DNA of 64,000 nt from Micrococcales bacterium (GTDB lineage: Bacteria > Actinomycetota > Actinomycetes > Actinomycetales > Microbacteriaceae), in the NCBI GenBank assembly GCA_046063415.1, contig JBJTMG010000088.1, positions 2,608 through 66,607 on the forward strand, given 5' to 3'. The position numbers were made by a program, and so were the translations under genes. Under the pieces are notes generated by a model. That model was not told the origin of the DNA. It did not search any database and was given only the letters and a program-made list of their open reading frames with translations. Shown piece after piece: positions 1 through 64,000 of this stretch (positions within the stretch are counted from its first letter, which is position 1; each line of letters starts with the position of its first letter).

Positions 1-1470
1 ATCCGCCAGAGTCCAAGCCAATCGCAAACATCTGTCAAACCCCCGCATGCTAAGTTGCCCACGATCAAGGGCGAGTTCAAGCGGACGTAAGCTATCACGA
101 CTGGGCTTTAGTTCAGATCTGAGCAACTGGCCAGGAATCTCAGAGTTACGCTCGAGCCCGAATTTGGTGAGTCGATTTGCAGCATGAGATCGTGCGGCTA
201 AAACCCTCTGGAGCGCCTGACTCGAAGTTAGAGTTGTGCCACCTTTGCCTTCGGCCATTTTCTTGGCAAGACGTGAAACGGGTTCAATCTTTAGCCTTAT
301 GTCGATGCGGTCAAGTAACGGACCTGAAAGCCTTGAAAGATAGCGCTTTCTCGAAACGTAGGTGCATTCGCAATGCCGCTTTGTCGAGCCGAAATGTCCA
401 CATGAACAGGGGTTGGCCGCCAAAATAAGTTGAAAGTTAGCGGGAAATTTGGCTGCACCACCACTGCGTTGAATCAAGACTTTTCCCGATTCCAGAGGCT
501 CACGCAGCGAATCCAGCACAGGAGCCTGAAACTCTAGTGCTTCGTCTAAGAAAAGAACGCCGCGATGGGCTAGCGAAACTGCACCTGGTCGGGGAAATCT
601 AGACCCGCCTCCGATAACTGAGGACACTGATGCTGTGTGGTGAGGATTCTGAAATCTTGGCCGCAGGTCAAGGTTCTGTATTCCACCGAGGTTGCCCAAG
701 TGCAGGGATTCCACAGCAGTCACCTCGAGTGCGTGTTCGGGAGTCAACTCGGGCAGAATACCCAGATACCGTTCTGCCAACATGGTTTTCCCAGAACCTG
801 GAGTCCCAATCATTGAAAAGTGATGACCCCCGGATGCGGCAACGATTAACGCTTCAATGGCGTGGTCCTGGCCAACCACGTCGGAAAGGTCAGTTGCTAA
901 TTGCTTCTTGACTGGCGACTCGCGCTGGACTGTAAACGAATCAGCCAACACAGATTCGTCGCCACCGTGAAACTGACAGAGTTGAGTAAGTGTCGCGCAA
1001 CCGAAAACCGATATGCCCAAGGTCAACTGTGCCTCTGAAAGGTTCTCAACTGGCACTATGGCTCGAGTGAATCCCGCCTCTCTAGCGGCGAGCAGCATTG
1101 GAATGATGCCAGAAACTGGCCGAACCGAGCCATCGAGGCCCAGCTCGCCTAAATGCACCGATTTGCTGACGCTTTCCCGAATAGCTGGATCTTGCGCCGC
1201 CAAAATGGAAATGGCTATTGCTAAATCGAAGCTTGAACCCGATTTAGGTACCGAAGCAGGTGAGAGATTCACAGTAATTTTTTTGGAGGGAAGTGGCCGA
1301 GCGGAGTTCGCGCATGCCGCCCGAACTCTGGAAGTTGCTTCGCTCAGCGAGGTATCGGGTAGGCCAATCAGAATAAAGTTCGGAAGATTCGCCGATATGT
1401 CAGCTTCAACTTCTATAATGGTTCCGGATAGGCCCAGGAGACTGACAGCGTAGGACTTTGCAAGTGGCAC
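1..1470 (-). CDS. YifB/ComM-family Mg-chelatase-like AAA+ ATPase; the C-terminus runs off the window edge
   Basis: Absent from the ORF track, presumably because it has no stop in the window. My reverse translation from GTG at 1470 gives VPLAKSYAVSLLGLSGTIIEVEADISANLPNFILIGLPD. A Walker A 'GTPGSGKTM' at ~781-813 and the tail '..LSMRGFDRCLRLAWTLAD' ending at nt 1 are in the same frame. The gene lies directly downstream of yraN, sharing one nucleotide between that gene's stop and this start. Confidence 0.85.
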   Translation of the reverse strand, partial: MPLAKSYAVSLLGLSGTIIEVEADISANLPNFILIGLPDTSLSEATSRVRAACANSARPLPSKKITVNLSPASVPKSGSSFDLAIAISILAAQDPAIRESVSKSVHLGELGLDGSVRPVSGIIPMLLAAREAGFTRAIVPVENLSEAQLTLGISVFGCATLTQLCQFHGGDESVLADSFTVQRESPVKKQLATDLSDVVGQDHAIEALIVAASGGHHFSMIGTPGSGKTMLAERYLGILPELTPEHALEVTAVESLHLGNLGGIQNLDLRPRFQNPHHTASVSSVIGGGSRFPRPGAVSLAHRGVLFLDEALEFQAPVLDSLREPLESGKVLIQRSGGAAKFPANFQLILAANPCSCGHFGSTKRHCECTYVSRKRYLSRLSGPLLDRIDIRLKIEPVSRLAKKMAEGKGGTTLTSSQALQRVLAARSHAANRLTKFGLERNSEIPGQLLRSELKPSRDSLRPLELALDRGQLSMRGFDRCLRLAWTLAD

Positions 1471-1826
1471 TAGTACACCTGCTTTAGGTGTTCGATTGTG
1501 ACTCGTCCCCCGCGCACCAAGACACCGATGGCATCGAAGCGAACCTGAACGTTACTGACCTGATGTCCCGCGCACCATGCGGCGGCGAGCCTTCGAATTC
1601 TTGCAAGTTTTGACGGTGTCACTGCCGAAAGAGGCGAACCAGCATTGTCAGAGGTGCGCGTCTTAACCTCTACAAAAACCAGAGTTTTACCTGTGGATGC
1701 AACGATATCGAGTTCGCCAGCTCGAGTCTGTGAGTTTCTGTCAAGGATCTGATATCCAGATTTGGCAAGGTAGTCGCACGCTCGTTCTTCGCCGTAGCGA
1801 CCGAGCCATTTTTTATCGAGGGCCAT
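1470..1826 (-). CDS. yraN: YraN-family (UPF0102) endonuclease-like protein
   Basis: 118 aa. GEERACDYLAKSGYQILDRN..GELDIVA..LVFVEVKTR matches the YraN pattern, and the gene sits in the conserved position between the DUF2469 gene and yifB. Confidence 0.85.
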   Translation of the reverse strand: MALDKKWLGRYGEERACDYLAKSGYQILDRNSQTRAGELDIVASTGKTLVFVEVKTRTSDNAGSPLSAVTPSKLARIRRLAAAWCAGHQVSNVQVRFDAIGVLVRGGRVTIEHLKQVY

Positions 1827-1908
1827 TCGACAAAGATGCCCGCAACCACTAGTAGCCAGACGCTATTTATCGAGAGTTGTTGATAATCGCAAAGCTCGAC
1901 TCTTGTGA

Positions 1909-2232
1909 CTAGTTCTCTACAGATAGATCCTTTGGAAGTTCGAAGGCCTGCATGTTGAGCTCTTCAACGTTCACATCTTTGAAGGTCTGAACGCGCACCT
2001 GCTTGACGAAGCGATCTGAACGGTTTATGTCCCAAACCCAGACATCTTTGAGGAAAAGCTCAAAGTAGAAATCACTGGGAGTGTCAATGCGATTGAACTC
2101 GACCTCGTTAGCCAGATAGAGTCTTCGTTCTGTCTCGACAAGGTACTTAAACGTGCCTAGAACGTCTCGAAACTCGCGCAGCAGCGCTTGTTCCGCCTCG
2201 CGGTCTAGCTCATCAAATTCGTTTTCATCCAT
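1909..2232 (-). CDS. DUF2469-family small acidic protein
   Basis: The internal ATG at 2232 gives MDENEFDELDREAEQALLREFRDVLGTFKYLVETERRLYLANEVEF... (107 aa). The longer track ORF (to 2397) would overlap rnhB. Synteny rnhB-DUF2469-yraN is conserved. Confidence 0.75.
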   Translation of the reverse strand: MDENEFDELDREAEQALLREFRDVLGTFKYLVETERRLYLANEVEFNRIDTPSDFYFELFLKDVWVWDINRSDRFVKQVRVQTFKDVNVEELNMQAFELPKDLSVEN

Positions 2233-2251
2233 TGGACTAAGTCTAAACCGA

Positions 2252-2932
2252 CTAAAACAGGGTGTCCTGTCCAAGAATTTTGCGCAACCAGGATTGCCTG
2301 TGGATTGTGGTCGGTCCAAAGGCCCGAATTGCTTCGATGTGAGCCTCCGACGCATAGCCCTTATTTGAGTCCCATTTATAGGCTGACAACTTATCAACCT
2401 CAGCGGCTAATGCAATCATCTCCCGGTCTCTCGTAACCTTGGCTATAACCGAGGCGGCGGCCACCGAAACGCAATCCCTGTCGGCTTTTGGTCTGACTAC
2501 CACCGGACACCCCAAGAAACTATGCCCCAACCAATTGTGACTGCCGTCGAGTAAAACTACCCCTCTACCAAACCTGCTGGCATCGATGATTTGCGCTGAA
2601 GCCCGCTCTGCGGAAACTGCGAGCGAATGGATAATTCCTTGGGCATCAATCTCAGAAGCGCAGGCCGAGCCAACCCCGAATCCAGCGACCCATTTGCAGA
2701 TAAGTGGATAAAGCTTTTCTCGGTTGCGCTCACTAATAAGTTTGGAATCGCGAAGCGCCGATGGCCATTGGGGGGTATCTTCAACCTGCTGGGCACTGAC
2801 CACTGCCAAACCCACCGACACCGGACCGGCTAAGGCACCACGGCCCACTTCATCAACCCCGACTATGTAGTCGAAGCCAGATTCGAAAAATTCTTTTTCG
2901 AAGCTAAGGCTTGGGAACGAACTTGAAGACAT
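2252..2932 (-). CDS. rnhB: Ribonuclease HII
   Basis: 226 aa with the VGVDEVGRGALAGPV active-site motif. It lies downstream of lepB as in many bacteria. Confidence 0.9.
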   Translation of the reverse strand: MSSSSFPSLSFEKEFFESGFDYIVGVDEVGRGALAGPVSVGLAVVSAQQVEDTPQWPSALRDSKLISERNREKLYPLICKWVAGFGVGSACASEIDAQGIIHSLAVSAERASAQIIDASRFGRGVVLLDGSHNWLGHSFLGCPVVVRPKADRDCVSVAAASVIAKVTRDREMIALAAEVDKLSAYKWDSNKGYASEAHIEAIRAFGPTTIHRQSWLRKILGQDTLF

Positions 2933-3668
2933 TCGAGTAGTTGTCTAGCCAAGTGAAGTGGTTGAAAGGCCAACTCACAACAAAAGCGCGCCCTACAACG
3001 AACTCTTTGGCAACAAAACCCTTGCTTGGGAGATCCCCGTGGAACCTGGAATCCTCGCTGTTTGGTCTGTTATCGCCCATGACCCAGTACGAGTTAGCGG
3101 GTACGGTTACGTCAAAATCAATGTCAGATGGTTTGGCGTCGGCAATCACGTAACTTTCGTTGATGGCTACGCCGTTTACTGTTAGACGCCCCTTGGCGTC
3201 GCAACACTTGACATGATCCCCGGGTAGGCCAATAACTCGTTTAACCAAGTGACTGTCTGAATCTGGAGCCGTGATTCCAAAAGCGCCAAGGAACCAGTCA
3301 GCGGTTTGCGTGTACCACGGTACATCGTTGTTGATGGGGCCACCCAACCAACCTCCGGGATCGCGGAAAACCACAACATCGCCGCGTTCTAGGGGAATTA
3401 CATTTGGCACTAGTTCGTTGACGATTATTCGGTCGTTGATCTGAAGCGTGTTGAGCATTGAGCCCGAGGGAATGTAGAACGACCGGATCAGAAAAGTCTT
3501 GATGAGGAGCGATAGCACCAACGCTGTCAGAAGAATGCCGAGCAGGTCAACGATAAATGCGACGATCGGGTTCTTCAGGAACTTTCGAAAACCTTTGTGC
3601 TTTAAGCCAGTCCGGCCTCCCCGTTCGCGCAGATACTGCACTTGTTCGGGGAGACCGGAATTAGACAT
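2904..3668 (-). CDS. lepB: Signal peptidase I
   Basis: 254 aa with an N-terminal TM segment, the IPSGSMLNTL (Ser) box, VKRVIGLPGD (Lys) box and GDNRPNSEDSR box. Confidence 0.9.
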   Translation of the reverse strand: MSNSGLPEQVQYLRERGGRTGLKHKGFRKFLKNPIVAFIVDLLGILLTALVLSLLIKTFLIRSFYIPSGSMLNTLQINDRIIVNELVPNVIPLERGDVVVFRDPGGWLGGPINNDVPWYTQTADWFLGAFGITAPDSDSHLVKRVIGLPGDHVKCCDAKGRLTVNGVAINESYVIADAKPSDIDFDVTVPANSYWVMGDNRPNSEDSRFHGDLPSKGFVAKEFVVGRAFVVSWPFNHFTWLDNYSNVFKFVPKP

Positions 3669-3699
3669 GTGTTTAGTTTAGGTTCTGAGGAACAAAGAC

Positions 3700-4050
3700 C
3701 TAGGCGTTGTCGCGCTTTTCGCGGATCTTTGCCTTCTTGCCGCGAAGATCGCGCAGGAAGTAAAGCTTTGCGCGACGGACCTGGCCACGAGAAACGAGCT
3801 CAATGTGGTCGATCACTGGGGAGTGGACTGGGAAAGTACGCTCAACGCCCACCTGGAAAGAAATTTTGCGAACGGTGAAGGTTTCACGAACACCCTGACC
3901 CGACTTGCGGATAACGATACCCTGGAACACCTGGATACGGCTGCGGTTACCTTCGACGATGTTTACGTGAACCTTTACGGTGTCACCAGCGCGGAACTCT
4001 GGAATGTCTGAACGTAGGCTCTTGGCATCTACGACATCTAGAATGTGCAT
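3700..4050 (-). CDS. rplS: 50S ribosomal protein L19
   Basis: 116 aa. [32 protein letters not shown] is the L19 signature. Confidence 0.95.
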
Positions 4051-4183
4051 TTTGAATCACTCTCTGTCTCGGCGCGCAGGTCTTCAACAAGTTTTTTTAG
4101 TAAGGATTTGCCTAACTGCTCCCCTGCGGCAGAGCGTTACTTTGTTTCGGCAACAGTTTTCTATTCTGTCACACGAAATCGCG

Positions 4184-4867
4184 TTATGGCAAAAGGTCAG
4201 GCCGAATTTCTTGAGTTCTGGCCTTCTGCTGCTCGAGCCTCCACTTGGCGATTTCGGCGTGGTTTCCGCTGAGAAGGACCGGTGGTACAGCAAGCCCTCG
4301 CCATTCCGCTGGTTTGGTGTAGCTGGGGTACTCCAACAAGCCATCGTTGTGAGATTCTTCGGCAAGGCTCTCGGAATTGCCAATAACCCCGGGAATGAGT
4401 CGCGCCAAAGCTTCGATCATGACCATGGCGGCAACTTCTCCTCCATTGAGAACATAATCGCCAATGGAAATCATTCGAACTCTAGCCTTAGTGCCAGCGT
4501 ACTCAACAACTCTCTGGTCAATTCCCTCGTATCGACCACAAGCAAAAACCAAGTGGCTTTCCAGCGCCAGTTCCTGAGCCGTGCTTTGCTTGAAGACTTC
4601 TCCCGCAGGTGAGGTGAAAATTACGGTCGCGTCAGGAGAATCTGATAGCACCGAATCCAAAGCCAGACCCCAAGGCTCTGGTTTCATTAGCATTCCGGCA
4701 CCACCGCCGTAAGGTGTGTCATCTACAGTTCTGTGCTTGTCGAAAGTAAAGTCACGCAGATCGTGAGCTTGGAAATTGATGAGTCCTTTTTCCCGTGCCT
4801 TACCGAGTAAGGAGAGATCTAAAGGCTGGAAATAGCCTGGGAAAATCGAAAATGCATCTATGCGCAA
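4184..4867 (-). CDS. trmD: tRNA (guanine37-N1)-methyltransferase
   Basis: 227 aa. [43 protein letters not shown] matches TrmD, within the rimM-trmD-rplS synteny. Confidence 0.95.
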
Positions 4868-4876
4868 GTTGTTTTC

Positions 4877-5467
4877 CTATTCTGAGGCAGAGTCAGATTC
4901 TGCACCGGACTCAGATTCCGAAGCCCTAGGCGCAGGTTCGGGAGTAGCAAGCTCTTCTAGAACCGCTTCGAATAAGCCGGTTGGAGGGGTCACGGTTATG
5001 GTGCCGGCACTCAGGTCAACGCTAGGGACAATGGCCTTGACAAACGGAACCATGACGTCGGAGCCATTTGCATTGACAACCAGCAAGTCCTGAGCCGGGA
5101 AATGCTCAACGCGGCTGACCGTTCCAATCGTCAAGCCGTCTCTAATGACATTGAGGCCAACAAGCTGGTGGTCGTACCATGCGTCAGGCTCGGCAGGTAA
5201 CGCGTCTTCATCCTGGCTGACCAAAAGGATTGCTTTGATGAGAGATTCTGCTGCAGACCTATCAGTGATGCCCTCAAAGAATATGACTGGGGCTTGGTTG
5301 TACCAACGAAGTTCAGCTACGGTAAGGGTTTTACCGAACCAAGGGGACTCTTGCGGGACTTGAAGTTCCATTACCGCTCCAGGAACGAAGCGTTCGTTAG
5401 GAGTGTCGGTGTACAGCTCGAGTTTTATTGCGCCTTTTAGACCGTGAGCCTTGAGCAAACGACCCAC
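4877..5467 (-). CDS. rimM: 16S rRNA processing protein RimM, with a short acidic Ser/Glu C-terminal tail
   Basis: 196 aa. GRLLKAHGLKGAIKLELYTD is RimM-like, and the gene sits between the KH protein and trmD. Confidence 0.9.
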   Translation of the reverse strand: MGRLLKAHGLKGAIKLELYTDTPNERFVPGAVMELQVPQESPWFGKTLTVAELRWYNQAPVIFFEGITDRSAAESLIKAILLVSQDEDALPAEPDAWYDHQLVGLNVIRDGLTIGTVSRVEHFPAQDLLVVNANGSDVMVPFVKAIVPSVDLSAGTITVTPPTGLFEAVLEELATPEPAPRASESESGAESDSASE

Positions 5468-5483
5468 ACGGAGCTTGGTCTGG

Positions 5484-5720
5484 TTAGAAATCTGTTTTCA
5501 CCACGTCAACACGGATCTTACGACCGTCAGCCAGAGCTTTGATTACGGTGCGCAGCGCGTTTGCGGTACGGCCGTTGCGCCCGATCACTCGCCCCAAATC
5601 TTCGGGGTGAACAACAACCTCAAGCAAGTCGCCTCGCGAGGTGCGTCGTTCAGTTACGTTGGCGTCGTCCGGGTGGTCGACGATTCCCTTAACCAAGTGT
5701 TCGAGCGCAGCAGCTAACAC
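5484..5720 (-). CDS. KH-domain RNA-binding protein (YlqC-like)
   Basis: GTG at 5720 gives (M)LAAALEHLVKGIVDHPDDANV...GRVIGRNGRTANALRTVI (78 aa) with a GxxG KH motif. It starts 4 nt after the rpsP stop. Confidence 0.85.
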   Translation of the reverse strand: MLAAALEHLVKGIVDHPDDANVTERRTSRGDLLEVVVHPEDLGRVIGRNGRTANALRTVIKALADGRKIRVDVVKTDF

Positions 5721-5724
5721 GTTA

Positions 5725-6279
5725 TTAAGCCTCTTCTGCGGCTGGTGCTTCTTCTGCAGGAGCCTCTTCGGCTGCTGCAGGAGCCTCAACCTCTGCCTCA
5801 GCGGCAGGCGACTCGGCGGCTTCTACTGCAACTTCTTCTGCAGGTGCCTCTACTGCTGCATCTGCAACTGATTCCTCAACTACCTCGGCAGCTGGAGCCT
5901 CATCGGCCTTTGGTGCCTCAACCTTGATCTCAGCCTTTGGGCGAAGAACGGTCTTCTTGGTTGCGTCAGAAACGAAAGCTGGCTTTGGCTCTGCGACCTT
6001 GACCACGTTCTTTGCGTTCTTGTCGCCCTTTGATGCCTGGAAGTCGCCGGTTAGCTTTAGCAACGCAGCAACCTGCTCGGTTGGCTGTGCGCCAACGCTT
6101 AGCCAGTACTGGGCTCGAGCCGAGTCAACTTCGATAATCGAAGGCTCTTGACCTGGCACGTAACGGCCGATCTCTTCGATTGCGCGACCGTCGCGCTTGG
6201 TGCGCGAGTCAGCCACAACGATGCGGTAGTGAGGCGTACGGATCTTTCCGAGACGCTTTAGGCGGATTTTTACAGCCAC
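5725..6279 (-). CDS. rpsP: 30S ribosomal protein S16 with a long Ala/Glu/Pro-rich C-terminal extension
   Basis: AGGAG-catt-GTG at 6279 gives (M)[31 protein letters not shown] (S16 signature). The last ~85 aa are low-complexity AEVVEE../[13 protein letters not shown] repeats. Confidence 0.9.
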
Positions 6280-6457
6280 AATGCTCCTGTTGTTTGTATT
6301 GGACCGAACGTTCCACCGTGAGCGTGGGGGCACACTCGGTGAAGAAGCTCTAAGGGTTTTCTCGAAAGCCTTGATAGAGGGTCAAGCGCACGAGATACCC
6401 CGTTATTCTGCCAGAAAATTGGCAAATGCGCTAGTTTCTGTGACGTGTTGCTCTGAT

Positions 6458-7966
6458 CTAAAGCCCGAAAGCAGAGCCACCGGAAGACTTTTGCCCCGAT
6501 GCATCGGGGCTGCTGTTACCGCCTAGGCGAAGGGCTTCCTCGGCGGCGCGTTTTGCGGGGTTGCCCGACTTTCCAGACTTCTTCTTGTCTTTTCCCTTGT
6601 TCTTGGCCTTACCGCCACCACCAAATCCACTCATACCGGGAGGCATTCCAGGAATCTGTGGAACTCCACCCTTGGATACCGTCTTCATCATTTTGGCGGC
6701 CTGTTCGAATCGATTGACCAACGAATTTACATCCGTAACAGTCATACCTGAACCCTTGGCAATTCGAAGTCGTCGTGAACCATTTAGGAGCTTGGGCTGG
6801 CGCCGTTCAGCAGGCGTCATGGAACGAATGATTGCTTCGGTTCGATCGATTTCCTTTTCGTCAAAGTTATCAATCTGGTCGCGAAGGGCCCCGGCCCCCG
6901 GCATCATGGCCAGCATGCTCTTGAGCGACCCCATTTTGCGCATCTGCTGCATCTGGTCAAGGAAGTCCTCGAGAGTGAATTGCTCCTTGGCCAACTTTTC
7001 CGCCATGGCGCGAGCTTCGGCCTCATCAAAGGTCTTTTGAGTTTGTTCAATGAGCGTGAGAATGTCACCCAAATCAAGGATTCGACTCGCCATGCGATCG
7101 GGATAGAACGGCTCAAATGAATCGAGTCCCTCGCCCGTAGACGAGAAGATGATGGGCTTTCCGGTAACTGACGCAACCGACAACGCCGCGCCGCCTCGGG
7201 CATCGCCGTCTAGCTTGGTGAGGACCACGCCCGTAATTCCAACGCCATCCTCAAAAGCCTTTGCAACGTTTACGGCATCCTGACCAACCATGGCGTCAAT
7301 GACGAACAAGACTTCGTCTGGGTTAACCGCAGCTCGAATCTTTTTGGCCTGATCCATCATCTCTTGGTCAATTCCAAGACGACCAGCGGTGTCTACGATG
7401 ACCACGCTGAACTGCTTTTGAGTAGCGTGCTTTACAGCATCTTTTGCAACCTTTACTGGATCCCCAACGCCGTTACCTGGCTCAGGTGCGAAAACCGGAA
7501 CGCCAGTGCGCTCACCCAAAACCTGAAGTTGGTTTACAGCGTTTGGTCTTTGCAAATCAGCGGCAACGAGTATCGGTGTCTGGTTTTGATCCTTGAGCCA
7601 CTTGGCCAACTTGCCAGCGAGGGTAGTCTTACCGCTACCCTGCAAACCGGCGAGCATAATCACTGTGGGTGGGTTCTTGGCGAAGCTCAACCTACGCTGT
7701 TCGCCACCAAGAATTGCCACCAGTTCATCGTTGACAATTTGAACTACCTGCTGAGCTGGGTTCAGAGCCTTGGATACTTCATCGCCCAATGCACGGTCCC
7801 GAACCGCCTGCACAAAGTTCTTTACAACTTCTAGGGCAACATCGGCCTCTAGGAGAGCCCTACGAATCTCACGCAGGGTGGCATCGATGTCGGCTGGGCT
7901 GAGCTTGCCCTTGGTGCGCAGGTTTTTGAACGTTTGCGCCAAGCGGTCAGATAGATTTCCGAACAC
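6458..7966 (-). CDS. ffh: Signal recognition particle protein Ffh
   Basis: 502 aa with GLQGSGKTT (G1), DTAGR and TKLDGD GTPase boxes, a Met-rich M domain and a basic Gly/Lys tail. Confidence 0.95.
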   Translation of the reverse strand: MFGNLSDRLAQTFKNLRTKGKLSPADIDATLREIRRALLEADVALEVVKNFVQAVRDRALGDEVSKALNPAQQVVQIVNDELVAILGGEQRRLSFAKNPPTVIMLAGLQGSGKTTLAGKLAKWLKDQNQTPILVAADLQRPNAVNQLQVLGERTGVPVFAPEPGNGVGDPVKVAKDAVKHATQKQFSVVIVDTAGRLGIDQEMMDQAKKIRAAVNPDEVLFVIDAMVGQDAVNVAKAFEDGVGITGVVLTKLDGDARGGAALSVASVTGKPIIFSSTGEGLDSFEPFYPDRMASRILDLGDILTLIEQTQKTFDEAEARAMAEKLAKEQFTLEDFLDQMQQMRKMGSLKSMLAMMPGAGALRDQIDNFDEKEIDRTEAIIRSMTPAERRQPKLLNGSRRLRIAKGSGMTVTDVNSLVNRFEQAAKMMKTVSKGGVPQIPGMPPGMSGFGGGGKAKNKGKDKKKSGKSGNPAKRAAEEALRLGGNSSPDASGQKSSGGSAFGL

Positions 7967-8037
7967 GAAACTCCTTGAAATAGGTAGTGACTAAGGATAC
8001 CAAGGTCGCAAGGCGAGCCTCGGGAGCGCGGCTGGGG

Positions 8038-9072
8038 TTACTGTCCCACTAGTCCCCTGGCGAATTCATCGGCCTCAAAAAAAGCGAAATCCTCGATGCC
8101 TTCGCCAAAGGCAATTAGTTTCACGGGTAAGCCAAGTTCCTTCTGGATGCTGTATACGATTCCACCCTTGGCTGTGCCATCGACTTTAGTGAGCACTACA
8201 CCGGTAACTTTTGCTACCTCTGAGAAGGCGCGAGCCTGACTGAGGCCGTTTTGACCAGTTGTAGCGTCGAGCACTAGCAGGACTTCGCTGACCGGAACCG
8301 ATTTCTCCACCACTCTGCGAATCTTGAGCAGCTCGTCCATTAAATCTTGCTTATTTTGCAATCGTCCGGCGGTGTCAATAATGACGATGTCTGCGTTATC
8401 GGCGATTGCTGTCTCGACGGCTTCAAAGGCCACGGAAGCCGGGTCTTGGCCCTCGACCTTTGGTCTGACTAACTTTGCGCCAGCACGGCTGGCCCAGGTT
8501 GCAACCTGTTCCACGGCAGCTGCCCTGAAGGTATCGGCCGCGCCAATCACAACCTGCCAGTCACCTTCGGCCAGCCAGGCGCTGAGCTTACCGATGGTTG
8601 TGGTCTTGCCCGCGCCATTTACTCCAACGATCAAAAAAACGTAAGGAAGTTTTTCACCCGAAAGATTGAGTTCTCGATTGGTAATTTCTAGTGCTCCGGT
8701 CAGCACCGAAACCAAAATGGTCCTTAGCTCGGACTCGGTTTTGGCACCCGACTTGGCTGCCAAGGCCTTGACCTTGCCAACCAGTTCCGTCGCGGCATCG
8801 ACACCAAAGTCAGCTTGAATCAGGATGTCTTCTAGTTCATCCAGATTCTCTGGATCGAAGTAAATACCAGTGAATAGCGATCGGATTCTTGAGGCAAAAC
8901 TTCTGCGGCCTGACTCTTCGAATGCATCCCCAAGTTCTTGGGTTCCGTCAATCTCAGCTGCTGTATTTAGCTCGGGAATGGCGGCAGGAGTCGTTGACTC
9001 AGCACTCTGTGCCGACTGCGAGGCATGGCTGCTCTCGGTCTTAGCCTTCTTTTTGAACCACTCGAATGCCAC
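8038..9072 (-). CDS. ftsY: SRP receptor FtsY
   Basis: 344 aa with an acidic N-terminal region and GVNGAGKTTT, DTAGR and TKVDGTAKGG boxes. Confidence 0.95.
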   Translation of the reverse strand: MAFEWFKKKAKTESSHASQSAQSAESTTPAAIPELNTAAEIDGTQELGDAFEESGRRSFASRIRSLFTGIYFDPENLDELEDILIQADFGVDAATELVGKVKALAAKSGAKTESELRTILVSVLTGALEITNRELNLSGEKLPYVFLIVGVNGAGKTTTIGKLSAWLAEGDWQVVIGAADTFRAAAVEQVATWASRAGAKLVRPKVEGQDPASVAFEAVETAIADNADIVIIDTAGRLQNKQDLMDELLKIRRVVEKSVPVSEVLLVLDATTGQNGLSQARAFSEVAKVTGVVLTKVDGTAKGGIVYSIQKELGLPVKLIAFGEGIEDFAFFEADEFARGLVGQ

Positions 9073-12000
9073 TAGTTTGAGCCAATCTTTTGACCGACAA
9101 CGGCAGAAATACCGTCTTGGCGCATCGAGACTCCGTAGAGCGCGTCAGCGATTTCCATGGTGCGCTTTTGGTGCGTAATGATGATGAGCTGAGAGTTGGT
9201 TCGGAGGTCTTGGAAAATCTGAAGCAGGCGACCAAGGTTGGCGTCGTCAAGGGCTGCTTCGACCTCGTCCATGACATAGAAGGGCGAGGGTCTGGCCTTG
9301 AATATCGCAATCAACAGGGCAACCGCGGCCAATGATCGCTCGCCTCCTGACAGGAGAGACAAGCGTTCAATTTTCTTGCCCGCCGGTTTGACGGTTACTT
9401 CGATGCCAGTGGTCAGCAAGTTCTCTGGGTCAGTTAGGTAGATAGCGCCACTTCCGCCAGGGAAAAGCACAGGAAATACCTGCTCAAAAGCCTTGCGGGT
9501 GTCCTCGAATGCCTCCGCAAAAATGCTCTGCATCTTGGAATCCAATTCCTCGATGATCTGAATCAAGTCCTTGCGCGTCTGGGTGAGGTCTGCCAGCTGC
9601 TCTGTCAAGAATTTATGGCGTTGCTCGAGGGCTGCGAACTCCTCCAAGGCCAACGGATTCACGCGCCCGAGGCGCTCCAATAGCCTTTCGGCCTCGCGAA
9701 GTCGCTTCACTTGCTCTTCAACCACAAACGGCTTAAAGCCACCTTCAACACTTTCGTCAGGTACCTGCTGGTCCGGGCCGAACTCTGCAATCAAAACCTG
9801 CTGTTCCAAGCCGAGTTCATCGTAGGCCTTGCTTGTCAGATTTGCTAGATTCAACCGCTTTTCGTGATTGGAAAGCTCTATGTCGTGAACACTCTGGGTA
9901 AGAGTGGCCAGCTTCATTTGGATCTCAGCGGTTTCGCCCCGGAGACGAACCAATTCGGAGTTTTGATTTGCCCGCTGGGACTCGAGAGTGTGAAGCTGAA
10001 GCTTGGCCTGGCTGGAACTGTCTGCCAGCTTCTCCATGACGATTGGAAGTACATTCAGCACTCGCTTCGCCGCAGCCAAACTGCTTTCACGCGCAAGCTG
10101 GGCAGCAATTTCCCGCTCATTGGCCAGTTTGGCCTCTATTACCTGTTTTTTTAGAAGTGCGACGCGCTCGCGTTCAACGCGCAGGCGCTCATTTGCAGCA
10201 CCCAACTCGATGCGAATGTCCAGTTCCGCTTGACGTTGCACTTCCAAGGATTCGGACAGCCCGACTCGATTACCCAAATCTAGTTCCGGTCTTGGTTGCG
10301 CGGCAAAGGCGTCATGTACCGCAATCGCACTCTGTAGGTTTGATTCGGCCTCGGAAATCTGAACCTGAGTCGCCTGAGCGACTGCACTAAGGCGGTTTAA
10401 CTCGCCCGCCAACGCTTCCACCTGAACGCGCGTGCGACCCAACTTCTCTGCATTTGATGCCAGGTTGGCATCGTGCTCTTTTAGCTTTGCAAGTGCCACC
10501 TTTGAGGTCTCAATGGCAGCCTGGTTTGTCGCACGCAACTCAGCGAGTTGAGCATTCAAAGATTCAAGTTCTTTGGATACCTTGGCCAGACTGCCCTCGG
10601 TAACTTCTCGGTCTGCTACCAGCTCCACCTTGGATGGCTTCTTGCCTGAGCCGCCGCGCAGGACAGAAGACGACAGGACATCGCCATCTCTGGTGATTAC
10701 CGTAACTAAGCCAGCATCAATTTTTGAATAAAGAGCTCGCGCTGCAGCCAGATCATCGACGATTGCCACGTTCTCGAGCAATTTCAGAATTCCTGCCGGC
10801 CCGCTCACAACGGAAATCGCCGAAACCGCTCCCGAAACATCTGGGATGCCGCTTTTAGCTGATGTCCCCTCAACGTCGGCAATCACCAACTCGACTCTGC
10901 CGCCATCCTGGGACTTTAGAAGGCCGAGCGCATCGATGCCAGCCTCTCTGGATTCGGCTACTAGAGCGTCGGCCAAGGTGCCTAGGGCCGCCGCAACCGC
11001 TGTTTCAAAGCCGATTTCAATTTTTAGGTGAGTGGCAACAAGACCACGAATTCCTCGTAGCCCAGAGGAAGCGAGAATCGAGGCACCGTCTTTTTGCTCG
11101 AGGGTGAGATTCAGAGCCGACCGCCGAGAGGATAGCGAGTCTCGTTCACGCTCAGCTTGGTGAATTTGGTCACGAATTGACTCAATGTTTGCCTGAGACT
11201 CGGTGACTGCTTTTTGAGCGGCTTCATACTCCATTTCGAAACCGGAGGAATCGCCTTGGCTTTGGATACCACGCTCCAAGATCTCGTACTCAGCCACCGC
11301 CAGCTGGTGCCGGGTTTGAGCCTGACTTAGAGCGTCTTGGTGACGAAGCAGCTCGGCTCTGAGAGATGCCAATTTGGATTCAGCAACTGCGGCTTCGTTG
11401 GCCAGTTTGGATAACTCAAGATCGAATTTGGAAATCAGCGAGTTCTGTTCGGCAACTTGGTTGTCAAAGGCTTCAAGCGCATCACGTGCAGCGTTTCTGG
11501 CGGTTTCCGCGAGTTCAAGTTTGTGCCTTAACTCGACTACTAGAGATTCAAGATTTTCGGCCTCGCGCTGGGCGTTTGATGCTTCGGCCTCCAGCAACTC
11601 GACGTTGGAAAGCGAACCGGATTCAGTGCTTTGACTCGATAACAGAGCCACCTTCTGAGTGGCAATTGAGAGCAAAGAGCGCAGTCTCTCGGCTATTGAA
11701 TCGAATCGAAATGCCAAATTTCGGGCACGGTCAACATCGTCCGAAACCTGAGCCGCCTCCAATTCGGTTAGGCGTATATGATTCTCGCCAAGCATTGACT
11801 GCAGAATGTTGCGTTCTGCCCGGCGGTCGTTCTCTGTCTTTGCCGTTTCTTCAACGGCCTTTAGAAGTTCAACAATTTCGGCAGCGATGAGTCGTGATTT
11901 GGCATCCCGTAAAACAGAAGCAATTCCCTGCGCTTGCCGTGCGGTCTCCGCCTGTTGACCCAGAGGCTTCAGCTGGCGCCGAACTTCGCCAGCAAGATCA

Positions 12001-12575
12001 TTTAGACGCGTTAGATTAACCTGCATCGCCTCGAGTTTGCGCTCGGTTTTTTCCTTCCGGCGCCTATGTTTCAGGATGCCGGCCGCCTCTTCAATGAAAC
12101 CCCGGCGCTCTTCTGGGGTCGCCTTAAGGACGCTATCCAGCTGACCCTGACCCACAATCACGTGCATTTCTCTGCCCAGACCCGAGTCACTCAGAAGTTC
12201 CTGGACATCGAGTAGGCGGCAGCCTTCACCGTTAATCGCATACTCTGAACCGCCGTTGCGGAACAAGGTTCTGCTAATCGTTACCTCTGCGTAGTCGATT
12301 GGCAAAGCCCCATCGGTGTTGTCAATTGTCAGCAACACCTCAGCTCGGCCTAGCGGACCCTTGGTACTCGTACCCGCAAAAATGACGTCTTCCATTTTTC
12401 CGCCGCGAAGGGTCTTAGCCCCCTGCTCGCCCATTACCCAAGCGAGTGCGTCAACCACATTTGACTTTCCCGAGCCGTTCGGACCAACCACACAGGTCAC
12501 ACCTGGCTCAAAAGCAAAAGTGGTTGGCTGAGCAAAGGACTTAAAACCCTTTAGGGTCAGACTCTTCAGATACAA
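9072..12575 (-). CDS. smc: Chromosome partition protein Smc
   Basis: 1167 aa. It has the N-terminal Walker A GPNGSGKSNVVDA, long coiled coils, a hinge, the C-terminal LSGGERSLAAVALL signature and a Walker B YVMDEVEAALD. Confidence 0.95.
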   Translation of the reverse strand: MYLKSLTLKGFKSFAQPTTFAFEPGVTCVVGPNGSGKSNVVDALAWVMGEQGAKTLRGGKMEDVIFAGTSTKGPLGRAEVLLTIDNTDGALPIDYAEVTISRTLFRNGGSEYAINGEGCRLLDVQELLSDSGLGREMHVIVGQGQLDSVLKATPEERRGFIEEAAGILKHRRRKEKTERKLEAMQVNLTRLNDLAGEVRRQLKPLGQQAETARQAQGIASVLRDAKSRLIAAEIVELLKAVEETAKTENDRRAERNILQSMLGENHIRLTELEAAQVSDDVDRARNLAFRFDSIAERLRSLLSIATQKVALLSSQSTESGSLSNVELLEAEASNAQREAENLESLVVELRHKLELAETARNAARDALEAFDNQVAEQNSLISKFDLELSKLANEAAVAESKLASLRAELLRHQDALSQAQTRHQLAVAEYEILERGIQSQGDSSGFEMEYEAAQKAVTESQANIESIRDQIHQAERERDSLSSRRSALNLTLEQKDGASILASSGLRGIRGLVATHLKIEIGFETAVAAALGTLADALVAESREAGIDALGLLKSQDGGRVELVIADVEGTSAKSGIPDVSGAVSAISVVSGPAGILKLLENVAIVDDLAAARALYSKIDAGLVTVITRDGDVLSSSVLRGGSGKKPSKVELVADREVTEGSLAKVSKELESLNAQLAELRATNQAAIETSKVALAKLKEHDANLASNAEKLGRTRVQVEALAGELNRLSAVAQATQVQISEAESNLQSAIAVHDAFAAQPRPELDLGNRVGLSESLEVQRQAELDIRIELGAANERLRVERERVALLKKQVIEAKLANEREIAAQLARESSLAAAKRVLNVLPIVMEKLADSSSQAKLQLHTLESQRANQNSELVRLRGETAEIQMKLATLTQSVHDIELSNHEKRLNLANLTSKAYDELGLEQQVLIAEFGPDQQVPDESVEGGFKPFVVEEQVKRLREAERLLERLGRVNPLALEEFAALEQRHKFLTEQLADLTQTRKDLIQIIEELDSKMQSIFAEAFEDTRKAFEQVFPVLFPGGSGAIYLTDPENLLTTGIEVTVKPAGKKIERLSLLSGGERSLAAVALLIAIFKARPSPFYVMDEVEAALDDANLGRLLQIFQDLRTNSQLIIITHQKRTMEIADALYGVSMRQDGISAVVGQKIGSN

Positions 12576-12635
12576 AGTCGCCCCTTCTTTGGATTTTGTG
12601 ACAGAAAACGAGTCGCGTTTACGCGCTTAAATACC

Positions 12636-13571
12636 CTATCGCTTGCGCTGACACCGCGGACAGAAATGGGAACCACGGTTGGCCCAGTTCTCTCTAATAA
12701 TTTCGGCACCGCAACGGTTACACGCGGTGCCGGCTCGTCCGTAGGCGTTCAAGGAGATCTCAAAATAGCCAGACTCGCCGTTCACATTTTTGTACTGTTC
12801 GTCGAAGCTGGTTCCCCCAACTTCCACCGCGCGCGCCAGAATCTCGCGAATATGCTGCAGCAGTTCCTTGGCTTTGACCAGAGAAATCGAGTTTGCTGGT
12901 TGGTCGTAATGCAACTTGGCTCTCCAGAGTGATTCGTCGGCGTATATGTTTCCGACTCCACTCATAAGGTTCTGGTCAAGAATGGCTCGCTTGATTCCAG
13001 TATTTTTGCTACAGAGTTTCCTAAGGACCTCAGCCTCTGGAAAGTTTGGGTCGAGTGGGTCTCGGGCGATGTGGGCTGCAGTTGCGGGAACCAGGTTTTG
13101 CCACCAGCTTCCGGACTGGTCATTGCCCGAGAAACCCCCGGCGTGACCATCGTTGGTTTCAACAAGCTGATCGATAGCAAGCGACCCAAAAATACGTTGA
13201 TCTACAAACCTGAACTCAATATTTCTCCCCGATGAATCGGTGACCTCGATCACGATTCGAGTCAACTTATCCGCGCTAAAGTCTGGAGTCCGAAGGAGCA
13301 TCTGCCCTGACATTCCAAGGTGCCCCACAAGGGCTAAACGATCCTGCTCTGGCTTGCCTGACTCCAGTTGCAGAGGCATCCACAAAAATTTTCCCCGGCG
13401 AACAACGTCAAGTATCCGACTCCTGGTTAATGTCCTCACAAAGTCTTGAGGACCCGCTAGGTGACGTTTGAGGCTTCTTTGGTCGAGGATACGCACGCCA
13501 GACACGGTGGCGTTGGTGAGGACCGGCTCCAGTCCGGCCCTAACAGTTTCAACTTCGGGCAGTTCGGGCAT
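12636..13571 (-). CDS. mutM: Formamidopyrimidine-DNA glycosylase / Nei-family glycosylase
   Basis: 311 aa with the MPELPEVETVR N-terminus and a C-terminal zinc finger CNRCG...CPRCQ. Confidence 0.85.
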   Translation of the reverse strand: MPELPEVETVRAGLEPVLTNATVSGVRILDQRSLKRHLAGPQDFVRTLTRSRILDVVRRGKFLWMPLQLESGKPEQDRLALVGHLGMSGQMLLRTPDFSADKLTRIVIEVTDSSGRNIEFRFVDQRIFGSLAIDQLVETNDGHAGGFSGNDQSGSWWQNLVPATAAHIARDPLDPNFPEAEVLRKLCSKNTGIKRAILDQNLMSGVGNIYADESLWRAKLHYDQPANSISLVKAKELLQHIREILARAVEVGGTSFDEQYKNVNGESGYFEISLNAYGRAGTACNRCGAEIIRENWANRGSHFCPRCQRKR

Positions 13572-13573
13572 TA

Positions 13574-14257
13574 TTAGGAATTCTCAATCAGTTCGAGTGC
13601 CCGAATAGCCGCCTCTGTTTCTGCAGCTTTTTTGGTTTTTCCTGTAGCTGAGCTGACCATTTTGTCGGCCAGGTAGAGACGCGCCGAGAAAATCCTGTCG
13701 TGATCCGGCCCTTCGAAACTTATCTGGTAGCTGACTGACCCAAGCTTCTTTGCCTGAGCTACCTCTAGAAGTCGAGTTTTAGGGTCTGAGGCCTGCCGCA
13801 ATGCGTCGGGGTCTGACAAAAGGGGGAAGATGAACCTCTCGACTAGAGACGCTGCTACCGGCAAACCTTTTGAGACCAGGACAGCTCCCAAGATTGCCTC
13901 AACAGCGTCTGCTAAGAGGCTGGCCTTGTCTCTTCCGCCGGTTTGCTCTTCACCTTTGCCAAGGCGAAGAAACTGACCTAACTCGAGCTGTCTGGCAACG
14001 TGGGCTAGGGCCTTTTCGGAAACCACAGAGTTTTTAAGCTTTGTGAGTTCGCCTTCCGAGAGATCGGTGTGAGTGTGAAAAATGTGCTCGGTAACGACAA
14101 AACCCAACACCGAATCACCTAGAAACTCGAGGCGTTCGTTGTTGGGTATGCCCCCATTCTCGTATGCAAACGAGCGATGGGTAAGAGCTTGCTCTAAAAG
14201 CTGTGGTTCAACCCTGATGCCCAGTTTTTCACCGAGCAGATCAAGGTTCATGACCAA
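13574..14257 (-). CDS. rnc: Ribonuclease III
   Basis: 227 aa with the NERLEFLGDSVLG signature and a C-terminal dsRBD (..TGKTKKAAETEAA). Confidence 0.95.
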   Translation of the reverse strand: MVMNLDLLGEKLGIRVEPQLLEQALTHRSFAYENGGIPNNERLEFLGDSVLGFVVTEHIFHTHTDLSEGELTKLKNSVVSEKALAHVARQLELGQFLRLGKGEEQTGGRDKASLLADAVEAILGAVLVSKGLPVAASLVERFIFPLLSDPDALRQASDPKTRLLEVAQAKKLGSVSYQISFEGPDHDRIFSARLYLADKMVSSATGKTKKAAETEAAIRALELIENS

Positions 14258-14269
14258 ACTTAGAGTTGC

Positions 14270-14473
14270 TTAGGCGTCAGCGACCTTGCGGCCCTTGTAC
14301 TCCATGAACAGGGCGTTACCTGCGGAGTCCTCTACCAACTTGGCGCGGTGAGGAAGGCTGTAAACGGTCTTGCCGTTCTCAATGGTCTTGACCAGAGTCA
14401 ATGGCGCGGCCTTCCAAGCGGAACGGCGAGCGCGGGTGTTCGAACGAGATAGGCGTCTCTTTGGTACTGGCAT
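14270..14473 (-). CDS. rpmF: 50S ribosomal protein L32
   Basis: 67 aa. MPVPKRRLSRSNTRARRS is the L32 N-terminus. Confidence 0.9.
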   Translation of the reverse strand: MPVPKRRLSRSNTRARRSAWKAAPLTLVKTIENGKTVYSLPHRAKLVEDSAGNALFMEYKGRKVADA

Positions 14474-14475
14474 GG

Positions 14476-14991
14476 TTACTCTTCCTTGCTCTGAAGCTTT
14501 TGCAGTTCCGCCCAGCGAGAATCAATCGGCTGGTCGTGAACGTGATTTGGGTCTTTGGCCATCTTTACTCCGCACTCCGGGCACAGTCCTAAACAGTTAG
14601 GTCTGCATACGGGTTGGAAGGGGAGGCTCAAAACTACAGCGTCTCGGACTACTTGCTCAAGGTCGACTTGATCGTCTTGAACCAAGAAATCTTCTTCTTG
14701 TGTTCCAGAATAGGCGAAAAGCTCTTGAAAATCCACCTCAACCGCCAGTTTTAGTTCATCTAGGCATCGACTGCACTCGGTTTGCGCGGTAGCAAAGGCC
14801 ACGCCGGTAACCAGAATCCCCTCGTGCACAGATTCCAACCGCGTGTCGAGCTCCAAAGTCTCACCCACTCGAACCGCGGCAATGGCGTTTCCAAAATCCT
14901 CTCCAAGCACCACATCAAAATTGTGTTCGCGCATGCCTCCGGGTTTGCGGATTAGGTCATGAACTTGGATCTTGAATGAGTTGGAGCTCAC
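14476..14991 (-). CDS. YceD/DUF177-family protein
   Basis: 171 aa, immediately upstream of rpmF (conserved pairing), with C-terminal CxxxCxGLCPxCG-type cysteines (CRPNCLGLCPECG). Confidence 0.8.
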   Translation of the reverse strand: MSSNSFKIQVHDLIRKPGGMREHNFDVVLGEDFGNAIAAVRVGETLELDTRLESVHEGILVTGVAFATAQTECSRCLDELKLAVEVDFQELFAYSGTQEEDFLVQDDQVDLEQVVRDAVVLSLPFQPVCRPNCLGLCPECGVKMAKDPNHVHDQPIDSRWAELQKLQSKEE

Positions 14992-15497
14992 TTGTTTGAT
15001 GCCTTTCGAGTCTCTGCCAGTAGCGCCCGTTCCACCGGCTCTGTTACGTACTTGTCTACCTTGCCGCCAAGTTCTGCAACCTGTCGGACCAGTGAACTTG
15101 AGATGTGCCCGAACGCTGGATTGGCTGGCACGAAAACTGTCTCGACGCCAGCCAGGTCTCTGTTGACCTGTGCCATGGGCAGCTCGTAATCGAGATCGAC
15201 ATTGGTCCTAACTCCCTTTACCAAGGCAGTTGCCGAAATCATGCGACAGTAATCAACTAAAAGCCCACCGTCTAGTGTGTCAACCACGATTTTTGAACCC
15301 TTTGGTATCTCAAGTTCAGAGAGACTGGCCCTGAGTAGTTCGACACGTTGTTCGCTGCTAAATCTAGGATTCTTGGCAGGATTATGCACCACGACAACGT
15401 GTAGTTCCTGAAACAGCTTGGCTGCCCGCAGGGCAATATCCAAGTGTCCCCGAGTAACGGGGTCGAACGAACCCGGATAAACGGCAATTGAAGGCAT
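14988..15497 (-). CDS. coaD: Phosphopantetheine adenylyltransferase
   Basis: 169 aa. AVYPGSFDPVTRGHLDI is the (H/T)xGH nucleotidyltransferase motif. There is a 4-nt overlap with the downstream gene. Confidence 0.95.
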   Translation of the reverse strand: MPSIAVYPGSFDPVTRGHLDIALRAAKLFQELHVVVVHNPAKNPRFSSEQRVELLRASLSELEIPKGSKIVVDTLDGGLLVDYCRMISATALVKGVRTNVDLDYELPMAQVNRDLAGVETVFVPANPAFGHISSSLVRQVAELGGKVDKYVTEPVERALLAETRKASNK

Positions 15498-15514
15498 GAG
15501 ACTAGGTTAGCCCA

Positions 15515-17674
15515 CTAGCCCTTGGCTAAGTTGGCTTGAGTTTGTTGGTCCAGCCGCTCCAGGACAAGTGCGAGAGTCTCATGAGCTTGCAGCGTTGGAT
15601 CTTGCGCGTAAATGCTCATTACCTCTTGGCGCATGTCTTGAATTAGCTTTGAATCTTGTATCACCCTGAGCAGCTTGAGCGAAGACCGCCCACCAGATTG
15701 AGTAGCACCGAGCACGTCGCCTTCGCGACGCTGCTCTAGGTCGATTTGGCTCAACTCAAATCCATCGATGGTTGAGGCAACCGCCCGAACCCGTTCCAAA
15801 GCCAGTGAGCCTTCTTCGGCATTTGTGAGAAGGAGGCAGAGTCCAGCGTGGTCACCACGCCCGACTCGACCTCTGAGCTGGTGAAGCTGCGAGATTCCGA
15901 ACCGATCTGCGTCGACGATCACCATGACAGTAGCGTTGGGAACATTCACGCCCACCTCGATAACGGTGGTGGCAACGAGAACATCAATTTGGCGGCTTTG
16001 AAACTGACCCATTATCTGGTCTTTTTCTTCGCTCGACATTCTTCCGTGTAGCAAGCCAATACGAAGACCCGAAAGAGCCGGATTTCTCTGCAGAGCCGCT
16101 ACCATTCCAACGGCCGAAGCAATGGGTGGGCGTTTTACCTGCTGGTCTGGAAGCTCATCGAGGTTTCCACCAGCTTCAATGAGTTCGGGCGCGGTGTCAT
16201 CCTCGTCGATTCTTGGGCACACCACAAAAGCTTGGCGACCTGCAGCAACTTCCTCGGCGATTCGCGACCAGGTTCTGGCCACCAGAGCTGTCTGGCTCAA
16301 CTGAACCACGTGACTCGAGATGCCCTGTCGGCCACCCGGTAACTCGGTGAGTGTAGAGATTTCCAGATCGCCAAAAACCGTTACTGCCAAGGTTCTGGGT
16401 ATGGGTGTCGCTGTCATCGTTAGCACGTGTGGGGCAAGCTTGCCCTTGAGCCGAAGTGCCTCGCGCTGGTCCACACCAAATCGGTGCTGCTCGTCAACCA
16501 CGATCATTCCGAGGTCAAAAAACTCAACCTTCTGAGATATAAGTGCGTGAGTACCCACGACTAGATGGGCTTTTCCACTCACCAGCTGCAACATGGCTCG
16601 TTTGCGCTCAGCTTGTCCCATTTGACCTGTCAAAAGGGTCAAACCAACCCGAGCGGCAAGTTCAGGTCCTAGAGCGTCTTGGATTGACCTGAAATGCTGA
16701 GATGCCAACACCTCGGTGGGGGCCAAAAGTGCGGACTGTCCCCCGCTATCGGCAACCGTAAGCATCGCTCTCAGCGCTACAACGGTTTTTCCAGACCCCA
16801 CCTCACCCTGCAACAAACGATTCATAGGGTGCTCCGCTTCAAGATCGCGCGCTATTTCATAGGAGACTTGTTGCTGCCCAGCGGTGAGCGCAAACGGCAA
16901 ACCCGCGTCAAACTCTTTGAGGAAACCATCGATGGCTGCGTGGCGAGGCGTCGCTCGCTGGTGCGCGTTCTCAAACTTTCGTCGGATCAGAGTCGCCTGA
17001 AGAATGAATGCCTCATGGGCCTTGAGCGTCGACCGAGCTAGCTGCCACTGGCTGTTATCCGCCGGAGCGTGAATCTGCCTGAATGCTTCAGTTAGGGGTA
17101 GCAAACCTCGAGCCTGGATGATCTCTTCTGGAAGCTCGTCGGGAATGTGGTCCAGTGTGTCAAGGATTACGCCCATAGCGCGCTGGATTGCCCAGGTGGT
17201 AACAGCGCTCGCCGCCGGATAGATGGGAATCGGGATCTCGGCCCACCGTTTGGCATCGACATCGTCCAACTCTTCAGAGAAGAGCTCGTATTCGGGGTGA
17301 GAAAGCTGCAATTTGCCCTGAAACGAGCCAATCTTTCCGGCGAATAGTCCCCTGGCTCCAGGTCTTAGATCTTTTTGTCTCCAGGCCTGATTGAAGAAAG
17401 TGAGTGTCATTTGGCCGTCACCGTCGGTGATTCTCACCTCAAGAATCGACTTTCCGTTAGCTCGCCTTTCACGTGTGTCAACTATCTGGGCGACAACCGT
17501 TACGGACTCACCAATGGGTATCTGTGAGATTGGCGTTAGTTCGCCTCTGGTGTAATAACGTCTTGGAAAATGTTGCAGTAGATCCGCAACCGTTTTTAGC
17601 CCGAGATGCTTGGCGAAAGCTTTAGCGGTTCGGTCGCCAAGTACCCGATCGAGCGGGGTAAGAGGCAACAACAT
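15515..17674 (-). CDS. recG: ATP-dependent DNA helicase RecG
   Basis: 719 aa with an N-terminal wedge/OB region, Walker A GEVGSGKTVVA, DEQHRFGV (DEQH box) and the QLHQLRGRVGRG motif VI. Confidence 0.95.
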   Translation of the reverse strand: MLLPLTPLDRVLGDRTAKAFAKHLGLKTVADLLQHFPRRYYTRGELTPISQIPIGESVTVVAQIVDTRERRANGKSILEVRITDGDGQMTLTFFNQAWRQKDLRPGARGLFAGKIGSFQGKLQLSHPEYELFSEELDDVDAKRWAEIPIPIYPAASAVTTWAIQRAMGVILDTLDHIPDELPEEIIQARGLLPLTEAFRQIHAPADNSQWQLARSTLKAHEAFILQATLIRRKFENAHQRATPRHAAIDGFLKEFDAGLPFALTAGQQQVSYEIARDLEAEHPMNRLLQGEVGSGKTVVALRAMLTVADSGGQSALLAPTEVLASQHFRSIQDALGPELAARVGLTLLTGQMGQAERKRAMLQLVSGKAHLVVGTHALISQKVEFFDLGMIVVDEQHRFGVDQREALRLKGKLAPHVLTMTATPIPRTLAVTVFGDLEISTLTELPGGRQGISSHVVQLSQTALVARTWSRIAEEVAAGRQAFVVCPRIDEDDTAPELIEAGGNLDELPDQQVKRPPIASAVGMVAALQRNPALSGLRIGLLHGRMSSEEKDQIMGQFQSRQIDVLVATTVIEVGVNVPNATVMVIVDADRFGISQLHQLRGRVGRGDHAGLCLLLTNAEEGSLALERVRAVASTIDGFELSQIDLEQRREGDVLGATQSGGRSSLKLLRVIQDSKLIQDMRQEVMSIYAQDPTLQAHETLALVLERLDQQTQANLAKG

Positions 17675-17712
17675 GACTCAATCTTGCCTCAGGGTCTAGG
17701 CTTTTCAGGGTT

Positions 17713-18282
17713 ATGACAAGAATCATTGGCGGAATCGCCGGCTCGAGAAAATTGGTTTCGCCAGCCAAATCCACAAGACCAACCAGCGATCGAATTCGCG
17801 AGAGTATTTTTAATCGACTCGAGTCTAGAGATCTTGTTTCGGACGCAGAAGTTCTAGACCTGTACGCAGGTACCGGCGCGCTTGCCCTAGAAGCGCTGAG
17901 CCGCGGTGCTAAAAATGCGGTACTTGTGGAGAATAATCGACAAGCCGCTGCAGTTTGCGAGCAGAACAGCAAACTTGTGGTCAAAGCTCTAGATTCGGAG
18001 CGGGTTTTTGTTCAGTTTCGAGTATTCATCCAACCAGTCAAGAATTTCCTTGCGAGCGATGGTAAAACCTACGATTTGGTATTTATAGATCCACCGTACG
18101 AGGTTACAAACGAGGAAATCACCCAGAACCTAGAAGCTCTTGTCTCGCACCTGAAGCCGGCGGCCACAGTAGTTGTAGAGCGTTCTAGCCGAAGCGGAGA
18201 ACCCGAGATTCCAAGCGCCTACGAGCTAGCCGAAACTAAGGGTTACGGCGACACCAATGTCTTCTGGCTGAATGTTAGATAA
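17713..18282 (+). CDS. rsmD: 16S rRNA (guanine966-N2)-methyltransferase RsmD
   Basis: 189 aa. MTRIIGGIAGSRKL..PTSDRIRESIFN.., the SAM motif LDLYAGTGALALEALSRGA and the DPPY motif (FIDPPYEV). Confidence 0.9.
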   Translation: MTRIIGGIAGSRKLVSPAKSTRPTSDRIRESIFNRLESRDLVSDAEVLDLYAGTGALALEALSRGAKNAVLVENNRQAAAVCEQNSKLVVKALDSERVFVQFRVFIQPVKNFLASDGKTYDLVFIDPPYEVTNEEITQNLEALVSHLKPAATVVVERSSRSGEPEIPSAYELAETKGYGDTNVFWLNVR

Positions 18283-18287
18283 CCGCC

Positions 18288-19562
18288 CTACAGATTTCGC
18301 AGCGGGCTTCCCACGTACACCTGCTGTGGGCGACCGATCTTGGTGGTAGGGTCCGAAATCATCTCGCGCCAGTGAGCAATCCATCCTGGAATTCGACCCA
18401 TGGCGAAAAGGGCCGTGAACATTCTTGGCGGGAAGCCCATTGCCTTGTAAATGACGCCGGTGTAGAAGTCAACGTTTGGGTATAGCTTGCGCTCCACGAA
18501 GTAGCTGTCTGCGAGCGCTGCAGCCTCGAGCTGCTTGGCGATGTCCAGAAGTGGGTCATTCACACCGAGCTCAGCCAAAACCTGATCGGCAATTTCCTTT
18601 ACGATGCGAGCGCGCGGGTCAAAACTCTTGTAAACCCTGTGCCCAAAGCCCATGAGACGAATACCGTCTTCTTTGTTTTTTACCCGCTCAACATAGCGCT
18701 CAACGGACTCGCCACTCTGGTGGATAAAGTTGAGCATGTCCAGAACTGCCTCGTTTGCGCCACCGTGAAGTGGTCCAGAGAGGGCGTTGATACCTGCCGA
18801 GACCGAGGCGAAAAGATTAGCCTGACTCGAACCAACTAAGCGAACAGTTGAGGTTGAACAGTTCTGCTCATGGTCGGCGTGGAGGACAAGAAGGGTGTCT
18901 AGCGCTTTGGTGATGACTGGATTCTGAACGTACTCTTCGGCCATGTTGCCAAAGTTAAGTCTCAAGAAGTTTTCAACATAGCTAAGAGAGTTATCTGGAT
19001 AAAGTAACGCTTGCCCCAGGCTCTTCTTGTGCGTGTAAGCCGTTAGCACGGGTAATTTTGCCAGCAACCGAATGGTTGAAAGTTCAACCTGGGCGTGGTC
19101 GTGAGGATTCAAAGAATCTTGGTAAAAAGTTGAAAGAGCAGAAACACCAGATGTCAGGACTGACATGGGGTGAGCGTTCTGGGGGAAAGCGTCAAAGAAG
19201 CTCTTGAGATCCTCGTGAAGAAGAGTGTGACGGCGGAGTTTGTTGTCGAAAATAGCAAGCGTCTCAGCATCTGGGAGGTCGCCGTAAATAAGCAAATACG
19301 CAACTTCGAGGAAGCTCTTCTTGCCAGCCAACTGCTCGATTGGGTACCCGCGGTAACGCAAGATTCCTTGCTCACCGTTGATAAAAGTAATGGCCGACTT
19401 GGTCGAAGCAGTGTTGACAAATCCGTTGTCATAGGCGGTCAAACCAGTGCTGGACAAAAGCTTTGAAACATCAACTGCCGAGGGTCCGTCAACGCTCTGC
19501 AGAACGGGAAACTCGGCGGTGGTATCACCGTACGTAATGGCAACTTTGTCGGTTGAAGTCAA
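18288..19562 (-). CDS. gltA: Citrate synthase
   Basis: 424 aa. HADHEQNCSTSTVRL, GPLHGGANE and GFGHRVYK are citrate synthase signatures. Confidence 0.95.
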   Translation of the reverse strand: MTSTDKVAITYGDTTAEFPVLQSVDGPSAVDVSKLLSSTGLTAYDNGFVNTASTKSAITFINGEQGILRYRGYPIEQLAGKKSFLEVAYLLIYGDLPDAETLAIFDNKLRRHTLLHEDLKSFFDAFPQNAHPMSVLTSGVSALSTFYQDSLNPHDHAQVELSTIRLLAKLPVLTAYTHKKSLGQALLYPDNSLSYVENFLRLNFGNMAEEYVQNPVITKALDTLLVLHADHEQNCSTSTVRLVGSSQANLFASVSAGINALSGPLHGGANEAVLDMLNFIHQSGESVERYVERVKNKEDGIRLMGFGHRVYKSFDPRARIVKEIADQVLAELGVNDPLLDIAKQLEAAALADSYFVERKLYPNVDFYTGVIYKAMGFPPRMFTALFAMGRIPGWIAHWREMISDPTTKIGRPQQVYVGSPLRNL

Positions 19563-19564
19563 CG

Positions 19565-20701
19565 CTACTCCTTGTGGGATTTTTGCTCAGATAAGACTAT
19601 GGCATTGCGAAGGCGATCAGCGGCCTCGGCAATGTCTGAATCGGTTGCGGTAATAGAGAAACGAACGTGGTCTCGGCTTGATTCACCGTAAAACTCTCCG
19701 GGAACCACAACGATACCCAAGGCAGCCATGCGCTCCACGGTTGCCCAACAGTTCTCACCGAGAGTTGCCCAGAGATAGAGCCCCGCTTCGGAATCGGTGA
19801 CAGTGAATCCGTACTCTCGTACCGCGGGAAGTAAAACATCACGCCGCTTTTTGTAAATAGCCTTTTCGTGTGCTACGTGCTCATCATCATTGAGTGCCGC
19901 AATCATGGCATTTTGCACCGGCAGCGGTGTGATCATTCCCGCATGCATGCGCAAGTTAACCAGTGCCTTAATCAGGTCAGCAGATCCAGCTGCAAATGCG
20001 GCTCGATAGCCGGCCAGGTTTGACTGCTTGCTGAGTGAGTAAACGCACAGCACACCGGTCAAGTCGCCATCGATGACTCGGGGATCCAAGATGCTCGGGA
20101 TTATTTGGGTAGCCCACTCACCTTCCCATCCGAGCTCCGCGTAGCATTCATCGCTGGCCAGCAGGGCACCAAGTTCTCGCGCCTTTGCCACCGCGTACCT
20201 GAGTTGATTTACGCCCAAAACCTTGCCGTCGGGGTTTCCGGGCGAGTTGAGCCAGATGAGTTTTGCGTTGGACGGCCACTTGTCTGGGTCATCCTCAGAA
20301 ACGATTTGAGCGCCACAGAATGCAGCTCCAACCGCATAAGCGGTGTAGGCCGACTCTGGTTGAACAACGGCGTCTTCTGGGCCCAGGCCAAGCAACAGCG
20401 GCAGCCAGCTTATGAACTCTTTTGACCCGATTGTGGGCATTACGTTATCCACCGTTAGTCCGGCAACCCCACGTCGTCTGGCAAACCATTGCGCGACTGC
20501 CTGCCTGAACTGCAGAGATCCTGCGGTAGACGGATAACCCGGAGCGTTTGAACCCGCGACCAGGGCATCCTGAATCACCTTGGGAGTGGGATCAATTGGC
20601 GAACCAATAGATAGGTCGACCGCGCCACCGGGGAACTCGGCTGCCTTGGCCGCGTAGGGCTTTAGCTTCTGCCAGGGGTATTCCGGTAAGCGGTCAAACA
20701 C
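19565..20701 (-). CDS. dapC: Succinyldiaminopimelate aminotransferase (class I PLP aminotransferase)
   Basis: 378 aa. The N-terminus is LPEYPWQKLKPY and SLSKQSNLAGYR carries the PLP lysine. The conserved actinobacterial fdxA-dapC pairing is present. Confidence 0.8.
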   Translation of the reverse strand: MFDRLPEYPWQKLKPYAAKAAEFPGGAVDLSIGSPIDPTPKVIQDALVAGSNAPGYPSTAGSLQFRQAVAQWFARRRGVAGLTVDNVMPTIGSKEFISWLPLLLGLGPEDAVVQPESAYTAYAVGAAFCGAQIVSEDDPDKWPSNAKLIWLNSPGNPDGKVLGVNQLRYAVAKARELGALLASDECYAELGWEGEWATQIIPSILDPRVIDGDLTGVLCVYSLSKQSNLAGYRAAFAAGSADLIKALVNLRMHAGMITPLPVQNAMIAALNDDEHVAHEKAIYKKRRDVLLPAVREYGFTVTDSEAGLYLWATLGENCWATVERMAALGIVVVPGEFYGESSRDHVRFSITATDSDIAEAADRLRNAIVLSEQKSHKE

Positions 20702-20707
20702 AGCAGG

Positions 20708-21028
20708 CTACTCGCCCTGTGGCGGAAGTGCCGAGATAACATCGTGGTCGGCGTCGATTTTTCCGACCTTGCCCGCACCACCAGGTGACCCGATGGTCTC
20801 AAAGAATTCGACGTTCGCCTTGTAGTAGTCGGACCACTGCGAAGGAAGGTCATCCTCGTAGTAGATTGCCTCAACTGGGCAAACCGGCTCGCAGGCACCG
20901 CAGTCAACGCACTCATCGGGGTGAATGTAAAGCATTCGGTCGCCCTCGTAGATGCAGTCAACAGGGCATTCTTCAATGCAGGCCTTGTCTTTGACATCAA
21001 CGCAAGGCAGAGCAATGACATAAGTCAT
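20708..21028 (-). CDS. fdxA: 7Fe ferredoxin
   Basis: 106 aa. TYVIALPCVDVKDKACIEECPVDCIYEG and CVDCGACEPVCPVEAI are cluster-binding motifs. Confidence 0.95.
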   Translation of the reverse strand: MTYVIALPCVDVKDKACIEECPVDCIYEGDRMLYIHPDECVDCGACEPVCPVEAIYYEDDLPSQWSDYYKANVEFFETIGSPGGAGKVGKIDADHDVISALPPQGE

Positions 21029-21089
21029 GTTGGGATCCCTTCGAAAACTGCTTTTATTATCCCATTCCCCAAAGGGCGAAACGTTCTAT

Positions 21090-22223
21090 CTAGCGATGCC
21101 CAGAGGCGTTTTGTCTCCAAACAGCAGGCTGAATCTTTGGGAAGAGCATTATTACCCCGATGAGTACGCTGGAGCCGTAGAGCCACCACGAGCTGATCGT
21201 CGAGTTGGTTACAAACTGTTCTCCGCCTGGCTGATTCGTAGACATCTGAAAAATTGTCGTCAGGAAGCCCAGTGCCATGAGGTACAGGGCGCCTCGACTC
21301 CTTCGGAGAATGCGCAGGGCTAGAGCTAAAGAACCAACCATGAGTAGGGCAACCACTAAGCCAACTGGCAGCACATTGTCCTGGGTCTGGATTAGGTGGA
21401 GCATAGTGCCGGCGATACCTGTTAGGACTCCAGCTGGGAGCGCCCACAGCGAGTGCAACCAAGGCTTCAGCGAATGCCAGTAAGACGGATTGCTCAGCTT
21501 CAACCGCTCTTGCTCCAGATATTCGATCTCTTTGCCAACGACCAACGAATAGGTCTTGTCAAAGGTTTGCACTTGGCTGGCATGTGCTTCAAGAGCACGT
21601 TTTTTGACCTGCGCAGTAGCGGCTGTTCCAACCGAGACATCTGCCCGCTCCCCTGGCTCGGCAATGACCCAAAGCGCCGGTGCCCGGTGCGCTTTGGAAT
21701 ATTGGCGAATAGCCATGGCCGTGGCCTCATAAGCCTTTTTATGATCGGGGTGCCCAAAACCACCCTTGCGGTTGTAGGTCACCACCGCATCTGGACGAAA
21801 ATCCTTCAAGACCTTGAGAATGTCATCGGCGATCACCTGGGTTGCCGCGGCAGAAAGGCTCATTTCATCGAGCATTCGCTTTCTTGCTGGCCGGCCAAAG
21901 GAGTTGATTCGCATGCCCGAATCCAAGTAACTTCTGGTTCCAGCGAAGGCATGCTTTACCTTGTTTTGATCGCTGTTGAATTCTTGAATAGCGTTCATTA
22001 GTTCCGCAGTGCGGAAGGCGCCCATTTCTGGCAAACGACCCTCAAGAGACTTCAAATCCGCCAGCTTAACCTTGCCTCGCTCTCCCCTGGTGAGGGTCAG
22101 AACGAATACTTCGGCGCCGGCAGCAACTCGGTCGGCAATAACGTGACCAGTGAAGAGGCTCTCGTCATCGGGGTGCGCGTGCACCAGCAACAGACGTTTG
22201 GGGTTGAAACTCCGTTTTGCCAT
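21090..22223 (-). CDS. PIG-L/LmbE-family deacetylase (MshB-like by position) fused to a C-terminal membrane domain of about 4 TM segments
   Basis: 377 aa with the VHAHPDDESL and GFGHPDHKKA zinc-site motifs. The last ~130 aa contain four hydrophobic segments (LWALPAGVLTGIAG.., LPVGLVVALLMVGSLALAL, ALYLMALGFLTTIF, WWLYGSSVLIGVIMLF). Confidence 0.8.
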   Translation of the reverse strand: MAKRSFNPKRLLLVHAHPDDESLFTGHVIADRVAAGAEVFVLTLTRGERGKVKLADLKSLEGRLPEMGAFRTAELMNAIQEFNSDQNKVKHAFAGTRSYLDSGMRINSFGRPARKRMLDEMSLSAAATQVIADDILKVLKDFRPDAVVTYNRKGGFGHPDHKKAYEATAMAIRQYSKAHRAPALWVIAEPGERADVSVGTAATAQVKKRALEAHASQVQTFDKTYSLVVGKEIEYLEQERLKLSNPSYWHSLKPWLHSLWALPAGVLTGIAGTMLHLIQTQDNVLPVGLVVALLMVGSLALALRILRRSRGALYLMALGFLTTIFQMSTNQPGGEQFVTNSTISSWWLYGSSVLIGVIMLFPKIQPAVWRQNASGHR

Positions 22224-22268
22224 GGTCTAACTTTACCCAGCCATTCGAGGCTAGGAAATTGCAACTTG

Positions 22269-22287
22269 TTAGGTAAGGCTTACCTAA
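22269..22287. promoter_or_regulatory. IdeR/DtxR-type iron box (perfect 9-1-9 palindrome)
   Basis: TTAGGTAAGGCTTACCTAA fits the TWAGGTWAGSCTWACCTWA consensus at all 19 positions. It lies 33 nt upstream of the FTR1 start and 46 nt upstream of the divergent PIG-L gene start. Confidence 0.85.
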
Positions 22288-22319
22288 CTAAACTAGAGGT
22301 AAGAAAGGAACAACTGATA

Positions 22320-23132
22320 TTGTTTGCTAACTATCTAATCGGCCTTCGCGAAGGTCTTGAAGCCGCTCTCATCGTAGGAATCTTGTGCGCTTACCTGGTC
22401 AAGCTGGGGCGCACCAGAGACATTTCTAAAATCATGGCGGGCGTGGCACTTGCCATAGCCCTTTGTATTGGCGTGGGTCTTTTACTCACTGCCATTGAGT
22501 CTTCGCTTCCCCAAGGCACCGAGGAGATCATCGCAGGATTCACATCTCTGATCGCGGTGGTGTTCGTAACTTGGATGATTTTCTGGATGGCCAAAGAGGC
22601 CCGGCACATGGGGGTAAACCTTCGCGGTCGCGTAGACACCGCACTGGGTGGATCAGTAATTTCGTTGGCCCTGGTGGCATTCTTCGCTGTGATCCGAGAG
22701 GGAATCGAGACCAGCATTTTGCTCTGGTCCTCTACCAAATCTCTGGGTCAAGATTCAGCGCCAATATGGGGCGCATTCCTAGGCCTCAGCACAGCAGCTG
22801 TTCTGGGTTACCTGCTTTACAAGGGAGCCCTCAAGGTTAATCTGAGCCTTTTCTTCAAGTGGACTGGGGCCTACCTCATTGTGGTCGCAGCAGGCATTTT
22901 GTCTTACGGGATACACGAGCTTCAGGAAATTGGGTGGCTGCCAATCCTGGGTTCGGATTTCTATAACTTCTCAGCCGTTATCTCTGAAGGTTCAGTTGTT
23001 GAGGCCATTCTGAAAGGAATGGTTTCATTTGATTCCTCGCCCAGCTGGTTGCAGGCTGTGGCTTGGGTCCTTTACCTGGTCCCAGTGGCAGCGCTTTACT
23101 GGCGCTCAACCGTGCGAAAAGTAGGTAAATAA
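22320..23132 (+). CDS. FTR1/EfeU-family high-affinity iron permease
   Basis: A TTG at 22320 follows GAAAGGAA; the track ORF start at 22143 overlaps the divergent gene. It is 270 aa with two REXXE motifs (REGLEA, REGIET) in TM helices and about 7 TM segments. Confidence 0.85.
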   Translation: MFANYLIGLREGLEAALIVGILCAYLVKLGRTRDISKIMAGVALAIALCIGVGLLLTAIESSLPQGTEEIIAGFTSLIAVVFVTWMIFWMAKEARHMGVNLRGRVDTALGGSVISLALVAFFAVIREGIETSILLWSSTKSLGQDSAPIWGAFLGLSTAAVLGYLLYKGALKVNLSLFFKWTGAYLIVVAAGILSYGIHELQEIGWLPILGSDFYNFSAVISEGSVVEAILKGMVSFDSSPSWLQAVAWVLYLVPVAALYWRSTVRKVGK

Positions 23133-23203
23133 CCGCAGATAAGACCCGTTTTGCTCCCGTCCTTGGCTAGTGTTTTAGCATCCAAGCGATAGGGGTAGCT
23201 TTT

Positions 23204-26200
23204 ATGGCGACTAACAGCGGCTTTGTGTCTCCAATTTGTAAGCACAAAATCTCGGATGATTCCTACGATGAGAGTGGCATAGCAACCTGTGGTTGTGGCT
23301 ACAGATTCTCAAAGGCAACAGTCAACGAGTACGTTGAGGCTGAAGCCGACGCCATGGCGATTAACCGCGAGTACCAGTCGGCACTAACTCGCCTCGAGGA
23401 GCTGCGCAGACGCCTGATCGCGGAATCGGTAGTAAATGGAGCAGCAAGCAGCAGCGCCAAGAGTTTCACCGCTTCAAAGGTAGCCTCGACTTCTGTCGCG
23501 ACCAAAGCGCCAAGGCCCGAGAAACCGGCAAAGCCATCGCGGCCAAGCCGACCAAAACGCGCCCCGCTGAGCCCAAGAACTCTTCTTTTTATCGTGGGCG
23601 GAAGCCTAGTGCTGATTGCATTCAGCGTGTTCTTTGCCACCACCTGGAAGGACATTCCACCGGTGGGTCAAGCGGCGGTTGTTCTCTTCGCCGTCTTCCT
23701 CGCGGGGTTCGGTGCTATCAAGGCTCGAGACCGCATTAGGAACTTGGCCAATTTCCTGAGCACGCTTTCATCGGCGCTACTCATGCTTGGCCTGTATGCG
23801 GCGGGTCTATTGGGAATGCTCCCAGCCGAAACCATCGATGTCTCAAAATCGCTTTATTTACCCGCCAGCTTTGCAGTTGTAGGCATTTTGAGTCAACTTG
23901 CAGGTCGACGCTTCAAGATAGCGGGCTGGCTGTCAATGGGTCCTATCGGGCTGGCTCTCGCTTCAGGTTTAGCCTCACTGGGTTTTCTTAGCGCACAACT
24001 CGCAAACACCGGAAGTGCCGAATTCGGTTGGTTGATGCTGACGCTGAGCGCAGGCGGGATTCTGGTTGCCATTTCGGGGAGATATTCAAAACTCGAGATT
24101 CCCGACATAAAGAAACCAACCGAGACTGAGCAGTTCTTGATCGCTGATATCGAGGGTGAGATCCGGCGCGATCGCATGGTGGTTCGGCTAGCGTATCTTG
24201 CAACCCTTTCCCAACTGACGCTGGTTCTGCTCCTGGGTATTGTGGAGGCACTTAAGCTTGGGTCGCTTGACTCGTGGGGTCTGGTAGCGCTCGGTGTCTT
24301 CTGGCTAGGGGCAGCCACCGGCCTAGAAAGAATCGGAGGCAAGTTCACCGAGTCTGGCAAGGTCAATGGCAAGGTTCTCACCGGATCCTGGGTCATGGCA
24401 TTTGCGCCTTTTGGACTCGCGACTGTGGGTTGGGCTACTCAACTGGAGCTTGTAAACGCACCCAACTACAGCAGTCTCCTGATTTCGGCTGCAGTGGCAG
24501 CACTCATTGCGTTTTCAGTGCATTTTGTCTCGGAATTCAAGAAGCACGAACATGCGGTAAGTGGCGCCTACGCGAGCACCTGGGCCACTTGGGCATCCTG
24601 GCTGATATTGACCAATCAGTTTTCGCTTGGAAATGACCGGCAGATTCAAGTCTTTGCCGTGCTGCTTTTCTTGATTGCGGCAACTTGGTTTTGCATTCGT
24701 GCGATATCAAACCCAGACGCACTTCAGTTGGTGTCAGTAATTCCGGCAGTTACTGGGGCAACAATCTGGATGTTCAACTCCCACGCCTCGCTCGAAGCCT
24801 ATGAGAATGTGTCAGCCGCACTAGCTCTTAATCTCTACCTGGTTAGCATGGTCATCGCATCCACCGCACTCGCGCACGCTGCGCTAGAACAGCGCTTGGG
24901 CAAAGAACCCAGCAGAGTGACCACTTACCTGATTGCATTTGGAAGTGTTGCAACTGTTTTGGGATCTTTGCCTAGAGCCAGCGAGTTATGGCAAATCGGT
25001 GGGACCCAGTTCAACATGTTGGAACTCTGGCCACTTCTTGGAATTACCTTGTTGGTGGCGGTAATGGCTCTCGCTTCACAACGGAATGAATGGATAGCCG
25101 GCCACCACACCCTGCGGCGCCTGACGAGCATTCAGGGCATCACACTGATGGCAGGTAGTTTCCTTCAGGTGAGTTTGGCTGCCGCCATCAGTTACCAACA
25201 GAACTTGGGAACAGTGCTTGTGCTAGTGAGCATTGCAAACCTGGCAATCGCATTTGTTTACGGCATCTGGACAAAGAGCCGGGTCTTCTTATACGGCGCG
25301 CTGTCAGTTGCAACCGTTCTTGCTGTGAGCTTTGATGCCCTACTTATGCGCGACTTGCACTACTACGGTTGGCAGCAGGTTTGGCCTTCGACACTTTTAA
25401 TTATTCTTTTGGCGGTAGCGATCCTCTGGGCTCTTAACGGGACTGGAAAGAAGCCCGCGCCCGCCTCGCTGGGTGGCTTTACCGCGGCCTTGTCGCTTGT
25501 TTATTTCGGACACGTGGTATTGGCTTTCCGAGCTTTCGCTGTGTACATTCCAGAGTCACAGTTCAATGCCTGGCTAAACACAATAACCCTGTTGGCTGTT
25601 GGAGCGGTTGGTCTGCTGGCTAGCCACTCGACTCCCGTGAAAAAGATTGCAGGACTCGATGTCCTGGCCGAGCGGCTAGGGAGCCTTTCACTGATAGCCG
25701 CTCCGATCATTGCCATGCTAGCTTCCTCGGGAACCTCTCAGGTTTACCGCCTCGCAGTGGTGTCTATCGTGGCAACCGGTGTTGCAGTTTTCAAAGCCAG
25801 AGCTACCGGTTCGCACAACTGGGCATTAGGTGCACTCACACTTGGTGGCGTTGGGATCTGGTTCTATGTCATTGCCCTCATCACGGCATTGATTCCAATC
25901 GGCCTAGACCTCACGAGCGCAGCCATCGTTGGTTGCTATGTCACCCTGGGCGGTCTGGCGGTTTGGAACAGTAGCTATCGCAGACTCACGCATGACAAAG
26001 TGAGTTCGGCAGAGTCCGTGCCACTCCCGATTATCGAGATTTTAGCCCTTGGGTCGGCAGTTTCGTGGCTCACCGGGTACACCGGAATGATGTACCTAGC
26101 CATGACAGGTCACTTTGATTGGCCTTCGGCGGGAGTCCTTGAGGGCAACATTTCACCAGAGTTACCCGCGGTGCTTTCAATGTTGGCGCTGGTCTGGGTG

Positions 26201-27811
26201 CTCATTTTTGCCAGGATTCGCTCCGCAAAAAACCGAGGCTTTTTCAATGGTCACCTTATGAATCTTGCGTTCATAGCATTCGGCTATGGCGTAATTTCGC
26301 TGCTTCTAAACGACGGTACGGGGAATCCTTCTCGACTCCTCTTGTCTGCAGTTGCATTTATTGGATTTGCAGCTGCGGTGGCTCTAGACGGTTTCTTCAG
26401 CCACAACCGAAACTACCTGGTGACTGGATTCGTGAGCTCGGTCTTGGGCTTTTGGGCTCTTGCAGCCTGGTTGCTTCTGGATCAAGATTTGGTTCTGGCT
26501 CAGCTCTTTAATTTTGGTGCCATTCTGAGCTTCATTGTCACCACCTGGCTACTGCGCCGAAATCCAGCAGGATTCAACCTGAATAGCTGGTCCGTAGTAC
26601 TACCAGTGGTGTCATCGCTTTCGATAGTGATCGGTTTGACCCTTCGCGGCATGAACCCGGTAGTAAACCAGCCCAAGTTGCTTTGGGATTTGGAGTGGAT
26701 TATTGGCTTGGCGCTCTCCGTTGCCTACCTGTTCGCTAGCCGCCACAGGGCACTCAAGGGCCTTGACAGGGCACGAAATAGCACAATGGCCAGCGCCGCA
26801 CTATCTTGGCTCCTCAGCGCACCCTACGTAGTCGTGCTTCCTAGCCCTGGCGCACTTGAGGGTCATTGGGTAGCTCTCGCTTACTTCGGTATTTCACTTC
26901 TGAACCTGTTTACATTCGCCAGAAAGTTTGCCAGCAAAACAGCGCTCTTTGTCGGTTACCCAATAGCGATTCTGTTTGCTCTGGCACTGCGCCAGTTGCT
27001 CAGGGACCTCTTCGCGGTAAATGTTAACGGCCCTGAGCTGTTTGCTCTTGGTTTGACTATCTGGACGTTCCTGGCATCGTGGCTGTACCTAAAGACCTTT
27101 GAAGCTCCAAGGCGCACACTCTACAGTTGGGGTATCCCCGCAGGTACTGCACTTCTACCCTCTGCCGCCTACTTGGCCTTCAATAGCTCACAGCCACTCA
27201 GTGCGCAATCAACCGAGGACGTCTTGCGACTTGTGTTGCTAGCAATTGTTGCCACTGGACTGCTGGTTGCCGGAATGCGCATTGGGAATTTAGGCTTGAC
27301 GGCCGCCAGCACAACTGCGCTCCTAGTCGCCTTGGTGCCATCGCTCTATTACCGCATCGATGACATCTTCACCTCGGTTGCTCTCAGGGGCGAGATGAAG
27401 GCCCTGTTGGTTGCGGTTACGGTTTACGTCTTGCTGTATCTATTGCAACGAACTCGCAAGATTGAGCTTCCAAGTCTGGTCGCGTGGGGCTTGCCAACAG
27501 TCATTGCTCTGAGCGTTACTCTGATCGACGCTCTCAACGCCCTGCAAAAAACAACATTGGACACCGAGGATTGGGTGAGATTTGCGGTTTTGATTGCAGT
27601 TGGAACTGCGGTTTTGGTCCTTGGGGCGATACGCAAAATCGGTGGCTTCTTCTACCCCGGCCTAATTTCTGTATTGGCCGCAGCCATTCCTTACGCCTTC
27701 AAGCCCGGAGGCATTGGCCTTTGGCTGATTCTACTTAGCCTTGCGGCTCTTATCGTTTGGGTTGCCGTGCGCCTCGACCGCTTCACCGGTTGGTTGAAGC
27801 AACTCAGGTAG
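23204..27811 (+). CDS. Giant polytopic membrane protein (1535 aa) with a cytoplasmic Cys/His knuckle, coiled coil and Pro/Lys-rich linker at the N-terminus; function unknown
   Basis: A single uninterrupted ORF. The N-terminus has ICKHK...TCGCG (CxH-x14-CxC), a heptad-like helix (EYVEAEADAMAINREYQSALTRLEELRRRL) and KAPRPEKPAKPSRPSRPKRAP. By eye, roughly 40 hydrophobic helices then run to the C-terminus. Confidence 0.8.
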   Translation: MATNSGFVSPICKHKISDDSYDESGIATCGCGYRFSKATVNEYVEAEADAMAINREYQSALTRLEELRRRLIAESVVNGAASSSAKSFTASKVASTSVATKAPRPEKPAKPSRPSRPKRAPLSPRTLLFIVGGSLVLIAFSVFFATTWKDIPPVGQAAVVLFAVFLAGFGAIKARDRIRNLANFLSTLSSALLMLGLYAAGLLGMLPAETIDVSKSLYLPASFAVVGILSQLAGRRFKIAGWLSMGPIGLALASGLASLGFLSAQLANTGSAEFGWLMLTLSAGGILVAISGRYSKLEIPDIKKPTETEQFLIADIEGEIRRDRMVVRLAYLATLSQLTLVLLLGIVEALKLGSLDSWGLVALGVFWLGAATGLERIGGKFTESGKVNGKVLTGSWVMAFAPFGLATVGWATQLELVNAPNYSSLLISAAVAALIAFSVHFVSEFKKHEHAVSGAYASTWATWASWLILTNQFSLGNDRQIQVFAVLLFLIAATWFCIRAISNPDALQLVSVIPAVTGATIWMFNSHASLEAYENVSAALALNLYLVSMVIASTALAHAALEQRLGKEPSRVTTYLIAFGSVATVLGSLPRASELWQIGGTQFNMLELWPLLGITLLVAVMALASQRNEWIAGHHTLRRLTSIQGITLMAGSFLQVSLAAAISYQQNLGTVLVLVSIANLAIAFVYGIWTKSRVFLYGALSVATVLAVSFDALLMRDLHYYGWQQVWPSTLLIILLAVAILWALNGTGKKPAPASLGGFTAALSLVYFGHVVLAFRAFAVYIPESQFNAWLNTITLLAVGAVGLLASHSTPVKKIAGLDVLAERLGSLSLIAAPIIAMLASSGTSQVYRLAVVSIVATGVAVFKARATGSHNWALGALTLGGVGIWFYVIALITALIPIGLDLTSAAIVGCYVTLGGLAVWNSSYRRLTHDKVSSAESVPLPIIEILALGSAVSWLTGYTGMMYLAMTGHFDWPSAGVLEGNISPELPAVLSMLALVWVLIFARIRSAKNRGFFNGHLMNLAFIAFGYGVISLLLNDGTGNPSRLLLSAVAFIGFAAAVALDGFFSHNRNYLVTGFVSSVLGFWALAAWLLLDQDLVLAQLFNFGAILSFIVTTWLLRRNPAGFNLNSWSVVLPVVSSLSIVIGLTLRGMNPVVNQPKLLWDLEWIIGLALSVAYLFASRHRALKGLDRARNSTMASAALSWLLSAPYVVVLPSPGALEGHWVALAYFGISLLNLFTFARKFASKTALFVGYPIAILFALALRQLLRDLFAVNVNGPELFALGLTIWTFLASWLYLKTFEAPRRTLYSWGIPAGTALLPSAAYLAFNSSQPLSAQSTEDVLRLVLLAIVATGLLVAGMRIGNLGLTAASTTALLVALVPSLYYRIDDIFTSVALRGEMKALLVAVTVYVLLYLLQRTRKIELPSLVAWGLPTVIALSVTLIDALNALQKTTLDTEDWVRFAVLIAVGTAVLVLGAIRKIGGFFYPGLISVLAAAIPYAFKPGGIGLWLILLSLAALIVWVAVRLDRFTGWLKQLR

Positions 27812-27827
27812 CAAAGGGTTCCAAAAG

Positions 27828-27868
27828 ACGAAACCCCGCACCAAACGTAGGTGCGGGGTTTCGTTTTG
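27828..27868. terminator. Bidirectional intrinsic terminator between the giant membrane gene (+) and typA (-)
   Basis: A 15-bp perfect stem ACGAAACCCCGCACC / GGTGCGGGGTTTCGT with a 7-nt loop. It is flanked by an A-run upstream and TTTTG..TTTTT downstream. Confidence 0.85.
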
Positions 27869-27881
27869 AGTTTTTATTGGC

Positions 27882-29792
27882 CTATGCCTCGTTTGCTCGC
27901 TTGCGAGCCGAAACCTGGCGAGCACGGATGGTTGGATCCAACTCAACCTTACGAATGCGCACGGCTTCCGGAGTTACCTCGACACACTCGTCCTCGCGAG
28001 CAAACTCTAAACACTCTTCGAGCGAAAGCTTGCGCGGAGGGGTCAAAGACTGGAACTCATCTGACGAAGAAGCGCGCATGTTGGTGAGCTTCTTTTCCTT
28101 GGTGATGTTCACTTCCATGTCGTCTGCGCGCGAGTTCTCGCCTACAACCATGCCTCCGTAGACCTCTTCGGTTGGCTGGACAAAGAACGAACCGCGCTCC
28201 TGCAGCGCGACCATGGCGAACGGAGTTGCAACTCCGGCACGGTCGGCAACCATAGAACCGGTGTTGCGTGTGACAATCTCGCCAGCCCAAGGCTCGTAAC
28301 CGGCCGAAATAGCATTTGCGATACCGGTTCCCTTGGTGGTGGTCAAGAACTCGGTACGGAAACCAATGAGACCACGCGAAGGAATCCGGAACTCCATGCG
28401 AACCCAGCCGGTGCCGTGGTTAGACATGTTGTTCATGCGACCCTTGCGCGATGCCATTAGCTGGGTAATCGCGCCCAAGAATTCTTCGGGGACATCGATG
28501 GTTAGGTCCTCAACTGGCTCGTTTAGCTTGCCGTCGATGCGCTTGGTAACCACCTGAGGCTTTCCAACGGTAAGTTCGTAGCCTTCGCGGCGCATCTGCT
28601 CTACCAAAATTGCAAGCGCTAGCTCACCACGGCCCTGAACTTCCCAGGCGTCTGGACGCTCGGTTGGAAGTACCTTGATTGACACGTTTCCGATAAGTTC
28701 GCGATCCAGGCGGTCCTTGACCAGACGTGCCGTGACCTTGGCACCCTTGACACGACCGGCCATTGGCGAGGTGTTGATTCCAATGGTCATCGAGATGGCT
28801 GGGTCATCTACTGTGATCATGGGTAGGGGTCGTACATCGTCAGGGTCAGCAAGAGTCTCACCAATGGTGATGTCTTCAATACCCGCAACCGCAACAATGT
28901 CACCAGGGAAAGCCTGGTCCGTTGGGTAACGCTCAAGAGCGCGGGTTGCCAAGAGCTCCGTGATCTTAACTGTCTTGGTGGTACCGTCCTGACGAACCCA
29001 AGCTACGTTTTGGCCCTTCTTTAGAGTGCCGTTGAAGATGCGTAGGAGGGCCAAACGACCAAGGAACGGGGAGGCGTCTAGGTTGGTGACGTGTGCCTGC
29101 AATGGGTGCTCGTCATCGTAGGTTGGAGCCGGAATGTGCTTGAGAATGGCACCAAACAGGGGCTCTAGGTCATCGTGGTCTGGAAGAGTTCCGTCAGCCG
29201 GCTTATTGAGGCTGGCACGACCAGCGCGACCCGATGCGTAGATCACCGGTAGTTCAAGAATGCCATCGATGTCGAGGTCTGGGACATCATCGGCTAGGTC
29301 GCTGGCTAGACCCAAGAGCAAGTCGTGGGTCTCCTCAACAACCTCGTCGATTCGAGCGTCAGGGCGGTCGGTCTTGTTAACCAAAAGGATCACCGGAAGC
29401 TTGGCCTCGAGTGCCTTACGAAGCACAAATCGAGTCTGCGGTAGCGGACCCTCGGATGCGTCTACAAGCAGCACAACTCCATCAACCATGGACAAACCGC
29501 GCTCCACCTCGCCACCAAAGTCGGCGTGGCCTGGGGTGTCGATTACGTTGATGGTGATGGTTTTGCCATTGGCCGCGGGACCCGAATAGGAAACCGCGGT
29601 GTTCTTGGCCAAAATGGTGATTCCCTTTTCACGCTCGAGGTCACCCGAGTCCATAACACGCTCGCCTACAGCGGCGTGAGAGTCAAAGGAGTTGGTCTGA
29701 CGCAACATGGCGTCAACCAGAGTTGTTTTACCGTGGTCAACGTGAGCCACGATTGCAACGTTACGAAGTTCATCTCTGCTTACCAGAGCCAT
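27882..29792 (-). CDS. typA: Translational GTPase TypA/BipA
   Basis: ATG at 29792 follows AAAGGA. MALVSRDELRNVAIVAHVDHGKTTLVD, DTPGHADFGGE and NKTDR are G boxes. 636 aa. Confidence 0.95.
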   Translation of the reverse strand: MALVSRDELRNVAIVAHVDHGKTTLVDAMLRQTNSFDSHAAVGERVMDSGDLEREKGITILAKNTAVSYSGPAANGKTITINVIDTPGHADFGGEVERGLSMVDGVVLLVDASEGPLPQTRFVLRKALEAKLPVILLVNKTDRPDARIDEVVEETHDLLLGLASDLADDVPDLDIDGILELPVIYASGRAGRASLNKPADGTLPDHDDLEPLFGAILKHIPAPTYDDEHPLQAHVTNLDASPFLGRLALLRIFNGTLKKGQNVAWVRQDGTTKTVKITELLATRALERYPTDQAFPGDIVAVAGIEDITIGETLADPDDVRPLPMITVDDPAISMTIGINTSPMAGRVKGAKVTARLVKDRLDRELIGNVSIKVLPTERPDAWEVQGRGELALAILVEQMRREGYELTVGKPQVVTKRIDGKLNEPVEDLTIDVPEEFLGAITQLMASRKGRMNNMSNHGTGWVRMEFRIPSRGLIGFRTEFLTTTKGTGIANAISAGYEPWAGEIVTRNTGSMVADRAGVATPFAMVALQERGSFFVQPTEEVYGGMVVGENSRADDMEVNITKEKKLTNMRASSSDEFQSLTPPRKLSLEECLEFAREDECVEVTPEAVRIRKVELDPTIRARQVSARKRANEA

Positions 29793-29906
29793 AAAAACAT
29801 CCTTTATTTGGCGCGGGCACAAACAACGTAAGTGCGTGACGCTTGATTGGAAAATCAGTTGGCGATTCAACGGCCGCTTCTGCGACGAGCCACTGCTTTT
29901 CTTAGT

Positions 29907-31664
29907 CTACTTGGCTGGGGCCGAAACCACCCAGTTCCAATAACCATTTACGAGAGACTGTGTCGAAATGTTTGGAACATATTTTTCAAGTTTTTTTGAG
30001 TAGGCAACACTGTTTGGCAGAGTAAACAGCGGTAACGCGAAGCCATTTTGTACCAGCAACTGGTCGAGCCTTTCCAACTTTGATGTCTCGTTTGCCAGGT
30101 CCTTGGACTTAGAAAGTGAGGCTACGACCTTGTTGACCGAGTCATTCTTAAAACCTGTAGCAGAACCCAGCGCGCTGGCAAGTGCGGTTGAGCTGGAACC
30201 AATCAGTTGCTGATTAGTGATGAATACATCCCAGGAGCCATCGGCGAATGTCTGACTCGGATTATCCGAGGACACGTTTTGAAGCACAAAACCCGAGGCT
30301 TTGGAATAGCGATCCAAGATTCCAAACTCAATCTGTCCGCGAGGGTTTTTGGAGTCGAATAGGACTCTAATTGGGACTTTTTCGGTGTGGCCCGCCTTGA
30401 TGAGTACTTCGCTGGCGAGTTCAGCTTGCTGGAATCGTAAGTCTGAGGTGCCATTTGTTTTCACAGTGGCTTTGTATGGTTCTGTTCCCGGGCTGAAAAC
30501 GAGCGAATCGCTTCTGGTTAAGGCAGAGCCCGGCGACAGAGTAGTTACGAAACCACTCCTCGGAACGTAAAGTTTGAATGCGTCTCTTGCAGCTTCTACG
30601 AGTTTGGCGTTGCTCTTGCTGAGGTTATAAGCAAAAGCAGACCGAGATCGGTAGCTGAAGAGCATAACCTCTTGGGTCTGGGAAACACCAGCCTGGTAAC
30701 TAACCCCAAGGTCAGATGCCGCATCCAAAGATGTGAGGATCTGTGCGTAACTTGTGGTGATGGTCTCAACCGGCATAGCGAGGTCTAGCTCACCTCGATT
30801 CAAGGCGGCAAGAAGGCGTTTGGTTCCGTTGAAGCATTTCACGGTAAGCCGCTCCACTGTGGGCAGTGGCCCCCAGGTGAACTTTGGATTCACCACCAGT
30901 TGCGCTTCCTGGGCCGATGCTTTTTCAATGAGGTACGGGCCAGCCGACACTAGCAAGTCGCCGTCGAGACTAGACGAAGCCTTCGATGTGTTGAGTGCAG
31001 TAATGGTGTTGAAAGCCGAGGCGACCAATGCAAGTTTTTGCGAATCGCCTGATTTTATGGCTTCATTTTGCAGCAATACCGTGTCGGTGTCTGAAGTTGA
31101 GTCAGCCTTAAAAACTTGATTAGCAACCAGATGGGCCGGAACCGTGATTTGAAGGGCAGTTTTCCAGTCCGGTGGCAATATCGGGTACGTAATCTGTAAC
31201 TGGTTAGGTGAAATTACTGGATCTGCCGTTGCGAGCGCCAAGGAACTGGTCTTGGAGATTGAGTTGAAGCCTGCCTGTGATTCGTTGACTGCGGCAGCCC
31301 AAGCCAGAGCAAGGTCCCCCTCCGAAACTGGTTTGCCATCAGACCAAACGGCATTTCCGGATAACTTGTAAGTCACCTTGTTTCCGACAGCTGTAACGGT
31401 TCCAAATGCTTCATTTGCGACCAACTCGCCATTCGCGTCAACGCTGTAAAAAGAAGGCATGGTCAATATTGCGAGGTCAGAATTTGACCGCATTTGGCCT
31501 GTAGTTGCCAACACAGCGGAATTAATGTTGGACAAATACGAGCCTTCGCCAATGACCAGGCTTGAGCCCTTTACTAGGCCAGCAGGCTGAGAGCACGAGG
31601 TTAGGGTGAGCACAGAAAGGGAAAGCGCCAAAAGCCCCAGCAGAAGACGCTTCATTTTTCCCAT
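29907..31664 (-). CDS. ABC transporter substrate-binding lipoprotein (peptide/nickel family-5-like)
   Basis: 585 aa with a signal peptide and lipobox LTLTSC. It is the last gene of the ABC cluster. Confidence 0.75.
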   Translation of the reverse strand: MGKMKRLLLGLLALSLSVLTLTSCSQPAGLVKGSSLVIGEGSYLSNINSAVLATTGQMRSNSDLAILTMPSFYSVDANGELVANEAFGTVTAVGNKVTYKLSGNAVWSDGKPVSEGDLALAWAAAVNESQAGFNSISKTSSLALATADPVISPNQLQITYPILPPDWKTALQITVPAHLVANQVFKADSTSDTDTVLLQNEAIKSGDSQKLALVASAFNTITALNTSKASSSLDGDLLVSAGPYLIEKASAQEAQLVVNPKFTWGPLPTVERLTVKCFNGTKRLLAALNRGELDLAMPVETITTSYAQILTSLDAASDLGVSYQAGVSQTQEVMLFSYRSRSAFAYNLSKSNAKLVEAARDAFKLYVPRSGFVTTLSPGSALTRSDSLVFSPGTEPYKATVKTNGTSDLRFQQAELASEVLIKAGHTEKVPIRVLFDSKNPRGQIEFGILDRYSKASGFVLQNVSSDNPSQTFADGSWDVFITNQQLIGSSSTALASALGSATGFKNDSVNKVVASLSKSKDLANETSKLERLDQLLVQNGFALPLFTLPNSVAYSKKLEKYVPNISTQSLVNGYWNWVVSAPAK

Positions 31665-31710
31665 AAGGATTCCAAGGTTACCAACTCCGGGACTCCCGAA
31701 AACCTAACTA

Positions 31711-33366
31711 CTAGTTGCCCAGTATTTTTGCCCTGGCTTCGCGTCTGAGCTTCTGCTCGGCAGGGTCAGGAACCGGAACAGCGGCAAGCAGCCGTTGGGT
31801 ATAGGCATCCTTGGGGTTCCTCAGAATCTGGTCGCGCGGACCAACTTCCACAAGGCGTCCGTTCTGCATCACCGCAATGCGATGCGACAGGATGTCCACA
31901 ACTGCAAGATCGTGGCTAATGAAGAGGCAGGCGAACTTTAGTTTGTTCTGAAGTTCAAGCAACAGCTCCAGGAATCTTGCCTGAACAGAAACGTCTAGTG
32001 CAGATGTTGGCTCATCGGCAATGAGAAGGTCTGGAGCTAGTGCCAAGGCTCGGGCGATACCTACTCGCTGGCGCTGGCCACCGGAGAGTTCATGAGGGTA
32101 CCGGTTCCGATAACTTCTGGGGAGTTCAACCTGGTCGAGCAAGTCCTCAACCATGCGATTCAGCTCGTCACCCTTGGCTATTCCAGCCAAGAGGATAGGT
32201 TCTCCAATGCTCTCTCCAATAGGAAGGCGAGGGTTCAACGATGACGCGGGGTCCTGGAAAACAATTCCGGTGTTTCGTCTGATTGCACGAAGATCCTTGA
32301 GAGTGGCGTGGCTGATGTCCTTGCCAACCACTTCAATCGAACCGCTCTTTACCGGCAAAAGCCCAATTGCTGCGCGACCGACAGTGGTTTTTCCAGAACC
32401 CGATTCACCAACGAGCCCGACGATCTCACCAGGGTAAATCTCGAGCGAGAAGTCCTGTACCGCCTTGAAAGCAGGGACACGACCGCGCTTGGGGTACTCA
32501 ATGGTCAAATCTTTGATTCGAAGAACCGGCTGGGCGCCATCTGCTTGCTGCGGAAGCTCCCGGACTGCTACAGAACCTAGTTTTGGAACCGAAGCCAAAA
32601 GCTGTTGGGTATAAGGGTGCTGTGGGCGATTGAAAATGTTGTCGGCAGTGTCTGCCTCAACTGTGAAACCGTCCTTCATGACCAAAATCTTGTCCGCTAG
32701 GTCAGCCACAACTCCCATGTCGTGAGTGATAAGAAGTACGGCAGAGTCGAGCTTGTCCTTGAGGTTACGCATCAGGTCAATGATTTCGGCCTGAACCGTA
32801 ACATCGAGCGCCGTGGTTGGCTCGTCCGCGATGAGTAGTACTGGGTCACAAGCAAGCGACTGAGCGATCATCGCACGTTGACGCTGCCCACCGGAGAGCT
32901 GATGAGGGTATTTGTCGAAAGTTTTTTCCGGATTAGGAAGTTCGACCATGTCAATGAGCTCAATCGCGCGCTTCTTGGCTTCCTTTGGGCTCAAATCCAA
33001 GTGGGTTCGAAGCACCTCAACAATTTGGAATCCGATCGTGTAAACCGGGTTCATGGCTGTCATTGGCTCTTGGAAGATGTATGCGACCTGGCTGCCTCGG
33101 TACTTACGAATGGCCTGATTGCTCAGCCCTAGCATTTCAATACCGTTTACCTTGACACTTCCCGAGGTACGCGCATTGGAGGCTAGAAGCCCCATGAGTC
33201 CCATCGAGGATGAACTCTTACCGGAACCTGACTCGCCTACAATGGCCAAGACTTCGCCAGCGGCGACCTCGTAGTTCATGTCGATAGCAGCTGGGTACCA
33301 GACGCCGTCAACCCAGAAGTCAACGTTGAAATTCTCTACCTTGAGAATGGGTTGTTTAGTGGCCAT
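31711..33366 (-). CDS. Fused double ABC ATPase (DppD/DppF-OppD/OppF type)
   Basis: 551 aa with two Walker A motifs (GESGSGKSS, GESGSGKTT), two LSGGQRQR signatures and two Walker B motifs (LIADEPT). Confidence 0.9.
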   Translation of the reverse strand: MATKQPILKVENFNVDFWVDGVWYPAAIDMNYEVAAGEVLAIVGESGSGKSSSSMGLMGLLASNARTSGSVKVNGIEMLGLSNQAIRKYRGSQVAYIFQEPMTAMNPVYTIGFQIVEVLRTHLDLSPKEAKKRAIELIDMVELPNPEKTFDKYPHQLSGGQRQRAMIAQSLACDPVLLIADEPTTALDVTVQAEIIDLMRNLKDKLDSAVLLITHDMGVVADLADKILVMKDGFTVEADTADNIFNRPQHPYTQQLLASVPKLGSVAVRELPQQADGAQPVLRIKDLTIEYPKRGRVPAFKAVQDFSLEIYPGEIVGLVGESGSGKTTVGRAAIGLLPVKSGSIEVVGKDISHATLKDLRAIRRNTGIVFQDPASSLNPRLPIGESIGEPILLAGIAKGDELNRMVEDLLDQVELPRSYRNRYPHELSGGQRQRVGIARALALAPDLLIADEPTSALDVSVQARFLELLLELQNKLKFACLFISHDLAVVDILSHRIAVMQNGRLVEVGPRDQILRNPKDAYTQRLLAAVPVPDPAEQKLRREARAKILGN

Positions 33367-33413
33367 TAGTTCTTACCGCCCTGTGACTTCATTGATTCTG
33401 CGAGGATTGAAAT

Positions 33414-34010
33414 ATGTTTGAACGTCAAATCTTTAGGCCCTTGAGTAATCTGGCTCTTGCCGGCACGGTTTTCCTGCTTGCCGCCTTGTACCCCATAGAG
33501 CCTCTGATTCGCCAGAACTGGCTTGGCTTTGCCGCAGCCACAGCCGTCTCCGCAACCGCAGTCGCTCTTTCCTGGATCGCTTTCGTCAGACCTAAGCTCA
33601 TAATTGATGACGTCAAGATCACTATCGTGAACCCGTTCCGGACCGTAGTAATCCCCTACGGAAAAATCGAAATTATCGATTCCAAATACTCTCTGGTAAT
33701 AACCACCGAAAACGGCAAATTCAGCTGCTGGGTTGCTCCAGCCCCTAGTCGGTACGGGGGAAGAGGCGTCATCAAAGCCGACATTCGAAACCTGCCCATT
33801 ACCTCCGGCCAAGACTCTCAGATTCGCGCCAGCGACTCCCCCAAATCGCACTCGGGGCAGGCTGCTGTTCTTGTGAGAATGGCGGTTGAAACTTTCAATC
33901 GCGCCGCCGTCAACAGCGATGACAAAGTTACTCAGCACTTCAACGTGGTTGGCGCAACCCTGACCCTGGCTCTGCTGCTGAGTGCCGTAGCACTGCAACT
34001 GGTTCATTAG
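33414..34010 (+). CDS. Membrane protein with a PH-like (bacterial pleckstrin-homology-type) domain, encoded antisense within the ABC cluster
   Basis: GAGGA sits 7 nt before the ATG. It is 198 aa with two N-terminal TM helices, then RPKLIIDDVKITIVNPFRTVVIPYGKIEIIDSKYSLVITTENGKFSCWVAP (membrane-anchored bacterial PH-like pattern) and a C-terminal TM. C-ending two-fold codons match the rest of the window. Confidence 0.65.
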   Translation: MFERQIFRPLSNLALAGTVFLLAALYPIEPLIRQNWLGFAAATAVSATAVALSWIAFVRPKLIIDDVKITIVNPFRTVVIPYGKIEIIDSKYSLVITTENGKFSCWVAPAPSRYGGRGVIKADIRNLPITSGQDSQIRASDSPKSHSGQAAVLVRMAVETFNRAAVNSDDKVTQHFNVVGATLTLALLLSAVALQLVH

Positions 34011-35086
34011 CTGGCAACCTTCTTGAGCTGGGTGGCTCGCTCACGATCTCTGCGGGTAATGCGACGGCGCTGACGAGGGTCGAATGCGTCGCGCAGACCG
34101 TCACCAATGAAGTTGATGCAGAGCGCAATGGTGATGATGATGAGGCCTGGCCACCAGAACAACCAAGGACGAGTGGTGAACGAGTCCTGATACTGGCTGA
34201 TTAGGCTTCCGAGCGATACATCGGGGCTCACCACACCAAATCCAAGGTAGCTAAGTGCGGTCTCAAGAAGGATCGCACCTGACATAAGCAGCGTCACCGA
34301 AACGATGATTACGCCCACGGCGTTGGGCAGAATGTGCTTAAAAATGATTCGGGTGTTTGAGGCTCCCGCGACACGCGCTGCATCCACAAACTCGCGCTCA
34401 CGCAGGCTCAGGAACTCACCACGGACCAATCGAGCAAGACCGGTCCAAGCAAACACACCAAGGAACACACCAAGGAAGAACACACCAAGGTTTCCAATTC
34501 GGTAACCGATCACGGCACCAATAATGAGGGTTGGAATGGTAATGATGAGGTCGGTGATGCGCATCAGGACGGCATCTACCCAGCCGCGGAAGAATCCGGC
34601 GATTGCTCCAATGACGGTTCCCATGAACGCCGCAATGATACCGATGACGAACATGATCATGATTGACTGCTCTGCTCCGCGCATTGCTAGCGCAAAGTAG
34701 TCACGACCAATGTCGTCCTGACCAAATGGGTGATCGCCAATGGCAACTCCAGTGCCATCGATGAATGAAGGCAGCAGATCAAGGCTGGGGCAGCCAACGA
34801 TGTTCTCGGGGCAGGTCTCATAGACCAGCTCAGGTAGGTCGGTGATTGAGTAGTGCCACCAACCAGGGATAACAATCGGGTCCTTCTCACTGCCGAATCG
34901 AAGACCCGAGGCAGTGAATACGAACAGGATTAGAGTCACGAGAACAACAACCGAAACCATTGCGGCGCGGTGTCGAACGAATCTTCTCAGAACAATTTGC
35001 GATTGGCTCAGGCCGGCGGTTTCGCGCTGTTCAATGGCATTTTCGCCGGCTTCAACAGTCGCGGCTTCTTGATTCTTCTTAGCCAT
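34007..35086 (-). CDS. ABC peptide-type permease (OppC/DppC-like)
   Basis: 359 aa with 6 TM segments and the EAA-like loop FVDAARVAGASNTRIIFKHILPN. Confidence 0.9.
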   Translation of the reverse strand: MAKKNQEAATVEAGENAIEQRETAGLSQSQIVLRRFVRHRAAMVSVVVLVTLILFVFTASGLRFGSEKDPIVIPGWWHYSITDLPELVYETCPENIVGCPSLDLLPSFIDGTGVAIGDHPFGQDDIGRDYFALAMRGAEQSIMIMFVIGIIAAFMGTVIGAIAGFFRGWVDAVLMRITDLIITIPTLIIGAVIGYRIGNLGVFFLGVFLGVFAWTGLARLVRGEFLSLREREFVDAARVAGASNTRIIFKHILPNAVGVIIVSVTLLMSGAILLETALSYLGFGVVSPDVSLGSLISQYQDSFTTRPWLFWWPGLIIITIALCINFIGDGLRDAFDPRQRRRITRRDRERATQLKKVAS

Positions 35087-35091
35087 GGTTT

Positions 35092-36630
35092 TTACTTTCC
35101 AACTCGAATACGAGGATCAAGGGCCGAATAGATGAGGTCAGCGGCAAGGTTTGCCAACAAAGCCATCGATGCGGTGACAAAAAACACACCCATAAGCAGG
35201 TTCAGGTCCTGCCCTCCGATTGCCTGGTTGAACAGGGTGCCCATGCCGACCCAGCCGAAAACCTTTTCGGTGATGATGGCTCCACCAATGATTCCTGCGA
35301 AGTCGAAGGCCATGATGGTGGTAAGCGGGATCAGCGCGTTTCTAAATGCGTGACGCATAATCACGGTGCGTTCGGTAAGTCCCTTGGCACGAGCGGTCCG
35401 GATGTAATCCTGGTTCAGAACCTCAAGAAGGCTTCCGCGCGAGTATCGAACGTAGCCAGCGAAGGAAATGATCATTAGAGCCATGGTTGGCAGGAACAGG
35501 TGAAGCATGGAGTCCAAGGTCAGGAACCAGAAGTCCTCGGTGACCAACAAGGTGTTGACCTGACCGATGGTTGGAACCGGACGGAAGTTAATCGCATCTG
35601 TACTGGAGTACGAATACCAAGTCCGCATGATCTTGTCCACCAGGATTATGCCGGCCACCAGTACACCTGTTATGACCGTGGTGCGAACTGTGGCGCTTCT
35701 GTCAATCTTGGTTGAGAACCAGCCGATTGCCCAAGAGACGACGATTGTCGCAGCCGCAAGTAGAAGCAACTGAACAAAATCAAAACTTGGGTTCAGAACC
35801 GACTGAATTGGGAAGTAGATGATGAAACCCAGGACAGCTACTGCAAGGGATGCGTAGAGCGCCCTTCGGTTTGAGATACCCATTGAAATTTGTGTTACTC
35901 CAACGGCCACTCCAATTCCCAGAACCAATACCATTCCTGGCCCAAGCGCAGGTTTCGTGAACCAGTCCAGGGTGTCAAGCAACCACAGCGCCAGTGCTGA
36001 GCTAGCAAACGCAGTGAAGAAGATGATCCATACTTTTCGCCGCTCACCACCGATGATTCCGGCCCAGAAGATTCCGCTTGCTAGTGAGAGCCAGAATAGC
36101 CAAGGCATTGTCACAGTGGGATCGGCAAGGAAGTTGTTGAAACCAATTGCGAGGTACTGCTTTAGGAGTACGGCTACCCAGAAGATAGGTAGCGAGAAGA
36201 ACAGGAACGAAACAAAAGTCATTGAGTAGTCAAAGCGACTGTACTGACGAAGTGCGGTGATGATACCAATGGTGATTCCAAGCACGATTGCCAAAATGGT
36301 GGCGCCGAGGACCAACCGAATGGTGGTTGGTATGGCAGCTGTGATTGCCTCCCCCACCGGTTCACCAGTGCGGGTCTTGCCAAGGTCAAAGTCACCGACA
36401 AAAATTCCAAGAACGCCCTTGAGCCAGTTGAAGAAACGAATTGGAGGCGGCACGTCTAGTTGAAGGTCGCGCGTTAGCACAAGCATTTGTTGCTTGGCAT
36501 TGGGCGCCTTGCTAATGCGAAGCTCTTCAAGAGGGTCACCGGCAAGTGCCTCGAGGTTGTAAATAAGGAAGCTGGATCCAAGCAGGATCACCAATAGAAC
36601 CGAAATACGGCGAGTTATGAAGCCGAACAA
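35092..36630 (-). CDS. ABC peptide-type permease (OppB/DppB-like) with a ~180-aa multi-TM insertion
   Basis: 512 aa, where about 310-330 would be usual. The EAA loop YIRTARAKGLTERTVIMRHAFRNALIP is present. About six extra hydrophobic helices lie between residues ~165 and ~345. Confidence 0.85.
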   Translation of the reverse strand: MFGFITRRISVLLVILLGSSFLIYNLEALAGDPLEELRISKAPNAKQQMLVLTRDLQLDVPPPIRFFNWLKGVLGIFVGDFDLGKTRTGEPVGEAITAAIPTTIRLVLGATILAIVLGITIGIITALRQYSRFDYSMTFVSFLFFSLPIFWVAVLLKQYLAIGFNNFLADPTVTMPWLFWLSLASGIFWAGIIGGERRKVWIIFFTAFASSALALWLLDTLDWFTKPALGPGMVLVLGIGVAVGVTQISMGISNRRALYASLAVAVLGFIIYFPIQSVLNPSFDFVQLLLLAAATIVVSWAIGWFSTKIDRSATVRTTVITGVLVAGIILVDKIMRTWYSYSSTDAINFRPVPTIGQVNTLLVTEDFWFLTLDSMLHLFLPTMALMIISFAGYVRYSRGSLLEVLNQDYIRTARAKGLTERTVIMRHAFRNALIPLTTIMAFDFAGIIGGAIITEKVFGWVGMGTLFNQAIGGQDLNLLMGVFFVTASMALLANLAADLIYSALDPRIRVGK

Positions 36631-36703
36631 ATCAAGCCACTTCCTTTTTAGACGTCATTGGCAACTTAGAAAAGTTTATGTTGATAAAACTGCCGCCAGC
36701 AAA

Positions 36704-36742
36704 CTTGTGGCAGCCGGTTCAAATATCCCCGGCTGCCACAAG
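36704..36742 (-). terminator. Strong stem-loop just downstream of the substrate-binding-protein gene; possibly a partial terminator or mRNA stabiliser
   Basis: A perfect 14-bp stem CTTGTGGCAGCCGG / CCGGCTGCCACAAG with an 11-nt loop. Only a weak U-tract (TTTG) follows on the minus strand. Confidence 0.55.
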
Positions 36743-36773
36743 TGACTAGCTGTGTAGTCCTAGTCTTTTCAGA

Positions 36774-38636
36774 CTAGAAGTGCCACTCCCAGTAGTTCCA
36801 AACCAGGTTTGGAGTTAGTGGGGCTGGCTTGATTCCCTTTAGACCAGTGGTGTACGAGGTCACCGCTGGGTGCTGGAAGATACCTAGGCTGACAGCGTCC
36901 TCAACGAGGATCTTTTCAGCTGCAAGGTACTTTGCAGTGATCTGCTTAGGAGTCAACTTCTTCTCTAGACCACGAAGAACCTTGTCAAGGTCAGCGTTTG
37001 CGTAACCTAGGAAGTTGTTCTCACCATCGCTAAGGAAGTTAGGGTTGGTCGAGGTCTGGCTGGTGTTAGTTGGGCACCAAGCGAAGAAGGCTGCGTCGTA
37101 GTTGTTAGCAGTTAGGTAACCGCCCCAACCTGACTTACCAGGTGCGCTCACGTCGAAACCAGCAAGCTTCTCCTCAGCAATCACAAGAGCAGCCTCTGCG
37201 CCACGACGAGCGTTGCTTGGCTGACCCCATAGAAGGTTGATCTTGATTGGCTGGTTCTTAGCGCCGGCTTCTGGGTAGTACTTCTGAACTAGAGCAAGCG
37301 CCTTAGCGGTGCGCTCTGCCTGGGTACCATCGCTGAACTTCTTAACACCGCTGCCCTTGACGACATCGTTGTAACCAGTCTGACCTGGAAGCAGGAAGAC
37401 CGAGTTAACAACAACAGCGCTGCTGTTGATTGGACGAACGATGGTGTCAATGATGCGCTGACGAGGGTAAGCAAGTAGGAACGCGGTACGCAGGTCCTTT
37501 GCCTTCTGGCTGTTTCCGAGGAATGGACCGGTGTACTTGTCGGTCTCGCCCTGGCCGTCGCCTACGCGAAGGTCAATGTGCTCGAAACATGCGTTGGTTC
37601 CACCAATGGTGGTAACACCGCTGATGCCCTTAAGCTGTGCAACGGCGTCAGCGGTTGGCTGACCCTGGTACACATCGATTTCACGGTTAGCAAGTGCCTG
37701 CGAAGCAGCGGTACCGTCAGCAATGAACTTGAAGACTAGAGTCTTGATGCCCGAGAGCTTCTTGCCCGAGTTGTACTTAGGGTTCGCTACAAGAGTCGCG
37801 CTCTGGTCTGCAACTGCACTCTTCATGATGTAGCCACCGTTGGTGACTAGTAGAAGTGGGTTGGTGCTGCTGTTTACAGTCTTGATGTTGTAGTCGTTGC
37901 TCCAGACCTTACCCATGGCCTTTAGAGCCGAGGTCTTCTTGCCCTTGAAGTCTGCAAGGAACTTAGCCTTGGCAGCCTTGTTAGCAGAAGCCGACTGAAG
38001 GCCATCCTTGCCCGCAGCCATTAGCTCAAGAGCGTGAACTGGTGCAGGACCAGGGCCCATGATCTCCCAGTCTGGCTGGAAAGAGTCGTAGCGAATGGTT
38101 ACCGACATCTGGTCAGCGCTAAGGGTTGGCTCGCCGACAACGTGGTTGTCGTATGGGCCACCGTAGCCACCAGAGTTGAATGCTGGGGTTGCATCGGTGT
38201 TAGCTGGGTCGCCCAAGCCAGCAGCCTTGCTGTACTTACTGCTCGAGAGCACGTGGCTTAGAAGAAGGTCAACACCGGTGATAGGGGTTCCGTCTGACCA
38301 GACCTTGCCCTTGTTCACGGTGTACTGAACACGGAAGTCCTTGGCGGTGTCCTTAACAACTTTGTAGGAACCGAAAACGGTGTTCTTGACAAGGTTCTTC
38401 TTGTCGTCGTAGTAGTTGAAGCCGGCACCCGAAACGTACGCGATGTCTGCGTTAACGGTGAGGTTGGTGTCGGGGGTGCTTGGGTTGAGCGAGGTCATGG
38501 CGTTTGATTCCACGATGACCACGGTCGTACGTGCTGCAGCGTCTGCCGCGTTGACCGAAAGCAGGGAAACTCCTGCAATGGTCAAGGTGCTGGCAGCAAC
38601 AGCCGCAACCGCGCGAACGGTGCGTGATGCTTTCAT
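36774..38636 (-). CDS. ABC transporter substrate-binding protein (peptide/nickel family-5-like), not a lipoprotein
   Basis: ATG at 38636 follows AAGGAGAG. It is 620 aa with the signal peptide MKASRTVRAVAAVAASTLTIAGVSLLSVNAADA and no lipobox Cys. It is the first gene of the cluster. Confidence 0.8.
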   Translation of the reverse strand: MKASRTVRAVAAVAASTLTIAGVSLLSVNAADAAARTTVVIVESNAMTSLNPSTPDTNLTVNADIAYVSGAGFNYYDDKKNLVKNTVFGSYKVVKDTAKDFRVQYTVNKGKVWSDGTPITGVDLLLSHVLSSSKYSKAAGLGDPANTDATPAFNSGGYGGPYDNHVVGEPTLSADQMSVTIRYDSFQPDWEIMGPGPAPVHALELMAAGKDGLQSASANKAAKAKFLADFKGKKTSALKAMGKVWSNDYNIKTVNSSTNPLLLVTNGGYIMKSAVADQSATLVANPKYNSGKKLSGIKTLVFKFIADGTAASQALANREIDVYQGQPTADAVAQLKGISGVTTIGGTNACFEHIDLRVGDGQGETDKYTGPFLGNSQKAKDLRTAFLLAYPRQRIIDTIVRPINSSAVVVNSVFLLPGQTGYNDVVKGSGVKKFSDGTQAERTAKALALVQKYYPEAGAKNQPIKINLLWGQPSNARRGAEAALVIAEEKLAGFDVSAPGKSGWGGYLTANNYDAAFFAWCPTNTSQTSTNPNFLSDGENNFLGYANADLDKVLRGLEKKLTPKQITAKYLAAEKILVEDAVSLGIFQHPAVTSYTTGLKGIKPAPLTPNLVWNYWEWHF

Positions 38637-38833
38637 ATTTCTCTCCTTGTTGGGGTCCAGCATTCTCGCGGATTCCACAGCGGAGAGACCCCTGTGAGTT
38701 CCGGCAACAATGCCTTGGGTGACTCCACACTATAAAGAAAATGTCCGCAAAGTGAACTTTTGCAGAAATTAATACGGTTCTTTACATGTTCTTTACATTT
38801 CAGCTCGAAAGACCGCAATGTTAGGCTCGGGGC

Positions 38834-39232
38834 GTGGATGCCCCCGAAATACTGATTTTTGATGCTGACTGCGCCTTTTGCCGCAGCTGCGTTGTGTGGG
38901 GCCAACGAAACCTTTCGAACTTCCCCGAAGCCGTTGGGTATCAGTTTTTGCAGCCCGAAAAATATGGGCTCTCACAAGAGCAAGTGACAAAATCTATCTG
39001 GCTGGTTTGTAAAGAAGCGGGCCAAACTGTTCCGACTGGAGCCGGCAGAGCAGTGTCTAAAATCCTCAAGTCTCAACCTGAAGCTCACTGGCAAGTGCTG
39101 GGGCTGATTTCGGATCTTCCATTGATACGAGTTCTTACCAACAGCCTCTACTTTTTGGTGGCAACCAACAGACACAGGCTTCCGGGTGGAAGTTCAGAGT
39201 GCAAACTGCCAAGCGCTGATTCCAAACGGTAG
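38834..39232 (+). CDS. DCC-family thiol-disulfide oxidoreductase (DUF393)
   Basis: 132 aa with the IFDADCAFCRSC (CxxC) motif near the N-terminus and a C-terminal ..VATNRHRLPG....C pattern. Confidence 0.75.
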   Translation: MDAPEILIFDADCAFCRSCVVWGQRNLSNFPEAVGYQFLQPEKYGLSQEQVTKSIWLVCKEAGQTVPTGAGRAVSKILKSQPEAHWQVLGLISDLPLIRVLTNSLYFLVATNRHRLPGGSSECKLPSADSKR

Positions 39233-39234
39233 GA

Positions 39235-39882
39235 ATGAATATGGGTGATCTTTTCGCCATTGGAATTTTCGCGGGCCTAGCCCTCGCGATTCCGGTTGGA
39301 CCAATGGCTCTGCTCCTGATTCAAACCACTATTCAGCGCGGGCTGAGCGCGGGAATTGCGGGAGGCCTCGGAATGGCCACAGTAGATTTTCTCTACGCTA
39401 TCGCAGCGTTCACAATGGGAGGACTAGTTACTACCTTCCTTGGATCATCGGGTGGCTTCTTATCTTGGGTTGGAGGTCTCATACTCGCGGGGTTTGGTGC
39501 ACGAACTGCGGTTTCCAGCTGGAGAACCAGAAATAGCAACGTCGACTCAGTGGTCACCCAAAAAATCACCGCTAGCAGGAACTTTTTCAGGTTCGTCGCG
39601 GCAACTTTGGTCAATCCGCCGACTGCACTTTACTTTGTTGCCCTCGCAGCCACCTTTGCCCAAAAATTCTCAAGGACCGAGCTATGCGTCTTGGAATTCT
39701 CATCTCTCGCCCTGACATTTGGCTTGGGTGTCTTTCTGGGATCGGGTCTTTGGCAAGAATCTCTGGCTGTGGGGGCCCACACGCTGAAAAAGTGGCTAAG
39801 CGTGAAAGCACAAAAATGGATCGGCGTTTCGAGCGGCGTCCTGATAGTTGCCCTGGCAGTGAAGATGGTGGTTGCGCCTTGA
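39235..39882 (+). CDS. LysE/RhtB-family amino-acid exporter
   Basis: 215 aa with about 6 TM segments and the N-terminal pattern GLALAIPVGPMALLLIQTTIQRG typical of LysE-type translocators. Confidence 0.75.
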   Translation: MNMGDLFAIGIFAGLALAIPVGPMALLLIQTTIQRGLSAGIAGGLGMATVDFLYAIAAFTMGGLVTTFLGSSGGFLSWVGGLILAGFGARTAVSSWRTRNSNVDSVVTQKITASRNFFRFVAATLVNPPTALYFVALAATFAQKFSRTELCVLEFSSLALTFGLGVFLGSGLWQESLAVGAHTLKKWLSVKAQKWIGVSSGVLIVALAVKMVVAP

Positions 39883-40640
39883 CAGAGCAAAGTAAAAAGC
39901 ATCTGGTTCAAGAAGTCTTTCTTGTTCTGGGAGTAAGCCTTGGAGTATCCGCTGTCTATTCCGTAGTTAGCGTCATTGTCAAGCTTCTCTCCCCAGCGGG
40001 ACTCGCTGGCAGCAAAACCACCATCAATGGCTCTCTTAGCGAAAATCCATGGCTTGACTTGACCTACCAGCTGCTTGGTATTTTCTTCGATTTGGTTCCA
40101 GCACTGCTTGCCCTTTACCTACTGAGACAGACTTTTCTTCTGCTGCACCAAGACACCGATGGCTGGTTGCAGAGACTCTTTGGCGCCATAAACGCACGCG
40201 CGGCCCTTCGGGGCATAGCGCTAGCCGCAGCCATCGGGGTTCCCGGAATTGGGCTGTATCTGCTTGCCAGAGAACTGGGCTGGGCAGCCAAGGTAATTCC
40301 GGCTGACCTTGGCTCCTATTGGTGGACTGTGCCGGTGCTGCTGCTATCGGCAGCAAAGTCCTCGTTTATTGAAGAAGTGATTGTCGTCGGCTACCTGTTG
40401 GATCGGCTTAAGAGATTGGGGCTAGATACACGATGGCAGATGGGGATTTCTGCGGTATTCCGAGGTAGTTACCACCTTTACCAGGGTTTCGGTGGCTTTA
40501 TAGGCAATGCGATTATGGGCATTGTTTTTGGTTTGGCCTACAAACGTTGGGGCAAACTGATGCCGCTGTTGATTGCGCATTTCATCATGGACGCGGTTGT
40601 CTTTATTGGTTACACATTTGTTGCACGGCTAATTCCGTAA
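39879..40640 (+). CDS. CPBP-family (CAAX/Abi) intramembrane metalloprotease
   Basis: TTG at 39879 overlaps the LysE TGA (TTGA). It is 253 aa with the motifs SFIEEVIVVGY (EExxx), FRGSYH and IAHFIMD (HxxxD). Confidence 0.75.
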   Translation: MTEQSKKHLVQEVFLVLGVSLGVSAVYSVVSVIVKLLSPAGLAGSKTTINGSLSENPWLDLTYQLLGIFFDLVPALLALYLLRQTFLLLHQDTDGWLQRLFGAINARAALRGIALAAAIGVPGIGLYLLARELGWAAKVIPADLGSYWWTVPVLLLSAAKSSFIEEVIVVGYLLDRLKRLGLDTRWQMGISAVFRGSYHLYQGFGGFIGNAIMGIVFGLAYKRWGKLMPLLIAHFIMDAVVFIGYTFVARLIP

Positions 40641-40685
40641 CCAGACCAGTTCCCTGCTAATCTGACAAAGCATTCGCACAGAATG

Positions 40686-40868
40686 TAGCTTTTGCCTCTG
40701 TTGGGGGAAGCTGGTGAAAATCCGGCGCTGACCCGCAACCGTAAATCAGAGACTCGTAAAGAGCGCTGACAAGTCGGAATGCCTAACAGGAGCGATTGAC
40801 TCCAAAAAAATACCGTCGAGGTCTACGGGTGGAGTCGGATAAATCTTTATCCGAATTCCTGATTTTTT
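40686..40868 (+). promoter_or_regulatory. Cobalamin (B12) riboswitch with a terminator-type expression platform
   Basis: The core GGTGAAAATCCGGCGCTGACCCGCAACCGTAA, a B12-box-like AAGTCGGAATGCC and the closing helix CTGTT...AACAG are present. They are followed by the hairpin GGAGTCGGATAA-atct-TTATCCGAATTCC and TTTTTT at 40863-40868. Confidence 0.85.
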
Positions 40869-40938
40869 AGTAAATCGGGTTTTGGGTTTCGAGAAACCGC
40901 CTTCGCACTCAGATCGCAAAACTGCGAAAGGTTTCGAA

Positions 40939-41922
40939 ATGTTCGAGACAAAAAAATCTGGGTTGCGCACTATCGCAACATTCACAATAGCCGTCATGCT
41001 TTTCGCTGGCGCTGGGCAAAGCGCTCATGCCAAGGAGAGCGCGAACCAAACGACTGTTAAGTTTCTGCAATCAAAGTTTGTAGCAGGAAAATACATCGAG
41101 GGTTTCACTCCTGGCAAAGCTGACTATGGCTTCACTCTTGAAGCCTTGCTGCAAAGAAAGGCTTTAGGCGAAAAATCTTCTGCCTTGGCCAAAGCTGTTC
41201 GCTTCAACCTCGTGAACACTTCGGTGGTGGGCGTATCCCCGTCAGTTCCCGGCTACCTTTTTGATTCCGAAGGGAAGCTGAATGTTGGACTTGCCGGAAA
41301 GTTTGCCTTTGTTAGCCAGGCCATGAAGGCACCGAACGGTAAGCTTCGCAGCAAGATTTTGCAAAAAATCAAAGCCAGCTTTGGCTCAAATGGCGACCTC
41401 AAGGATGCCTCAGCAACTACTTTCGACCGCTCCTGGGTAATTCTTGGGCTCGCCGCAAACGGGAACCCAAAGCAGGCCCAGAGGCTTGGGCTGGCTCTTC
41501 AACAAACTCAACTTTCTGACGGTGGCTTCAACGATGGCTACACGCTTGATGCCAGCGCAACCGACGGTACGGGTATTGCCTTGCAGGCCTTGGCCGCAAC
41601 CAGAAACCTTGGATCGACCGAGGTCAAAAGCAAGACAGGGACGAGTATCGCTAAGGCAGTTCAGTATCTGAGAGGCACCCAGGTAAATGGTGATCACTGG
41701 GAAGCCTGGGGTGACTACAACACCAACGGAACCGCCTACGCTGCCATGGGAATCATCGCAGCCGGAAGCCCGAGTCTTGGAATAGCCACTTGGCTCAAGA
41801 ACAAGCTTTCAAGCGATGGCGGGCTGGTCACTCCTTGGTCCGGTGGTTCCGGAGATACTTACGCCACGGCTCAATCAGTGGTTCCCATGTTGAATCTCAG
41901 TTACCTAAGCCTGCTCAGCTGA
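40939..41922 (+). CDS. Secreted protein with alpha/alpha-toroid (prenyltransferase/terpene-cyclase-like) repeats; candidate B12-binding alpha domain
   Basis: ATG at 40939 follows GAAAGG. It is 327 aa with the signal peptide ..AGAGQSAHA|KE and the repeated motifs QLSDGGF, LSSDGGL, TGIALQAL, TAYAAMGI and YATAQSV. It is the first gene after the B12 riboswitch. Confidence 0.6.
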   Translation: MFETKKSGLRTIATFTIAVMLFAGAGQSAHAKESANQTTVKFLQSKFVAGKYIEGFTPGKADYGFTLEALLQRKALGEKSSALAKAVRFNLVNTSVVGVSPSVPGYLFDSEGKLNVGLAGKFAFVSQAMKAPNGKLRSKILQKIKASFGSNGDLKDASATTFDRSWVILGLAANGNPKQAQRLGLALQQTQLSDGGFNDGYTLDASATDGTGIALQALAATRNLGSTEVKSKTGTSIAKAVQYLRGTQVNGDHWEAWGDYNTNGTAYAAMGIIAAGSPSLGIATWLKNKLSSDGGLVTPWSGGSGDTYATAQSVVPMLNLSYLSLLS

Positions 41923-41926
41923 CCTT

Positions 41927-42490
41927 ATGAACCGAAAGTTTTTGCGCTGGACTCTGGTTGGCATGGTCGCTCTGGTTACCCTGGGGGCTGTGGCCCCCGG
42001 GGTCATGGCCAATCTGGGCCTCGAGATCAGTTTGGTTAGCCCAACATCCTTGGCTGGCGCAAAAACCTCTGCGGGTTGGTGTCGAGACCGTGGTGTTTCA
42101 GTTGTAGTTGATTTTGGACAGCAATCGGGAAAACCAATACAGGTGAGCTGCGTTGTGGGTCCAAAACTAACCGGTTGGGACCTTCTAACTGCCGCCGAGC
42201 TGGGGCCTGTTGGAACAGCGCAATACCCCACCGGGTTCGTCTGTCGTCTGGCGAATTTTCCACCCGCTAACACGCAAGATTGCTCCGACACTCCAACGTA
42301 TTCAGAGGGAACCTGGGCCTACTACTTTGCCACCGCCGAAGCGGGCAACCACTGGATGTTCAGCGGAGCCGGTTCGCAGCAGCGCAGCCCCGACTGCGGA
42401 ACCGTGGAGGGTTGGGTTTTCGAGTTGAATCACACCGATGGTTTGGCAGACGGGCCAAGAATAAAACCTGAGGCCTTCCGGTGCCGCTAG
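41927..42490 (+). CDS. Secreted Cys-rich protein, DUF4430-like (transcobalamin beta-domain-like)
   Basis: 187 aa with the signal peptide ..APGVMA|NLG and six Cys. The pattern VSVVVDFG..TGWDLL..GFVCRL..GTWAYY..WMFSGAG..VEGWVF is as I recall for DUF4430. It starts 4 nt after the previous gene. Confidence 0.55.
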   Translation: MNRKFLRWTLVGMVALVTLGAVAPGVMANLGLEISLVSPTSLAGAKTSAGWCRDRGVSVVVDFGQQSGKPIQVSCVVGPKLTGWDLLTAAELGPVGTAQYPTGFVCRLANFPPANTQDCSDTPTYSEGTWAYYFATAEAGNHWMFSGAGSQQRSPDCGTVEGWVFELNHTDGLADGPRIKPEAFRCR

Positions 42491-43467
42491 GAACGAGGCA
42501 TGTACAAGAGCGACTGGCTGCCACAACCTGGTGGCTCTTGGGACTGAGTTTTGCCCTGTCGGCGAGCCTTTCCAACCAGATACCAATCTTGGTTTTGCTG
42601 TGTGCCGCCATGCTGGTGACCTGTTGGTCTTTTGCAAAACCCGAACAACGCACCAAGGCATTTCCGCTTTACTTGGGCCTGGCGGTATTCGTTGTTATGG
42701 TGCGGTTGGTTTTCAGGGTTATTTTCAACCAACCGGCCACGACCGACGTAGCCCTGAATCTTCCCCGCATTGCAATCCGGGTGCTCGACACCTCAGTTTC
42801 ATTCCTGGGACCGGTTTCAATGCAGTCACTTGAGGCAGCAGCCATCGATGGTCTCCGGCTCGCCGGCATAGTCCTGGGCATTGGCCTGGCAAACACTCTT
42901 GCGAACCCTCGCAGATTGCTGAAGTCAACTCCCCCGGCGCTGTACGAACTTGCTGCAGCTGCGGCAGTCGCGATAAATCTGGCACCGGAGTTAATCCAAA
43001 GCCTGCAACGTGTCAGGCTGGCACGCAGGCTGCGTGGTCAAGAGCTCAGATGGTGGCAACTTAGTTACCTAGTGATTCCGGTCCTAGAAGACTCAATTGA
43101 GCGCTCCCTGAAACTTGCTGCAGGCATGGATTCTCGTGGCTTCGGCCGCGCGCCCGCAACCTCGAGAAGCGCAAAACTTTCCTTTCAACTCTTGACCATT
43201 ACGTCTCTGTGTGCCTTTTCTACGGTCAGTTATCTTGCACTCGCGGGTCAGCAGCAGACGTGGGTTTTGGCATTTATCGCTGTGTTTGGGATTGGTACCT
43301 TGGCATCATCTATAGCCATCGCAGGTAAGTCGCGAATTCGCACAAGGTATCCCGGGGAGCAGAGGACCTGGCGAGATCTAGCCGTGGCCCTGCTTGCAAT
43401 TTCCATGGTTGCTTGGTTCATAAGCGGAGCGCCGAATTCATTGGAGTTGATGCAGTGGAAGCCGTAA
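42481..43467 (+). CDS. ECF transporter T component (EcfT/CbiQ family)
   Basis: 328 aa and multi-TM, with the two conserved Arg motifs LARRLRG and MDSRGFG. Its GTG start overlaps the previous gene's stop. Confidence 0.8.
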   Translation: MPLGTRHVQERLAATTWWLLGLSFALSASLSNQIPILVLLCAAMLVTCWSFAKPEQRTKAFPLYLGLAVFVVMVRLVFRVIFNQPATTDVALNLPRIAIRVLDTSVSFLGPVSMQSLEAAAIDGLRLAGIVLGIGLANTLANPRRLLKSTPPALYELAAAAAVAINLAPELIQSLQRVRLARRLRGQELRWWQLSYLVIPVLEDSIERSLKLAAGMDSRGFGRAPATSRSAKLSFQLLTITSLCAFSTVSYLALAGQQQTWVLAFIAVFGIGTLASSIAIAGKSRIRTRYPGEQRTWRDLAVALLAISMVAWFISGAPNSLELMQWKP

Positions 43468-45056
43468 TTGAACTGAGAGACCTCACGTTCAGCTTTGAGG
43501 CAGCCGATACTCCAATTTTGCGTCGTGTGAACCTCAGGTTTGAAGCAGGAGAGTTTGCATTAATTTGCGGCCCGACTGGATCTGGTAAGTCCACTCTTTT
43601 GGCAGCGATAAACGGATTGATACCGCATTTCAGCTCCGGGCAGATTTCTGGTCAGGTGATCATAAATGGAACTGATATGTCCGGAAAGAAACCCCGCGAG
43701 TTTGCAGAGCAGGTCGGTTATGTGAACCAAGGGCCTGAGGTTGCGTTTGTAGCACACACGGTGGCCGAGGAGCTGGCGTTTGGTATGGAGCAACTTGGTT
43801 TTGCTCCCGAATCCATGATTCGCAAGGTAGCGGAAGTCGCAAGGCAGTTTTCTCTTTCGGACTTTTTGGAAAAGCCGCTCCACGAGTTATCTGGAGGCCA
43901 ACAACAGCGAGTGGCGATGGCAGCGTCGCTTGCCGCAGGCCAGAGAATATTGCTGCTGGATGAACCGACATCATCGTTGGATCCCGATGCGGCGGCGGAA
44001 CTTCTAGCGCTGCTTCGCACGCTAGCGACCGAACAGGGAATCACCATACTCCTCGTTGAGCATCGCATTGAGCGGGTTCTTGAAATCACCGATTCGGTGA
44101 CTGTCGTTAGCGGCGATGGCAGTGCGCTAAAGGCATACAAGCGGCAAGGGCTAGATCCAGTGCTTCGCAGTTACCGAATGGTTCCACCCCTTCTTGAACT
44201 TGGCCAGACCCTCGGCTGGTCACCATTGCCACTGTCAATAAATGAAGCAAAAAAGCGGTGGCAAGAAAACCCAGGGCTGATTCATGCTCTCGAACTCGCG
44301 AAACCTGAACACACTGCGCTTTCAGTCGAGAATCTTGAGGTCTGCTACGGGGCTCGGAGCATTTTAGAAAACTTGAGCTTAGAGATCCGATCAGGAGAAA
44401 TCACTTGTCTCTTGGGTTCAAACGGATCAGGGAAGACCACATTACTGTTGGCAATTCAAGGGGCACTCATTAGCTCCGGAAAGGTCACACTTCTGCCCGA
44501 GCAAGTGGCACCCCAAGAACTCAAACCTTCCGAGCTGATAAAGCATTTAGCGATGGTGCCGCAAGCCGCCTCTGACTTATTGGTCTTGACCTCGGTTTCT
44601 AAAGAACTTGAGGCATCGGATTTGCAGTCGTCCTTAGCCCCAGGAACTACCGGAAACCTGTTCGCGAAGCTTGCAGGAAGAATAAACCCAAATCGACACC
44701 CCCGAGACCTTTCAGCCGGGCAACAGCTTGCTCTGGTTTTGGCTATTCAGCTGAGCAAGGGTGCAAAAATACTCTTGCTTGACGAGCCAACTAGGGGGTT
44801 GGATTATCAATCCAAACGCGTACTTGCCGGCCAGTTGGCTTTGCTAAAAGCAGGAGGTTCTGCTGTTTTTGTTGCCTCGAATGATGTTGAATTTGTTGCT
44901 CTAGTAGCTGACCGTGTCCTGAATATTGCCCACGGGCAAATCCTTCAGGAAGACTCAGCCCCCAGTGTCTTGTCAGAGCTAGGACGGCACGCACCCCAGC
45001 TGTATCAAATCACCCAGCAGGCCATTCGTCTTGAACAAATCGAGGCCAAGCAGTGA
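43455..45056 (+). CDS. Fused ECF ATPase (EcfA-EcfA')
   Basis: Two Walker A motifs (GPTGSGKST, GSNGSGKTT), the signatures LSGGQQQRVAM and LSAGQQLALVL, and Walker B LLLDEPT twice. The start is uncertain: GTG 43455 or the track start 43413. Confidence 0.9.
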   Translation: MEAVIELRDLTFSFEAADTPILRRVNLRFEAGEFALICGPTGSGKSTLLAAINGLIPHFSSGQISGQVIINGTDMSGKKPREFAEQVGYVNQGPEVAFVAHTVAEELAFGMEQLGFAPESMIRKVAEVARQFSLSDFLEKPLHELSGGQQQRVAMAASLAAGQRILLLDEPTSSLDPDAAAELLALLRTLATEQGITILLVEHRIERVLEITDSVTVVSGDGSALKAYKRQGLDPVLRSYRMVPPLLELGQTLGWSPLPLSINEAKKRWQENPGLIHALELAKPEHTALSVENLEVCYGARSILENLSLEIRSGEITCLLGSNGSGKTTLLLAIQGALISSGKVTLLPEQVAPQELKPSELIKHLAMVPQAASDLLVLTSVSKELEASDLQSSLAPGTTGNLFAKLAGRINPNRHPRDLSAGQQLALVLAIQLSKGAKILLLDEPTRGLDYQSKRVLAGQLALLKAGGSAVFVASNDVEFVALVADRVLNIAHGQILQEDSAPSVLSELGRHAPQLYQITQQAIRLEQIEAKQ

Positions 45057-45820
45057 AAACAACGCTTGCCGCCCGTCTGGTTATCGGCGCAGTCACCGCG
45101 CTGTCAGTTTTCAGCTTTCTGTGGCCTTTTTTCATTTCAGCCGAGGGGTCAAGCCAGGCAGCTACTGCACAAACGCTTTTCATGCTGCTAATGCCATCTT
45201 TTATTGCAACAGTGCTCACGCAGTATTCAAGCGGAAACATCGACTCAAGGCAGCTAGCCATGCTTGGTGTTCTGATCGCCCTCAACTCAGTAGTTAGATT
45301 GCTGGGCGCCGGCACGGCTGGAATCGAAACCGCATTCTTCCTGATAATCATTGGCGGTTTTGTTTTTGGGTCTGGATTTGGGTTCCTACTTGGCTCGGGA
45401 TCACTTCTGATTAGTGCGGTGCTCAGTGGTGGCGTGGGCCCTTGGCTTCCATTCCAAATGATGGCTGCCGGTTTAGTTGGGCTTGGCGCGGGAGCCCTGC
45501 CATCGCTGCAAAGAATTCGACTGCAGGTTTGGGTCCTGGTTCCCTACGCCATAGTGGCTAGTTACGCTTACGGGGCATTGATGACAGCGTGGAATTGGCC
45601 GTTTCTTGCGGGGCTTGGCACAACTATTGGGTACGCCCCAGGCCAAGGCCCACTTGTGAATCTAGGACGGTTCCTAACCTACGAAATTGTCACTGGAGGC
45701 TTGCTCTGGGACACCGGAAGAGCCGTGACGACAGCCACTTTGATCGCCTTAACCGGTCCGACCCTGCTGACTACCCTGAAGAGGGCAGCCCGCAGGGCCG
45801 GTTTAGAAACTAAGTTCTAA
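45053..45820 (+). CDS. ECF S-component-like integral membrane protein; candidate cobalamin-specific component
   Basis: 255 aa with about 6-7 TM segments, Gly-rich helices and a GTGA overlap with the ATPase gene. It is the last gene of the riboswitch operon. Confidence 0.6.
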   Translation: MKTTLAARLVIGAVTALSVFSFLWPFFISAEGSSQAATAQTLFMLLMPSFIATVLTQYSSGNIDSRQLAMLGVLIALNSVVRLLGAGTAGIETAFFLIIIGGFVFGSGFGFLLGSGSLLISAVLSGGVGPWLPFQMMAAGLVGLGAGALPSLQRIRLQVWVLVPYAIVASYAYGALMTAWNWPFLAGLGTTIGYAPGQGPLVNLGRFLTYEIVTGGLLWDTGRAVTTATLIALTGPTLLTTLKRAARRAGLETKF

Positions 45821-46239
45821 AAAAGTTTGTGACCAAAAGCAGCAAGCAGAACTGCAGCAATCAGTGCTGCAAAAAACAGGCTCAGGTTGCTCTTGTAGGT
45901 GTACTTGAACTCGCCGCGAATGATGTGCATGGCAGCTGCCACAAGCATGGTTAGGGCTAGGCCTGCGGCTGCTAGGACTCCCCACACCTGAGCCCAGGCA
46001 AACCCAAGGAACTCGCTAGCGATTGGTGCAAGGATGATGCCAACTGCACCAAGCAACTCAAGGGCGGCGATTAGGCGAACGATTCCCATTGGAAGGTTCT
46101 TTACCCAGCCAAAGCCGGCACCCAGCAGGGTTTCCTTGCTTGCGGTCAGCTTGAACTTGCCGGCCTTGTAAAAACCGATAGCAACGAAAATTGAAAGCGC
46201 CCAGGCGATAACCACGCCGATGACCTGCAAAATGTCCAT
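45817..46239 (-). CDS. DoxX-family membrane protein
   Basis: 140 aa with 4 TM segments and a typical DoxX size and topology (..GIVRLIAALELLGAVGIILAP..). Its stop codon overlaps the stop of the convergent ECF S gene. Confidence 0.7.
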   Translation of the reverse strand: MDILQVIGVVIAWALSIFVAIGFYKAGKFKLTASKETLLGAGFGWVKNLPMGIVRLIAALELLGAVGIILAPIASEFLGFAWAQVWGVLAAAGLALTMLVAAAMHIIRGEFKYTYKSNLSLFFAALIAAVLLAAFGHKLF

Positions 46240-46306
46240 GAAATGTCTCTTCTCTAAGTTGTTGTGTTTTGGGCCCTGCGGGCTTACTCTTGTTAGTAAA
46301 GCACGG

Positions 46307-46336
46307 CTTGACTTATTAAGTCAAGTAGGACTTGAC
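46307..46336. promoter_or_regulatory. Palindromic operator candidate plus a third half-site, in the divergent DoxX / HTH-gene promoter region
   Basis: CTTGACTTA-t-TAAGTCAAG is a perfect 9-1-9 inverted repeat (46307-46325). An extra ACTTGAC lies at 46330-46336, about 20 nt before the HTH gene start. Confidence 0.6.
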
Positions 46337-46356
46337 AAAAATTCGAGGTGAACTGC

Positions 46357-46752
46357 GTGGAGATCAAAGCCCAGTGCGAACGTCAGGAAGACGGTTGGCT
46401 AATTACCGTGCCACAGTTGGACAACTTCCAGACTTCCTCTAAACGCCTTGACAAAGCCAGCGCCTTGATCCAGGCACTTGCAAACAAGCAGCTTGGGGAA
46501 CCAATCTGCGACATCGTGGTCACAATCGAGGCTGTTATGCCCGGAATCATCTGTGACATTGAAAAGGCTCAGGGAAAAATGACTGAGGCCGCAAAACTCC
46601 AAGAGGAAGCTTCGCTAGAAATTCGCGATGTTGTGAGGCGAATGCGCGAGCAGGGTTTGACTATGCGTGATATCGCCGTGCTGCTGGGCGTAACCCCGCA
46701 GCGTGTCGCTCAGCTCACGGGTGCGCCACCCTGCCCCACCGACAACGTTTAG
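46357..46752 (+). CDS. HicB-like N-terminal domain fused to a C-terminal helix-turn-helix; no toxin partner seen
   Basis: GAGGTG lies 6 nt before the GTG at 46357; the track start is 46348. EDGWLITVPQLDNFQTSSKRLDKASALIQALA resembles the HicB antitoxin fold, and GLTMRDIAVLLGVTPQRVAQL is an HTH. Confidence 0.55.
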   Translation: MEIKAQCERQEDGWLITVPQLDNFQTSSKRLDKASALIQALANKQLGEPICDIVVTIEAVMPGIICDIEKAQGKMTEAAKLQEEASLEIRDVVRRMREQGLTMRDIAVLLGVTPQRVAQLTGAPPCPTDNV

Positions 46753-47393
46753 CCGTTAACTTTCCACTCCGGCAGGCGCCAGTTCATGACTATTGCAGCT
46801 AGTCGGAACGCAATTATTAGCAGCGCGGTGCAGAGCACTGACCAAAACGAAGACAGTCCCAAAGCGTTGAATATCACAACGAACCAGGACCCTAGCAACA
46901 CCACAATGGCGTTCGGTTGGTGATCGCTAAAAGCTGCTGGAATCTCGTTTAAAGCAATGTCCCTAAGCACTCCCCCAAAAACTGCGGTAATTGCACCCAT
47001 AACGACTGCCACGATAGCCGGCATGCCATGTTCAAGGGCTATTTGGGTGCCGCTCGCCCCGAAAATGCCCAAACCAATGGCATCTGGCCAAAGCACCGCG
47101 CGCTCGGTGAACTCAATGTGCTTAGATCTCACAAACAGCAGAGCCACAACACATAGGACAATGATTGCGTAGATCCAACCCAGGTTCTTAACCCAATAGA
47201 ACGGGCGAATATCCAAGAGGATGTCCCTTAGAGTGCCGCCACCAAAAGCCGCAAACGCCGCCACCATGGCCATGCCTACGATATCGAGTTTCTTTCGCGC
47301 CGCACCAACCAAACCAGACAAGGCATAAGCGAGAATCCCGATAGCCTCGAAAACAACCCCGCCGTTGGATACCCACCACTCGACTAAGTTCAC
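46749..47393 (-). CDS. Trimeric intracellular cation channel-like protein (UPF0126/YadS family)
   Basis: 214 aa with 7 TM segments and the duplicated GGGTLRDILL / GGVLRDIAL motifs. Confidence 0.8.
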   Translation of the reverse strand: MNLVEWWVSNGGVVFEAIGILAYALSGLVGAARKKLDIVGMAMVAAFAAFGGGTLRDILLDIRPFYWVKNLGWIYAIIVLCVVALLFVRSKHIEFTERAVLWPDAIGLGIFGASGTQIALEHGMPAIVAVVMGAITAVFGGVLRDIALNEIPAAFSDHQPNAIVVLLGSWFVVIFNALGLSSFWSVLCTALLIIAFRLAAIVMNWRLPEWKVNG

Positions 47394-47463
47394 AAGTGCA
47401 CCATTTCCTCTTTAGTTGGTTTTCCTTGGAAACATTTGGTGAGATGCTGCAAGGCGTAGCCGA

Positions 47464-48012
47464 TTAAAACTCGATTTTCTCCAATGGAACTGCTTTGGCA
47501 GTTCTACCGGGAAGCTGATACGAGTAAAAGTTGCCATTCTGCTCGTCAATCACTCGAGCGGCGTCCACGACTAGCCCGTTCCATTCCCAACCCGTGGTCG
47601 TGTGGGCATCTGAAATCAGTGTGACATCGTAACCGCGCTCGAGCGCCGTGTGAGAGGTGTGCCTGAGGCAGTTGTTTGATTCGGCTCCGCAGACTAACAA
47701 ATGACCAACATTCGCCTGGGCCAAAACCTCCTCAAGGTTGGTGTCCTCAAATGACGAGCGGTAGATTTTGCGGATGATTTGTTCCTCCGGTTTGGGCTCC
47801 AGTTCGGGAACGATTTGCCAGCCATCGCTGTCAATAGGCATCTCTTCCTCGGAGTGTTGCACCCAGATCACTGGAACGCCAGCGCTGCGCGCTTGGGTAA
47901 CGGCATCGCGAATAGTTGCAACAACCTGATCCCGTTTGTATGCCTCCGCAACTACGCCAACTTGAACATCGATGACGAGTAGTGCCGACTGTGAGCGATT
48001 AAGAGTAGTCAT
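47464..48012 (-). CDS. Isochorismatase-family cysteine hydrolase
   Basis: 182 aa. ALLVIDVQVG has the N-terminal Asp, and LLVCGAESNNCLRHT carries the catalytic Cys. Confidence 0.8.
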   Translation of the reverse strand: MTTLNRSQSALLVIDVQVGVVAEAYKRDQVVATIRDAVTQARSAGVPVIWVQHSEEEMPIDSDGWQIVPELEPKPEEQIIRKIYRSSFEDTNLEEVLAQANVGHLLVCGAESNNCLRHTSHTALERGYDVTLISDAHTTTGWEWNGLVVDAARVIDEQNGNFYSYQLPGRTAKAVPLEKIEF

Positions 48013-48050
48013 GACTACGAGCCTACCGCCGAGGCGACAAACTCAAACCT

Positions 48051-48347
48051 CTACTGGGCATCCTGGTCGTGGTAGCTACCCTGCCCGTACTGGGTGTCTG
48101 GATAAGGGGTATTTGGCGAGTAGCCGCGGGATCCTGAGTGCATATCCCCCTCATTCATGCTCACGCGAGCTGTACTTGGTTTTCTATTGGCTTTAGTCTC
48201 GTCACCAAATTGAATTTTGGAACTCGACCTGTTCAAACCAAACAATCTGGCCAACCACTTGAGCACGAGCCCTCCCCTTTTTGAACGTCGCGACAACTCT
48301 CGCTTCAACCACAGACATTCTTTGCTCAAATGGCCCTTAAACGACAA
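48051..48347 (-). CDS. Hypothetical protein; a doubtful ORF with a basic N-terminus and a Tyr/Gln/Asp-rich tail
   Basis: It is the only ORF filling the gap downstream of tmRNA. Its TTG start lies inside the tmRNA terminator hairpin and I recognise no motifs. Confidence 0.25.
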   Translation of the reverse strand: MSFKGHLSKECLWLKRELSRRSKRGGLVLKWLARLFGLNRSSSKIQFGDETKANRKPSTARVSMNEGDMHSGSRGYSPNTPYPDTQYGQGSYHDQDAQ

Positions 48348-48380
48348 GACCCCCGAAGCTACGGAGGTCTTGTTTTGGTT

Positions 48381-48752
48381 GTGGAGATGGGGGGAATTGA
48401 ACCCCCGTCCAGAGCTTAGAAGCTGGGTCTTCTACGTGCGTAGTTTTACTAATGTTCTACTCGGCCCCGGTCATAGCGTAAAACGACCTAACCGACGGGC
48501 CCAGCCTGAGTAAAAGTCCCAAGTAGCCCTAAGGCGTAACTACTGAGCAAGATTTCTAAATGACGCCAGGGTCTGCCACGAAATCAAAGACAGTCTGACG
48601 GACTTCGGGCTAGTTGCGCTTAGGCAGCTAGGGCAAAGTCAGTGCGATTAGCATCAGCACTTATTTTTTGCAGCGGACATTTACGAGTTGACGCTACATT
48701 CTCGGCACGCTTCATCCAGCATCAATAAACACTGTCGAAACCGATCATCCCC
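48381..48752 (-). ncRNA. ssrA: tmRNA (SsrA)
   Basis: On the minus strand the 5' end reads GGGGATGATCGGTTTCGACAG and the 3' end reads GGACGGGGGTTCAATTCCCCCCATCTCCA. The internal tag frame GCT GAT GCT AAT CGC ACT GAC TTT GCC CTA GCT GCC TAA (48658-48620) encodes ADANRTDFALAA*. It lies next to smpB. Confidence 0.95.
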
Positions 48753-48870
48753 ATATTTAGTTACCAAACTCAATTTCTTGAGCCCTCTAAGAGTAAGTCA
48801 ACTGTGCGACATTTGCCAGCGCAGCCACCTGTGAGGTTTCTGTGAACTCTGGGTCTAAGAGAAGCCGAGC

Positions 48871-49422
48871 CTAAAGTTCAAGCTCGACAATTTGCTGGCC
48901 GTTGGAGATCAAGGGACCTTCAACGAAACCGGCTTTGAGGTACATGGCTTTGGGCCCGTGGTAGTTGCGTTCTTGGTCGTCTGAGTCAGCCATTGGAGCC
49001 GCTTGGATTCTCACAAAACCCTTTGAGCGCAAGTCATCGATGGCGAATCTCAATAATGCCGTTGCAACTCCCCTGCCCCGGTACTCCGGATCAATCACGA
49101 AGCACGGGATTCGGGCCATACCCGCATCCTCCGGAGGAAGTAATCGGTACTGATTGGCCGAACCAGCCGCGCACCAGCCCACAGCCTTCTCTTCATCAAA
49201 GGCTAGATACCCACTGAATGTGCCCGCGGAAAGCCGGTCACATGCTGCTTGACGATTTGTTGGCGCTTGATCTGGCGAAGATGCAGCAGTGCCTGGCTCT
49301 CCAAGATAAAACTGGCAGTAGCATCCAGACCACTGAGGGGTCTTGGCGAAGGCGCGATTGTCAAAGAGATCGAGGTATGCGTCAAGGTGCGATGCGCTTA
49401 GGGTTTCTATTCTCCAGGTCAA
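48871..49422 (-). CDS. GNAT-family N-acetyltransferase
   Basis: 183 aa. VIDPEYRGRGVATALL is the acetyl-CoA binding (Q/RxxGxG/A) motif. Confidence 0.8.
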   Translation of the reverse strand: MTWRIETLSASHLDAYLDLFDNRAFAKTPQWSGCYCQFYLGEPGTAASSPDQAPTNRQAACDRLSAGTFSGYLAFDEEKAVGWCAAGSANQYRLLPPEDAGMARIPCFVIDPEYRGRGVATALLRFAIDDLRSKGFVRIQAAPMADSDDQERNYHGPKAMYLKAGFVEGPLISNGQQIVELEL

Positions 49423-49425
49423 CTG

Positions 49426-49899
49426 CTACCACTCTCGGCCACGAGTGGCAACTGCACGGGCGGCCTCACGGGTGTCTTGCTGCTCTTTGAGCGTCTGACG
49501 CTTGTCGTATTCCTTCTTACCGCGAGCCAAAGCTATTTCAACCTTTGCCTTGCCGTCCTTGAAGTAGATGGAAAGCGGAATCAAGGTGTAACCGGATTCT
49601 TTAATTTCTCGGGCCAGCTTGTTGATTTCCATGCGGTTGAGCAGGAGTTTTCGCTTGCGGCGACTTGGAACGTTATTCCAGGTGCCTTGGCTGTATTCAG
49701 GAATGTGGACGTTCTCCATCCAGGCTTCACCGCCATCGATGCTGGCAAAGCCGTCTACCAACGAAGCACGACCGGCGCGCAACGACTTCACTTCAGTACC
49801 TGTCAGGACCAGTCCAGCCTCGTAGACATCTTCAATGTGATAGTCGTGACGCGCTTTTCGGTTGGTGGCAACAGCTTTCTGGCCACGTTCTCTAGGCAC
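49426..49899 (-). CDS. smpB: SsrA-binding protein SmpB
   Basis: GGAG lies 6 nt before the GTG at 49899. [31 protein letters not shown] is the SmpB signature. Confidence 0.95.
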
Positions 49900-49981
49900 G
49901 ATACACTCCAAGTCTCAGTTAACCCGTTTGGGTCAGCCCGCCAGTATAACAAACTGTCGCAGGTTTTAGAAAAGCCTATTT

Positions 49982-50896
49982 CTAAATCTTGAGGTATCTG
50001 CGGATAGCGGTCCCGGAGGCCAAACCAGCCAACAGAACACCTGCGCCGAGAAGTATCGGGATTATGGCCGATGCCTGTTGAACTGTAACGAAACTTGTAA
50101 ACGGTAAGTTCGTGGCTAGGTACCCCTGTACAAAGAACTGAACAATTGCAATGACTGCGCCAGAGGCCAAAAGGCTGCCAAAAGTGGCTGCAACTATGCC
50201 CTCCAAGATGAACGGCAACTGAATGTAAAAGTTACTGGCGCCGACTAGTCGCATGATGCCCAGCTCTCTTCGCCTTGACAACGCCGAGAGCCGAATCGTT
50301 GTAGAAATCAGCAGTGCCGCCGAGAGCAGCATGAGGGCCGCAATTCCAACGGCAGCAAGACTAGCCGCGTTCAGTACGGAGAAAATCTGATCCAAATAGC
50401 GGCGTTGGTCACGAACTTCCTCAACACCTGCTGTGCCGGTGAAACTTTCCGTGATGACTTCGCTCTGGGTTGGGTCTTTGAGTTTTATCCAAAAGGTTTC
50501 GTTTAGTTGATTCGCCGTCACGTACTTGGCGATGGAGTTGCCTTTGAACTGGGTTTGGAAATTCTCGAAGGCCTGTTTGTGGTCTTCGAAGTAGTAGCGC
50601 TCAATGTAGGGAGAAAGCAGCGATGAATCGAGCTTCTTGGTCACCGTGGCCTTCACGTCTTGGCTGGCCTCACCCTGGGGGCAAATGGTGCTTGGGCTGG
50701 TCTCGGTGCACAGGTATACCGCGACCTGCGCGCGGTCATACCAATACGACTTCATCGATGAGATCTGAAACTGAAGTAAGAGTGCCGCACCCACGAAGGT
50801 TAGGGACACCAGGGTAACCAAGACGATAGAGATGACCATTGAAAGGTTGCGGCGAAGCCCCTGGTACATTTCACCGATTACGAAACCAAACCGCAT
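49982..50896 (-). CDS. ftsX: Cell division ABC transporter permease FtsX
   Basis: 304 aa with one N-terminal TM, an extracellular domain and 3 C-terminal TM segments. It lies downstream of ftsE. Confidence 0.9.
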   Translation of the reverse strand: MRFGFVIGEMYQGLRRNLSMVISIVLVTLVSLTFVGAALLLQFQISSMKSYWYDRAQVAVYLCTETSPSTICPQGEASQDVKATVTKKLDSSLLSPYIERYYFEDHKQAFENFQTQFKGNSIAKYVTANQLNETFWIKLKDPTQSEVITESFTGTAGVEEVRDQRRYLDQIFSVLNAASLAAVGIAALMLLSAALLISTTIRLSALSRRRELGIMRLVGASNFYIQLPFILEGIVAATFGSLLASGAVIAIVQFFVQGYLATNLPFTSFVTVQQASAIIPILLGAGVLLAGLASGTAIRRYLKI

Positions 50897-50898
50897 TT

Positions 50899-51621
50899 TT
50901 AGAGCACCTCGGGATCGATAATCGCTACCGGTTCGGTTTTAGGCTCATACCCTGCGCCCCGCTGATCCCGGACAATCTTGCCCTGGTCCAGAACAATCAC
51001 TCGCTTACGCATTCTGTCTACAATGCCTCGATCGTGAGTGGCCATGACGATTGTGGTGCCAGCGGCGTTGATTCGCTCAAGCAAATGCATGATGTCCTGA
51101 CTAGTTGCAGGATCAAGGTTTCCTGTGGGCTCATCGGCCAGGAGAATAGCGGGTTTGTTAACAATGGCCCGGGCAAGCGCCACGCGCTGCTGCTCACCGC
51201 CCGAAAGCTCATTGGGAAGGTTGTCCTGTTTGTGACCTAGGCCGACAAGATTCAGTACATCGGGTACGGCGGAAGAAATAAATCCCTGGCTCTTTCCAAT
51301 TACCTCGAGGCTGAATGCCACGTTCTGGGCAACTGTTTTGTTGGGAAGCAGGCGAAAGTCTTGAAACACCATGCCAAGCTGTCGCCTAAAGTACGGCACT
51401 CGACGCCCCGGAATTGTCACTAGGTTCTCACCCAGGACAAAGACCGAGCCCGCATTTGGGGTATCTTCACGGAGTATTAGGCGCATCAAACTTGATTTCC
51501 CAGAGCCAGAGGCTCCAACTAGGAAAACGAAATCGCCCTTCTCAATTTCGAGCGAAACGTTCTCAAGCGCCGGTCTCGCCGCACCGCGGTAGTTCTTGAC
51601 GACGTTTTCGATGCGAATCAT
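50899..51621 (-). CDS. ftsE: Cell division ATP-binding protein FtsE
   Basis: 240 aa with [23 protein letters not shown] and [11 protein letters not shown]. Confidence 0.95.
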
Positions 51622-51640
51622 GGTTTTTTTAGCCTAGTTC

Positions 51641-52753
51641 CTAGGAAGCCGATTCGGCTTTCTTTCGCCACCTGATTCCCTCGGTAATGAATCCATCGAG
51701 GTCGCCGTCGAAGACAGCATCGGGGTTGTTTACTTCGTAATTGGTGCGCAGATCTTTGACCATTTGGTACGGAGCGAGCACGTAGGAACGCATCTGGTCA
51801 CCCCAGCTGGCAGTTGCGTCACCAGCAAGTTGCTTCTTCTGAGCTTCTTCTTCGCGTCGCTTGATTTCGAGCAACCGACTTGCAAGCACGCGAAGCGCTG
51901 AAGCCTTGTTTTGCGGTTGGCTCTTCTCGTTCTGGCAACTCACGACGATTCCCGATGGGAGGTGCGTGATACGAACCGCAGAGTCGGTGGTGTTGACTGA
52001 CTGCCCGCCGGGACCCGAGGACCTAAACACATCCACTCGAATGTCCGAATCCGGAATATCAATGGCATCGGTCTGCACAATCAGAGGAACGACTTCGACG
52101 GCCGCAAATGAAGTTTGCCTCTTACCAGCGGAGTTAAAGGGACTCATGCGCACTAGCCGATGAGTTCCGGCTTCAACCGAAAGGTTTCCGTAGGCAAAAG
52201 GTGCATCAATTTCAAAGGTTGCAGACTTGATGCCAGCACCCTCGGCATAGGAAATATCCAGGACGCTCTTTTGGTATCCGTGCTTCTCGGCGTACCTCAG
52301 GTACATACGCATTAGCATCTCGGCAAAGTCGGTGGCGTCATCGCCTCCCGCGCCGGCACGGATGGTTACAACCGCAGCTCTTTCGTCGTACTCGTTGTTG
52401 AGCAGGGTTTGCACTTCTAGCTCGCTCACCAACCTAGAGATTTCTTTGAGTTCTCGCACAGCCTCGGTTTGGGTCTGGGAATCAGACTCGGCGTTTGCCA
52501 TATCCACCAGCACTTCGAGGTCATCGATGCGACTTCTGACCTCTTTGAGGCGACGCAGTTTGGACTGCTTTTGAGAAAGGGAGCTAGTGATTTTCTGCCC
52601 TTGTTCGGGATCATCCCAAAGATTTGCGGAATTGGCTTTTTCTTCGAGTTCAGCTATTTCCGAGCTCAGCTTTTCAAGGTCTACAACAGCCTCGACGCTA
52701 TTCATGGTGTTGCGCAGGTCACGAAGTTCTGGGGATATGTCAAGGTCAGCCAT
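51641..52753 (-). CDS. prfB: Peptide chain release factor 2 (single ORF, no programmed frameshift)
   Basis: 370 aa with the SPF tripeptide (RMSPFNS) and GGQ ([16 protein letters not shown]). Confidence 0.95.
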
Positions 52754-52808
52754 TTGGAACTAGTCTAGGCGAGCCAATCGAACAGACGGCTGGAGGTAGA
52801 TTTGAGGA

Positions 52809-53984
52809 GTGCAAAATGAATCCTTCAAAAAACGAAGCCTGATTCTGCCGGTATTTCTCCCCTCGATACTCTTCTCAACTGGTGAGGCGAGTCTTTTTCC
52901 AGTCTTGCCTGCAAACGCCACCTCCCTTGGTGCAGATCTACCCACCGCAGGTCTTATTTCTGGTCTTCTAATGATGGGTATGGTCTTCTTTGACCTTCCG
53001 GCCGCAACTTTGGTGCGGAGAACTGGCGAACGAAACGCCATGATTGGGGCGGCACTTGTCGCTTCTGCGGCCATTCTGTGTGCCTTTTTTGCCCGCGACT
53101 TGATCACGCTTGGGGTTTTTGTGTTTATCGGCGGTTCAACTACCGCGGTCTTCGGCCTCGCCCGCCACGGCTACATGGCAGACAATGTTCCTCTGTCGCA
53201 TCGAGCTAGGTCTCTTGCATTGTTGGGTGGCATGTTTCGTGGAGGCTATTTCATTGGCCCTGTGATTGGCTCACTCGTGGTCTTCCTGTCAGACACTCAA
53301 ACCGTGTACCTAGTAGCGGTTGTGTTTTGCACCGCCGCCGCGCTTTGCCTGATCTTCTTCACCAAGGCAGAGACTCGCGACACCCATACCGTAGGTACTG
53401 CCAGTTCTCCCTGGGCGGTCGCAAAGCGGGAATCTGGCAAGCTGGCAACGGTAGGACTGGCCGCAGCCATCTTGGCCGCTCTCAGAACCGCACGAACTAT
53501 AGGTCTCCCACTGTGGGGAATCTTTATTGGACTTCACCCAGGAACCACCTCACTGATAATTGGCGTGGCTGGGGCTGTTGACTTTGCTCTGTTCTATGCC
53601 TCCGGGCAAGTCATGGATCGGTTCGGTAGGCGTTGGGCTGCAATTCCAACACTCTTTGGCATGGCGGTAACCATGGCTGCACTACTTCTTGCAGACTCCG
53701 AAAGTTCGTTCTTTATTGCCGCCATTGCAATGTCACTTGCCAATGCCCTGGGTAGTGGGGTAATCATGGTTCTTGGAGCAGATCTTGCTCCCGCGGGCGA
53801 AACCAACGAGTTTCTGGCCGGATACCGACTCCTTGTCGACGTTGGTCAGGCCTCCACTCCCCCCATCATTTCAGCCATAACAGCGATGGCATCGTTGCCA
53901 CTTGCCATGGGAAGCATGTCGGTCTTGAGTCTGGTCGGTGCGGGGTTGCTGCTCAGGTACCTTCCGAGGTACGGGATCCGTTAG
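52809..53984 (+). CDS. MFS transporter
   Basis: 391 aa with about 12 TM segments and the loop motif ..VRRTGERNAM between TM2 and TM3. The start codon is uncertain. Confidence 0.75.
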   Translation: MQNESFKKRSLILPVFLPSILFSTGEASLFPVLPANATSLGADLPTAGLISGLLMMGMVFFDLPAATLVRRTGERNAMIGAALVASAAILCAFFARDLITLGVFVFIGGSTTAVFGLARHGYMADNVPLSHRARSLALLGGMFRGGYFIGPVIGSLVVFLSDTQTVYLVAVVFCTAAALCLIFFTKAETRDTHTVGTASSPWAVAKRESGKLATVGLAAAILAALRTARTIGLPLWGIFIGLHPGTTSLIIGVAGAVDFALFYASGQVMDRFGRRWAAIPTLFGMAVTMAALLLADSESSFFIAAIAMSLANALGSGVIMVLGADLAPAGETNEFLAGYRLLVDVGQASTPPIISAITAMASLPLAMGSMSVLSLVGAGLLLRYLPRYGIR

Positions 53985-53991
53985 TTGCCAA

Positions 53992-54423
53992 CTAAAAATT
54001 GTCAGAGGCCACGTTTTGGGCGGCTGTTGCCACGCAGACCTCGGCTAATGAGCTTGGCATCAGGGAAGTGACCAGCGAGTTCGCAAACCGTGAATCGGCA
54101 CACAGCTGCAAAACAATTTTCTGAGTATTTTGCAAGTGGAAGGCCGAAATTCTAGGTTTAAGCAAATCCAGGCTTCTGGGATCCTTTGCCATTTCCAAAA
54201 GGGTTGATGATGCGTACTTTCTCAGGGCTGGCTGGTTGGTTTCCAGTGCAGAATCGGACTTGAGTAAATCCGCTGTGTCCAGGGCAACAGCGTTGGCCAG
54301 GTTCCCCAACTGCCTTTGCTCTACTAGCGTTCCGGCCGCTTGTGCCAGCACCAAGGCCAGCGCAGAGCAAACGACAACGCCGAATAAACCCAACAGGCTC
54401 TGAGAACCTCTTTCTGATTTCAT
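53992..54423 (-). CDS. TadE-like pseudopilin (Rv3654c-type)
   Basis: 143 aa. The N-terminus ERGSQSLLGLFGVVVCSALALVL is a class-III-like leader plus hydrophobic helix. It is the last gene of the tad-like operon. Confidence 0.65.
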   Translation of the reverse strand: MKSERGSQSLLGLFGVVVCSALALVLAQAAGTLVEQRQLGNLANAVALDTADLLKSDSALETNQPALRKYASSTLLEMAKDPRSLDLLKPRISAFHLQNTQKIVLQLCADSRFANSLVTSLMPSSLAEVCVATAAQNVASDNF

Positions 54424-54779
54424 CGGGGCATTCTCCTAGTGTCGGTGGTTTCGATAGTGCCGATTTGGACCCGAACAGTGAATAACTGACCAGGATGGGG
54501 CAGCTCCGGGCTAACTTCCACGGAAACCCTCGAATCCGCACCCAATTCGTAGTTACTGGTCTGCTGAGCAACCAATTCTTGGATTCGGTCGAGGTTTGTT
54601 GGATCTTGGGCGATAACCCTGGCGACTTGAGACACAAGAGAGTTTGCCGCCAGTTGGACTCGTTGCTGCTGCATCGCTGGAAGTGCGATAGCAACAATGA
54701 CGATCTGGGCCAGCAGTCCAAGTACTACGAACTCAATGACTGCGCTTCCCCGATCTGAATGGCATCTATTGGTTTTCAT
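54420..54779 (-). CDS. TadE-family pilus assembly protein
   Basis: 119 aa with the DRGSAVIEFVVLGLL N-terminal motif. There is a 4-nt overlap with the downstream gene. Confidence 0.7.
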   Translation of the reverse strand: MKTNRCHSDRGSAVIEFVVLGLLAQIVIVAIALPAMQQQRVQLAANSLVSQVARVIAQDPTNLDRIQELVAQQTSNYELGADSRVSVEVSPELPHPGQLFTVRVQIGTIETTDTRRMPR

Positions 54780-55134
54780 GGATCGCCAAGCCTTGGGTGC
54801 TAAGTTCCCAAACTCCCAGAAGCAGATTCGGCGTCGAAACGGTAACTCTGGCTCGGGATAAAAGTCTGCCCGCGACTCTCAGAGTATCTACTTCTACATT
54901 TGATCTGACTTGCGGAATCGCCAGGTTCAACACCCTTTGACCCTGGGTTACACCTAGTTGTTCGGTGCCGTCTGCCAAGGCAGCTGTTTGTGCTGCCTCG
55001 GCGGCTGCATCAAGCGCCACGGTCTTGCAATAACTTGAGTACAAAACTTGGCTGGATACCAGGGTGAGGCCCAAAAGAGGTAGCCCGATTAAGAGGAACT
55101 CCAAGGGAGCCGAACCCCGCTCGTTAGAACGCAA
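54766..55134 (-). CDS. TadE-family pilus assembly protein
   Basis: 122 aa with the ERGSAPLEFLLIGLPLLGL N-terminal motif and a TTG start. Confidence 0.7.
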   Translation of the reverse strand: MRSNERGSAPLEFLLIGLPLLGLTLVSSQVLYSSYCKTVALDAAAEAAQTAALADGTEQLGVTQGQRVLNLAIPQVRSNVEVDTLRVAGRLLSRARVTVSTPNLLLGVWELSTQGLAIHENQ

Positions 55135-55303
55135 CTACCTTGCTCATTGCCTGGTTGAAGACGGTGCTTAGAGCAGGTGCCGCGAGGCTCCAGAGCAAGA
55201 CAACCATGGCGGCAGTCATTAGGGTGATGAGTACCCAGCCCGGGACATCTCCTCTTTCATCTGCAAGTTTTTCGCTTGTATTTACTTTGTTTTCGTGTGC
55301 CAT
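55124..55303 (-). CDS. Small hydrophobic pilin-like protein (59 aa, below the ORF-track cutoff)
   Basis: My translation is MAHENKVNTSEKLADERGDVPGWVLITLMTAAMVVLLWSLAAPALSTVFNQAMSKVVAF. AAGGAAG precedes the ATG, and the ORF overlaps the next gene by 11 nt. It occupies the flp position between tadC and the tadE-like genes. Confidence 0.6.
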   Translation of the reverse strand: MAHENKVNTSEKLADERGDVPGWVLITLMTAAMVVLLWSLAAPALSTVFNQAMSKVVAF

Positions 55304-55315
55304 TTCTCTTCCTTT

Positions 55316-55861
55316 CTAGAAGTTAACTTGGAGTAATTGGAACGAGGGATACACAGCTACCAGAATGGTCACTGGAAGAATCACAAAGACCAGCGGAATA
55401 AGCATCTTGATTTCATTTTTTCCCGCTTGCCTCAACAGTTGAACCCGCAACTGCCCACGCGCAGACTCTGCAAGATTCTTGAGTTGCTCCGCCAGCGGAG
55501 TTCCACGATCAAGAGACAAAATCAATTTGTTGCTGAATTCCGCGAGGAGCGGCGAGGGCAACTCGCGTGCAAGGAGCGTTAGCGCCACTTCAATGTTTTG
55601 ACCCAAATTCACTCTCGCGATAAGCCGATTTAGGGCCTTGGCAAAATCTCCCGAACTGCGCTCCGCAATCCAGTCAAAAGCCGAATAGATGTTTTCACCA
55701 TTTGTGAGTAAAGCTGCGGCTAGCTCAAGTTGCTGGGGCAGTTCTAGAAGCAATGGATCGAACTTGGTGGACTTTGAACCAATTTTGAACATTGAGAAGG
55801 ATGAGGCAGATGTCTTTGTTGCGGGAAAAAGTCGCTTCTCGAGTTGACTCGCAGGGCTCAT
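55316..55861 (-). CDS. tadC: TadC-like type II secretion F-domain membrane protein
   Basis: ATG at 55861 forms an ATGA overlap with the tadB stop. It is 181 aa with a helical cytoplasmic domain and C-terminal TM segments (IKMLIPLVFVILPVTILVAVY). Confidence 0.7.
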   Translation of the reverse strand: MSPASQLEKRLFPATKTSASSFSMFKIGSKSTKFDPLLLELPQQLELAAALLTNGENIYSAFDWIAERSSGDFAKALNRLIARVNLGQNIEVALTLLARELPSPLLAEFSNKLILSLDRGTPLAEQLKNLAESARGQLRVQLLRQAGKNEIKMLIPLVFVILPVTILVAVYPSFQLLQVNF

Positions 55862-56619
55862 GCAGTATGCACCCTCCTTATGACCGGCAAACCCGACATT
55901 AGGTTCACTGAGAGGTATGCCAACAGGCAAAGACACAGTGCACCGCCAAGCACAAGCAGGCCGCTCGGCGAGTTATAGGCTGCCGCGTTCTCTGGTCTCT
56001 GAGCCAGAAGCGCCACAATTAGCCAAGGGGTCGCCAAAGCTAGCTTGGCCGTGCCGATGACCCAGCCCTGTTTCGCGGATATTTCCTGGCGCAGTGTGGC
56101 GTCTTCTCGGATTCTGTTCGAGAGCGCCTTTAGGTTTTCTGCCAAGGCAACCCCACCACTATGTTGAGACAGAACCAAGTACTCGCAAAATTGATCAACT
56201 TGCGGGCTGCCAAACTCATTTTTGAGCCACCGCATCGTCGATTCCAGCGCTACACCCGAGTCCACAAGGTGTGACACCTGAGCGAAGGACGACCTTACCG
56301 ATTTGGGGCCAACCCGAGCTATATCTAGAAATGCTAGGTTCAGGTCGAGGCCAGATACCACAGCTGAGTGAACCGCTTCGATTACTTCGGGAAAGACTCG
56401 TAAAACTGCTGAATTCCTAGCTCTGGACCTGAGGACTAGAATTTCAAACTGGGCGGCAAGGGCCAAAACACCAGTTGCCAAGCCAAGGCCCAGGACCGAA
56501 AAAACTGCAATGGCGAATAACCCGCAGAAGGTGGCCACGACTGCCATGACCACACCCACGGCCACCGGTCTGAAGTGACCAAAACCCGCGCCGGCCACGA
56601 GGTTCCTGAACCAGCTCAA
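55858..56619 (-). CDS. tadB: TadB-like type II secretion F-domain membrane protein
   Basis: GGAGG lies 6 nt before the TTG at 56619, which overlaps the tadA TGA (TTGA). It is 253 aa. The track ORF's 76-aa N-terminal extension lies inside tadA. Confidence 0.7.
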   Translation of the reverse strand: MSWFRNLVAGAGFGHFRPVAVGVVMAVVATFCGLFAIAVFSVLGLGLATGVLALAAQFEILVLRSRARNSAVLRVFPEVIEAVHSAVVSGLDLNLAFLDIARVGPKSVRSSFAQVSHLVDSGVALESTMRWLKNEFGSPQVDQFCEYLVLSQHSGGVALAENLKALSNRIREDATLRQEISAKQGWVIGTAKLALATPWLIVALLAQRPENAAAYNSPSGLLVLGGALCLCLLAYLSVNLMSGLPVIRRVHTA

Positions 56620-57725
56620 AACAATACCTCCGTGGCTATTGGTGTCCCATTTGGCCCGGCAGAGACGCGTGATATGTTGCTGATGCGTCGGCCCAAACGC
56701 TGATCGTTTGTGCACTGAACCACCAAATGCACAGCTCCCAGGATGGTTGCCTGCACGAACTCGCTCGAAATGTTGGGCCCGGCCAATAGCGGCAGAGTTC
56801 CCAGTTTGGTCAGAGCTGCCTGGGGAGAGTTTGCGTGGATGGTACACATGCCCGCTATGCCCGAGTTCATCCCGATTAGCAGATCCAAAGCTTCGGCTTC
56901 ACGGACCTCACCAATCACCAGACGGCTTGGACGCATTCTTAGGGCTTCCTTCACAAGCCTTCTCAGGGGAATCTCGCCTTCTCCCTCGAGGTTGGGTTGT
57001 CGAGTCTGCATGGCAATCCAGTCAGGGAGGTTGCTCCTAATTTCGAAGGTTTCCTCACAGGAAACTAGTCGCACGTCTGGCTGAAGCTCGTTTAGCAGTG
57101 CGCAAAGCAGAGTTGTCTTGCCCGCGTGAGTTGCCCCAGAAACCAGAATGTTTAGGCCCTGTTTTACAGCATCGGATAGAAATTCAGCGTGCGCGGGCTG
57201 CAGGCTATTGCGATCAACTAAGTCACGCAGGGTCATAATCGTTGTGGGGAACTTGCGGAGGTTGAAGGTCCAGTGTCGAGCCGTGATTTCGGGAATCACC
57301 ACGTGGAGCCTAGAACCATCGGGCAACGCGGCATCGGCAAACGGCAGCGTGCGGTCAATTCTTCGGCCGGAATGCCGCAGCATGCGAAGCAATATGGTCT
57401 TCAAGTCTTGCTGAGACAGTTCCAGTTTGATGCGCTCAACTCTGAGACCAGAAGCGACGAATAGTTCATCTGGACGATTAGACCAGAGTTCCTCAATCTC
57501 TGGGTTGTCCAAATATTCTTGCAGCGGACCGTAGCCTTCAAGAATGGATGTTGCCTGAGCCACCAGGTGGGCTTCATTTTTAGCCAACGGCGATCCTTGA
57601 AGCGAGTGGCTATCAATCACACTCAAGATTGCGTCGCTGGCATTCGATTCTTGGCCTCGGATAACGAGATCTCGCGCCGAGTCAGCTATTGACCTCACGA
57701 TTGACATGTGCCTCCCTTCGAACAT
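56616..57725 (-). CDS. tadA: TadA/CpaF-family secretion ATPase
   Basis: Walker A GATHAGKTTLLCAL, an Asp box and Walker B (..RLVIGEVR) are present, with the size and pattern of CpaF-type ATPases. An alternative ATG at 57707 follows GGGAGG. Confidence 0.85.
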   Translation of the reverse strand: MFEGRHMSIVRSIADSARDLVIRGQESNASDAILSVIDSHSLQGSPLAKNEAHLVAQATSILEGYGPLQEYLDNPEIEELWSNRPDELFVASGLRVERIKLELSQQDLKTILLRMLRHSGRRIDRTLPFADAALPDGSRLHVVIPEITARHWTFNLRKFPTTIMTLRDLVDRNSLQPAHAEFLSDAVKQGLNILVSGATHAGKTTLLCALLNELQPDVRLVSCEETFEIRSNLPDWIAMQTRQPNLEGEGEIPLRRLVKEALRMRPSRLVIGEVREAEALDLLIGMNSGIAGMCTIHANSPQAALTKLGTLPLLAGPNISSEFVQATILGAVHLVVQCTNDQRLGRRISNISRVSAGPNGTPIATEVLF

Positions 57726-57796
57726 TCAAAACTTTGTCATCGGATTCGAAAACTTGGGAAAAGTTATGCACAGAATGGTCTAAACTAATCAAGTCT

Positions 57797-57880
57797 GCGG
57801 GAGTGGTGGAATGGCAGACACGCTGGATTTAGGTTCCAGTGCCGAGAGGCGTGAGGGTTCAAGTCCCTTCTCCCGTACCA
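57797..57880 (+). tRNA. tRNA-Leu (anticodon TAG), CCA encoded
   Basis: The acceptor is GCGGGAG/CTCCCGT (G-U at position 1-72). The anticodon stem CTGGA/TCCAG has the loop TTTAGGT. There is a long variable arm, the T-arm GGGTTCAAGTCCC and a 3' ACCA. Confidence 0.9.
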
Positions 57881-57881
57881 A

Positions 57882-57913
57882 AAAAGGTCCCAGCGTTGCT
57901 GGGACCTTTTACT
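57882..57913. terminator. Bidirectional intrinsic terminator between tRNA-Leu (+) and the S8 peptidase gene (-)
   Basis: AAAAGGTCCCAGC-gtt-GCTGGGACCTTTT, flanked by A- and T-runs. Confidence 0.8.
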
Positions 57914-57929
57914 TTGCGCTCACCGCTTT

Positions 57930-59933
57930 CTACGGTAGGCGTAACACTGCATCGATTGCGGCTGAGGCATTCACTACACCCGCCCCACAAGGCGACTCGG
58001 AGGCTCGCCTAAAACAGTAACTTGACTGTGAATATTGGGTTGAGGTTGTCTTCAAAATGGCCTCTATCTCTGAAGACGAGAGCGTGCTTCGCAGCGAGAG
58101 CATGAGTGCTACTACACCAGCCACCTGCGGTGCTGCGAAACTTGTCCCCTCAACGAGTTGATATGTGGGAAGTCCCTGGTTTTTCAAGCCAGAGTTTGAA
58201 GTCGTCAAAATTCCGAGCGATTGCTCCAGTGCCGGTGTTGCACCACTGGGCTGTTCGCCGCCGGGAGCAGTTAGATCAACAAGAGGACCAAAATCCGAGT
58301 ACTCTGCCAAGTCAAAGTTTCTAGCAACTGCCGCTACATTGATGCTTGCGTTGCAGTTACCTGGGAATGAAAAGTAGGTTGGTCGGGCATCGTTTCCAGC
58401 CGCTGTGATGACTGATACACCGCGTTTTGCGGCTGCAGCAAGTGCCGCTTTAGCGCTCGAATCACAGCCCAAACCCTGCCCGTTTCCAATTGAAATGTTC
58501 AGAATTTTTGCAGGGTTGCGGTTGGTGGGAACTCCCTTAACTTTCTCGCCAATCGCCCAATAAATGCCGGCCACGGTATCACTTATCAGTCCACCTGTTT
58601 CACCCATGGTTCTCACCTGCAACAGCTTCACATTTGGCGCTACGCCCACTATTCCCTGACCGTTTGCTGCTGCTGCTAAAACTCCGCTGACCATGGTGCC
58701 ATGCCACTGGTTTCTAGAAGACGGGTCGGCTGGATTCGAGTCCCAACCGCCGCCATCACCGGAACCAACTTCTTTTGAAACGAAATCGTAGCCGGCAACC
58801 GAACCATCGGGGTTTCTCAGCAACTGATCGTCTAGATCAGGGTGCGAAGTAATTCCGCTGTCGATAACCGCGACGACTATCTTGCTGGAACCTCGAGTAT
58901 GTTCCCACGCTGAATCGGCTTTGATGCCATCGCCACCCAGATACCACTGCTGCGAATAACTGGTATCAGCGGGCACAAATAGCTCCTCCGATAAAGCGGA
59001 ACCGTGCGCGTTGGTTGCCTTTAGCTTGACGGTGTACGAAACGCCAGGTTTCAACCCCTCAAACTGGCAGGTTGATGCTGTAGTCGTGCAACTAACCGGG
59101 TTCTGAGCAAAGGCCAAAGCTGTGGCCGTAAAAGTGACAGGAAGCCCACCAGCTTGCTCCAGACTTGGAACGAACCAGCTGGGTGAGTTATCAACTGTGG
59201 CGATTCGATCACCCTTGAACTGCGGCGGCCCCGGTAACCCGGTTGGAATTTGATAGCTGGTAGCAGAGTATGAACCCACGGTCTTTTTTCCCGCGACTTT
59301 GGCAAGGACTGCAACTCGAACTCCGGTTGCCACTCCATTGGTGATGCCTTCGGTTGGACCCAGCAGCACGGCCGGCGATTTGCTTGTCAAAACCTGGCGA
59401 TAGGACTTTCCAAAGTCGGTGGTGACAAGGACTTGGTACCCAAGAACTTTTTCTGAAGCCTTGGGGGCTGGGGGTTGCCAACTCACTTTCAGGAAGGCCT
59501 TGAGAGGCCTGGTTGGGTCATAGGCATCGATGACCTTGAGCCCACGCACCACGCCAACGCTGGGCTTTTTGGCCGTGAGAGCACCCAGAGTTACAGCATT
59601 TGGCGCGGCCGAAAAACTCTGCAAGCGACGGTCTAGCTCAGCGGTATTTACCAACCCCGATTGACGAACGCGTTGCGCTAAATATCCGGCTTCGGCAGTG
59701 GTTATGTCCTTGGCGAAACGCACTGCGACCCAGTTTGAGCCCAGACTCTTGAGCCGAAACGGAACTTGACCCAGGGCCTTAGAGAGCGAAGTATCAAGTT
59801 CTTGCTCGGTTTGATTGCCAGGGGTTAGTTGCAGGATTAGACCCGGCACAGTTCCCAGTTGGGCCGCTTTCGCCGGGACCTGGCAAACAGCGATACAAGC
59901 AAGAACCAGCAGAATCGAGACAAAGCGCTTCAC
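57930..59933 (-). CDS. Secreted S8-family (subtilisin-like) serine peptidase with an N-terminal ~330-aa region containing Fn3-like modules
   Basis: 667 aa with a signal peptide. The catalytic triad motifs are VAVIDSGI (D), WHGTMVSGV (H) and GTSFAAPQVAG (S). The N-terminal segments LKVSWQPP...GYQV and ..LKPGVSYTVKLKATN look Fn3-like. Confidence 0.85.
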   Translation of the reverse strand: MKRFVSILLVLACIAVCQVPAKAAQLGTVPGLILQLTPGNQTEQELDTSLSKALGQVPFRLKSLGSNWVAVRFAKDITTAEAGYLAQRVRQSGLVNTAELDRRLQSFSAAPNAVTLGALTAKKPSVGVVRGLKVIDAYDPTRPLKAFLKVSWQPPAPKASEKVLGYQVLVTTDFGKSYRQVLTSKSPAVLLGPTEGITNGVATGVRVAVLAKVAGKKTVGSYSATSYQIPTGLPGPPQFKGDRIATVDNSPSWFVPSLEQAGGLPVTFTATALAFAQNPVSCTTTASTCQFEGLKPGVSYTVKLKATNAHGSALSEELFVPADTSYSQQWYLGGDGIKADSAWEHTRGSSKIVVAVIDSGITSHPDLDDQLLRNPDGSVAGYDFVSKEVGSGDGGGWDSNPADPSSRNQWHGTMVSGVLAAAANGQGIVGVAPNVKLLQVRTMGETGGLISDTVAGIYWAIGEKVKGVPTNRNPAKILNISIGNGQGLGCDSSAKAALAAAAKRGVSVITAAGNDARPTYFSFPGNCNASINVAAVARNFDLAEYSDFGPLVDLTAPGGEQPSGATPALEQSLGILTTSNSGLKNQGLPTYQLVEGTSFAAPQVAGVVALMLSLRSTLSSSEIEAILKTTSTQYSQSSYCFRRASESPCGAGVVNASAAIDAVLRLP

Positions 59934-59936
59934 GGG

Positions 59937-60506
59937 TTAGAGGCTCTTTTGAAGTAGAACGGTTCCTAACCAGCGGCCGAACTTGAACCCTACTTTTCCC
60001 AGATGTCCCTGGTGTTTGAATCCGAAGGTTTCGTGCAACTTAATCGAGGCTTCTGCGCCCTTGTCCGAAATGACGGCAACCACTTCTTTTACTCCCGCGG
60101 CCTTTGACTTATAGAGCAACTGGTCTAGCAATTTAGTGCCAATTCTCTTACCAATTGCGGCGGGTCGTAGGTAGATGCTGTCTTCAACGGTTCGCCGATA
60201 GGCAGCTTTCTGGCGCCATGGAGCCACGTACGCAAAACCCAAGATTTGACCGCTTGAACTTGAGGCAACGATAAATGGGAGGCTAAGACCCTGAATGTAT
60301 CGGTACTTCTCCACCCAGTCGGACAGAGTAAGTGGCTCGAGGTCAAAAGTGACCACTGAGTTTTGAATGTAGTAGTTGTAGATCTCGGCAATCTGTGGCA
60401 GATCAGTTTCGATTGCATCCCTGATTTCAACCGTGTTTTGAGTCTCGGCAGGTTGCGCTTTCGCCTTGCGCACCAAGCGCCAACGTGATTCAGAATCCAA
60501 TGCCAA
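59937..60506 (-). CDS. GNAT-family N-acetyltransferase (phosphinothricin/methionine-sulfoximine acetyltransferase-like)
   Basis: 189 aa. IRDAIETDLPQIAEIYNYYI...VTF... and ..RPAAIGKRIGTKLL.. (CoA-binding) resemble PAT-type GNATs. Confidence 0.7.
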   Translation of the reverse strand: MALDSESRWRLVRKAKAQPAETQNTVEIRDAIETDLPQIAEIYNYYIQNSVVTFDLEPLTLSDWVEKYRYIQGLSLPFIVASSSSGQILGFAYVAPWRQKAAYRRTVEDSIYLRPAAIGKRIGTKLLDQLLYKSKAAGVKEVVAVISDKGAEASIKLHETFGFKHQGHLGKVGFKFGRWLGTVLLQKSL

Positions 60507-60516
60507 AGTGGGTCTC

Positions 60517-61212
60517 CTAACTGTTCCAATCTATCGGCTGGGCACCCACCGACAGAAACCAGTTATTTATCTTGCTGAATGGCCTTGAACCAAAGAATCC
60601 CCTGCTAGCAGAAAGCGGGCTTGGATGGGCTGATTTCAGAACCAAAACTTGACGTCTGGAATCGACCTCCAGGGTGGAGCCCAAACCGAGTTCCTTTTCC
60701 AGTTTCTGTGCCTGATTTCCCCAGAGGACCAAAACCAGAGGTTCAGTACCTGCACTGATTGCATGCCTGACAACCTCAAGGGTCACGGCCTGCCAGCCTG
60801 CATCAAAATGGGCAGCCGACTCCCCCGCAACCGTTGTTAGGTGTCGATTCAAGAGGAGTACGCCCTGTTCCTGCCAAGAGGAAAGGTCGGGTGCCGGTTC
60901 GGCAGCGGGCTGTGGTTCGGTATCAAGATCCTCGCGCAGTTCGCGAAGAATGTTCCTCAAGCTGGCCGGGATCTGTGCGTCGCGGTCAACCGCAAACGCC
61001 CTGCCCACGGCCAGACCTTTGCCAGGGTAAGGATCCTGGCCGACAACGATGACCCGAACTCGACTTGGGGGCAGCGCAAATGCTGCCATTACAAGGTTTG
61101 CGGGAGGGGCAAGGTTGGGCTTGGTGGAAAGCTTTAGCTCCAGGTCATCGATGCAGGGTTTCAAATGCACCAGTGCGTCCTGCCACTCTTGATGCATTTG
61201 GCTGAACCACAT
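60517..61212 (-). CDS. ung: Uracil-DNA glycosylase (family 1)
   Basis: 231 aa with the water-activating loop VVGQDPYP and the HPSPLS leucine-loop motif. Confidence 0.9.
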   Translation of the reverse strand: MWFSQMHQEWQDALVHLKPCIDDLELKLSTKPNLAPPANLVMAAFALPPSRVRVIVVGQDPYPGKGLAVGRAFAVDRDAQIPASLRNILRELREDLDTEPQPAAEPAPDLSSWQEQGVLLLNRHLTTVAGESAAHFDAGWQAVTLEVVRHAISAGTEPLVLVLWGNQAQKLEKELGLGSTLEVDSRRQVLVLKSAHPSPLSASRGFFGSRPFSKINNWFLSVGAQPIDWNS

Positions 61213-61294
61213 ATTTCAATGGTAGGTGTGTCAACCATTTGCCAGAAGAAAAACAGCGGCGGGTGACAGAATAAAGTCATCGACTGGAGAAAAA

Positions 61295-62497
61295 ATGAGT
61301 TACGAATTTCTTGCCACTGAAGCCAATGAGCTACTGCCAGAGCTTCAGAAGATCAGGCGCCACCTGCACACCATTCCCGAGTTTGGCATGTCACTGCCGA
61401 ACACACTGGCGTATGTTGCCTCGCAAGTTGAAGGACTCGGGGAACTGACTCTGAACCACGAGCTTTCGGCGGCCGCGCTGCTGATCCACGGTGAGAAACC
61501 AGGACCGACAGTGTTATTGAGAGCAGACATGGACGCGCTGGCTGTCGTTGAAGACACTGGGCTAGATTTTGCGTCAACAAATGGTTTTATGCACGCCTGT
61601 GGCCACGATCTGCACATGGCAATTGGGGTTGGTGCGGCAAAACTGTTACACGCCAACCGCGACAAGATCGCGGGCAAGGTGGTCGTCTGGTTCCAGCCTG
61701 GAGAAGAAGGGCACGGAGGCGCCGATCAGATGCTAGAGGCAAATATGCACCTGGTATCAGGCGAGAAACCGATAAACGCTTACGGCATTCACGTTTTTTC
61801 TAGCGCGCCACTTGGAATATTTACCAGCCGTAAGGGCCCGCTCATGGCATCGGCAGGAGATATCACAGTTGAGTTCAGAGGAGCCGGGGGTCATGGAAGC
61901 ATGCCATGGCTTTCCAAGGATCCAATCAGTGTTATGGCGCAAAGCATTGGTGCAATTCAAAATCTGATTGGCAAGCGCTTTTCGCCTTTTGACCCGGTGA
62001 TTGTGAACGTGGGCTGGGTCCGTGCCGGCGATGATCACACCACCAATGTGATTCCCGAGACAGCATCCTTTGGCGCAACAATTCGCACCTTCTCGGATAA
62101 GAACTTCCACGCGGTACGCGAGGCCTTGGGGCAGCTAGTCACCAGTCACGCAGAGGCGGCAGGGCTAGAAGTGAAGTTTGAGTTTTCGCCCGCGTCTCAA
62201 GTTCTTAACAACGAACCAGCTGCCATCGACCGAGTGGCAAGAGTGGCAGAACAGGCTTTTGGCCCTGGTAGGTACGAAAATCTTCCTGATCCGATTCCCG
62301 GCGGCGAAGATATGGCTTCGATCCTCAATGAAATGCCTGGAGCCTTCATCTTCCTGGGAGCCTGCCCTCCGGACAGAGATTTTGCAAGGGCCGCGACCAA
62401 CCACAGCAACAAGGCCGTCTTTGATGATTCTGTCCTTGGCGATGGAGCAGCTCTTCTTGCAGCCTTGGCACTGGACACCCTACAGAATCCCGCCTAG
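61295..62497 (+). CDS. M20-family amidohydrolase (N-acyl-amino-acid amidohydrolase/hippurate hydrolase type)
   Basis: ATG at 61295 follows GGAGA. It is 400 aa with LRADMDAL, MHACGHDLH and QPGEEG metal-site motifs. Confidence 0.85.
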   Translation: MSYEFLATEANELLPELQKIRRHLHTIPEFGMSLPNTLAYVASQVEGLGELTLNHELSAAALLIHGEKPGPTVLLRADMDALAVVEDTGLDFASTNGFMHACGHDLHMAIGVGAAKLLHANRDKIAGKVVVWFQPGEEGHGGADQMLEANMHLVSGEKPINAYGIHVFSSAPLGIFTSRKGPLMASAGDITVEFRGAGGHGSMPWLSKDPISVMAQSIGAIQNLIGKRFSPFDPVIVNVGWVRAGDDHTTNVIPETASFGATIRTFSDKNFHAVREALGQLVTSHAEAAGLEVKFEFSPASQVLNNEPAAIDRVARVAEQAFGPGRYENLPDPIPGGEDMASILNEMPGAFIFLGACPPDRDFARAATNHSNKAVFDDSVLGDGAALLAALALDTLQNPA

Positions 62498-62617
62498 GTC
62501 TACTCTGCTCCGTCGAATCCGAAAAGTTACGGACTGTTTCGAGACCTGTTTTGCGACAAGTTCGTACGTATCTAAAGTTTGTTAGACAACCATCAATGCG
62601 ACTTTAAGGAACCACCC

Positions 62618-63916
62618 ATGAGCAACGACCCATCTAGCTGGGGATTCGAAACCGCCCAGATTCACGCCGGAGCGAATCCAGATCCTGCAACCAACGCACG
62701 CGCAACGCCTATTTACCAAACCACTGCCTACGTGTTTAACTCGTCGGAGCACGCCAAGAACCTGTTTGGTCTGGCCGAGTTTGGAAACATTTACACCCGC
62801 ATCATGAACCCAACCCAGGATGTCGCCGAGCAGCGCATTGCGGCACTTGAGGGCGGAACCGCCGCTTTGCTTCTGGCATCCGGACAGGCTGCAGAGACCT
62901 TTGCCGTGCTCAACATTGCCCAGGCTGGCGACCACATTGTCTCGTCTTCAACCATTTACGGTGGAACTTACAACCTGTTCAAGTACACCCTGGCAAAGTT
63001 GGGAATCGAGACCACATTCGTTGAGAACCAAGACGACGCAGCTGAATGGGCTGCAGCGGTTCGCCCCAACACCAAACTCTTTTTTGGCGAAACCATCGGA
63101 AACCCAAAGGTCAGCATTTTAGACATTGAAAAGGTAGCGAAAGTCGCCCACGAAGCCGGTGTTCCTCTGATTGTTGATAACACAGTGGCCACCCCGTACC
63201 TCATCAAGCCTCTTGAGCACGGTGCCGACATTGTTGTTCACAGCGCCACCAAGTTCCTTGGCGGGCACGGAACTGTTGTGGCGGGCGCCATCGTTGACGG
63301 CGGCAAGTTTGCCTGGAGCAAATCTGATCGATTCCCTGGGCTAACCACTCCCGATCCTTCGTACCACGGTGTGACCTACACCGATGCTCTTGGAGACGGC
63401 ATTGCCTACATTATTAAGGCTCGCGTGCAGCTGCTACGCGACATTGGTGCCGCTATCTCACCGAACAGCGCCTTCCAGTTGCTTCAGGGCATTGAAACGC
63501 TGAGCCTTCGTGTTCAGCGCCACGTGGATAACGCGCAAAAAGTTGCCGAGTTCCTTTCAAAGCACCCTCAGGTTCTGGGAGTCAACTACGCCGGTCTGCC
63601 AACCTCACCATGGCATGCCGCCGCTCAGAAATACGCCCCAAAGGGTGCCGGAGCGATTGTCTCTTTTGAGATTGCCGGAGGAGTCGAAGCCGGAGCCAAG
63701 TTCGTTGACGGCCTCGACCTGTTCAGCCACGTTGCCAACATTGGAGACGTTCGCTCACTGGTGATTCACCCTGCAAGCACCACCCACTCGCAGCTAACCC
63801 CAGAGCAGCAACTAACTGCGGGTGTGACCCCCGGCTTAGTTCGTCTGTCGGTTGGCCTCGAGACAATCGATGACCTTCTTGCCGACCTAGAAAGCGGATT
63901 CGCCGCTGCCAAGTAG
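62618..63916 (+). CDS. metY: O-acetylhomoserine sulfhydrylase (PLP-dependent, Cys/Met metabolism family)
   Basis: ATG at 62618 follows AAGGAA. It is 432 aa. GFETAQIHAG is present, and HSATKFLGGHG carries the PLP lysine. Confidence 0.9.
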   Translation: MSNDPSSWGFETAQIHAGANPDPATNARATPIYQTTAYVFNSSEHAKNLFGLAEFGNIYTRIMNPTQDVAEQRIAALEGGTAALLLASGQAAETFAVLNIAQAGDHIVSSSTIYGGTYNLFKYTLAKLGIETTFVENQDDAAEWAAAVRPNTKLFFGETIGNPKVSILDIEKVAKVAHEAGVPLIVDNTVATPYLIKPLEHGADIVVHSATKFLGGHGTVVAGAIVDGGKFAWSKSDRFPGLTTPDPSYHGVTYTDALGDGIAYIIKARVQLLRDIGAAISPNSAFQLLQGIETLSLRVQRHVDNAQKVAEFLSKHPQVLGVNYAGLPTSPWHAAAQKYAPKGAGAIVSFEIAGGVEAGAKFVDGLDLFSHVANIGDVRSLVIHPASTTHSQLTPEQQLTAGVTPGLVRLSVGLETIDDLLADLESGFAAAK

Positions 63917-63942
63917 GCAACTAAAACCAGGAAGGTTCCCAA

Positions 63943-64000
63943 GTGGACTTTCAAACGCCAGAGGACACCGTTCCATCCGGTTTTATCACGGATGAACTGA
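63943..64000 (+). CDS. 5' end of a further gene. By synteny it may be homoserine O-acetyltransferase (metX), but too little sequence is available to tell.
   Basis: AGGAAGG lies 7 nt before the GTG at 63943. The frame stays open to the window edge (VDFQTPEDTVPSGFITDEL). Confidence 0.35.
   Translation, partial: MDFQTPEDTVPSGFITDEL

Follow-up and report, generated by a model that had tools for sequence, protein, structure and literature searches.

Gene arrangement and regulatory elements of the locus

The stretch of DNA that was analysed (64,000 nt of a Micrococcales bacterium contig, hereafter the window) carries one uninterrupted ORF at 23204..27811 on the forward strand, which begins with an ATG and encodes 1,535 aa plus a stop codon, just as the original prediction had stated. 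The product, referred to below as the giant protein, is identical to ACKORF_06035, an NCBI protein from a metagenome-assembled genome (MAG) annotated as 'hypothetical protein [Micrococcales bacterium]'. The gene directly upstream on the same strand (22320..23132, TTG start at 22320) was identified as efeU, encoding an FTR1-family iron permease of 270 aa, which scored 316.8 bits with NF041756 (cut-off 255) and 176 bits with PF03239 and bears the REGLE and REGIE motifs.

The divergent intergenic region between an mshB-like gene and efeU contains a palindromic iron box of the IdeR/DtxR type, TTAGGTAAGGCTTACCTAA (22269..22287), located 32 nt before the start codon of efeU. This sequence is unique within the window, where the number of chance matches expected is 0. 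It was found with 19/19 identity upstream of FTR1 in two further loci (L001 and L003), and with 1 mismatch in the FTR1-only loci L040/41 and L044/45. It agrees at 17 of 19 positions with the IdeR consensus (TTAGGTTAGGCTAACCTAA) and keeps the palindrome, which makes the region upstream of efeU a predicted promoter of an IdeR/DtxR-regulated operon.

The 71-nt spacer between efeU and the giant gene (23133..23203, forward strand) includes a GGGG ribosome-binding site, and the terminator scan revealed no terminator-like site in it; its fold does not exceed that of shuffled sequence in stability (z = −0.37). Little of the spacer is shared by the loci except the GGGG in front of the ATG. In the window it contains a −10-like TAGCAT element, which the other loci do not conserve, as a candidate for a promoter belonging to the giant gene itself. 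Downstream, the giant gene and the convergent typA are separated by a bidirectional intrinsic terminator at 27825..27867, whose 18-bp stem contains 10 GC pairs and precedes a T-run. Thus, both the gap lacking a convincing terminator and the strong terminator behind the giant gene had been correctly recognized, and with the IdeR-type box upstream of efeU they make the proposed co-transcription of the two genes plausible: in the window genome and its close relatives, the giant gene is probably read through from the IdeR-box-controlled efeU promoter. An Rfam search over positions 21000–29000 found nothing.

The N-terminal cytoplasmic part

The first approximately 123 aa of the giant protein are soluble, in good agreement with the 120 residues predicted, and consist of three predicted elements encoded consecutively on the forward strand. 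Residues 6–36 (23219..23311) are a predicted cytoplasmic zinc ribbon with the knuckles C12-x-H14 and C29-x-C31, of which only the possible CxH/CxC motif had been noted before. None of the four ligands (C12-K-H14 and C29-G-C31) varies among the three close homologues of alignment A1, and the pattern C-x-[HDC]-x(8-30)-C-x-[CH], mostly in the form C-x-H...C-x-C, is present in 34 of the 39 family members of at least 1,100 aa, as well as in a short SCO7613-type protein (P0065); in the AF2 model this segment forms four short strands (pLDDT ~85). The coiled-coil-like helix suspected to follow was modelled as a single 45-residue cytoplasmic helix at aa 37–81 (23312..23446; pLDDT ~80–86). The third element, aa 82–123 (23447..23572), comprises a Ser/Ala stretch and the Pro/Lys/Arg-rich KAPRPEKPAKPSRPSRPKRAP, and was modelled by AF2 as disordered, with pLDDT <50 over aa 78–113, so the Pro/Lys linker of the original prediction appears to be a disordered Pro/Lys/Ser-rich tether. 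It ends in the basic juxtamembrane sequence RPKRAPLSPR, with 9 Lys and Arg residues just before TM1. A ZAS-type anti-sigma factor was considered as well and rejected, as the motif differs and a sigma factor gene is absent nearby.

Transmembrane array and fold predictions

From aa 124 to 1525 (23573..27778, forward strand) the protein consists of hydrophobic helices throughout, and no soluble domain was found in this part. A crude hydropathy count gave 42–45 helices, while the two overlapping AF2 models combined contain 46, with short loops and both termini in the cytoplasm; assuming this topology, 69 Lys and Arg residues lie inside versus 10 outside. The giant protein thus probably crosses the membrane 46 times according to the models, and the approximately 40 segments estimated by eye, although rightly placed all the way to the C-terminus, were a slight undercount. 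The longest loop has about 38 aa and those facing outside at most ~23 aa. The outside loops are net acidic, and conserved acidic residues occur at the extracytoplasmic starts of helices (GPE, DW.RF, and RIDD); such an acidic outer face would suit cation handling.

The models reached pLDDT 90.5 with pTM 0.82 and pLDDT 82 with pTM 0.64, and high confidence obtained from an alignment of 54 sequences implies coevolving contacts. Foldseek searches with both models gave 0 matches against the PDB at E ≤ 1e-3 and nothing against BFVD. The best weak matches were soluble helical-repeat proteins (designed toroids, TPR, and HEAT solenoids) with TM-scores of 0.1–0.25, and no GT-C, flippase, transporter, channel, MFS, ABC, RND, or Piezo fold was among the matches listed, which is in line with the earlier impression that the architecture fits no nameable transporter family. 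Going by the kind of these matches, all with TM-scores ≤0.25, the models bear a weak resemblance only to soluble alpha-solenoids, and a solenoid-like appearance may also arise because AF2 may stack successive hairpins by default.

Internal repeats and the conserved C-terminal module

A unit of about 97 aa with four helices recurs in the array, in three confident copies and perhaps six (hhalign probabilities of 93–99% for three copies and 67–79% for three more). The confident copies, all on the forward strand, lie at aa 1053–1138 (26360..26617; 93%, E 2.7e-07 when the subfamily alignment was compared with the repeat alignment by hhalign, and an i-E of 0.086 with the HMM alone), aa 1231–1323 (26894..27172; repeat HMM i-E 8.4e-19, hhalign 99.1%), and aa 1346–1442 (27239..27529; i-E 1.5e-19, hhalign 98.6%). 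Relatives carry 3–6 tandem copies, and their number differs from one relative to another. At the level of sequence, these matches demonstrate that tandem duplication of this four-helix unit built up the array at least in part, a duplication that had only been suspected originally. When the giant protein was compared with itself using only 3 sequences, no convincing repeat emerged (best probability 34%), and the repeat was detected only later because the exhaustive search supplied distant members of the family.

The most conserved part of the protein is the C-terminal module at aa 1443–1535 (27530..27808, forward strand), as shown by the invariant columns of alignments A3 and A6. Its motifs are DW.RF, G..R...G.F.PG, and P(Y/F), followed by the basic amphipathic tail W.KEL(K/R).

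Relation to SCO7613-type and DUF2157 proteins

A resemblance to SCO7613-like proteins, which the original prediction had suggested, proved real but distant. The giant protein itself gave no match at E ≤ 0.01 to NF047321 (SCO7613_CTERM, cut-off 45 bits), and its relatives P0055, P0021, and P0051 scored 32.4, 26, and 18.7 bits, all below the cut-off. Only P0065, a metagenomic protein of 611 aa, passes it with 61.1 bits, and P0065 is reached from the giant family at both ends: the C-terminal module by family profile A2 (E 2.8e-4 in a search of 1.84e9 proteins), and the N-terminal TM module by hhalign of alignment A1 over aa 127–270 (98% probability, E 2.4e-13). Moreover, the repeat HMM matches residues 417–507 of P0065 at 7e-14. 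Based on these profile-level links, the C-terminal module is related to SCO7613_CTERM, and aa 124–270 of the giant protein are homologous to the TM module that stands first in SCO7613-type proteins.

This first TM module (23573..24013, forward strand) is DUF2157-like. PF09925 matched aa 120–236 with its model positions 34–141 of 146 at 31.0 bits (E 2.4e-07), a significant score just under the gathering cut-off of 32.4, and the match was weaker still in P0002, P0003, P0015, and the L003 protein. No further domain was revealed by the Pfam and NCBIfam scan of the giant protein, and the likeness to DUF2157 lies in the first TM module. DUF2157 has been unified with the LiaI-LiaF-TM 4TM sensory domain, and zinc ribbon (ZnR) fusions have been reported in that group (PMC11237479).

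The order of elements is also shared with SCO7613-type proteins, which begin with a C-x-H...C-x-C knuckle and a first TM module resembling DUF2157, continue with more TM helices, and end in a C-terminal module that bears the DW.RF and G..R...G.(F/L).PG motifs as well as a basic tail. Unlike these proteins (611 aa for P0065 and ~82 kDa for SCO7613; PMC8313934), the giant protein exceeds them in length by a factor of two to two and a half, with 46 TM helices in 1,535 aa, and its family is restricted to freshwater MAGs. We concluded that it is an expanded, distant relative of the uncharacterised SCO7613_CTERM/DUF2157 membrane proteins. SCO7613 has been claimed to be a PHA synthase (PMC8313934); this was rejected for the giant protein, which consists of TM helices and gave no alpha/beta-hydrolase match, and the authors of that study regard the effect as indirect.

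Distribution of the family

The exhaustive profile search yielded 63 matches among 1.84 billion representatives; most of them are 1,200–1,700 aa long, and most have only the last ~290 aa in common. All members looked up were 'hypothetical proteins' from MAGs, and the family, as found so far, is rare and confined to uncultured freshwater Micrococcales/Actinomycetota. The word-index protein searches were of almost no use with so hydrophobic a protein, giving 3 matches for the whole protein and 4 for the C-terminal profile. The scan of GTDB representatives found 3 loci, which is not a census, since its two peptide patterns are specific to the close subfamily, and the metagenome scan used the narrower alignment A4. 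Searches of PDB sequences, PADLOC, and PHROGs with the giant protein found nothing.

Association with the FTR1 permease gene

The functional coupling to FTR1 and iron that was implied by the original prediction was not confirmed by the survey of family loci, as just 5 of the 37 loci have FTR1 upstream of the giant gene and no consistent co-occurrence was seen. The giant gene directly follows efeU in the window, L001, L002, L003, and L007, the next upstream gene being different in L003. The slot between the mshB-like gene and typA is occupied by the giant gene without FTR1 or iron box in L014 and L029, and by FTR1 without the giant gene in L038, L039, and L042–L045, thus all three combinations occur in one syntenic position. 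At the other family loci, no FTR1 was detected in the flanking sequence retrieved, and the neighbours in other lineages include GH13, MalEFG and other maltose genes, TreS-maltokinase, heliorhodopsin, and LysE, among others. In several loci the iron box or a variant of it accompanies FTR1, and none was detected in loci that lack FTR1. Related genomes have either gene without the other, so their adjacency is a lineage-specific arrangement; and because the box accompanies only FTR1, any iron regulation of the giant gene would be due to its position in this lineage and not a trait of the family. The giant proteins of the window and L007 are 37% identical over the last 300 aa, and the adjacency has been kept across this deep divergence, so some selective benefit of co-expression is possible.

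These data also bear on the proposal that the giant protein serves EfeU as an accessory partner specific to this lineage, which would replace the EfeO/EfeB, P19, or cupredoxin partners, be co-expressed with the permease under iron limitation, and either use its acidic outer face to collect iron or pass it on, or stabilize the permease in the membrane. Like the partner genes of the EfeUOB, FetMP/P19, and FtrABCD systems, the giant gene adjoins an FTR1-family permease gene, here directly 3′ of an iron-box-controlled efeU with which it is probably co-transcribed. The gene order persists despite the differing upstream gene of L003 and the divergence noted above, the spacer has no terminator, the iron box is conserved, and EfeO and EfeB are encoded neither adjacently nor by any of the 19 other window ORFs scanned. 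Additional membrane proteins are known to have been recruited to FTR1 systems, e.g., in C. jejuni. However, the giant protein has no homology to EfeO, EfeB, P19, FtrB, or FtrD, and with outside loops of at most ~23 aa it has no extracytoplasmic domain; no metal-binding or redox domain was found there with Pfam and NCBIfam, and no metal site is recognisable. Unlike a dedicated partner, the giant gene occurs independently of FTR1, in L014 and L029 even in the same slot and without the box, and FTR1 alone fills that slot in six loci with no partner gene beside it. We consider such a role unlikely.

Possible function of the giant protein

Taken together, the architecture favours, with a probability of about one half, a membrane-embedded helical-repeat scaffold or sensor that would be no dedicated subunit of the iron permease and would be iron-responsive here only by its position. 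The TM array may occupy the membrane, read its state, or bind a membrane-embedded partner, while the tethered zinc ribbon and the long helix would bring in or retain a partner in the cytoplasm. The model for this is the role of membrane anchor or sensor proposed for LiaI-LiaF-TM (DUF2157) modules, which share with the giant protein a four-helix membrane unit. In contrast to the Lia/Psp systems, Toastrack, PspC, PspA/LiaH, and two-component genes were found neither within the protein nor nearby, and the four-helix unit is set in a 46-helix array. Iron responsiveness would arise only because the gene lies behind efeU with no terminator between them, so that transcription from the IdeR-box-controlled promoter may read through into it.

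A more far-reaching version, which must be regarded as rather doubtful, makes the giant protein the first member of a new membrane-protein architecture, a transmembrane alpha-solenoid in which one chain supplies all 46 helices, grown by four-helix duplication into an extended or curved membrane platform, to which partners would be coupled by a zinc-ribbon/coiled-coil handle; in the clade of the window it may also be the sole operon partner of a stand-alone EfeU. Piezo mechanosensitive channels, with 38 TM helices and nine four-helix repeat units, are likewise very large single chains built partly of repeated four-helix units. Nevertheless, the giant protein has no sequence similarity to Piezo, no Foldseek match to it among those listed, and no cap or pore module; it is bacterial, and has more helices (46). 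A Piezo homologue was rejected, as no fold match appeared in that listing.

A transporter or channel of a new type, or a flippase or polymerase of lipid- or polyprenol-linked polymers, whose helices would provide at least one translocation pathway, is less likely again than an accessory partner of EfeU. In its favour are the great size of this polytopic protein and the conserved G/P/D/R/W motifs at the helix ends, and its rapid divergence recalls Wzy-type polymerases, which diverge fast in sequence. Sugar-metabolism genes (GH13, MalEFG, and TreS-maltokinase) neighbour it in other lineages, and deletion of SCO7613 lowers storage-polymer accumulation in S. coelicolor, even though the authors themselves think this effect indirect (PMC8313934). 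On the other hand, no transporter, GT-C, flippase, or channel fold was among the Foldseek matches listed, no such family came up in the searches of Pfam, NCBIfam, and PDB sequences, no extracytoplasmic loop is of a size suited to catalysis, and orthologues differ in their number of repeats, which would be atypical of a transporter. It is highly improbable that the gene is a decaying one or a fast-evolving, unconstrained membrane 'filler' whose apparent conservation merely reflects hydrophobic composition, for although it diverges fastest at the locus (22–40% identity in the N-terminal and 29–52% in the C-terminal part, L001 excepted, versus 72–98% for TypA) and its length and repeat number vary, the 4.6-kb frame is intact in every full-length locus, the zinc ligands and loop motifs are conserved across the family (knuckle pattern in 34/39), and both the very strong positive-inside signal (69/10) and the coevolving contacts implied by AF2 speak against it.

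If the models are right, the giant protein has one of the largest TM-helix counts known for one polypeptide and is without structural or functional precedent. It is a confidently modelled target for examining how very large helical-repeat arrays are inserted into and used in bacterial membranes. The SCO7613/DUF2157 proteins, in turn, gain a modular anatomy of zinc ribbon, tether, first TM module, variable four-helix repeats, and conserved C-terminal module. For iron biology the outcome is mostly negative but useful, as adjacency alone gives no ground for annotating the giant neighbour as an iron-uptake component, and in these streamlined freshwater actinobacteria EfeU often stands alone behind an IdeR box.

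Structure of the giant gene and its N-terminal region

The giant gene is genuine and not an artefact. As originally predicted, it is a single unbroken 4.6-kb ORF (23204..27811, + strand) of 1535 codons with an ATG start, and its product is identical to the NCBI entry 'MAG: hypothetical protein ACKORF_06035 [Micrococcales bacterium]'. Every N-terminal feature listed in that prediction was found as well. The residues C12-K-H14 and C29-G-C31 are invariant among close homologues, and in an AlphaFold2 (AF2) model built on an alignment of 43 family sequences, aa 6–36 are predicted to form four short strands in the shape of a zinc ribbon, aa 37–81 one 45-residue helix, while aa 82–123, including the Ser/Ala run and KAPRPEKPAKPSRPSRPKRAP, appear disordered. 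A knuckle of the form C-x-[HDC]...C-x-[CH], mostly C-x-H...C-x-C, occurs in 34 of the 39 family members of at least 1100 aa. Some members carry one or two additional TM segments N-terminal to it: in a subgroup comprising P0020, P0030, P0051, P0055, and others, the knuckle lies at aa ~92–132, after 1–2 extra hydrophobic helices, and a single extra helix would turn it toward the cell exterior.

Transmembrane array, predicted fold, and repeats

Between aa 124 and 1525 the protein consists of hydrophobic helices only, joined by short loops. A crude hydropathy scan gave 42–45 segments, and two overlapping AF2 models (aa 1–1200, pLDDT 82, pTM 0.64; aa 1036–1535, pLDDT 90.5, pTM 0.82) combined to a predicted 46 helices. 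Thus, the earlier estimate of about 40 was slightly low, although its picture of dozens of helices without a large soluble domain beyond the N-terminal region was right. When the N-terminus is placed inside, the 46-helix topology has 69 Lys and Arg in the inside loops versus 10 outside, and the basic C-terminal tail is inside, too. The sole low-confidence stretch within the array (aa 936–982, nt ~26009–26149, pLDDT <50), made up of helix 942–968 and a loop bearing HFDWPSAGVLEGNISPE, coincides with the most acidic and longest outside loop.

Foldseek comparison of both models with the PDB returned no match at E ≤ 1e-3, and none was obtained against BFVD. The best weak matches (TM-scores 0.1–0.25) were designed alpha/alpha toroids, helical barrels, and TPR/HEAT-type solenoids such as SKI3, importins, and cohesin SA2; transporter, GT-C glycosyltransferase, flippase, and Piezo structures were absent from the PDB matches listed. 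The earlier statement that the architecture fits no nameable transporter family therefore stands, and 46 predicted TM helices in confident models without any fold match make the protein striking. The kind of matches gives the impression of a 'membrane alpha-solenoid', a term which may be apt but does not come from measured geometry.

Self-comparison of the protein from three sequences revealed no repeat. In distant family members, a tandem repeat is obvious, with a four-helix unit of ~97 aa and the consensus ...WR..R.K..W..AGY...GPE.YS...WGLP.A..LPS..Y, and an HMM iterated starting with one unit found 3–6 tandem copies in such members. The same HMM located copies in the giant protein at aa 1230–1323 (i-E 8e-19) and 1346–1442 (i-E 1.5e-19), to which profile-profile comparison with a subfamily alignment (n = 11 sequences) added aa 1053–1138 (93%) and the weaker candidates aa 680–750 (77%), 223–262 (79%), and 854–948 (67%). 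Copy number varies among orthologues. The suspected internal duplication of TM modules was thus confirmed for the C-terminal third; it likely extends to more of the array.

Kinship to SCO7613/DUF2157 proteins

The only Pfam match of the giant protein was DUF2157 (aa 120–236, E 2.4e-07), at 31.0 bits against a cut-off of 32.4. NCBIfam, PADLOC, and PHROGs gave no match, and neither the C-terminal profile nor the N-terminal 125 aa retrieved anything usable among PDB sequences. In an exhaustive HMMER search of 1.84 billion cluster representatives with a profile of aa 340–1535, just 63 proteins were retrieved at E ≤ 1e-3, 54 of them at E ≤ 1e-30. They are mostly 1200–1700 aa long, with homology common to the last ~290 residues only. 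All members looked up were unnamed proteins of MAGs labelled Micrococcales or Actinomycetota; the family has so far been seen in uncultured freshwater actinobacteria only, and no characterised homologue was found.

The weakest match to the family profile, P0065 (611 aa), passes the NCBIfam model NF047321 'SCO7613 C-terminal domain' with 61 bits, while distant giant members score 18.7–32 bits, under its 45-bit cut-off. Like the giant proteins, P0065 possesses a zinc knuckle (SPYCEHQ...CACG) and a DUF2157-like first module, and hhalign joined it to the query alignment over aa 127–270 with 98% probability (E 2.4e-13). Taken together, the NF047321 score, the shared knuckle and module, and the hhalign match argue that the giant proteins form a divergent, expanded branch of the SCO7613/DUF2157 group, so the originally suggested resemblance to SCO7613 was a good lead. 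The query itself falls short of the curated cut-offs and by that standard is not a member; it is most fittingly classed as a giant, repeat-expanded version of these named, uncharacterised membrane proteins. Deletion of SCO7613 in S. coelicolor reduced polyhydroxyalkanoate accumulation, an effect considered probably indirect by the authors (PMC8313934).

Genomic context and the proposed link to iron

The gene directly upstream encodes the FTR1-family iron permease EfeU (NF041756, 316.8 bits vs. a cut-off of 255). The mechanical ORF (22143..23132, 329 aa, GTG start) is too long and runs into the 5′ end of the mshB-like gene. Judged by its homologues and by the REGLE motif, efeU really begins at TTG 22320 (270 aa), and the protein read from there contains LFANYLIGLREGLE plus a second motif, REGIE. 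A perfect palindrome, TTAGGTAAGGCTTACCTAA, lies at 22269–22287 and is unique in the window, with 0 expected by chance. This IdeR/DtxR-type iron box is situated in the mshB-like/efeU shared intergenic region (22224–22319), 46 nt from the mshB-like start, so it could act on both genes. No terminator-like site was found in the 71-nt stretch from efeU to the giant gene, and a terminator with an 18-bp stem (27825–27867) stands between the latter and the convergent typA, both as predicted. Folding of the 71-nt stretch is no more stable than that of shuffled sequence (z = −0.37). Rfam gave no family match over 21000–29000.

For comparison, 37 family loci (the window and L001–L037 from related genomes, minus L013, which had no ORF clustering with the family) were gathered by looking up proteins and by a single scan each of GTDB and of metagenomes, and annotated by tblastn and clustering. 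In only five of them (window, L001, L002, L003, and L007) is the giant gene immediately preceded by FTR1, in the slot between the mshB-like gene and typA; the upstream edge of L002 is unseen and the upstream gene of L003 differs. In L014 and L029, the slot holds the giant gene only, adjoining the divergent mshB-like gene, without an iron box. The contexts of four EfeU homologues (54–57% identity) were also inspected. Three of these led to six loci (L038, L039, L042–L045) where FTR1 abuts typA in the same slot without the giant gene, and the fourth to L040/41, where FTR1 comes after the mshB-like gene and is followed by other genes. In L042 and L043, the efeU 3′-end overlaps the typA end by a few bases. 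Since both-together, giant-only, and FTR1-only arrangements all occur, the two genes are independent occupants of one variable slot. Among typA-type loci, two subclades retain the pair and a third lacks it; the giant proteins of the first two are only ~37% identical over the last 300 aa. The adjacency is stable in the window lineage, yet required by neither gene. The comparative context did not bear out the proposed tie of the giant gene to FTR1 and iron, which is largely positional.

The iron box accompanies FTR1, being identical in L001 and L003, variant in L007, and with one mismatch in L040/41 and L044/45. Its 19 bp are the same in the window (within 22224–22319) and L003 (within 6930–7060) despite the divergence of L003, where EfeU shares only 59% identity with its window counterpart, the giant protein only 38% over its first 330 aa, and efeU is preceded by a different gene, for dihydroorotate dehydrogenase. 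Identity across the window, L001, and L003 is unusually strict conservation for an operator. No EfeO/EfeB gene was found adjoining the FTR1 genes of these loci; EfeU alone behind an IdeR-type box, with no adjacent EfeO/EfeB or P19 gene, occurs in many related freshwater Micrococcales genomes (L038, L039, L040–L045).

In 11 of the 37 loci (L008, 2970–5936; L022, L025–L028, L030, L033, L034, L036, L037), the short P0065 included, the family gene stands beside GH13 alpha-glucosidase-like genes and malEFG. GH13 genes, which are the commonest non-housekeeping neighbours, comprise alpha-glucosidase-like genes, maltodextrin glucosidase, and a TreS-maltokinase fusion. The malEFG genes are close to the family gene in L025 and, judging from cluster membership, also in L033 and L037. 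The P0065 gene of L008 follows the TreS-maltokinase fusion on the same strand after a 65-nt gap. Heliorhodopsin genes (PF18761, E about 1e-92) adjoin the giant gene at four loci in two arrangements: divergent and upstream with an unannotated 153-aa gene between (L011, 4696–5505; L021, 4620–5429), or convergent and downstream (L015, 6640–7449); in L020 (6030–6839), heliorhodopsin is apparently split over two ORFs. Other neighbours encode LysE, a branched-chain-type permease, GH2, and an HrpA-like helicase.

Proposed role

We propose, with a probability of about 0.5 for the whole reading, that the TM array is a membrane-embedded helical-repeat scaffold or sensor, that its tethered zinc ribbon and helix would engage a cytoplasmic partner, and that here the gene is probably transcribed by read-through from the predicted IdeR-controlled efeU promoter. 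The anatomical and comparative parts (anatomy, topology, repeat origin, SCO7613/DUF2157 kinship, lack of a known fold, and independence from FTR1) are regarded as established and stand on considerably firmer ground than the functional part. The latter draws on the varying repeat number and the fast divergence of most of the array, while loop motifs and zinc ligands are fixed. Such variable repeats with fixed motifs are typical of structural repeat proteins, whereas transporters usually hold their helix count fixed. Consistent with this role are the lack of an extracytoplasmic domain and of a transporter-like fold, and the zinc ribbon and long helix on a disordered tether, which resemble an interaction module. 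Furthermore, the only related domain with functional literature, DUF2157/LiaI-LiaF-TM, has been described as a membrane module of four helices with a 'sensory' or anchoring role, at times fused to zinc ribbons (PMC11237479).

It is unlikely that the protein is an FTR1 accessory in the window's clade: the adjacency is kept between widely diverged loci and the outside loops have a net acidic charge, but each gene occurs independently of the other and the giant protein has no metal-binding domain. A new transporter or polymer-handling enzyme, for which size, fast evolution, and sugar-gene neighbours are the sole positive points, seems more doubtful still. Functionless filler or a decaying gene is highly improbable: the frames are intact, motifs are invariant, the charge distribution follows the positive-inside rule, and the confidence of the AF2 models implies coevolution. 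The protein would be of high interest should a transmembrane-solenoid architecture, or a real role alongside EfeU, be confirmed.

Other genes of the window

The G+C content is ~53% throughout the window, and the flanking genes are housekeeping ones (recG, rsmD, citrate synthase, dapC, ferredoxin), with the PIG-L/MshB-like deacetylase, typA, and an Opp-type ABC system further among them. The mshB-like gene (21090–22223, − strand) scores under the equivalog cut-offs for MshB and Mca, and its product has a C-terminal extension weakly matching the membrane family DUF6113 (aa 265–353, E 2.9e-4). The typA ORF (662 aa) is probably ~25 codons too long, its homologues being 633–641 aa. Elsewhere, a Tad-pilus-like T2SSE/T2SSF pair, an fn3-domain subtilase, an ECF-type CbiQ with a double-ABC ATPase, and a 346-aa ORF without Pfam match jointly occupy 55858–57725 (−), 57930–59933 (−), 42481–45056 (+), and 40882–41922 (+), and an ORF of 1167 aa lies at 9072–12575 (−).

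What the first reader, a model, noticed from the sequence alone, without database searches (positions are those of the whole stretch)
40686..45820. B12-riboswitch operon: two secreted proteins that look like a split transcobalamin, coupled to a dedicated ECF importer
Seen in the sequence:
- A cobalamin-riboswitch core (GGTGAAAATCCGGCGCTGACCCGCAACCGTAA), a B12-box-like AAGTCGGAATGCC and the closing helix CTGTT/AACAG are present.
- These are followed by a bulged ~12-bp hairpin and T6, which would act as an OFF-type terminator.
- Five genes follow, with a 4-nt gap or overlapping start/stop codons.
- Gene 1 is 327 aa with a Sec signal peptide. It carries repeated helical-hairpin motifs (QLSDGGF, LSSDGGL, TGIALQAL, TAYAAMGI) typical of alpha/alpha-toroid folds.
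- Gene 2 is 187 aa with a signal peptide and 6 Cys. Its spacing (TGWDLL..GFVCRL..GTWAYY..WMFSGAG..VEGWVF) is what I associate with DUF4430.
- Genes 3-5 are EcfT (ARRLRG and DSRGFG motifs), a fused EcfA-A' and a 255-aa S-like membrane protein.

Established knowledge: eukaryotic transcobalamin and intrinsic factor sandwich B12 between an alpha6/alpha6 barrel and a small beta domain. DUF4430 is described as related to that beta domain, and ECF-type cobalamin importers exist.

Inference: the two secreted proteins may form a two-polypeptide extracellular B12 capture module that feeds the ECF S component. Neither protein has a lipobox, an LPXTG motif or a TM anchor, so how they would be retained at a Gram-positive surface is unexplained.
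Basis: partly seen in the sequence, partly recalled or inferred. Interest (0 to 1): 0.75.

Follow-up and report, generated by a model that had tools for sequence, protein, structure and literature searches.

The report
B12 uptake operon with transcobalamin-like binders
A vitamin-B12-sensing RNA switch in a freshwater actinobacterium controls five genes: a membrane importer plus two exported proteins whose predicted shapes match the two halves of the animal B12 carrier transcobalamin. This arrangement has already been predicted, and once described, in other Gram-positive bacteria, but nobody has tested whether it binds B12.

Summary
A cobalamin riboswitch (RF00174, 36.0 bits, cut-off 31.5) lies at 40682-40804. 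It is followed by a possible terminator and five tightly packed genes.

- **Gene 1:** a signal-peptide protein modelled as a 12-helix alpha/alpha toroid (pLDDT 91).
- **Gene 2:** a six-cysteine protein. Its model (pLDDT 83) best matches PDB 3u7z and then the beta domains of transcobalamin and intrinsic factor.
- **Genes 3-5:** EcfT, a fused double ATPase and an S component.

Gene 2 is not DUF4430 by sequence: 0 of 38 family members match, while the human transcobalamin control does. It belongs to the actinobacterial SCO2322 family.

- **Conservation:** riboswitch and gene order are conserved in Rhodoluna-like genomes and in Verrucosispora.
- **Fusions:** elsewhere the two domains are fused in one protein, in either order.
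- **Exception:** five related loci lack gene 1.
- **Retention:** gene 2 probably keeps an N-terminal membrane anchor, which would explain how it stays at the cell surface.

The concept is published: Burroughs 2007, the Lactobacillus sakei lsa1836-1840 operon, and acI genomes. I therefore class this as a new member of a known but biochemically untested kind. The most likely function is B12-repressed, high-affinity corrinoid capture that hands the vitamin to a dedicated ECF importer.

The parts
40682..40804 (+). Cobalamin riboswitch aptamer (RF00174, clan CL00101)
   Evidence: cmscan gives 36.0 bits against a gathering score of 31.5, E=1.7e-5, covering the full model 1-189. A B12-clan riboswitch sits at the same position in all 16 related loci tested.
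40831..40868 (+). Putative intrinsic terminator of the expression platform: a 12-bp stem with a one-base bulge, then TGA and T6. An alternative helix (40796-40804 with 40830-40838) competes with it.
   Evidence: strand folding gives -13.8 kcal/mol (z=-2.4) for the hairpin and -15.3 kcal/mol (z=-3.0) for the competing helix. It was not picked up as such by the consensus scan. Its function is inferred.
40939..41922 (+). Gene 1: exported 327-aa alpha6/alpha6 toroid protein, the candidate counterpart of the transcobalamin alpha domain
   Evidence: - Conserved start and AXA signal-peptide site.
- The family profile hits squalene-hopene cyclase at E=2.5e-6.
- AF2 pLDDT is 91.4, with 12 main helices.
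- Foldseek matches include terpene cyclases, intrinsic factor (rank 5), transcobalamin (ranks 8-9) and haptocorrin (rank 17).
- There is no DxDD motif (read).
41927..42490 (+). Gene 2: 187-aa six-cysteine extracytoplasmic beta-grasp (SLBB-like) protein of the SCO2322 family, the candidate counterpart of the transcobalamin beta domain. It probably has an N-terminal membrane anchor.
   Evidence: - AF2 pLDDT is 83.3.
- The Foldseek top hit is 3u7z (probability 1.0, target-normalised TM 0.74), followed by transcobalamin and intrinsic-factor beta domains.
- Relatives carry PF28005 'SCO2322'.
- There is no DUF4430 match.
- The N-terminal hydrophobic core is 21 residues.
42481..43467 (+). Gene 3: EcfT (CbiQ-type transmembrane coupling subunit)
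   Evidence: PF02361 scores 27.2 bits against a cut-off of 25. The ARRLRG and DSRGFG motifs are in the translation. It is 38% identical to the Verrucosispora CbiQ gene.
43413..45056 (+). Gene 4: fused EcfA-EcfA' double ATPase (start at TTG 43413 or GTG 43455)
   Evidence: It has two ABC_tran domains, E=3.3e-52. ECF_ATPase_1 and ECF_ATPase_2 are the best NCBIfam hits. The start codons were checked.
45053..45820 (+). Gene 5: 255-aa ECF S component. It is the most conserved protein of the operon.
   Evidence: PF12822 scores 34 bits against a cut-off of 30.7. It is 53-63% identical across related loci and 53% identical to Verrucosispora. It has no significant sequence match to any solved structure, ECF-CbrT included.

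Best explanation
This is a B12-repressed operon for scavenging cobalamin or related corrinoids.

1. When the cell has enough B12, the leader RNA binds it and the downstream hairpin plus U-run probably stops transcription.
2. When B12 is scarce, five translationally coupled genes are expressed.
3. Gene 2 is a disulfide-rich beta-grasp domain, probably tethered to the membrane by its N-terminal helix. Gene 1 is a secreted alpha6/alpha6 toroid. Together they are proposed to clamp one corrinoid between them outside the cell, as the two domains of transcobalamin do.
4. They then pass the corrinoid to the S component. The EcfT and EcfA-A' module drives the S component to bring the vitamin in.

Shown here: the riboswitch, the gene content, the predicted folds, the synteny and the domain fusions. 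Inferred: ligand binding, formation of the complex, hand-over to the S component, the anchoring of gene 2 and the terminator mechanism.
For: - **Riboswitch.** It scores above the gathering threshold. It is conserved upstream of the same operon in 16 of 16 related loci, including the distant genus Verrucosispora, which has two copies.
- **Gene order.** The order is conserved in the related loci that hold enough sequence. All five parts are homologous to the Verrucosispora locus.
- **Folds.** Gene 2 best matches 3u7z and transcobalamin/intrinsic-factor beta domains. Its strand-strand-helix-hairpin-strand-strand order fits the 'transcobalamin-like SLBB' clade defined in PMC1796856. The most conserved motif, GTAQYPTGFVCR, lies on that hairpin. 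Gene 1 is a 12-helix toroid, with cobalamin carriers among its top hits.
- **Fusions.** SCO2322-type domains are joined to toroids in single proteins, in both orders (P0175, P0178, P0192, P0226, P0274, P0284). One fusion protein and two gene 1 relatives give sub-threshold Cobalamin_bind hits.
- **Location.** Gene 1 has a signal peptide; gene 2 has six conserved cysteines. Longer relatives carry a C-terminal transmembrane segment with a basic tail (73 of 102) or an LPXTG/LAXTG-like motif (7).
- **Literature.** The same logic was predicted for Firmicutes (PMC1796856). A five-gene equivalent is described in L. sakei (bioRxiv 10.1101/864751). In acI Actinobacteria, an ECF module behind B12 riboswitches was read as a B12 importer (PMC5301498).
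Against: - No binding or transport data exist for any member with B12. The only experimental study, in L. sakei, argues for heme.
- Gene 2 fails the DUF4430 HMM, and profile-sequence comparison with transcobalamin beta is negative. The Foldseek E-values are weak (0.01-0.5).
- The toroid match is generic: terpene cyclases, C3d and glycosidases score similarly.
- Five related loci (L020-L023, L029) have gene 2 and, where the contig extends far enough, the ECF genes, but no adjacent gene 1. The toroid is therefore dispensable or encoded elsewhere.
- The S component is unrelated in sequence to the one proven ECF B12 S component, CbrT.
- The terminator has a 3-nt spacer before the U-run and was not called by the consensus scan.
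- B12-dependent enzymes were not found among the 10 large ORFs scanned. The rest of the genome is not available.
Confidence: 0.6

Rival explanations
1. The ECF module imports corrinoids, but the two exported proteins do not form a transcobalamin-like sandwich. Gene 2 alone is the surface B12 receptor. The toroid has a separate accessory role, for example widening corrinoid specificity, stripping B12 from other carriers, or attaching to the cell wall.
For: - Five related loci keep gene 2 without an adjacent toroid gene. In L022 the riboswitch sits directly in front of gene 2.
- The isolated transcobalamin beta domain has been crystallised bound to cyanocobalamin (PDB 5np4, listed).
- Toroid hits are generic.
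Against: - Toroid and SCO2322 domains recur as fusions in both orders.
- The two genes lie 4 nt apart.
- 30 of the 35 loci with enough upstream sequence keep the pair.
- Verrucosispora has two toroid + SCO2322 pairs, each behind its own B12 riboswitch.
Confidence: 0.2
2. The transported substrate is not complete cobalamin. It is another tetrapyrrole or a B12 precursor, such as cobinamide or other incomplete corrinoids, or heme as claimed for the L. sakei homologous operon.
For: - A deletion of L. sakei lsa1836-1840 was reported to affect heme uptake (bioRxiv 10.1101/864751).
- Burroughs et al. allowed for 'B12 or its precursors' (PMC1796856).
- B12 riboswitches also control precursor-salvage and cobalt transporters (established knowledge).
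- The S component is not CbrT-like.
Against: - Control by a B12 riboswitch, conserved across two actinobacterial families, ties the operon to corrinoid status, not iron or heme status.
- No CbiM/CbiN cobalt components are present.
- Heme uptake would not be expected to be repressed by B12.
Confidence: 0.12
3. Gene 1 is an enzyme (a terpene cyclase or prenyltransferase-like protein) and the operon is unrelated to vitamin capture. The riboswitch match would be coincidental, or would regulate only the transporter.
For: The best sequence and structure matches of gene 1 are squalene-hopene cyclase and drimenyl diphosphate synthase.
Against: - The protein is exported through a signal peptide.
- It is a single toroid of about 296 residues.
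- The catalytic DxDD position of cyclases reads ATDGT (alignment; invariant D209/T211/G212).
- All matches are far below family cut-offs, for example 33.6 bits against 851.
- The riboswitch is conserved with the operon.
Confidence: 0.03

Closest known systems
Lactobacillus (Latilactobacillus) sakei lsa1836-1840 operon (Verplaetse et al., bioRxiv 10.1101/864751)
   Same: It is a five-gene unit: ECF S, fused A-A' and T, plus two separate signal-peptide proteins. [quoted passage not shown]
   Different: - It is in a Firmicute.
- The authors argue for heme uptake.
- The passages I read do not mention a riboswitch.
- Here the beta-like protein belongs to the actinobacterial SCO2322 family, which the DUF4430 HMM does not detect, and a B12 riboswitch controls the operon.
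Bacterial 'transcobalamin-like' SLBB proteins with alpha/alpha toroids in CbiO/CbiQ operons (Burroughs, Balaji, Iyer, Aravind 2007, PMC1796856)
   Same: - Secreted or surface beta-grasp domains with a beta-hairpin insert, fused to or encoded next to toroids.
- They sit in operons with ECF-type ATPase and T genes.
- The host organisms lack B12 synthesis.
- They are predicted to scavenge B12.
   Different: - That survey rested mostly on low-GC Gram-positives and archaea.
- The SCO2322 family is cysteine-rich and larger (about 135 aa against about 100).
- I could link it to that clade only by predicted structure, not by sequence.
Mammalian transcobalamin, intrinsic factor and haptocorrin (PDB 2bb5, 2pmv, 4kki)
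   Same: An alpha6/alpha6 barrel plus a small beta domain; one cobalamin is sandwiched between them. Both of the window's models retrieve these structures.
   Different: - The mammalian carriers are one polypeptide; here there are two genes.
- Sequence identity is about 10-15%.
- There is no Pfam Cobalamin_bind or DUF4430 match for the window's proteins.
- Delivery here would go to an ECF S component rather than to an endocytic receptor.
ECF-CbrT of Lactobacillus delbrueckii, the characterised ECF-type B12 importer (Santos et al. 2018; from my own knowledge)
   Same: An ECF-type importer for cobalamin, with a T subunit, two ATPase domains and a small integral-membrane S component.
   Different: - CbrT works without extracytoplasmic binders.
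- The S component here (255 aa, PF12822) shows no detectable sequence similarity to any solved S component beyond a marginal FolT hit.
ECF module behind cobalamin/AdoCbl riboswitches in freshwater acI Actinobacteria (Kang et al. 2017, PMC5301498)
   Same: Streamlined freshwater Actinobacteria that lack B12 synthesis carry a riboswitch-controlled ECF module, which the authors read as a B12 importer.
   Different: That paper does not discuss exported toroid or beta-grasp partners. I did not test whether the acI operons contain them.
SCO2321 / SCO2322 family proteins of Streptomyces and other Actinomycetota (NCBIfam NF053823, NF040672; Pfam PF28005)
   Same: - The same two domain types lie next to CbiQ, a double ABC ATPase and an ECF S gene, behind B12 riboswitches in Verrucosispora.
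- The gene 2 family profile retrieves these proteins at E values down to about 1e-44.
   Different: - Most of those proteins carry C-terminal Pro-rich linkers plus a membrane or sortase anchor; the window's versions are short.
- The window's proteins score below the curated cut-offs: 25.4 bits against 85 for gene 2, and no hit for gene 1.
- I found no published function.
BtuG surface B12-capture lipoprotein feeding BtuB in Bacteroides (from my own knowledge)
   Same: It is a functional analogue: a very high-affinity extracellular B12 binder encoded with, and handing over to, the membrane transporter, under B12 riboswitch control.
   Different: BtuG has an unrelated fold (beta-propeller), sits in a Gram-negative outer membrane and works with a TonB-dependent transporter.

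Membership tests
Cobalamin riboswitch (Rfam RF00174, clan CL00101) | Covariance-model score at or above the curated gathering score | tested here: met
   36.0 bits against 31.5, E=1.7e-5, full-length match at 40682-40804.
Cobalamin riboswitch (Rfam RF00174, clan CL00101) | Conserved position in the 5' leader of B12-related genes in related genomes | tested here: met
   RF00174, RF01482 or RF01689 hits lie upstream of the operon in 16 of 16 related loci.
Cobalamin riboswitch (Rfam RF00174, clan CL00101) | Ligand-dependent change in gene expression | not testable with these tools
   Only a candidate terminator/antiterminator pair was found.
ECF transporter with a dedicated module (group I) | EcfT/CbiQ subunit with the conserved Arg-containing coupling motifs | tested here: met
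   PF02361 scores 27.2 bits against 25. ARRLRG and DSRGFG are in the translation.
ECF transporter with a dedicated module (group I) | Two ABC ATPase domains | tested here: met
   Two ABC_tran stretches, E=3.3e-52. ECF_ATPase_1 and ECF_ATPase_2 are the best NCBIfam hits, though below the equivalog cut-offs because the protein is fused.
ECF transporter with a dedicated module (group I) | Integral-membrane S component encoded in the same operon | tested here: met
   PF12822 scores 34 bits against 30.7. It shares a GTGA overlap with gene 4.
ECF transporter with a dedicated module (group I) | No extracytoplasmic substrate-binding protein (textbook distinction from classical ABC importers) | tested here: inconclusive
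   Two exported candidate binders are co-transcribed. Whether they take part in transport is unknown.
DUF4430 / transcobalamin beta domain (Pfam PF14478) | Match to the Pfam HMM | tested here: not met
   Gene 2 has no hit at E<=0.1. 0 of 38 family members match at E<=1. As a positive control, the human transcobalamin beta domain scores 28.7 bits against 23.8. hhalign against transcobalamin beta gives probability 0.3.
DUF4430 / transcobalamin beta domain (Pfam PF14478) | Beta-grasp (SLBB) fold with a beta-hairpin inserted after the helix | tested here: met
   - The AF2 model has pLDDT 83, with element order E57-62, E72-77, H83-89, E95-97/E104-108, E129-135, E160-166.
- The Foldseek top hit is 3u7z (target-normalised TM 0.74), followed by transcobalamin and intrinsic-factor beta domains.
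- E-values are weak, 0.01-0.5.
DUF4430 / transcobalamin beta domain (Pfam PF14478) | Binds cobalamin together with an alpha/alpha toroid | not testable with these tools
Eukaryotic cobalamin-binding protein alpha domain (Pfam PF01122) | Match to the Pfam HMM | tested here: not met
   Gene 1 has no hit. Only 2 of 34 relatives give sub-threshold hits, best E=0.0016.
Eukaryotic cobalamin-binding protein alpha domain (Pfam PF01122) | Alpha6/alpha6 barrel fold | tested here: met
   The model has 12 main helices and pLDDT 91. Intrinsic factor, transcobalamin and haptocorrin match at E of 2e-4 to 9e-4, but other toroids score equally well.
SCO2322 family (Pfam PF28005; NCBIfam NF040672) | Score above the curated HMM cut-off | tested here: inconclusive
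   - NF040672 scores 25.4 bits against a cut-off of 85.
- PF28005 is not in the local Pfam copy, but it is precomputed on relatives 45-51% identical to gene 2 and named.
- The gene 2 family profile retrieves SCO2322-labelled proteins at E values down to about 1e-44.
SCO2321 family membrane protein (NCBIfam NF053823) | Score above the curated HMM cut-off, and a membrane anchor | tested here: not met
   Gene 1 has no hit at E<=0.1 and no C-terminal anchor. It has only weak tblastn similarity to the Verrucosispora toroid (24.5% identity, E=7e-5).
Class II terpene cyclases (squalene-hopene cyclase type) | Catalytic DxDD motif and full-length family HMM score | tested here: not met
   The equivalent position reads ATDGT (alignment). 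TIGR03463 scores 33.6 bits against 851. The protein has a signal peptide.
CbrT-type ECF B12 S component | Sequence similarity to the characterised CbrT | tested here: not met
   No solved S component matches apart from a marginal FolT hit (E=0.19). The only Pfam hit is the generic PF12822.

The most novel reading that the evidence does not exclude
Actinomycetota carry a two-polypeptide 'bacterial transcobalamin': an SCO2322-type beta-grasp protein plus an alpha6/alpha6 toroid. It captures B12 outside the cell and delivers it to an ECF S component. That would be a binding-protein-assisted ECF transporter, contrary to the textbook definition of the class. It would also link a large uncharacterised actinobacterial family (about 2,000 representatives of 50%-identity clusters) to the evolutionary origin of the animal B12 carriers.
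Probability: 0.45. Interest if true: 0.65.

Novelty: new member of a known kind. Interest (0 to 1): 0.45.

Why it matters
**For transporter biology.** ECF transporters are defined as working without extracellular binding proteins. If this operon works as proposed, it shows that some of them recruit a high-affinity capture module.

**For ecology.** Streamlined freshwater Actinobacteria depend on picomolar B12 made by other organisms. A capture module would explain how they obtain it.

**For annotation.** It would give a function to the widespread SCO2321 and SCO2322 families, which are now labelled 'hypothetical' or wrongly 'FliK'.

**For evolution.** It would add an actinobacterial branch to the bacterial ancestry of transcobalamin.

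**Limits.** The idea itself is not new. It was predicted in 2007 and drawn for L. sakei in 2019. The value here is a clean, riboswitch-linked and easily testable example, not a new principle.

Tried and rejected
**Negative sequence searches**
- Single-sequence and profile searches of gene 2 against PDB sequences found nothing meaningful: antibody light chains, a collagen adhesin and designed propellers.
- A Pfam scan of 38 diverse family members found no DUF4430 match.
- hhalign of the family profile against the human transcobalamin beta domain gave probability 0.3. Only a 13-residue stretch aligned, around the conserved G..P..G segment.
- The link to transcobalamin therefore rests on predicted structure and context only.

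**The terpene-cyclase reading of gene 1** was rejected. The protein has a signal peptide, lacks DxDD and is a single toroid.

**Literature**
- Searches for SCO2321-SCO2325 and for B12 + ECF + toroid found nothing relevant.
- Rodionov et al. 2009 on ECF families (PMC2612444) is not held in the library.

**Caps and missing data**
- One look-up for a cultured-genome locus (P0383) failed.
- A first Rfam call exceeded the size limit.
- A scan of 10 large ORFs of the window found only housekeeping genes, and no B12-dependent enzymes or cob genes. That says little about the whole genome.

Full report
**What is in the sequence**

The window comes from a freshwater Micrococcales metagenome-assembled genome. 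Its proteins are identical to NCBI entries ACKORF_06090 and ACKORF_06095, and the nearest genomes are Rhodoluna and other Microbacteriaceae assemblies.

cmscan finds a full-length cobalamin riboswitch at 40682-40804 on the + strand. It scores 36.0 bits against a gathering score of 31.5, with E=1.7e-5 for the whole window and all 4227 families.

Downstream, 40831-40859 folds into a 12-bp stem with one bulged base (-13.8 kcal/mol, z=-2.4). TGA and T6 follow. A competing helix pairs the 3' tail of the aptamer (40796-40804) with 40830-40838 (-15.3 kcal/mol) and uses the same GGAGUC bases. This is the usual layout of an OFF switch. However, the U-run is 3 nt from the stem, and the generic terminator scan listed a different, weaker hairpin. 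I therefore treat the terminator as plausible, not shown.

**The five genes**

Junctions were read directly:
- Gene 1 (40939-41922) ends 4 nt before gene 2 (41927-42490).
- Gene 2 overlaps gene 3 (42481-43467) by 10 nt.
- Gene 4 ends at 45056 and shares GTGA with gene 5 (45053-45820).
- The gene 4 start is TTG 43413 or GTG 43455. Codon 43464 is GTA, not a start.

Genes 3-5 pass the Pfam thresholds for CbiQ/EcfT (27.2 against 25), two ABC_tran domains, and the ECF S component (34 against 30.7). The ARRLRG and DSRGFG motifs are in gene 3.

The next gene downstream is on the other strand. Together this makes a compact, dedicated ECF operon behind a B12 riboswitch.

**Gene 1**

- It has no Pfam match.
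- NCBIfam gives weak oxidosqualene-cyclase repeats.
- A profile of 34 homologues hits squalene-hopene cyclase in the PDB at E=2.5e-6.
- The AlphaFold2 model is confident (pLDDT 91.4) and has twelve main helices, that is, an alpha6/alpha6 toroid.
- Foldseek against the PDB returns drimenyl diphosphate synthase and squalene-hopene cyclase first. Intrinsic factor is at rank 5, transcobalamin at ranks 8-9 and haptocorrin at rank 17, all at E of 1e-4 to 1e-3. C3d and glycoside hydrolases appear at similar scores.

The fold is thus compatible with the transcobalamin alpha domain but does not single it out.

An enzymatic role is unlikely:
- The start and a canonical AXA signal-peptide site are conserved.
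- The cyclase DxDD position reads ATDGT.
- There is only one toroid.

**Gene 2**

By sequence it is not DUF4430:
- There is no hit at E<=0.1.
- 0 of 38 diverse family members match at E<=1.
- The human transcobalamin beta domain scores 28.7 bits against the same library.
- hhalign of the family profile against that domain is negative.

Relatives carry Pfam PF28005, named 'SCO2322'. Gene 2 itself scores 25.4 bits on NCBIfam SCO2322_fam, where the cut-off is 85.

By predicted structure the picture changes:
- The model (pLDDT 83.3) has the element order strand-strand-helix-hairpin-strand-strand.
- Its best PDB match is 3u7z (probability 1.0, target-normalised TM 0.74, E=0.01). From memory this is a DUF4430 structure; I did not verify that here.
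- Next come transcobalamin and intrinsic-factor beta domains: 7qbg, 8ixu, 5no0, 2bb5, 2bb6, 3kq4 and 2pmv.
- After those come generic ubiquitin-like beta-grasp domains.

That topology is the one Burroughs et al. use to define the 'transcobalamin-like' clade of SLBB domains, in which the hairpin contributes most of the B12 contacts (PMC1796856). In the gene 2 family the most conserved motif, GTAQYPTGFVCR, sits on that hairpin. Six cysteines are conserved, which fits an extracytoplasmic, disulfide-bonded domain.

**Context elsewhere**

tblastn of the five proteins against 40 related genome loci shows the order toroid, SCO2322, T, A-A', S wherever enough sequence is present. Identity ranges across those loci are:

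| Protein | Identity to the window's protein |
|---|---|
| S component | 53-63% |
| Fused A-A' ATPase | 41-58% |
| EcfT | 37-53% |
| Gene 1 (toroid) | 34-54% |
| Gene 2 (SCO2322) | 32-51% |

The S component is the most conserved protein and the two exported proteins are the least.

A B12-clan riboswitch lies upstream in all 16 loci scanned.

In Verrucosispora sp. (Micromonosporaceae) the locus has two B12 riboswitches. One precedes a soluble toroid + SCO2322 pair. The other precedes an anchored toroid + SCO2322 pair followed by CbiQ, the double ATPase and the S component. All parts are homologous to the window's genes.

An exhaustive profile search finds 2,077 cluster representatives of the gene 2 family at E<=1e-3. 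Every hit that carries an organism name is from Actinomycetota. Of the 165 family members examined:
- 14 are long proteins in which the domain is fused to toroids, either N- or C-terminal to them (P0175, P0178, P0192, P0226, P0274, P0284). One of these gives a sub-threshold Cobalamin_bind hit.
- 88 are mid-length proteins with a Pro/Ser/Thr-rich linker.
- Of the 102 proteins of 215 residues or more, 73 end in a transmembrane segment with a basic tail and 7 carry an LPXTG/LAXTG-like motif.

The family is therefore normally tethered to the cell.

**Retention at the surface**

The short Rhodoluna-type gene 2 proteins lack the C-terminal anchor. However, their N-terminal hydrophobic core is long (median 19 residues, 21 in the window) and no AXA site is conserved. 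Gene 1 has a median core of 16 residues and a clear AXA site. AlphaFold models residues 3-30 of gene 2 as one helix.

I infer that gene 2 is an N-terminally anchored membrane protein next to the transporter, and that gene 1 is held through it. This needs a dedicated topology predictor or an experiment.

**A caveat on the sandwich**

Five related loci (L020, L021, L022, L023, L029) have gene 2 but no gene 1 in the upstream sequence available. Four of them also hold ECF genes downstream; L029 ends just after gene 2. In L022 the riboswitch (6823-6889) sits directly before gene 2 (6992). In some lineages the toroid is thus dispensable or encoded elsewhere.

**What is already known**

- Burroughs et al. 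(2007, PMC1796856) described bacterial transcobalamin-like SLBB proteins, fused to or accompanied by alpha/alpha toroids. These are secreted or wall-anchored, sit in operons with CbiO-like and CbiQ-like genes, and occur in organisms lacking B12 synthesis. The authors proposed B12 scavenging.
- Verplaetse et al. [quoted passage not shown] They drew the same capture-and-hand-over model, but argued for heme.
- Kang et al. (2017, PMC5301498) read an ECF module behind cobalamin riboswitches in acI Actinobacteria as the B12 importer.
- I found no paper on SCO2321 or SCO2322 function.

**Verdict**

The most likely function is B12-repressed corrinoid scavenging through an ECF importer assisted by a transcobalamin-like extracellular capture module.

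My confidence differs by step:
- B12 regulation: about 0.9.
- Corrinoid import: about 0.7.
- The two-protein sandwich: about 0.5.

No member of this kind has been shown to bind B12. The window therefore offers a good test case, not a discovery of principle.

Noticed in passing
window 48379-48752 (-): A full-length tmRNA gene (RF00023, 163.9 bits) lies about 2.5 kb downstream of the operon. The same tmRNA follows the operon in most related loci, so this neighbourhood is syntenic across Rhodoluna-like genomes.
   Followed up: partly
window 23204-27811 (+): A 1535-aa ORF whose only Pfam signal is a sub-threshold DUF2157 'predicted membrane protein' hit (31 bits against 32.4). It is a very large uncharacterised protein in an otherwise housekeeping region.
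   Followed up: no
L005 5647-5733, L011 5644-5728, L018 5654-5741, L022 6641-6729 (all - strand): In several related genomes a glycine riboswitch sits back-to-back with the B12 riboswitch, within roughly 60-100 nt. In L022, the one locus whose ORFs I read, it controls a divergent gcvT-gcvH-gcvP operon. The window instead has a CAAX-protease-like gene (39684-40640) upstream.
   Followed up: partly
L041 5685-14118 (Verrucosispora sp. WMMD573, CP114901.1): Two tandem B12 riboswitches each precede a toroid + SCO2322 gene pair. The first pair is soluble; the second carries a sortase-like or membrane anchor and continues into the ECF genes. This suggests paralogous capture modules with different localisation.
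   Followed up: partly
L020, L021, L022, L023, L029: A sub-lineage of Rhodoluna-like genomes has the riboswitch, gene 2 and, where the contig extends far enough, the ECF genes, but no toroid gene next to them.
   Followed up: partly
proteins P0299, P0301, P0324, P0340, P0345, P0365: Several SCO2322-family proteins are named 'flagellar hook-length control protein FliK' in public databases. I take this to be an annotation error and suspect low-complexity Pro-rich sequence as the cause. The listed proteins are short (150-174 aa) and I did not inspect their sequences.
   Followed up: no
window 29907-38678 (-): A peptide-type ABC importer cluster lies just upstream of the B12 operon region. In the scan it has one family-5 solute-binding protein, a fused double ATPase with oligo_HPY domains, and a permease. 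ORF 36774-38678 looks like a second family-5 binding protein from its translation, but I did not scan it.
   Followed up: no
window 57797-57877 (+): A tRNA gene with a long variable arm (RF00005, 53.4 bits). I did not determine the anticodon.
   Followed up: no
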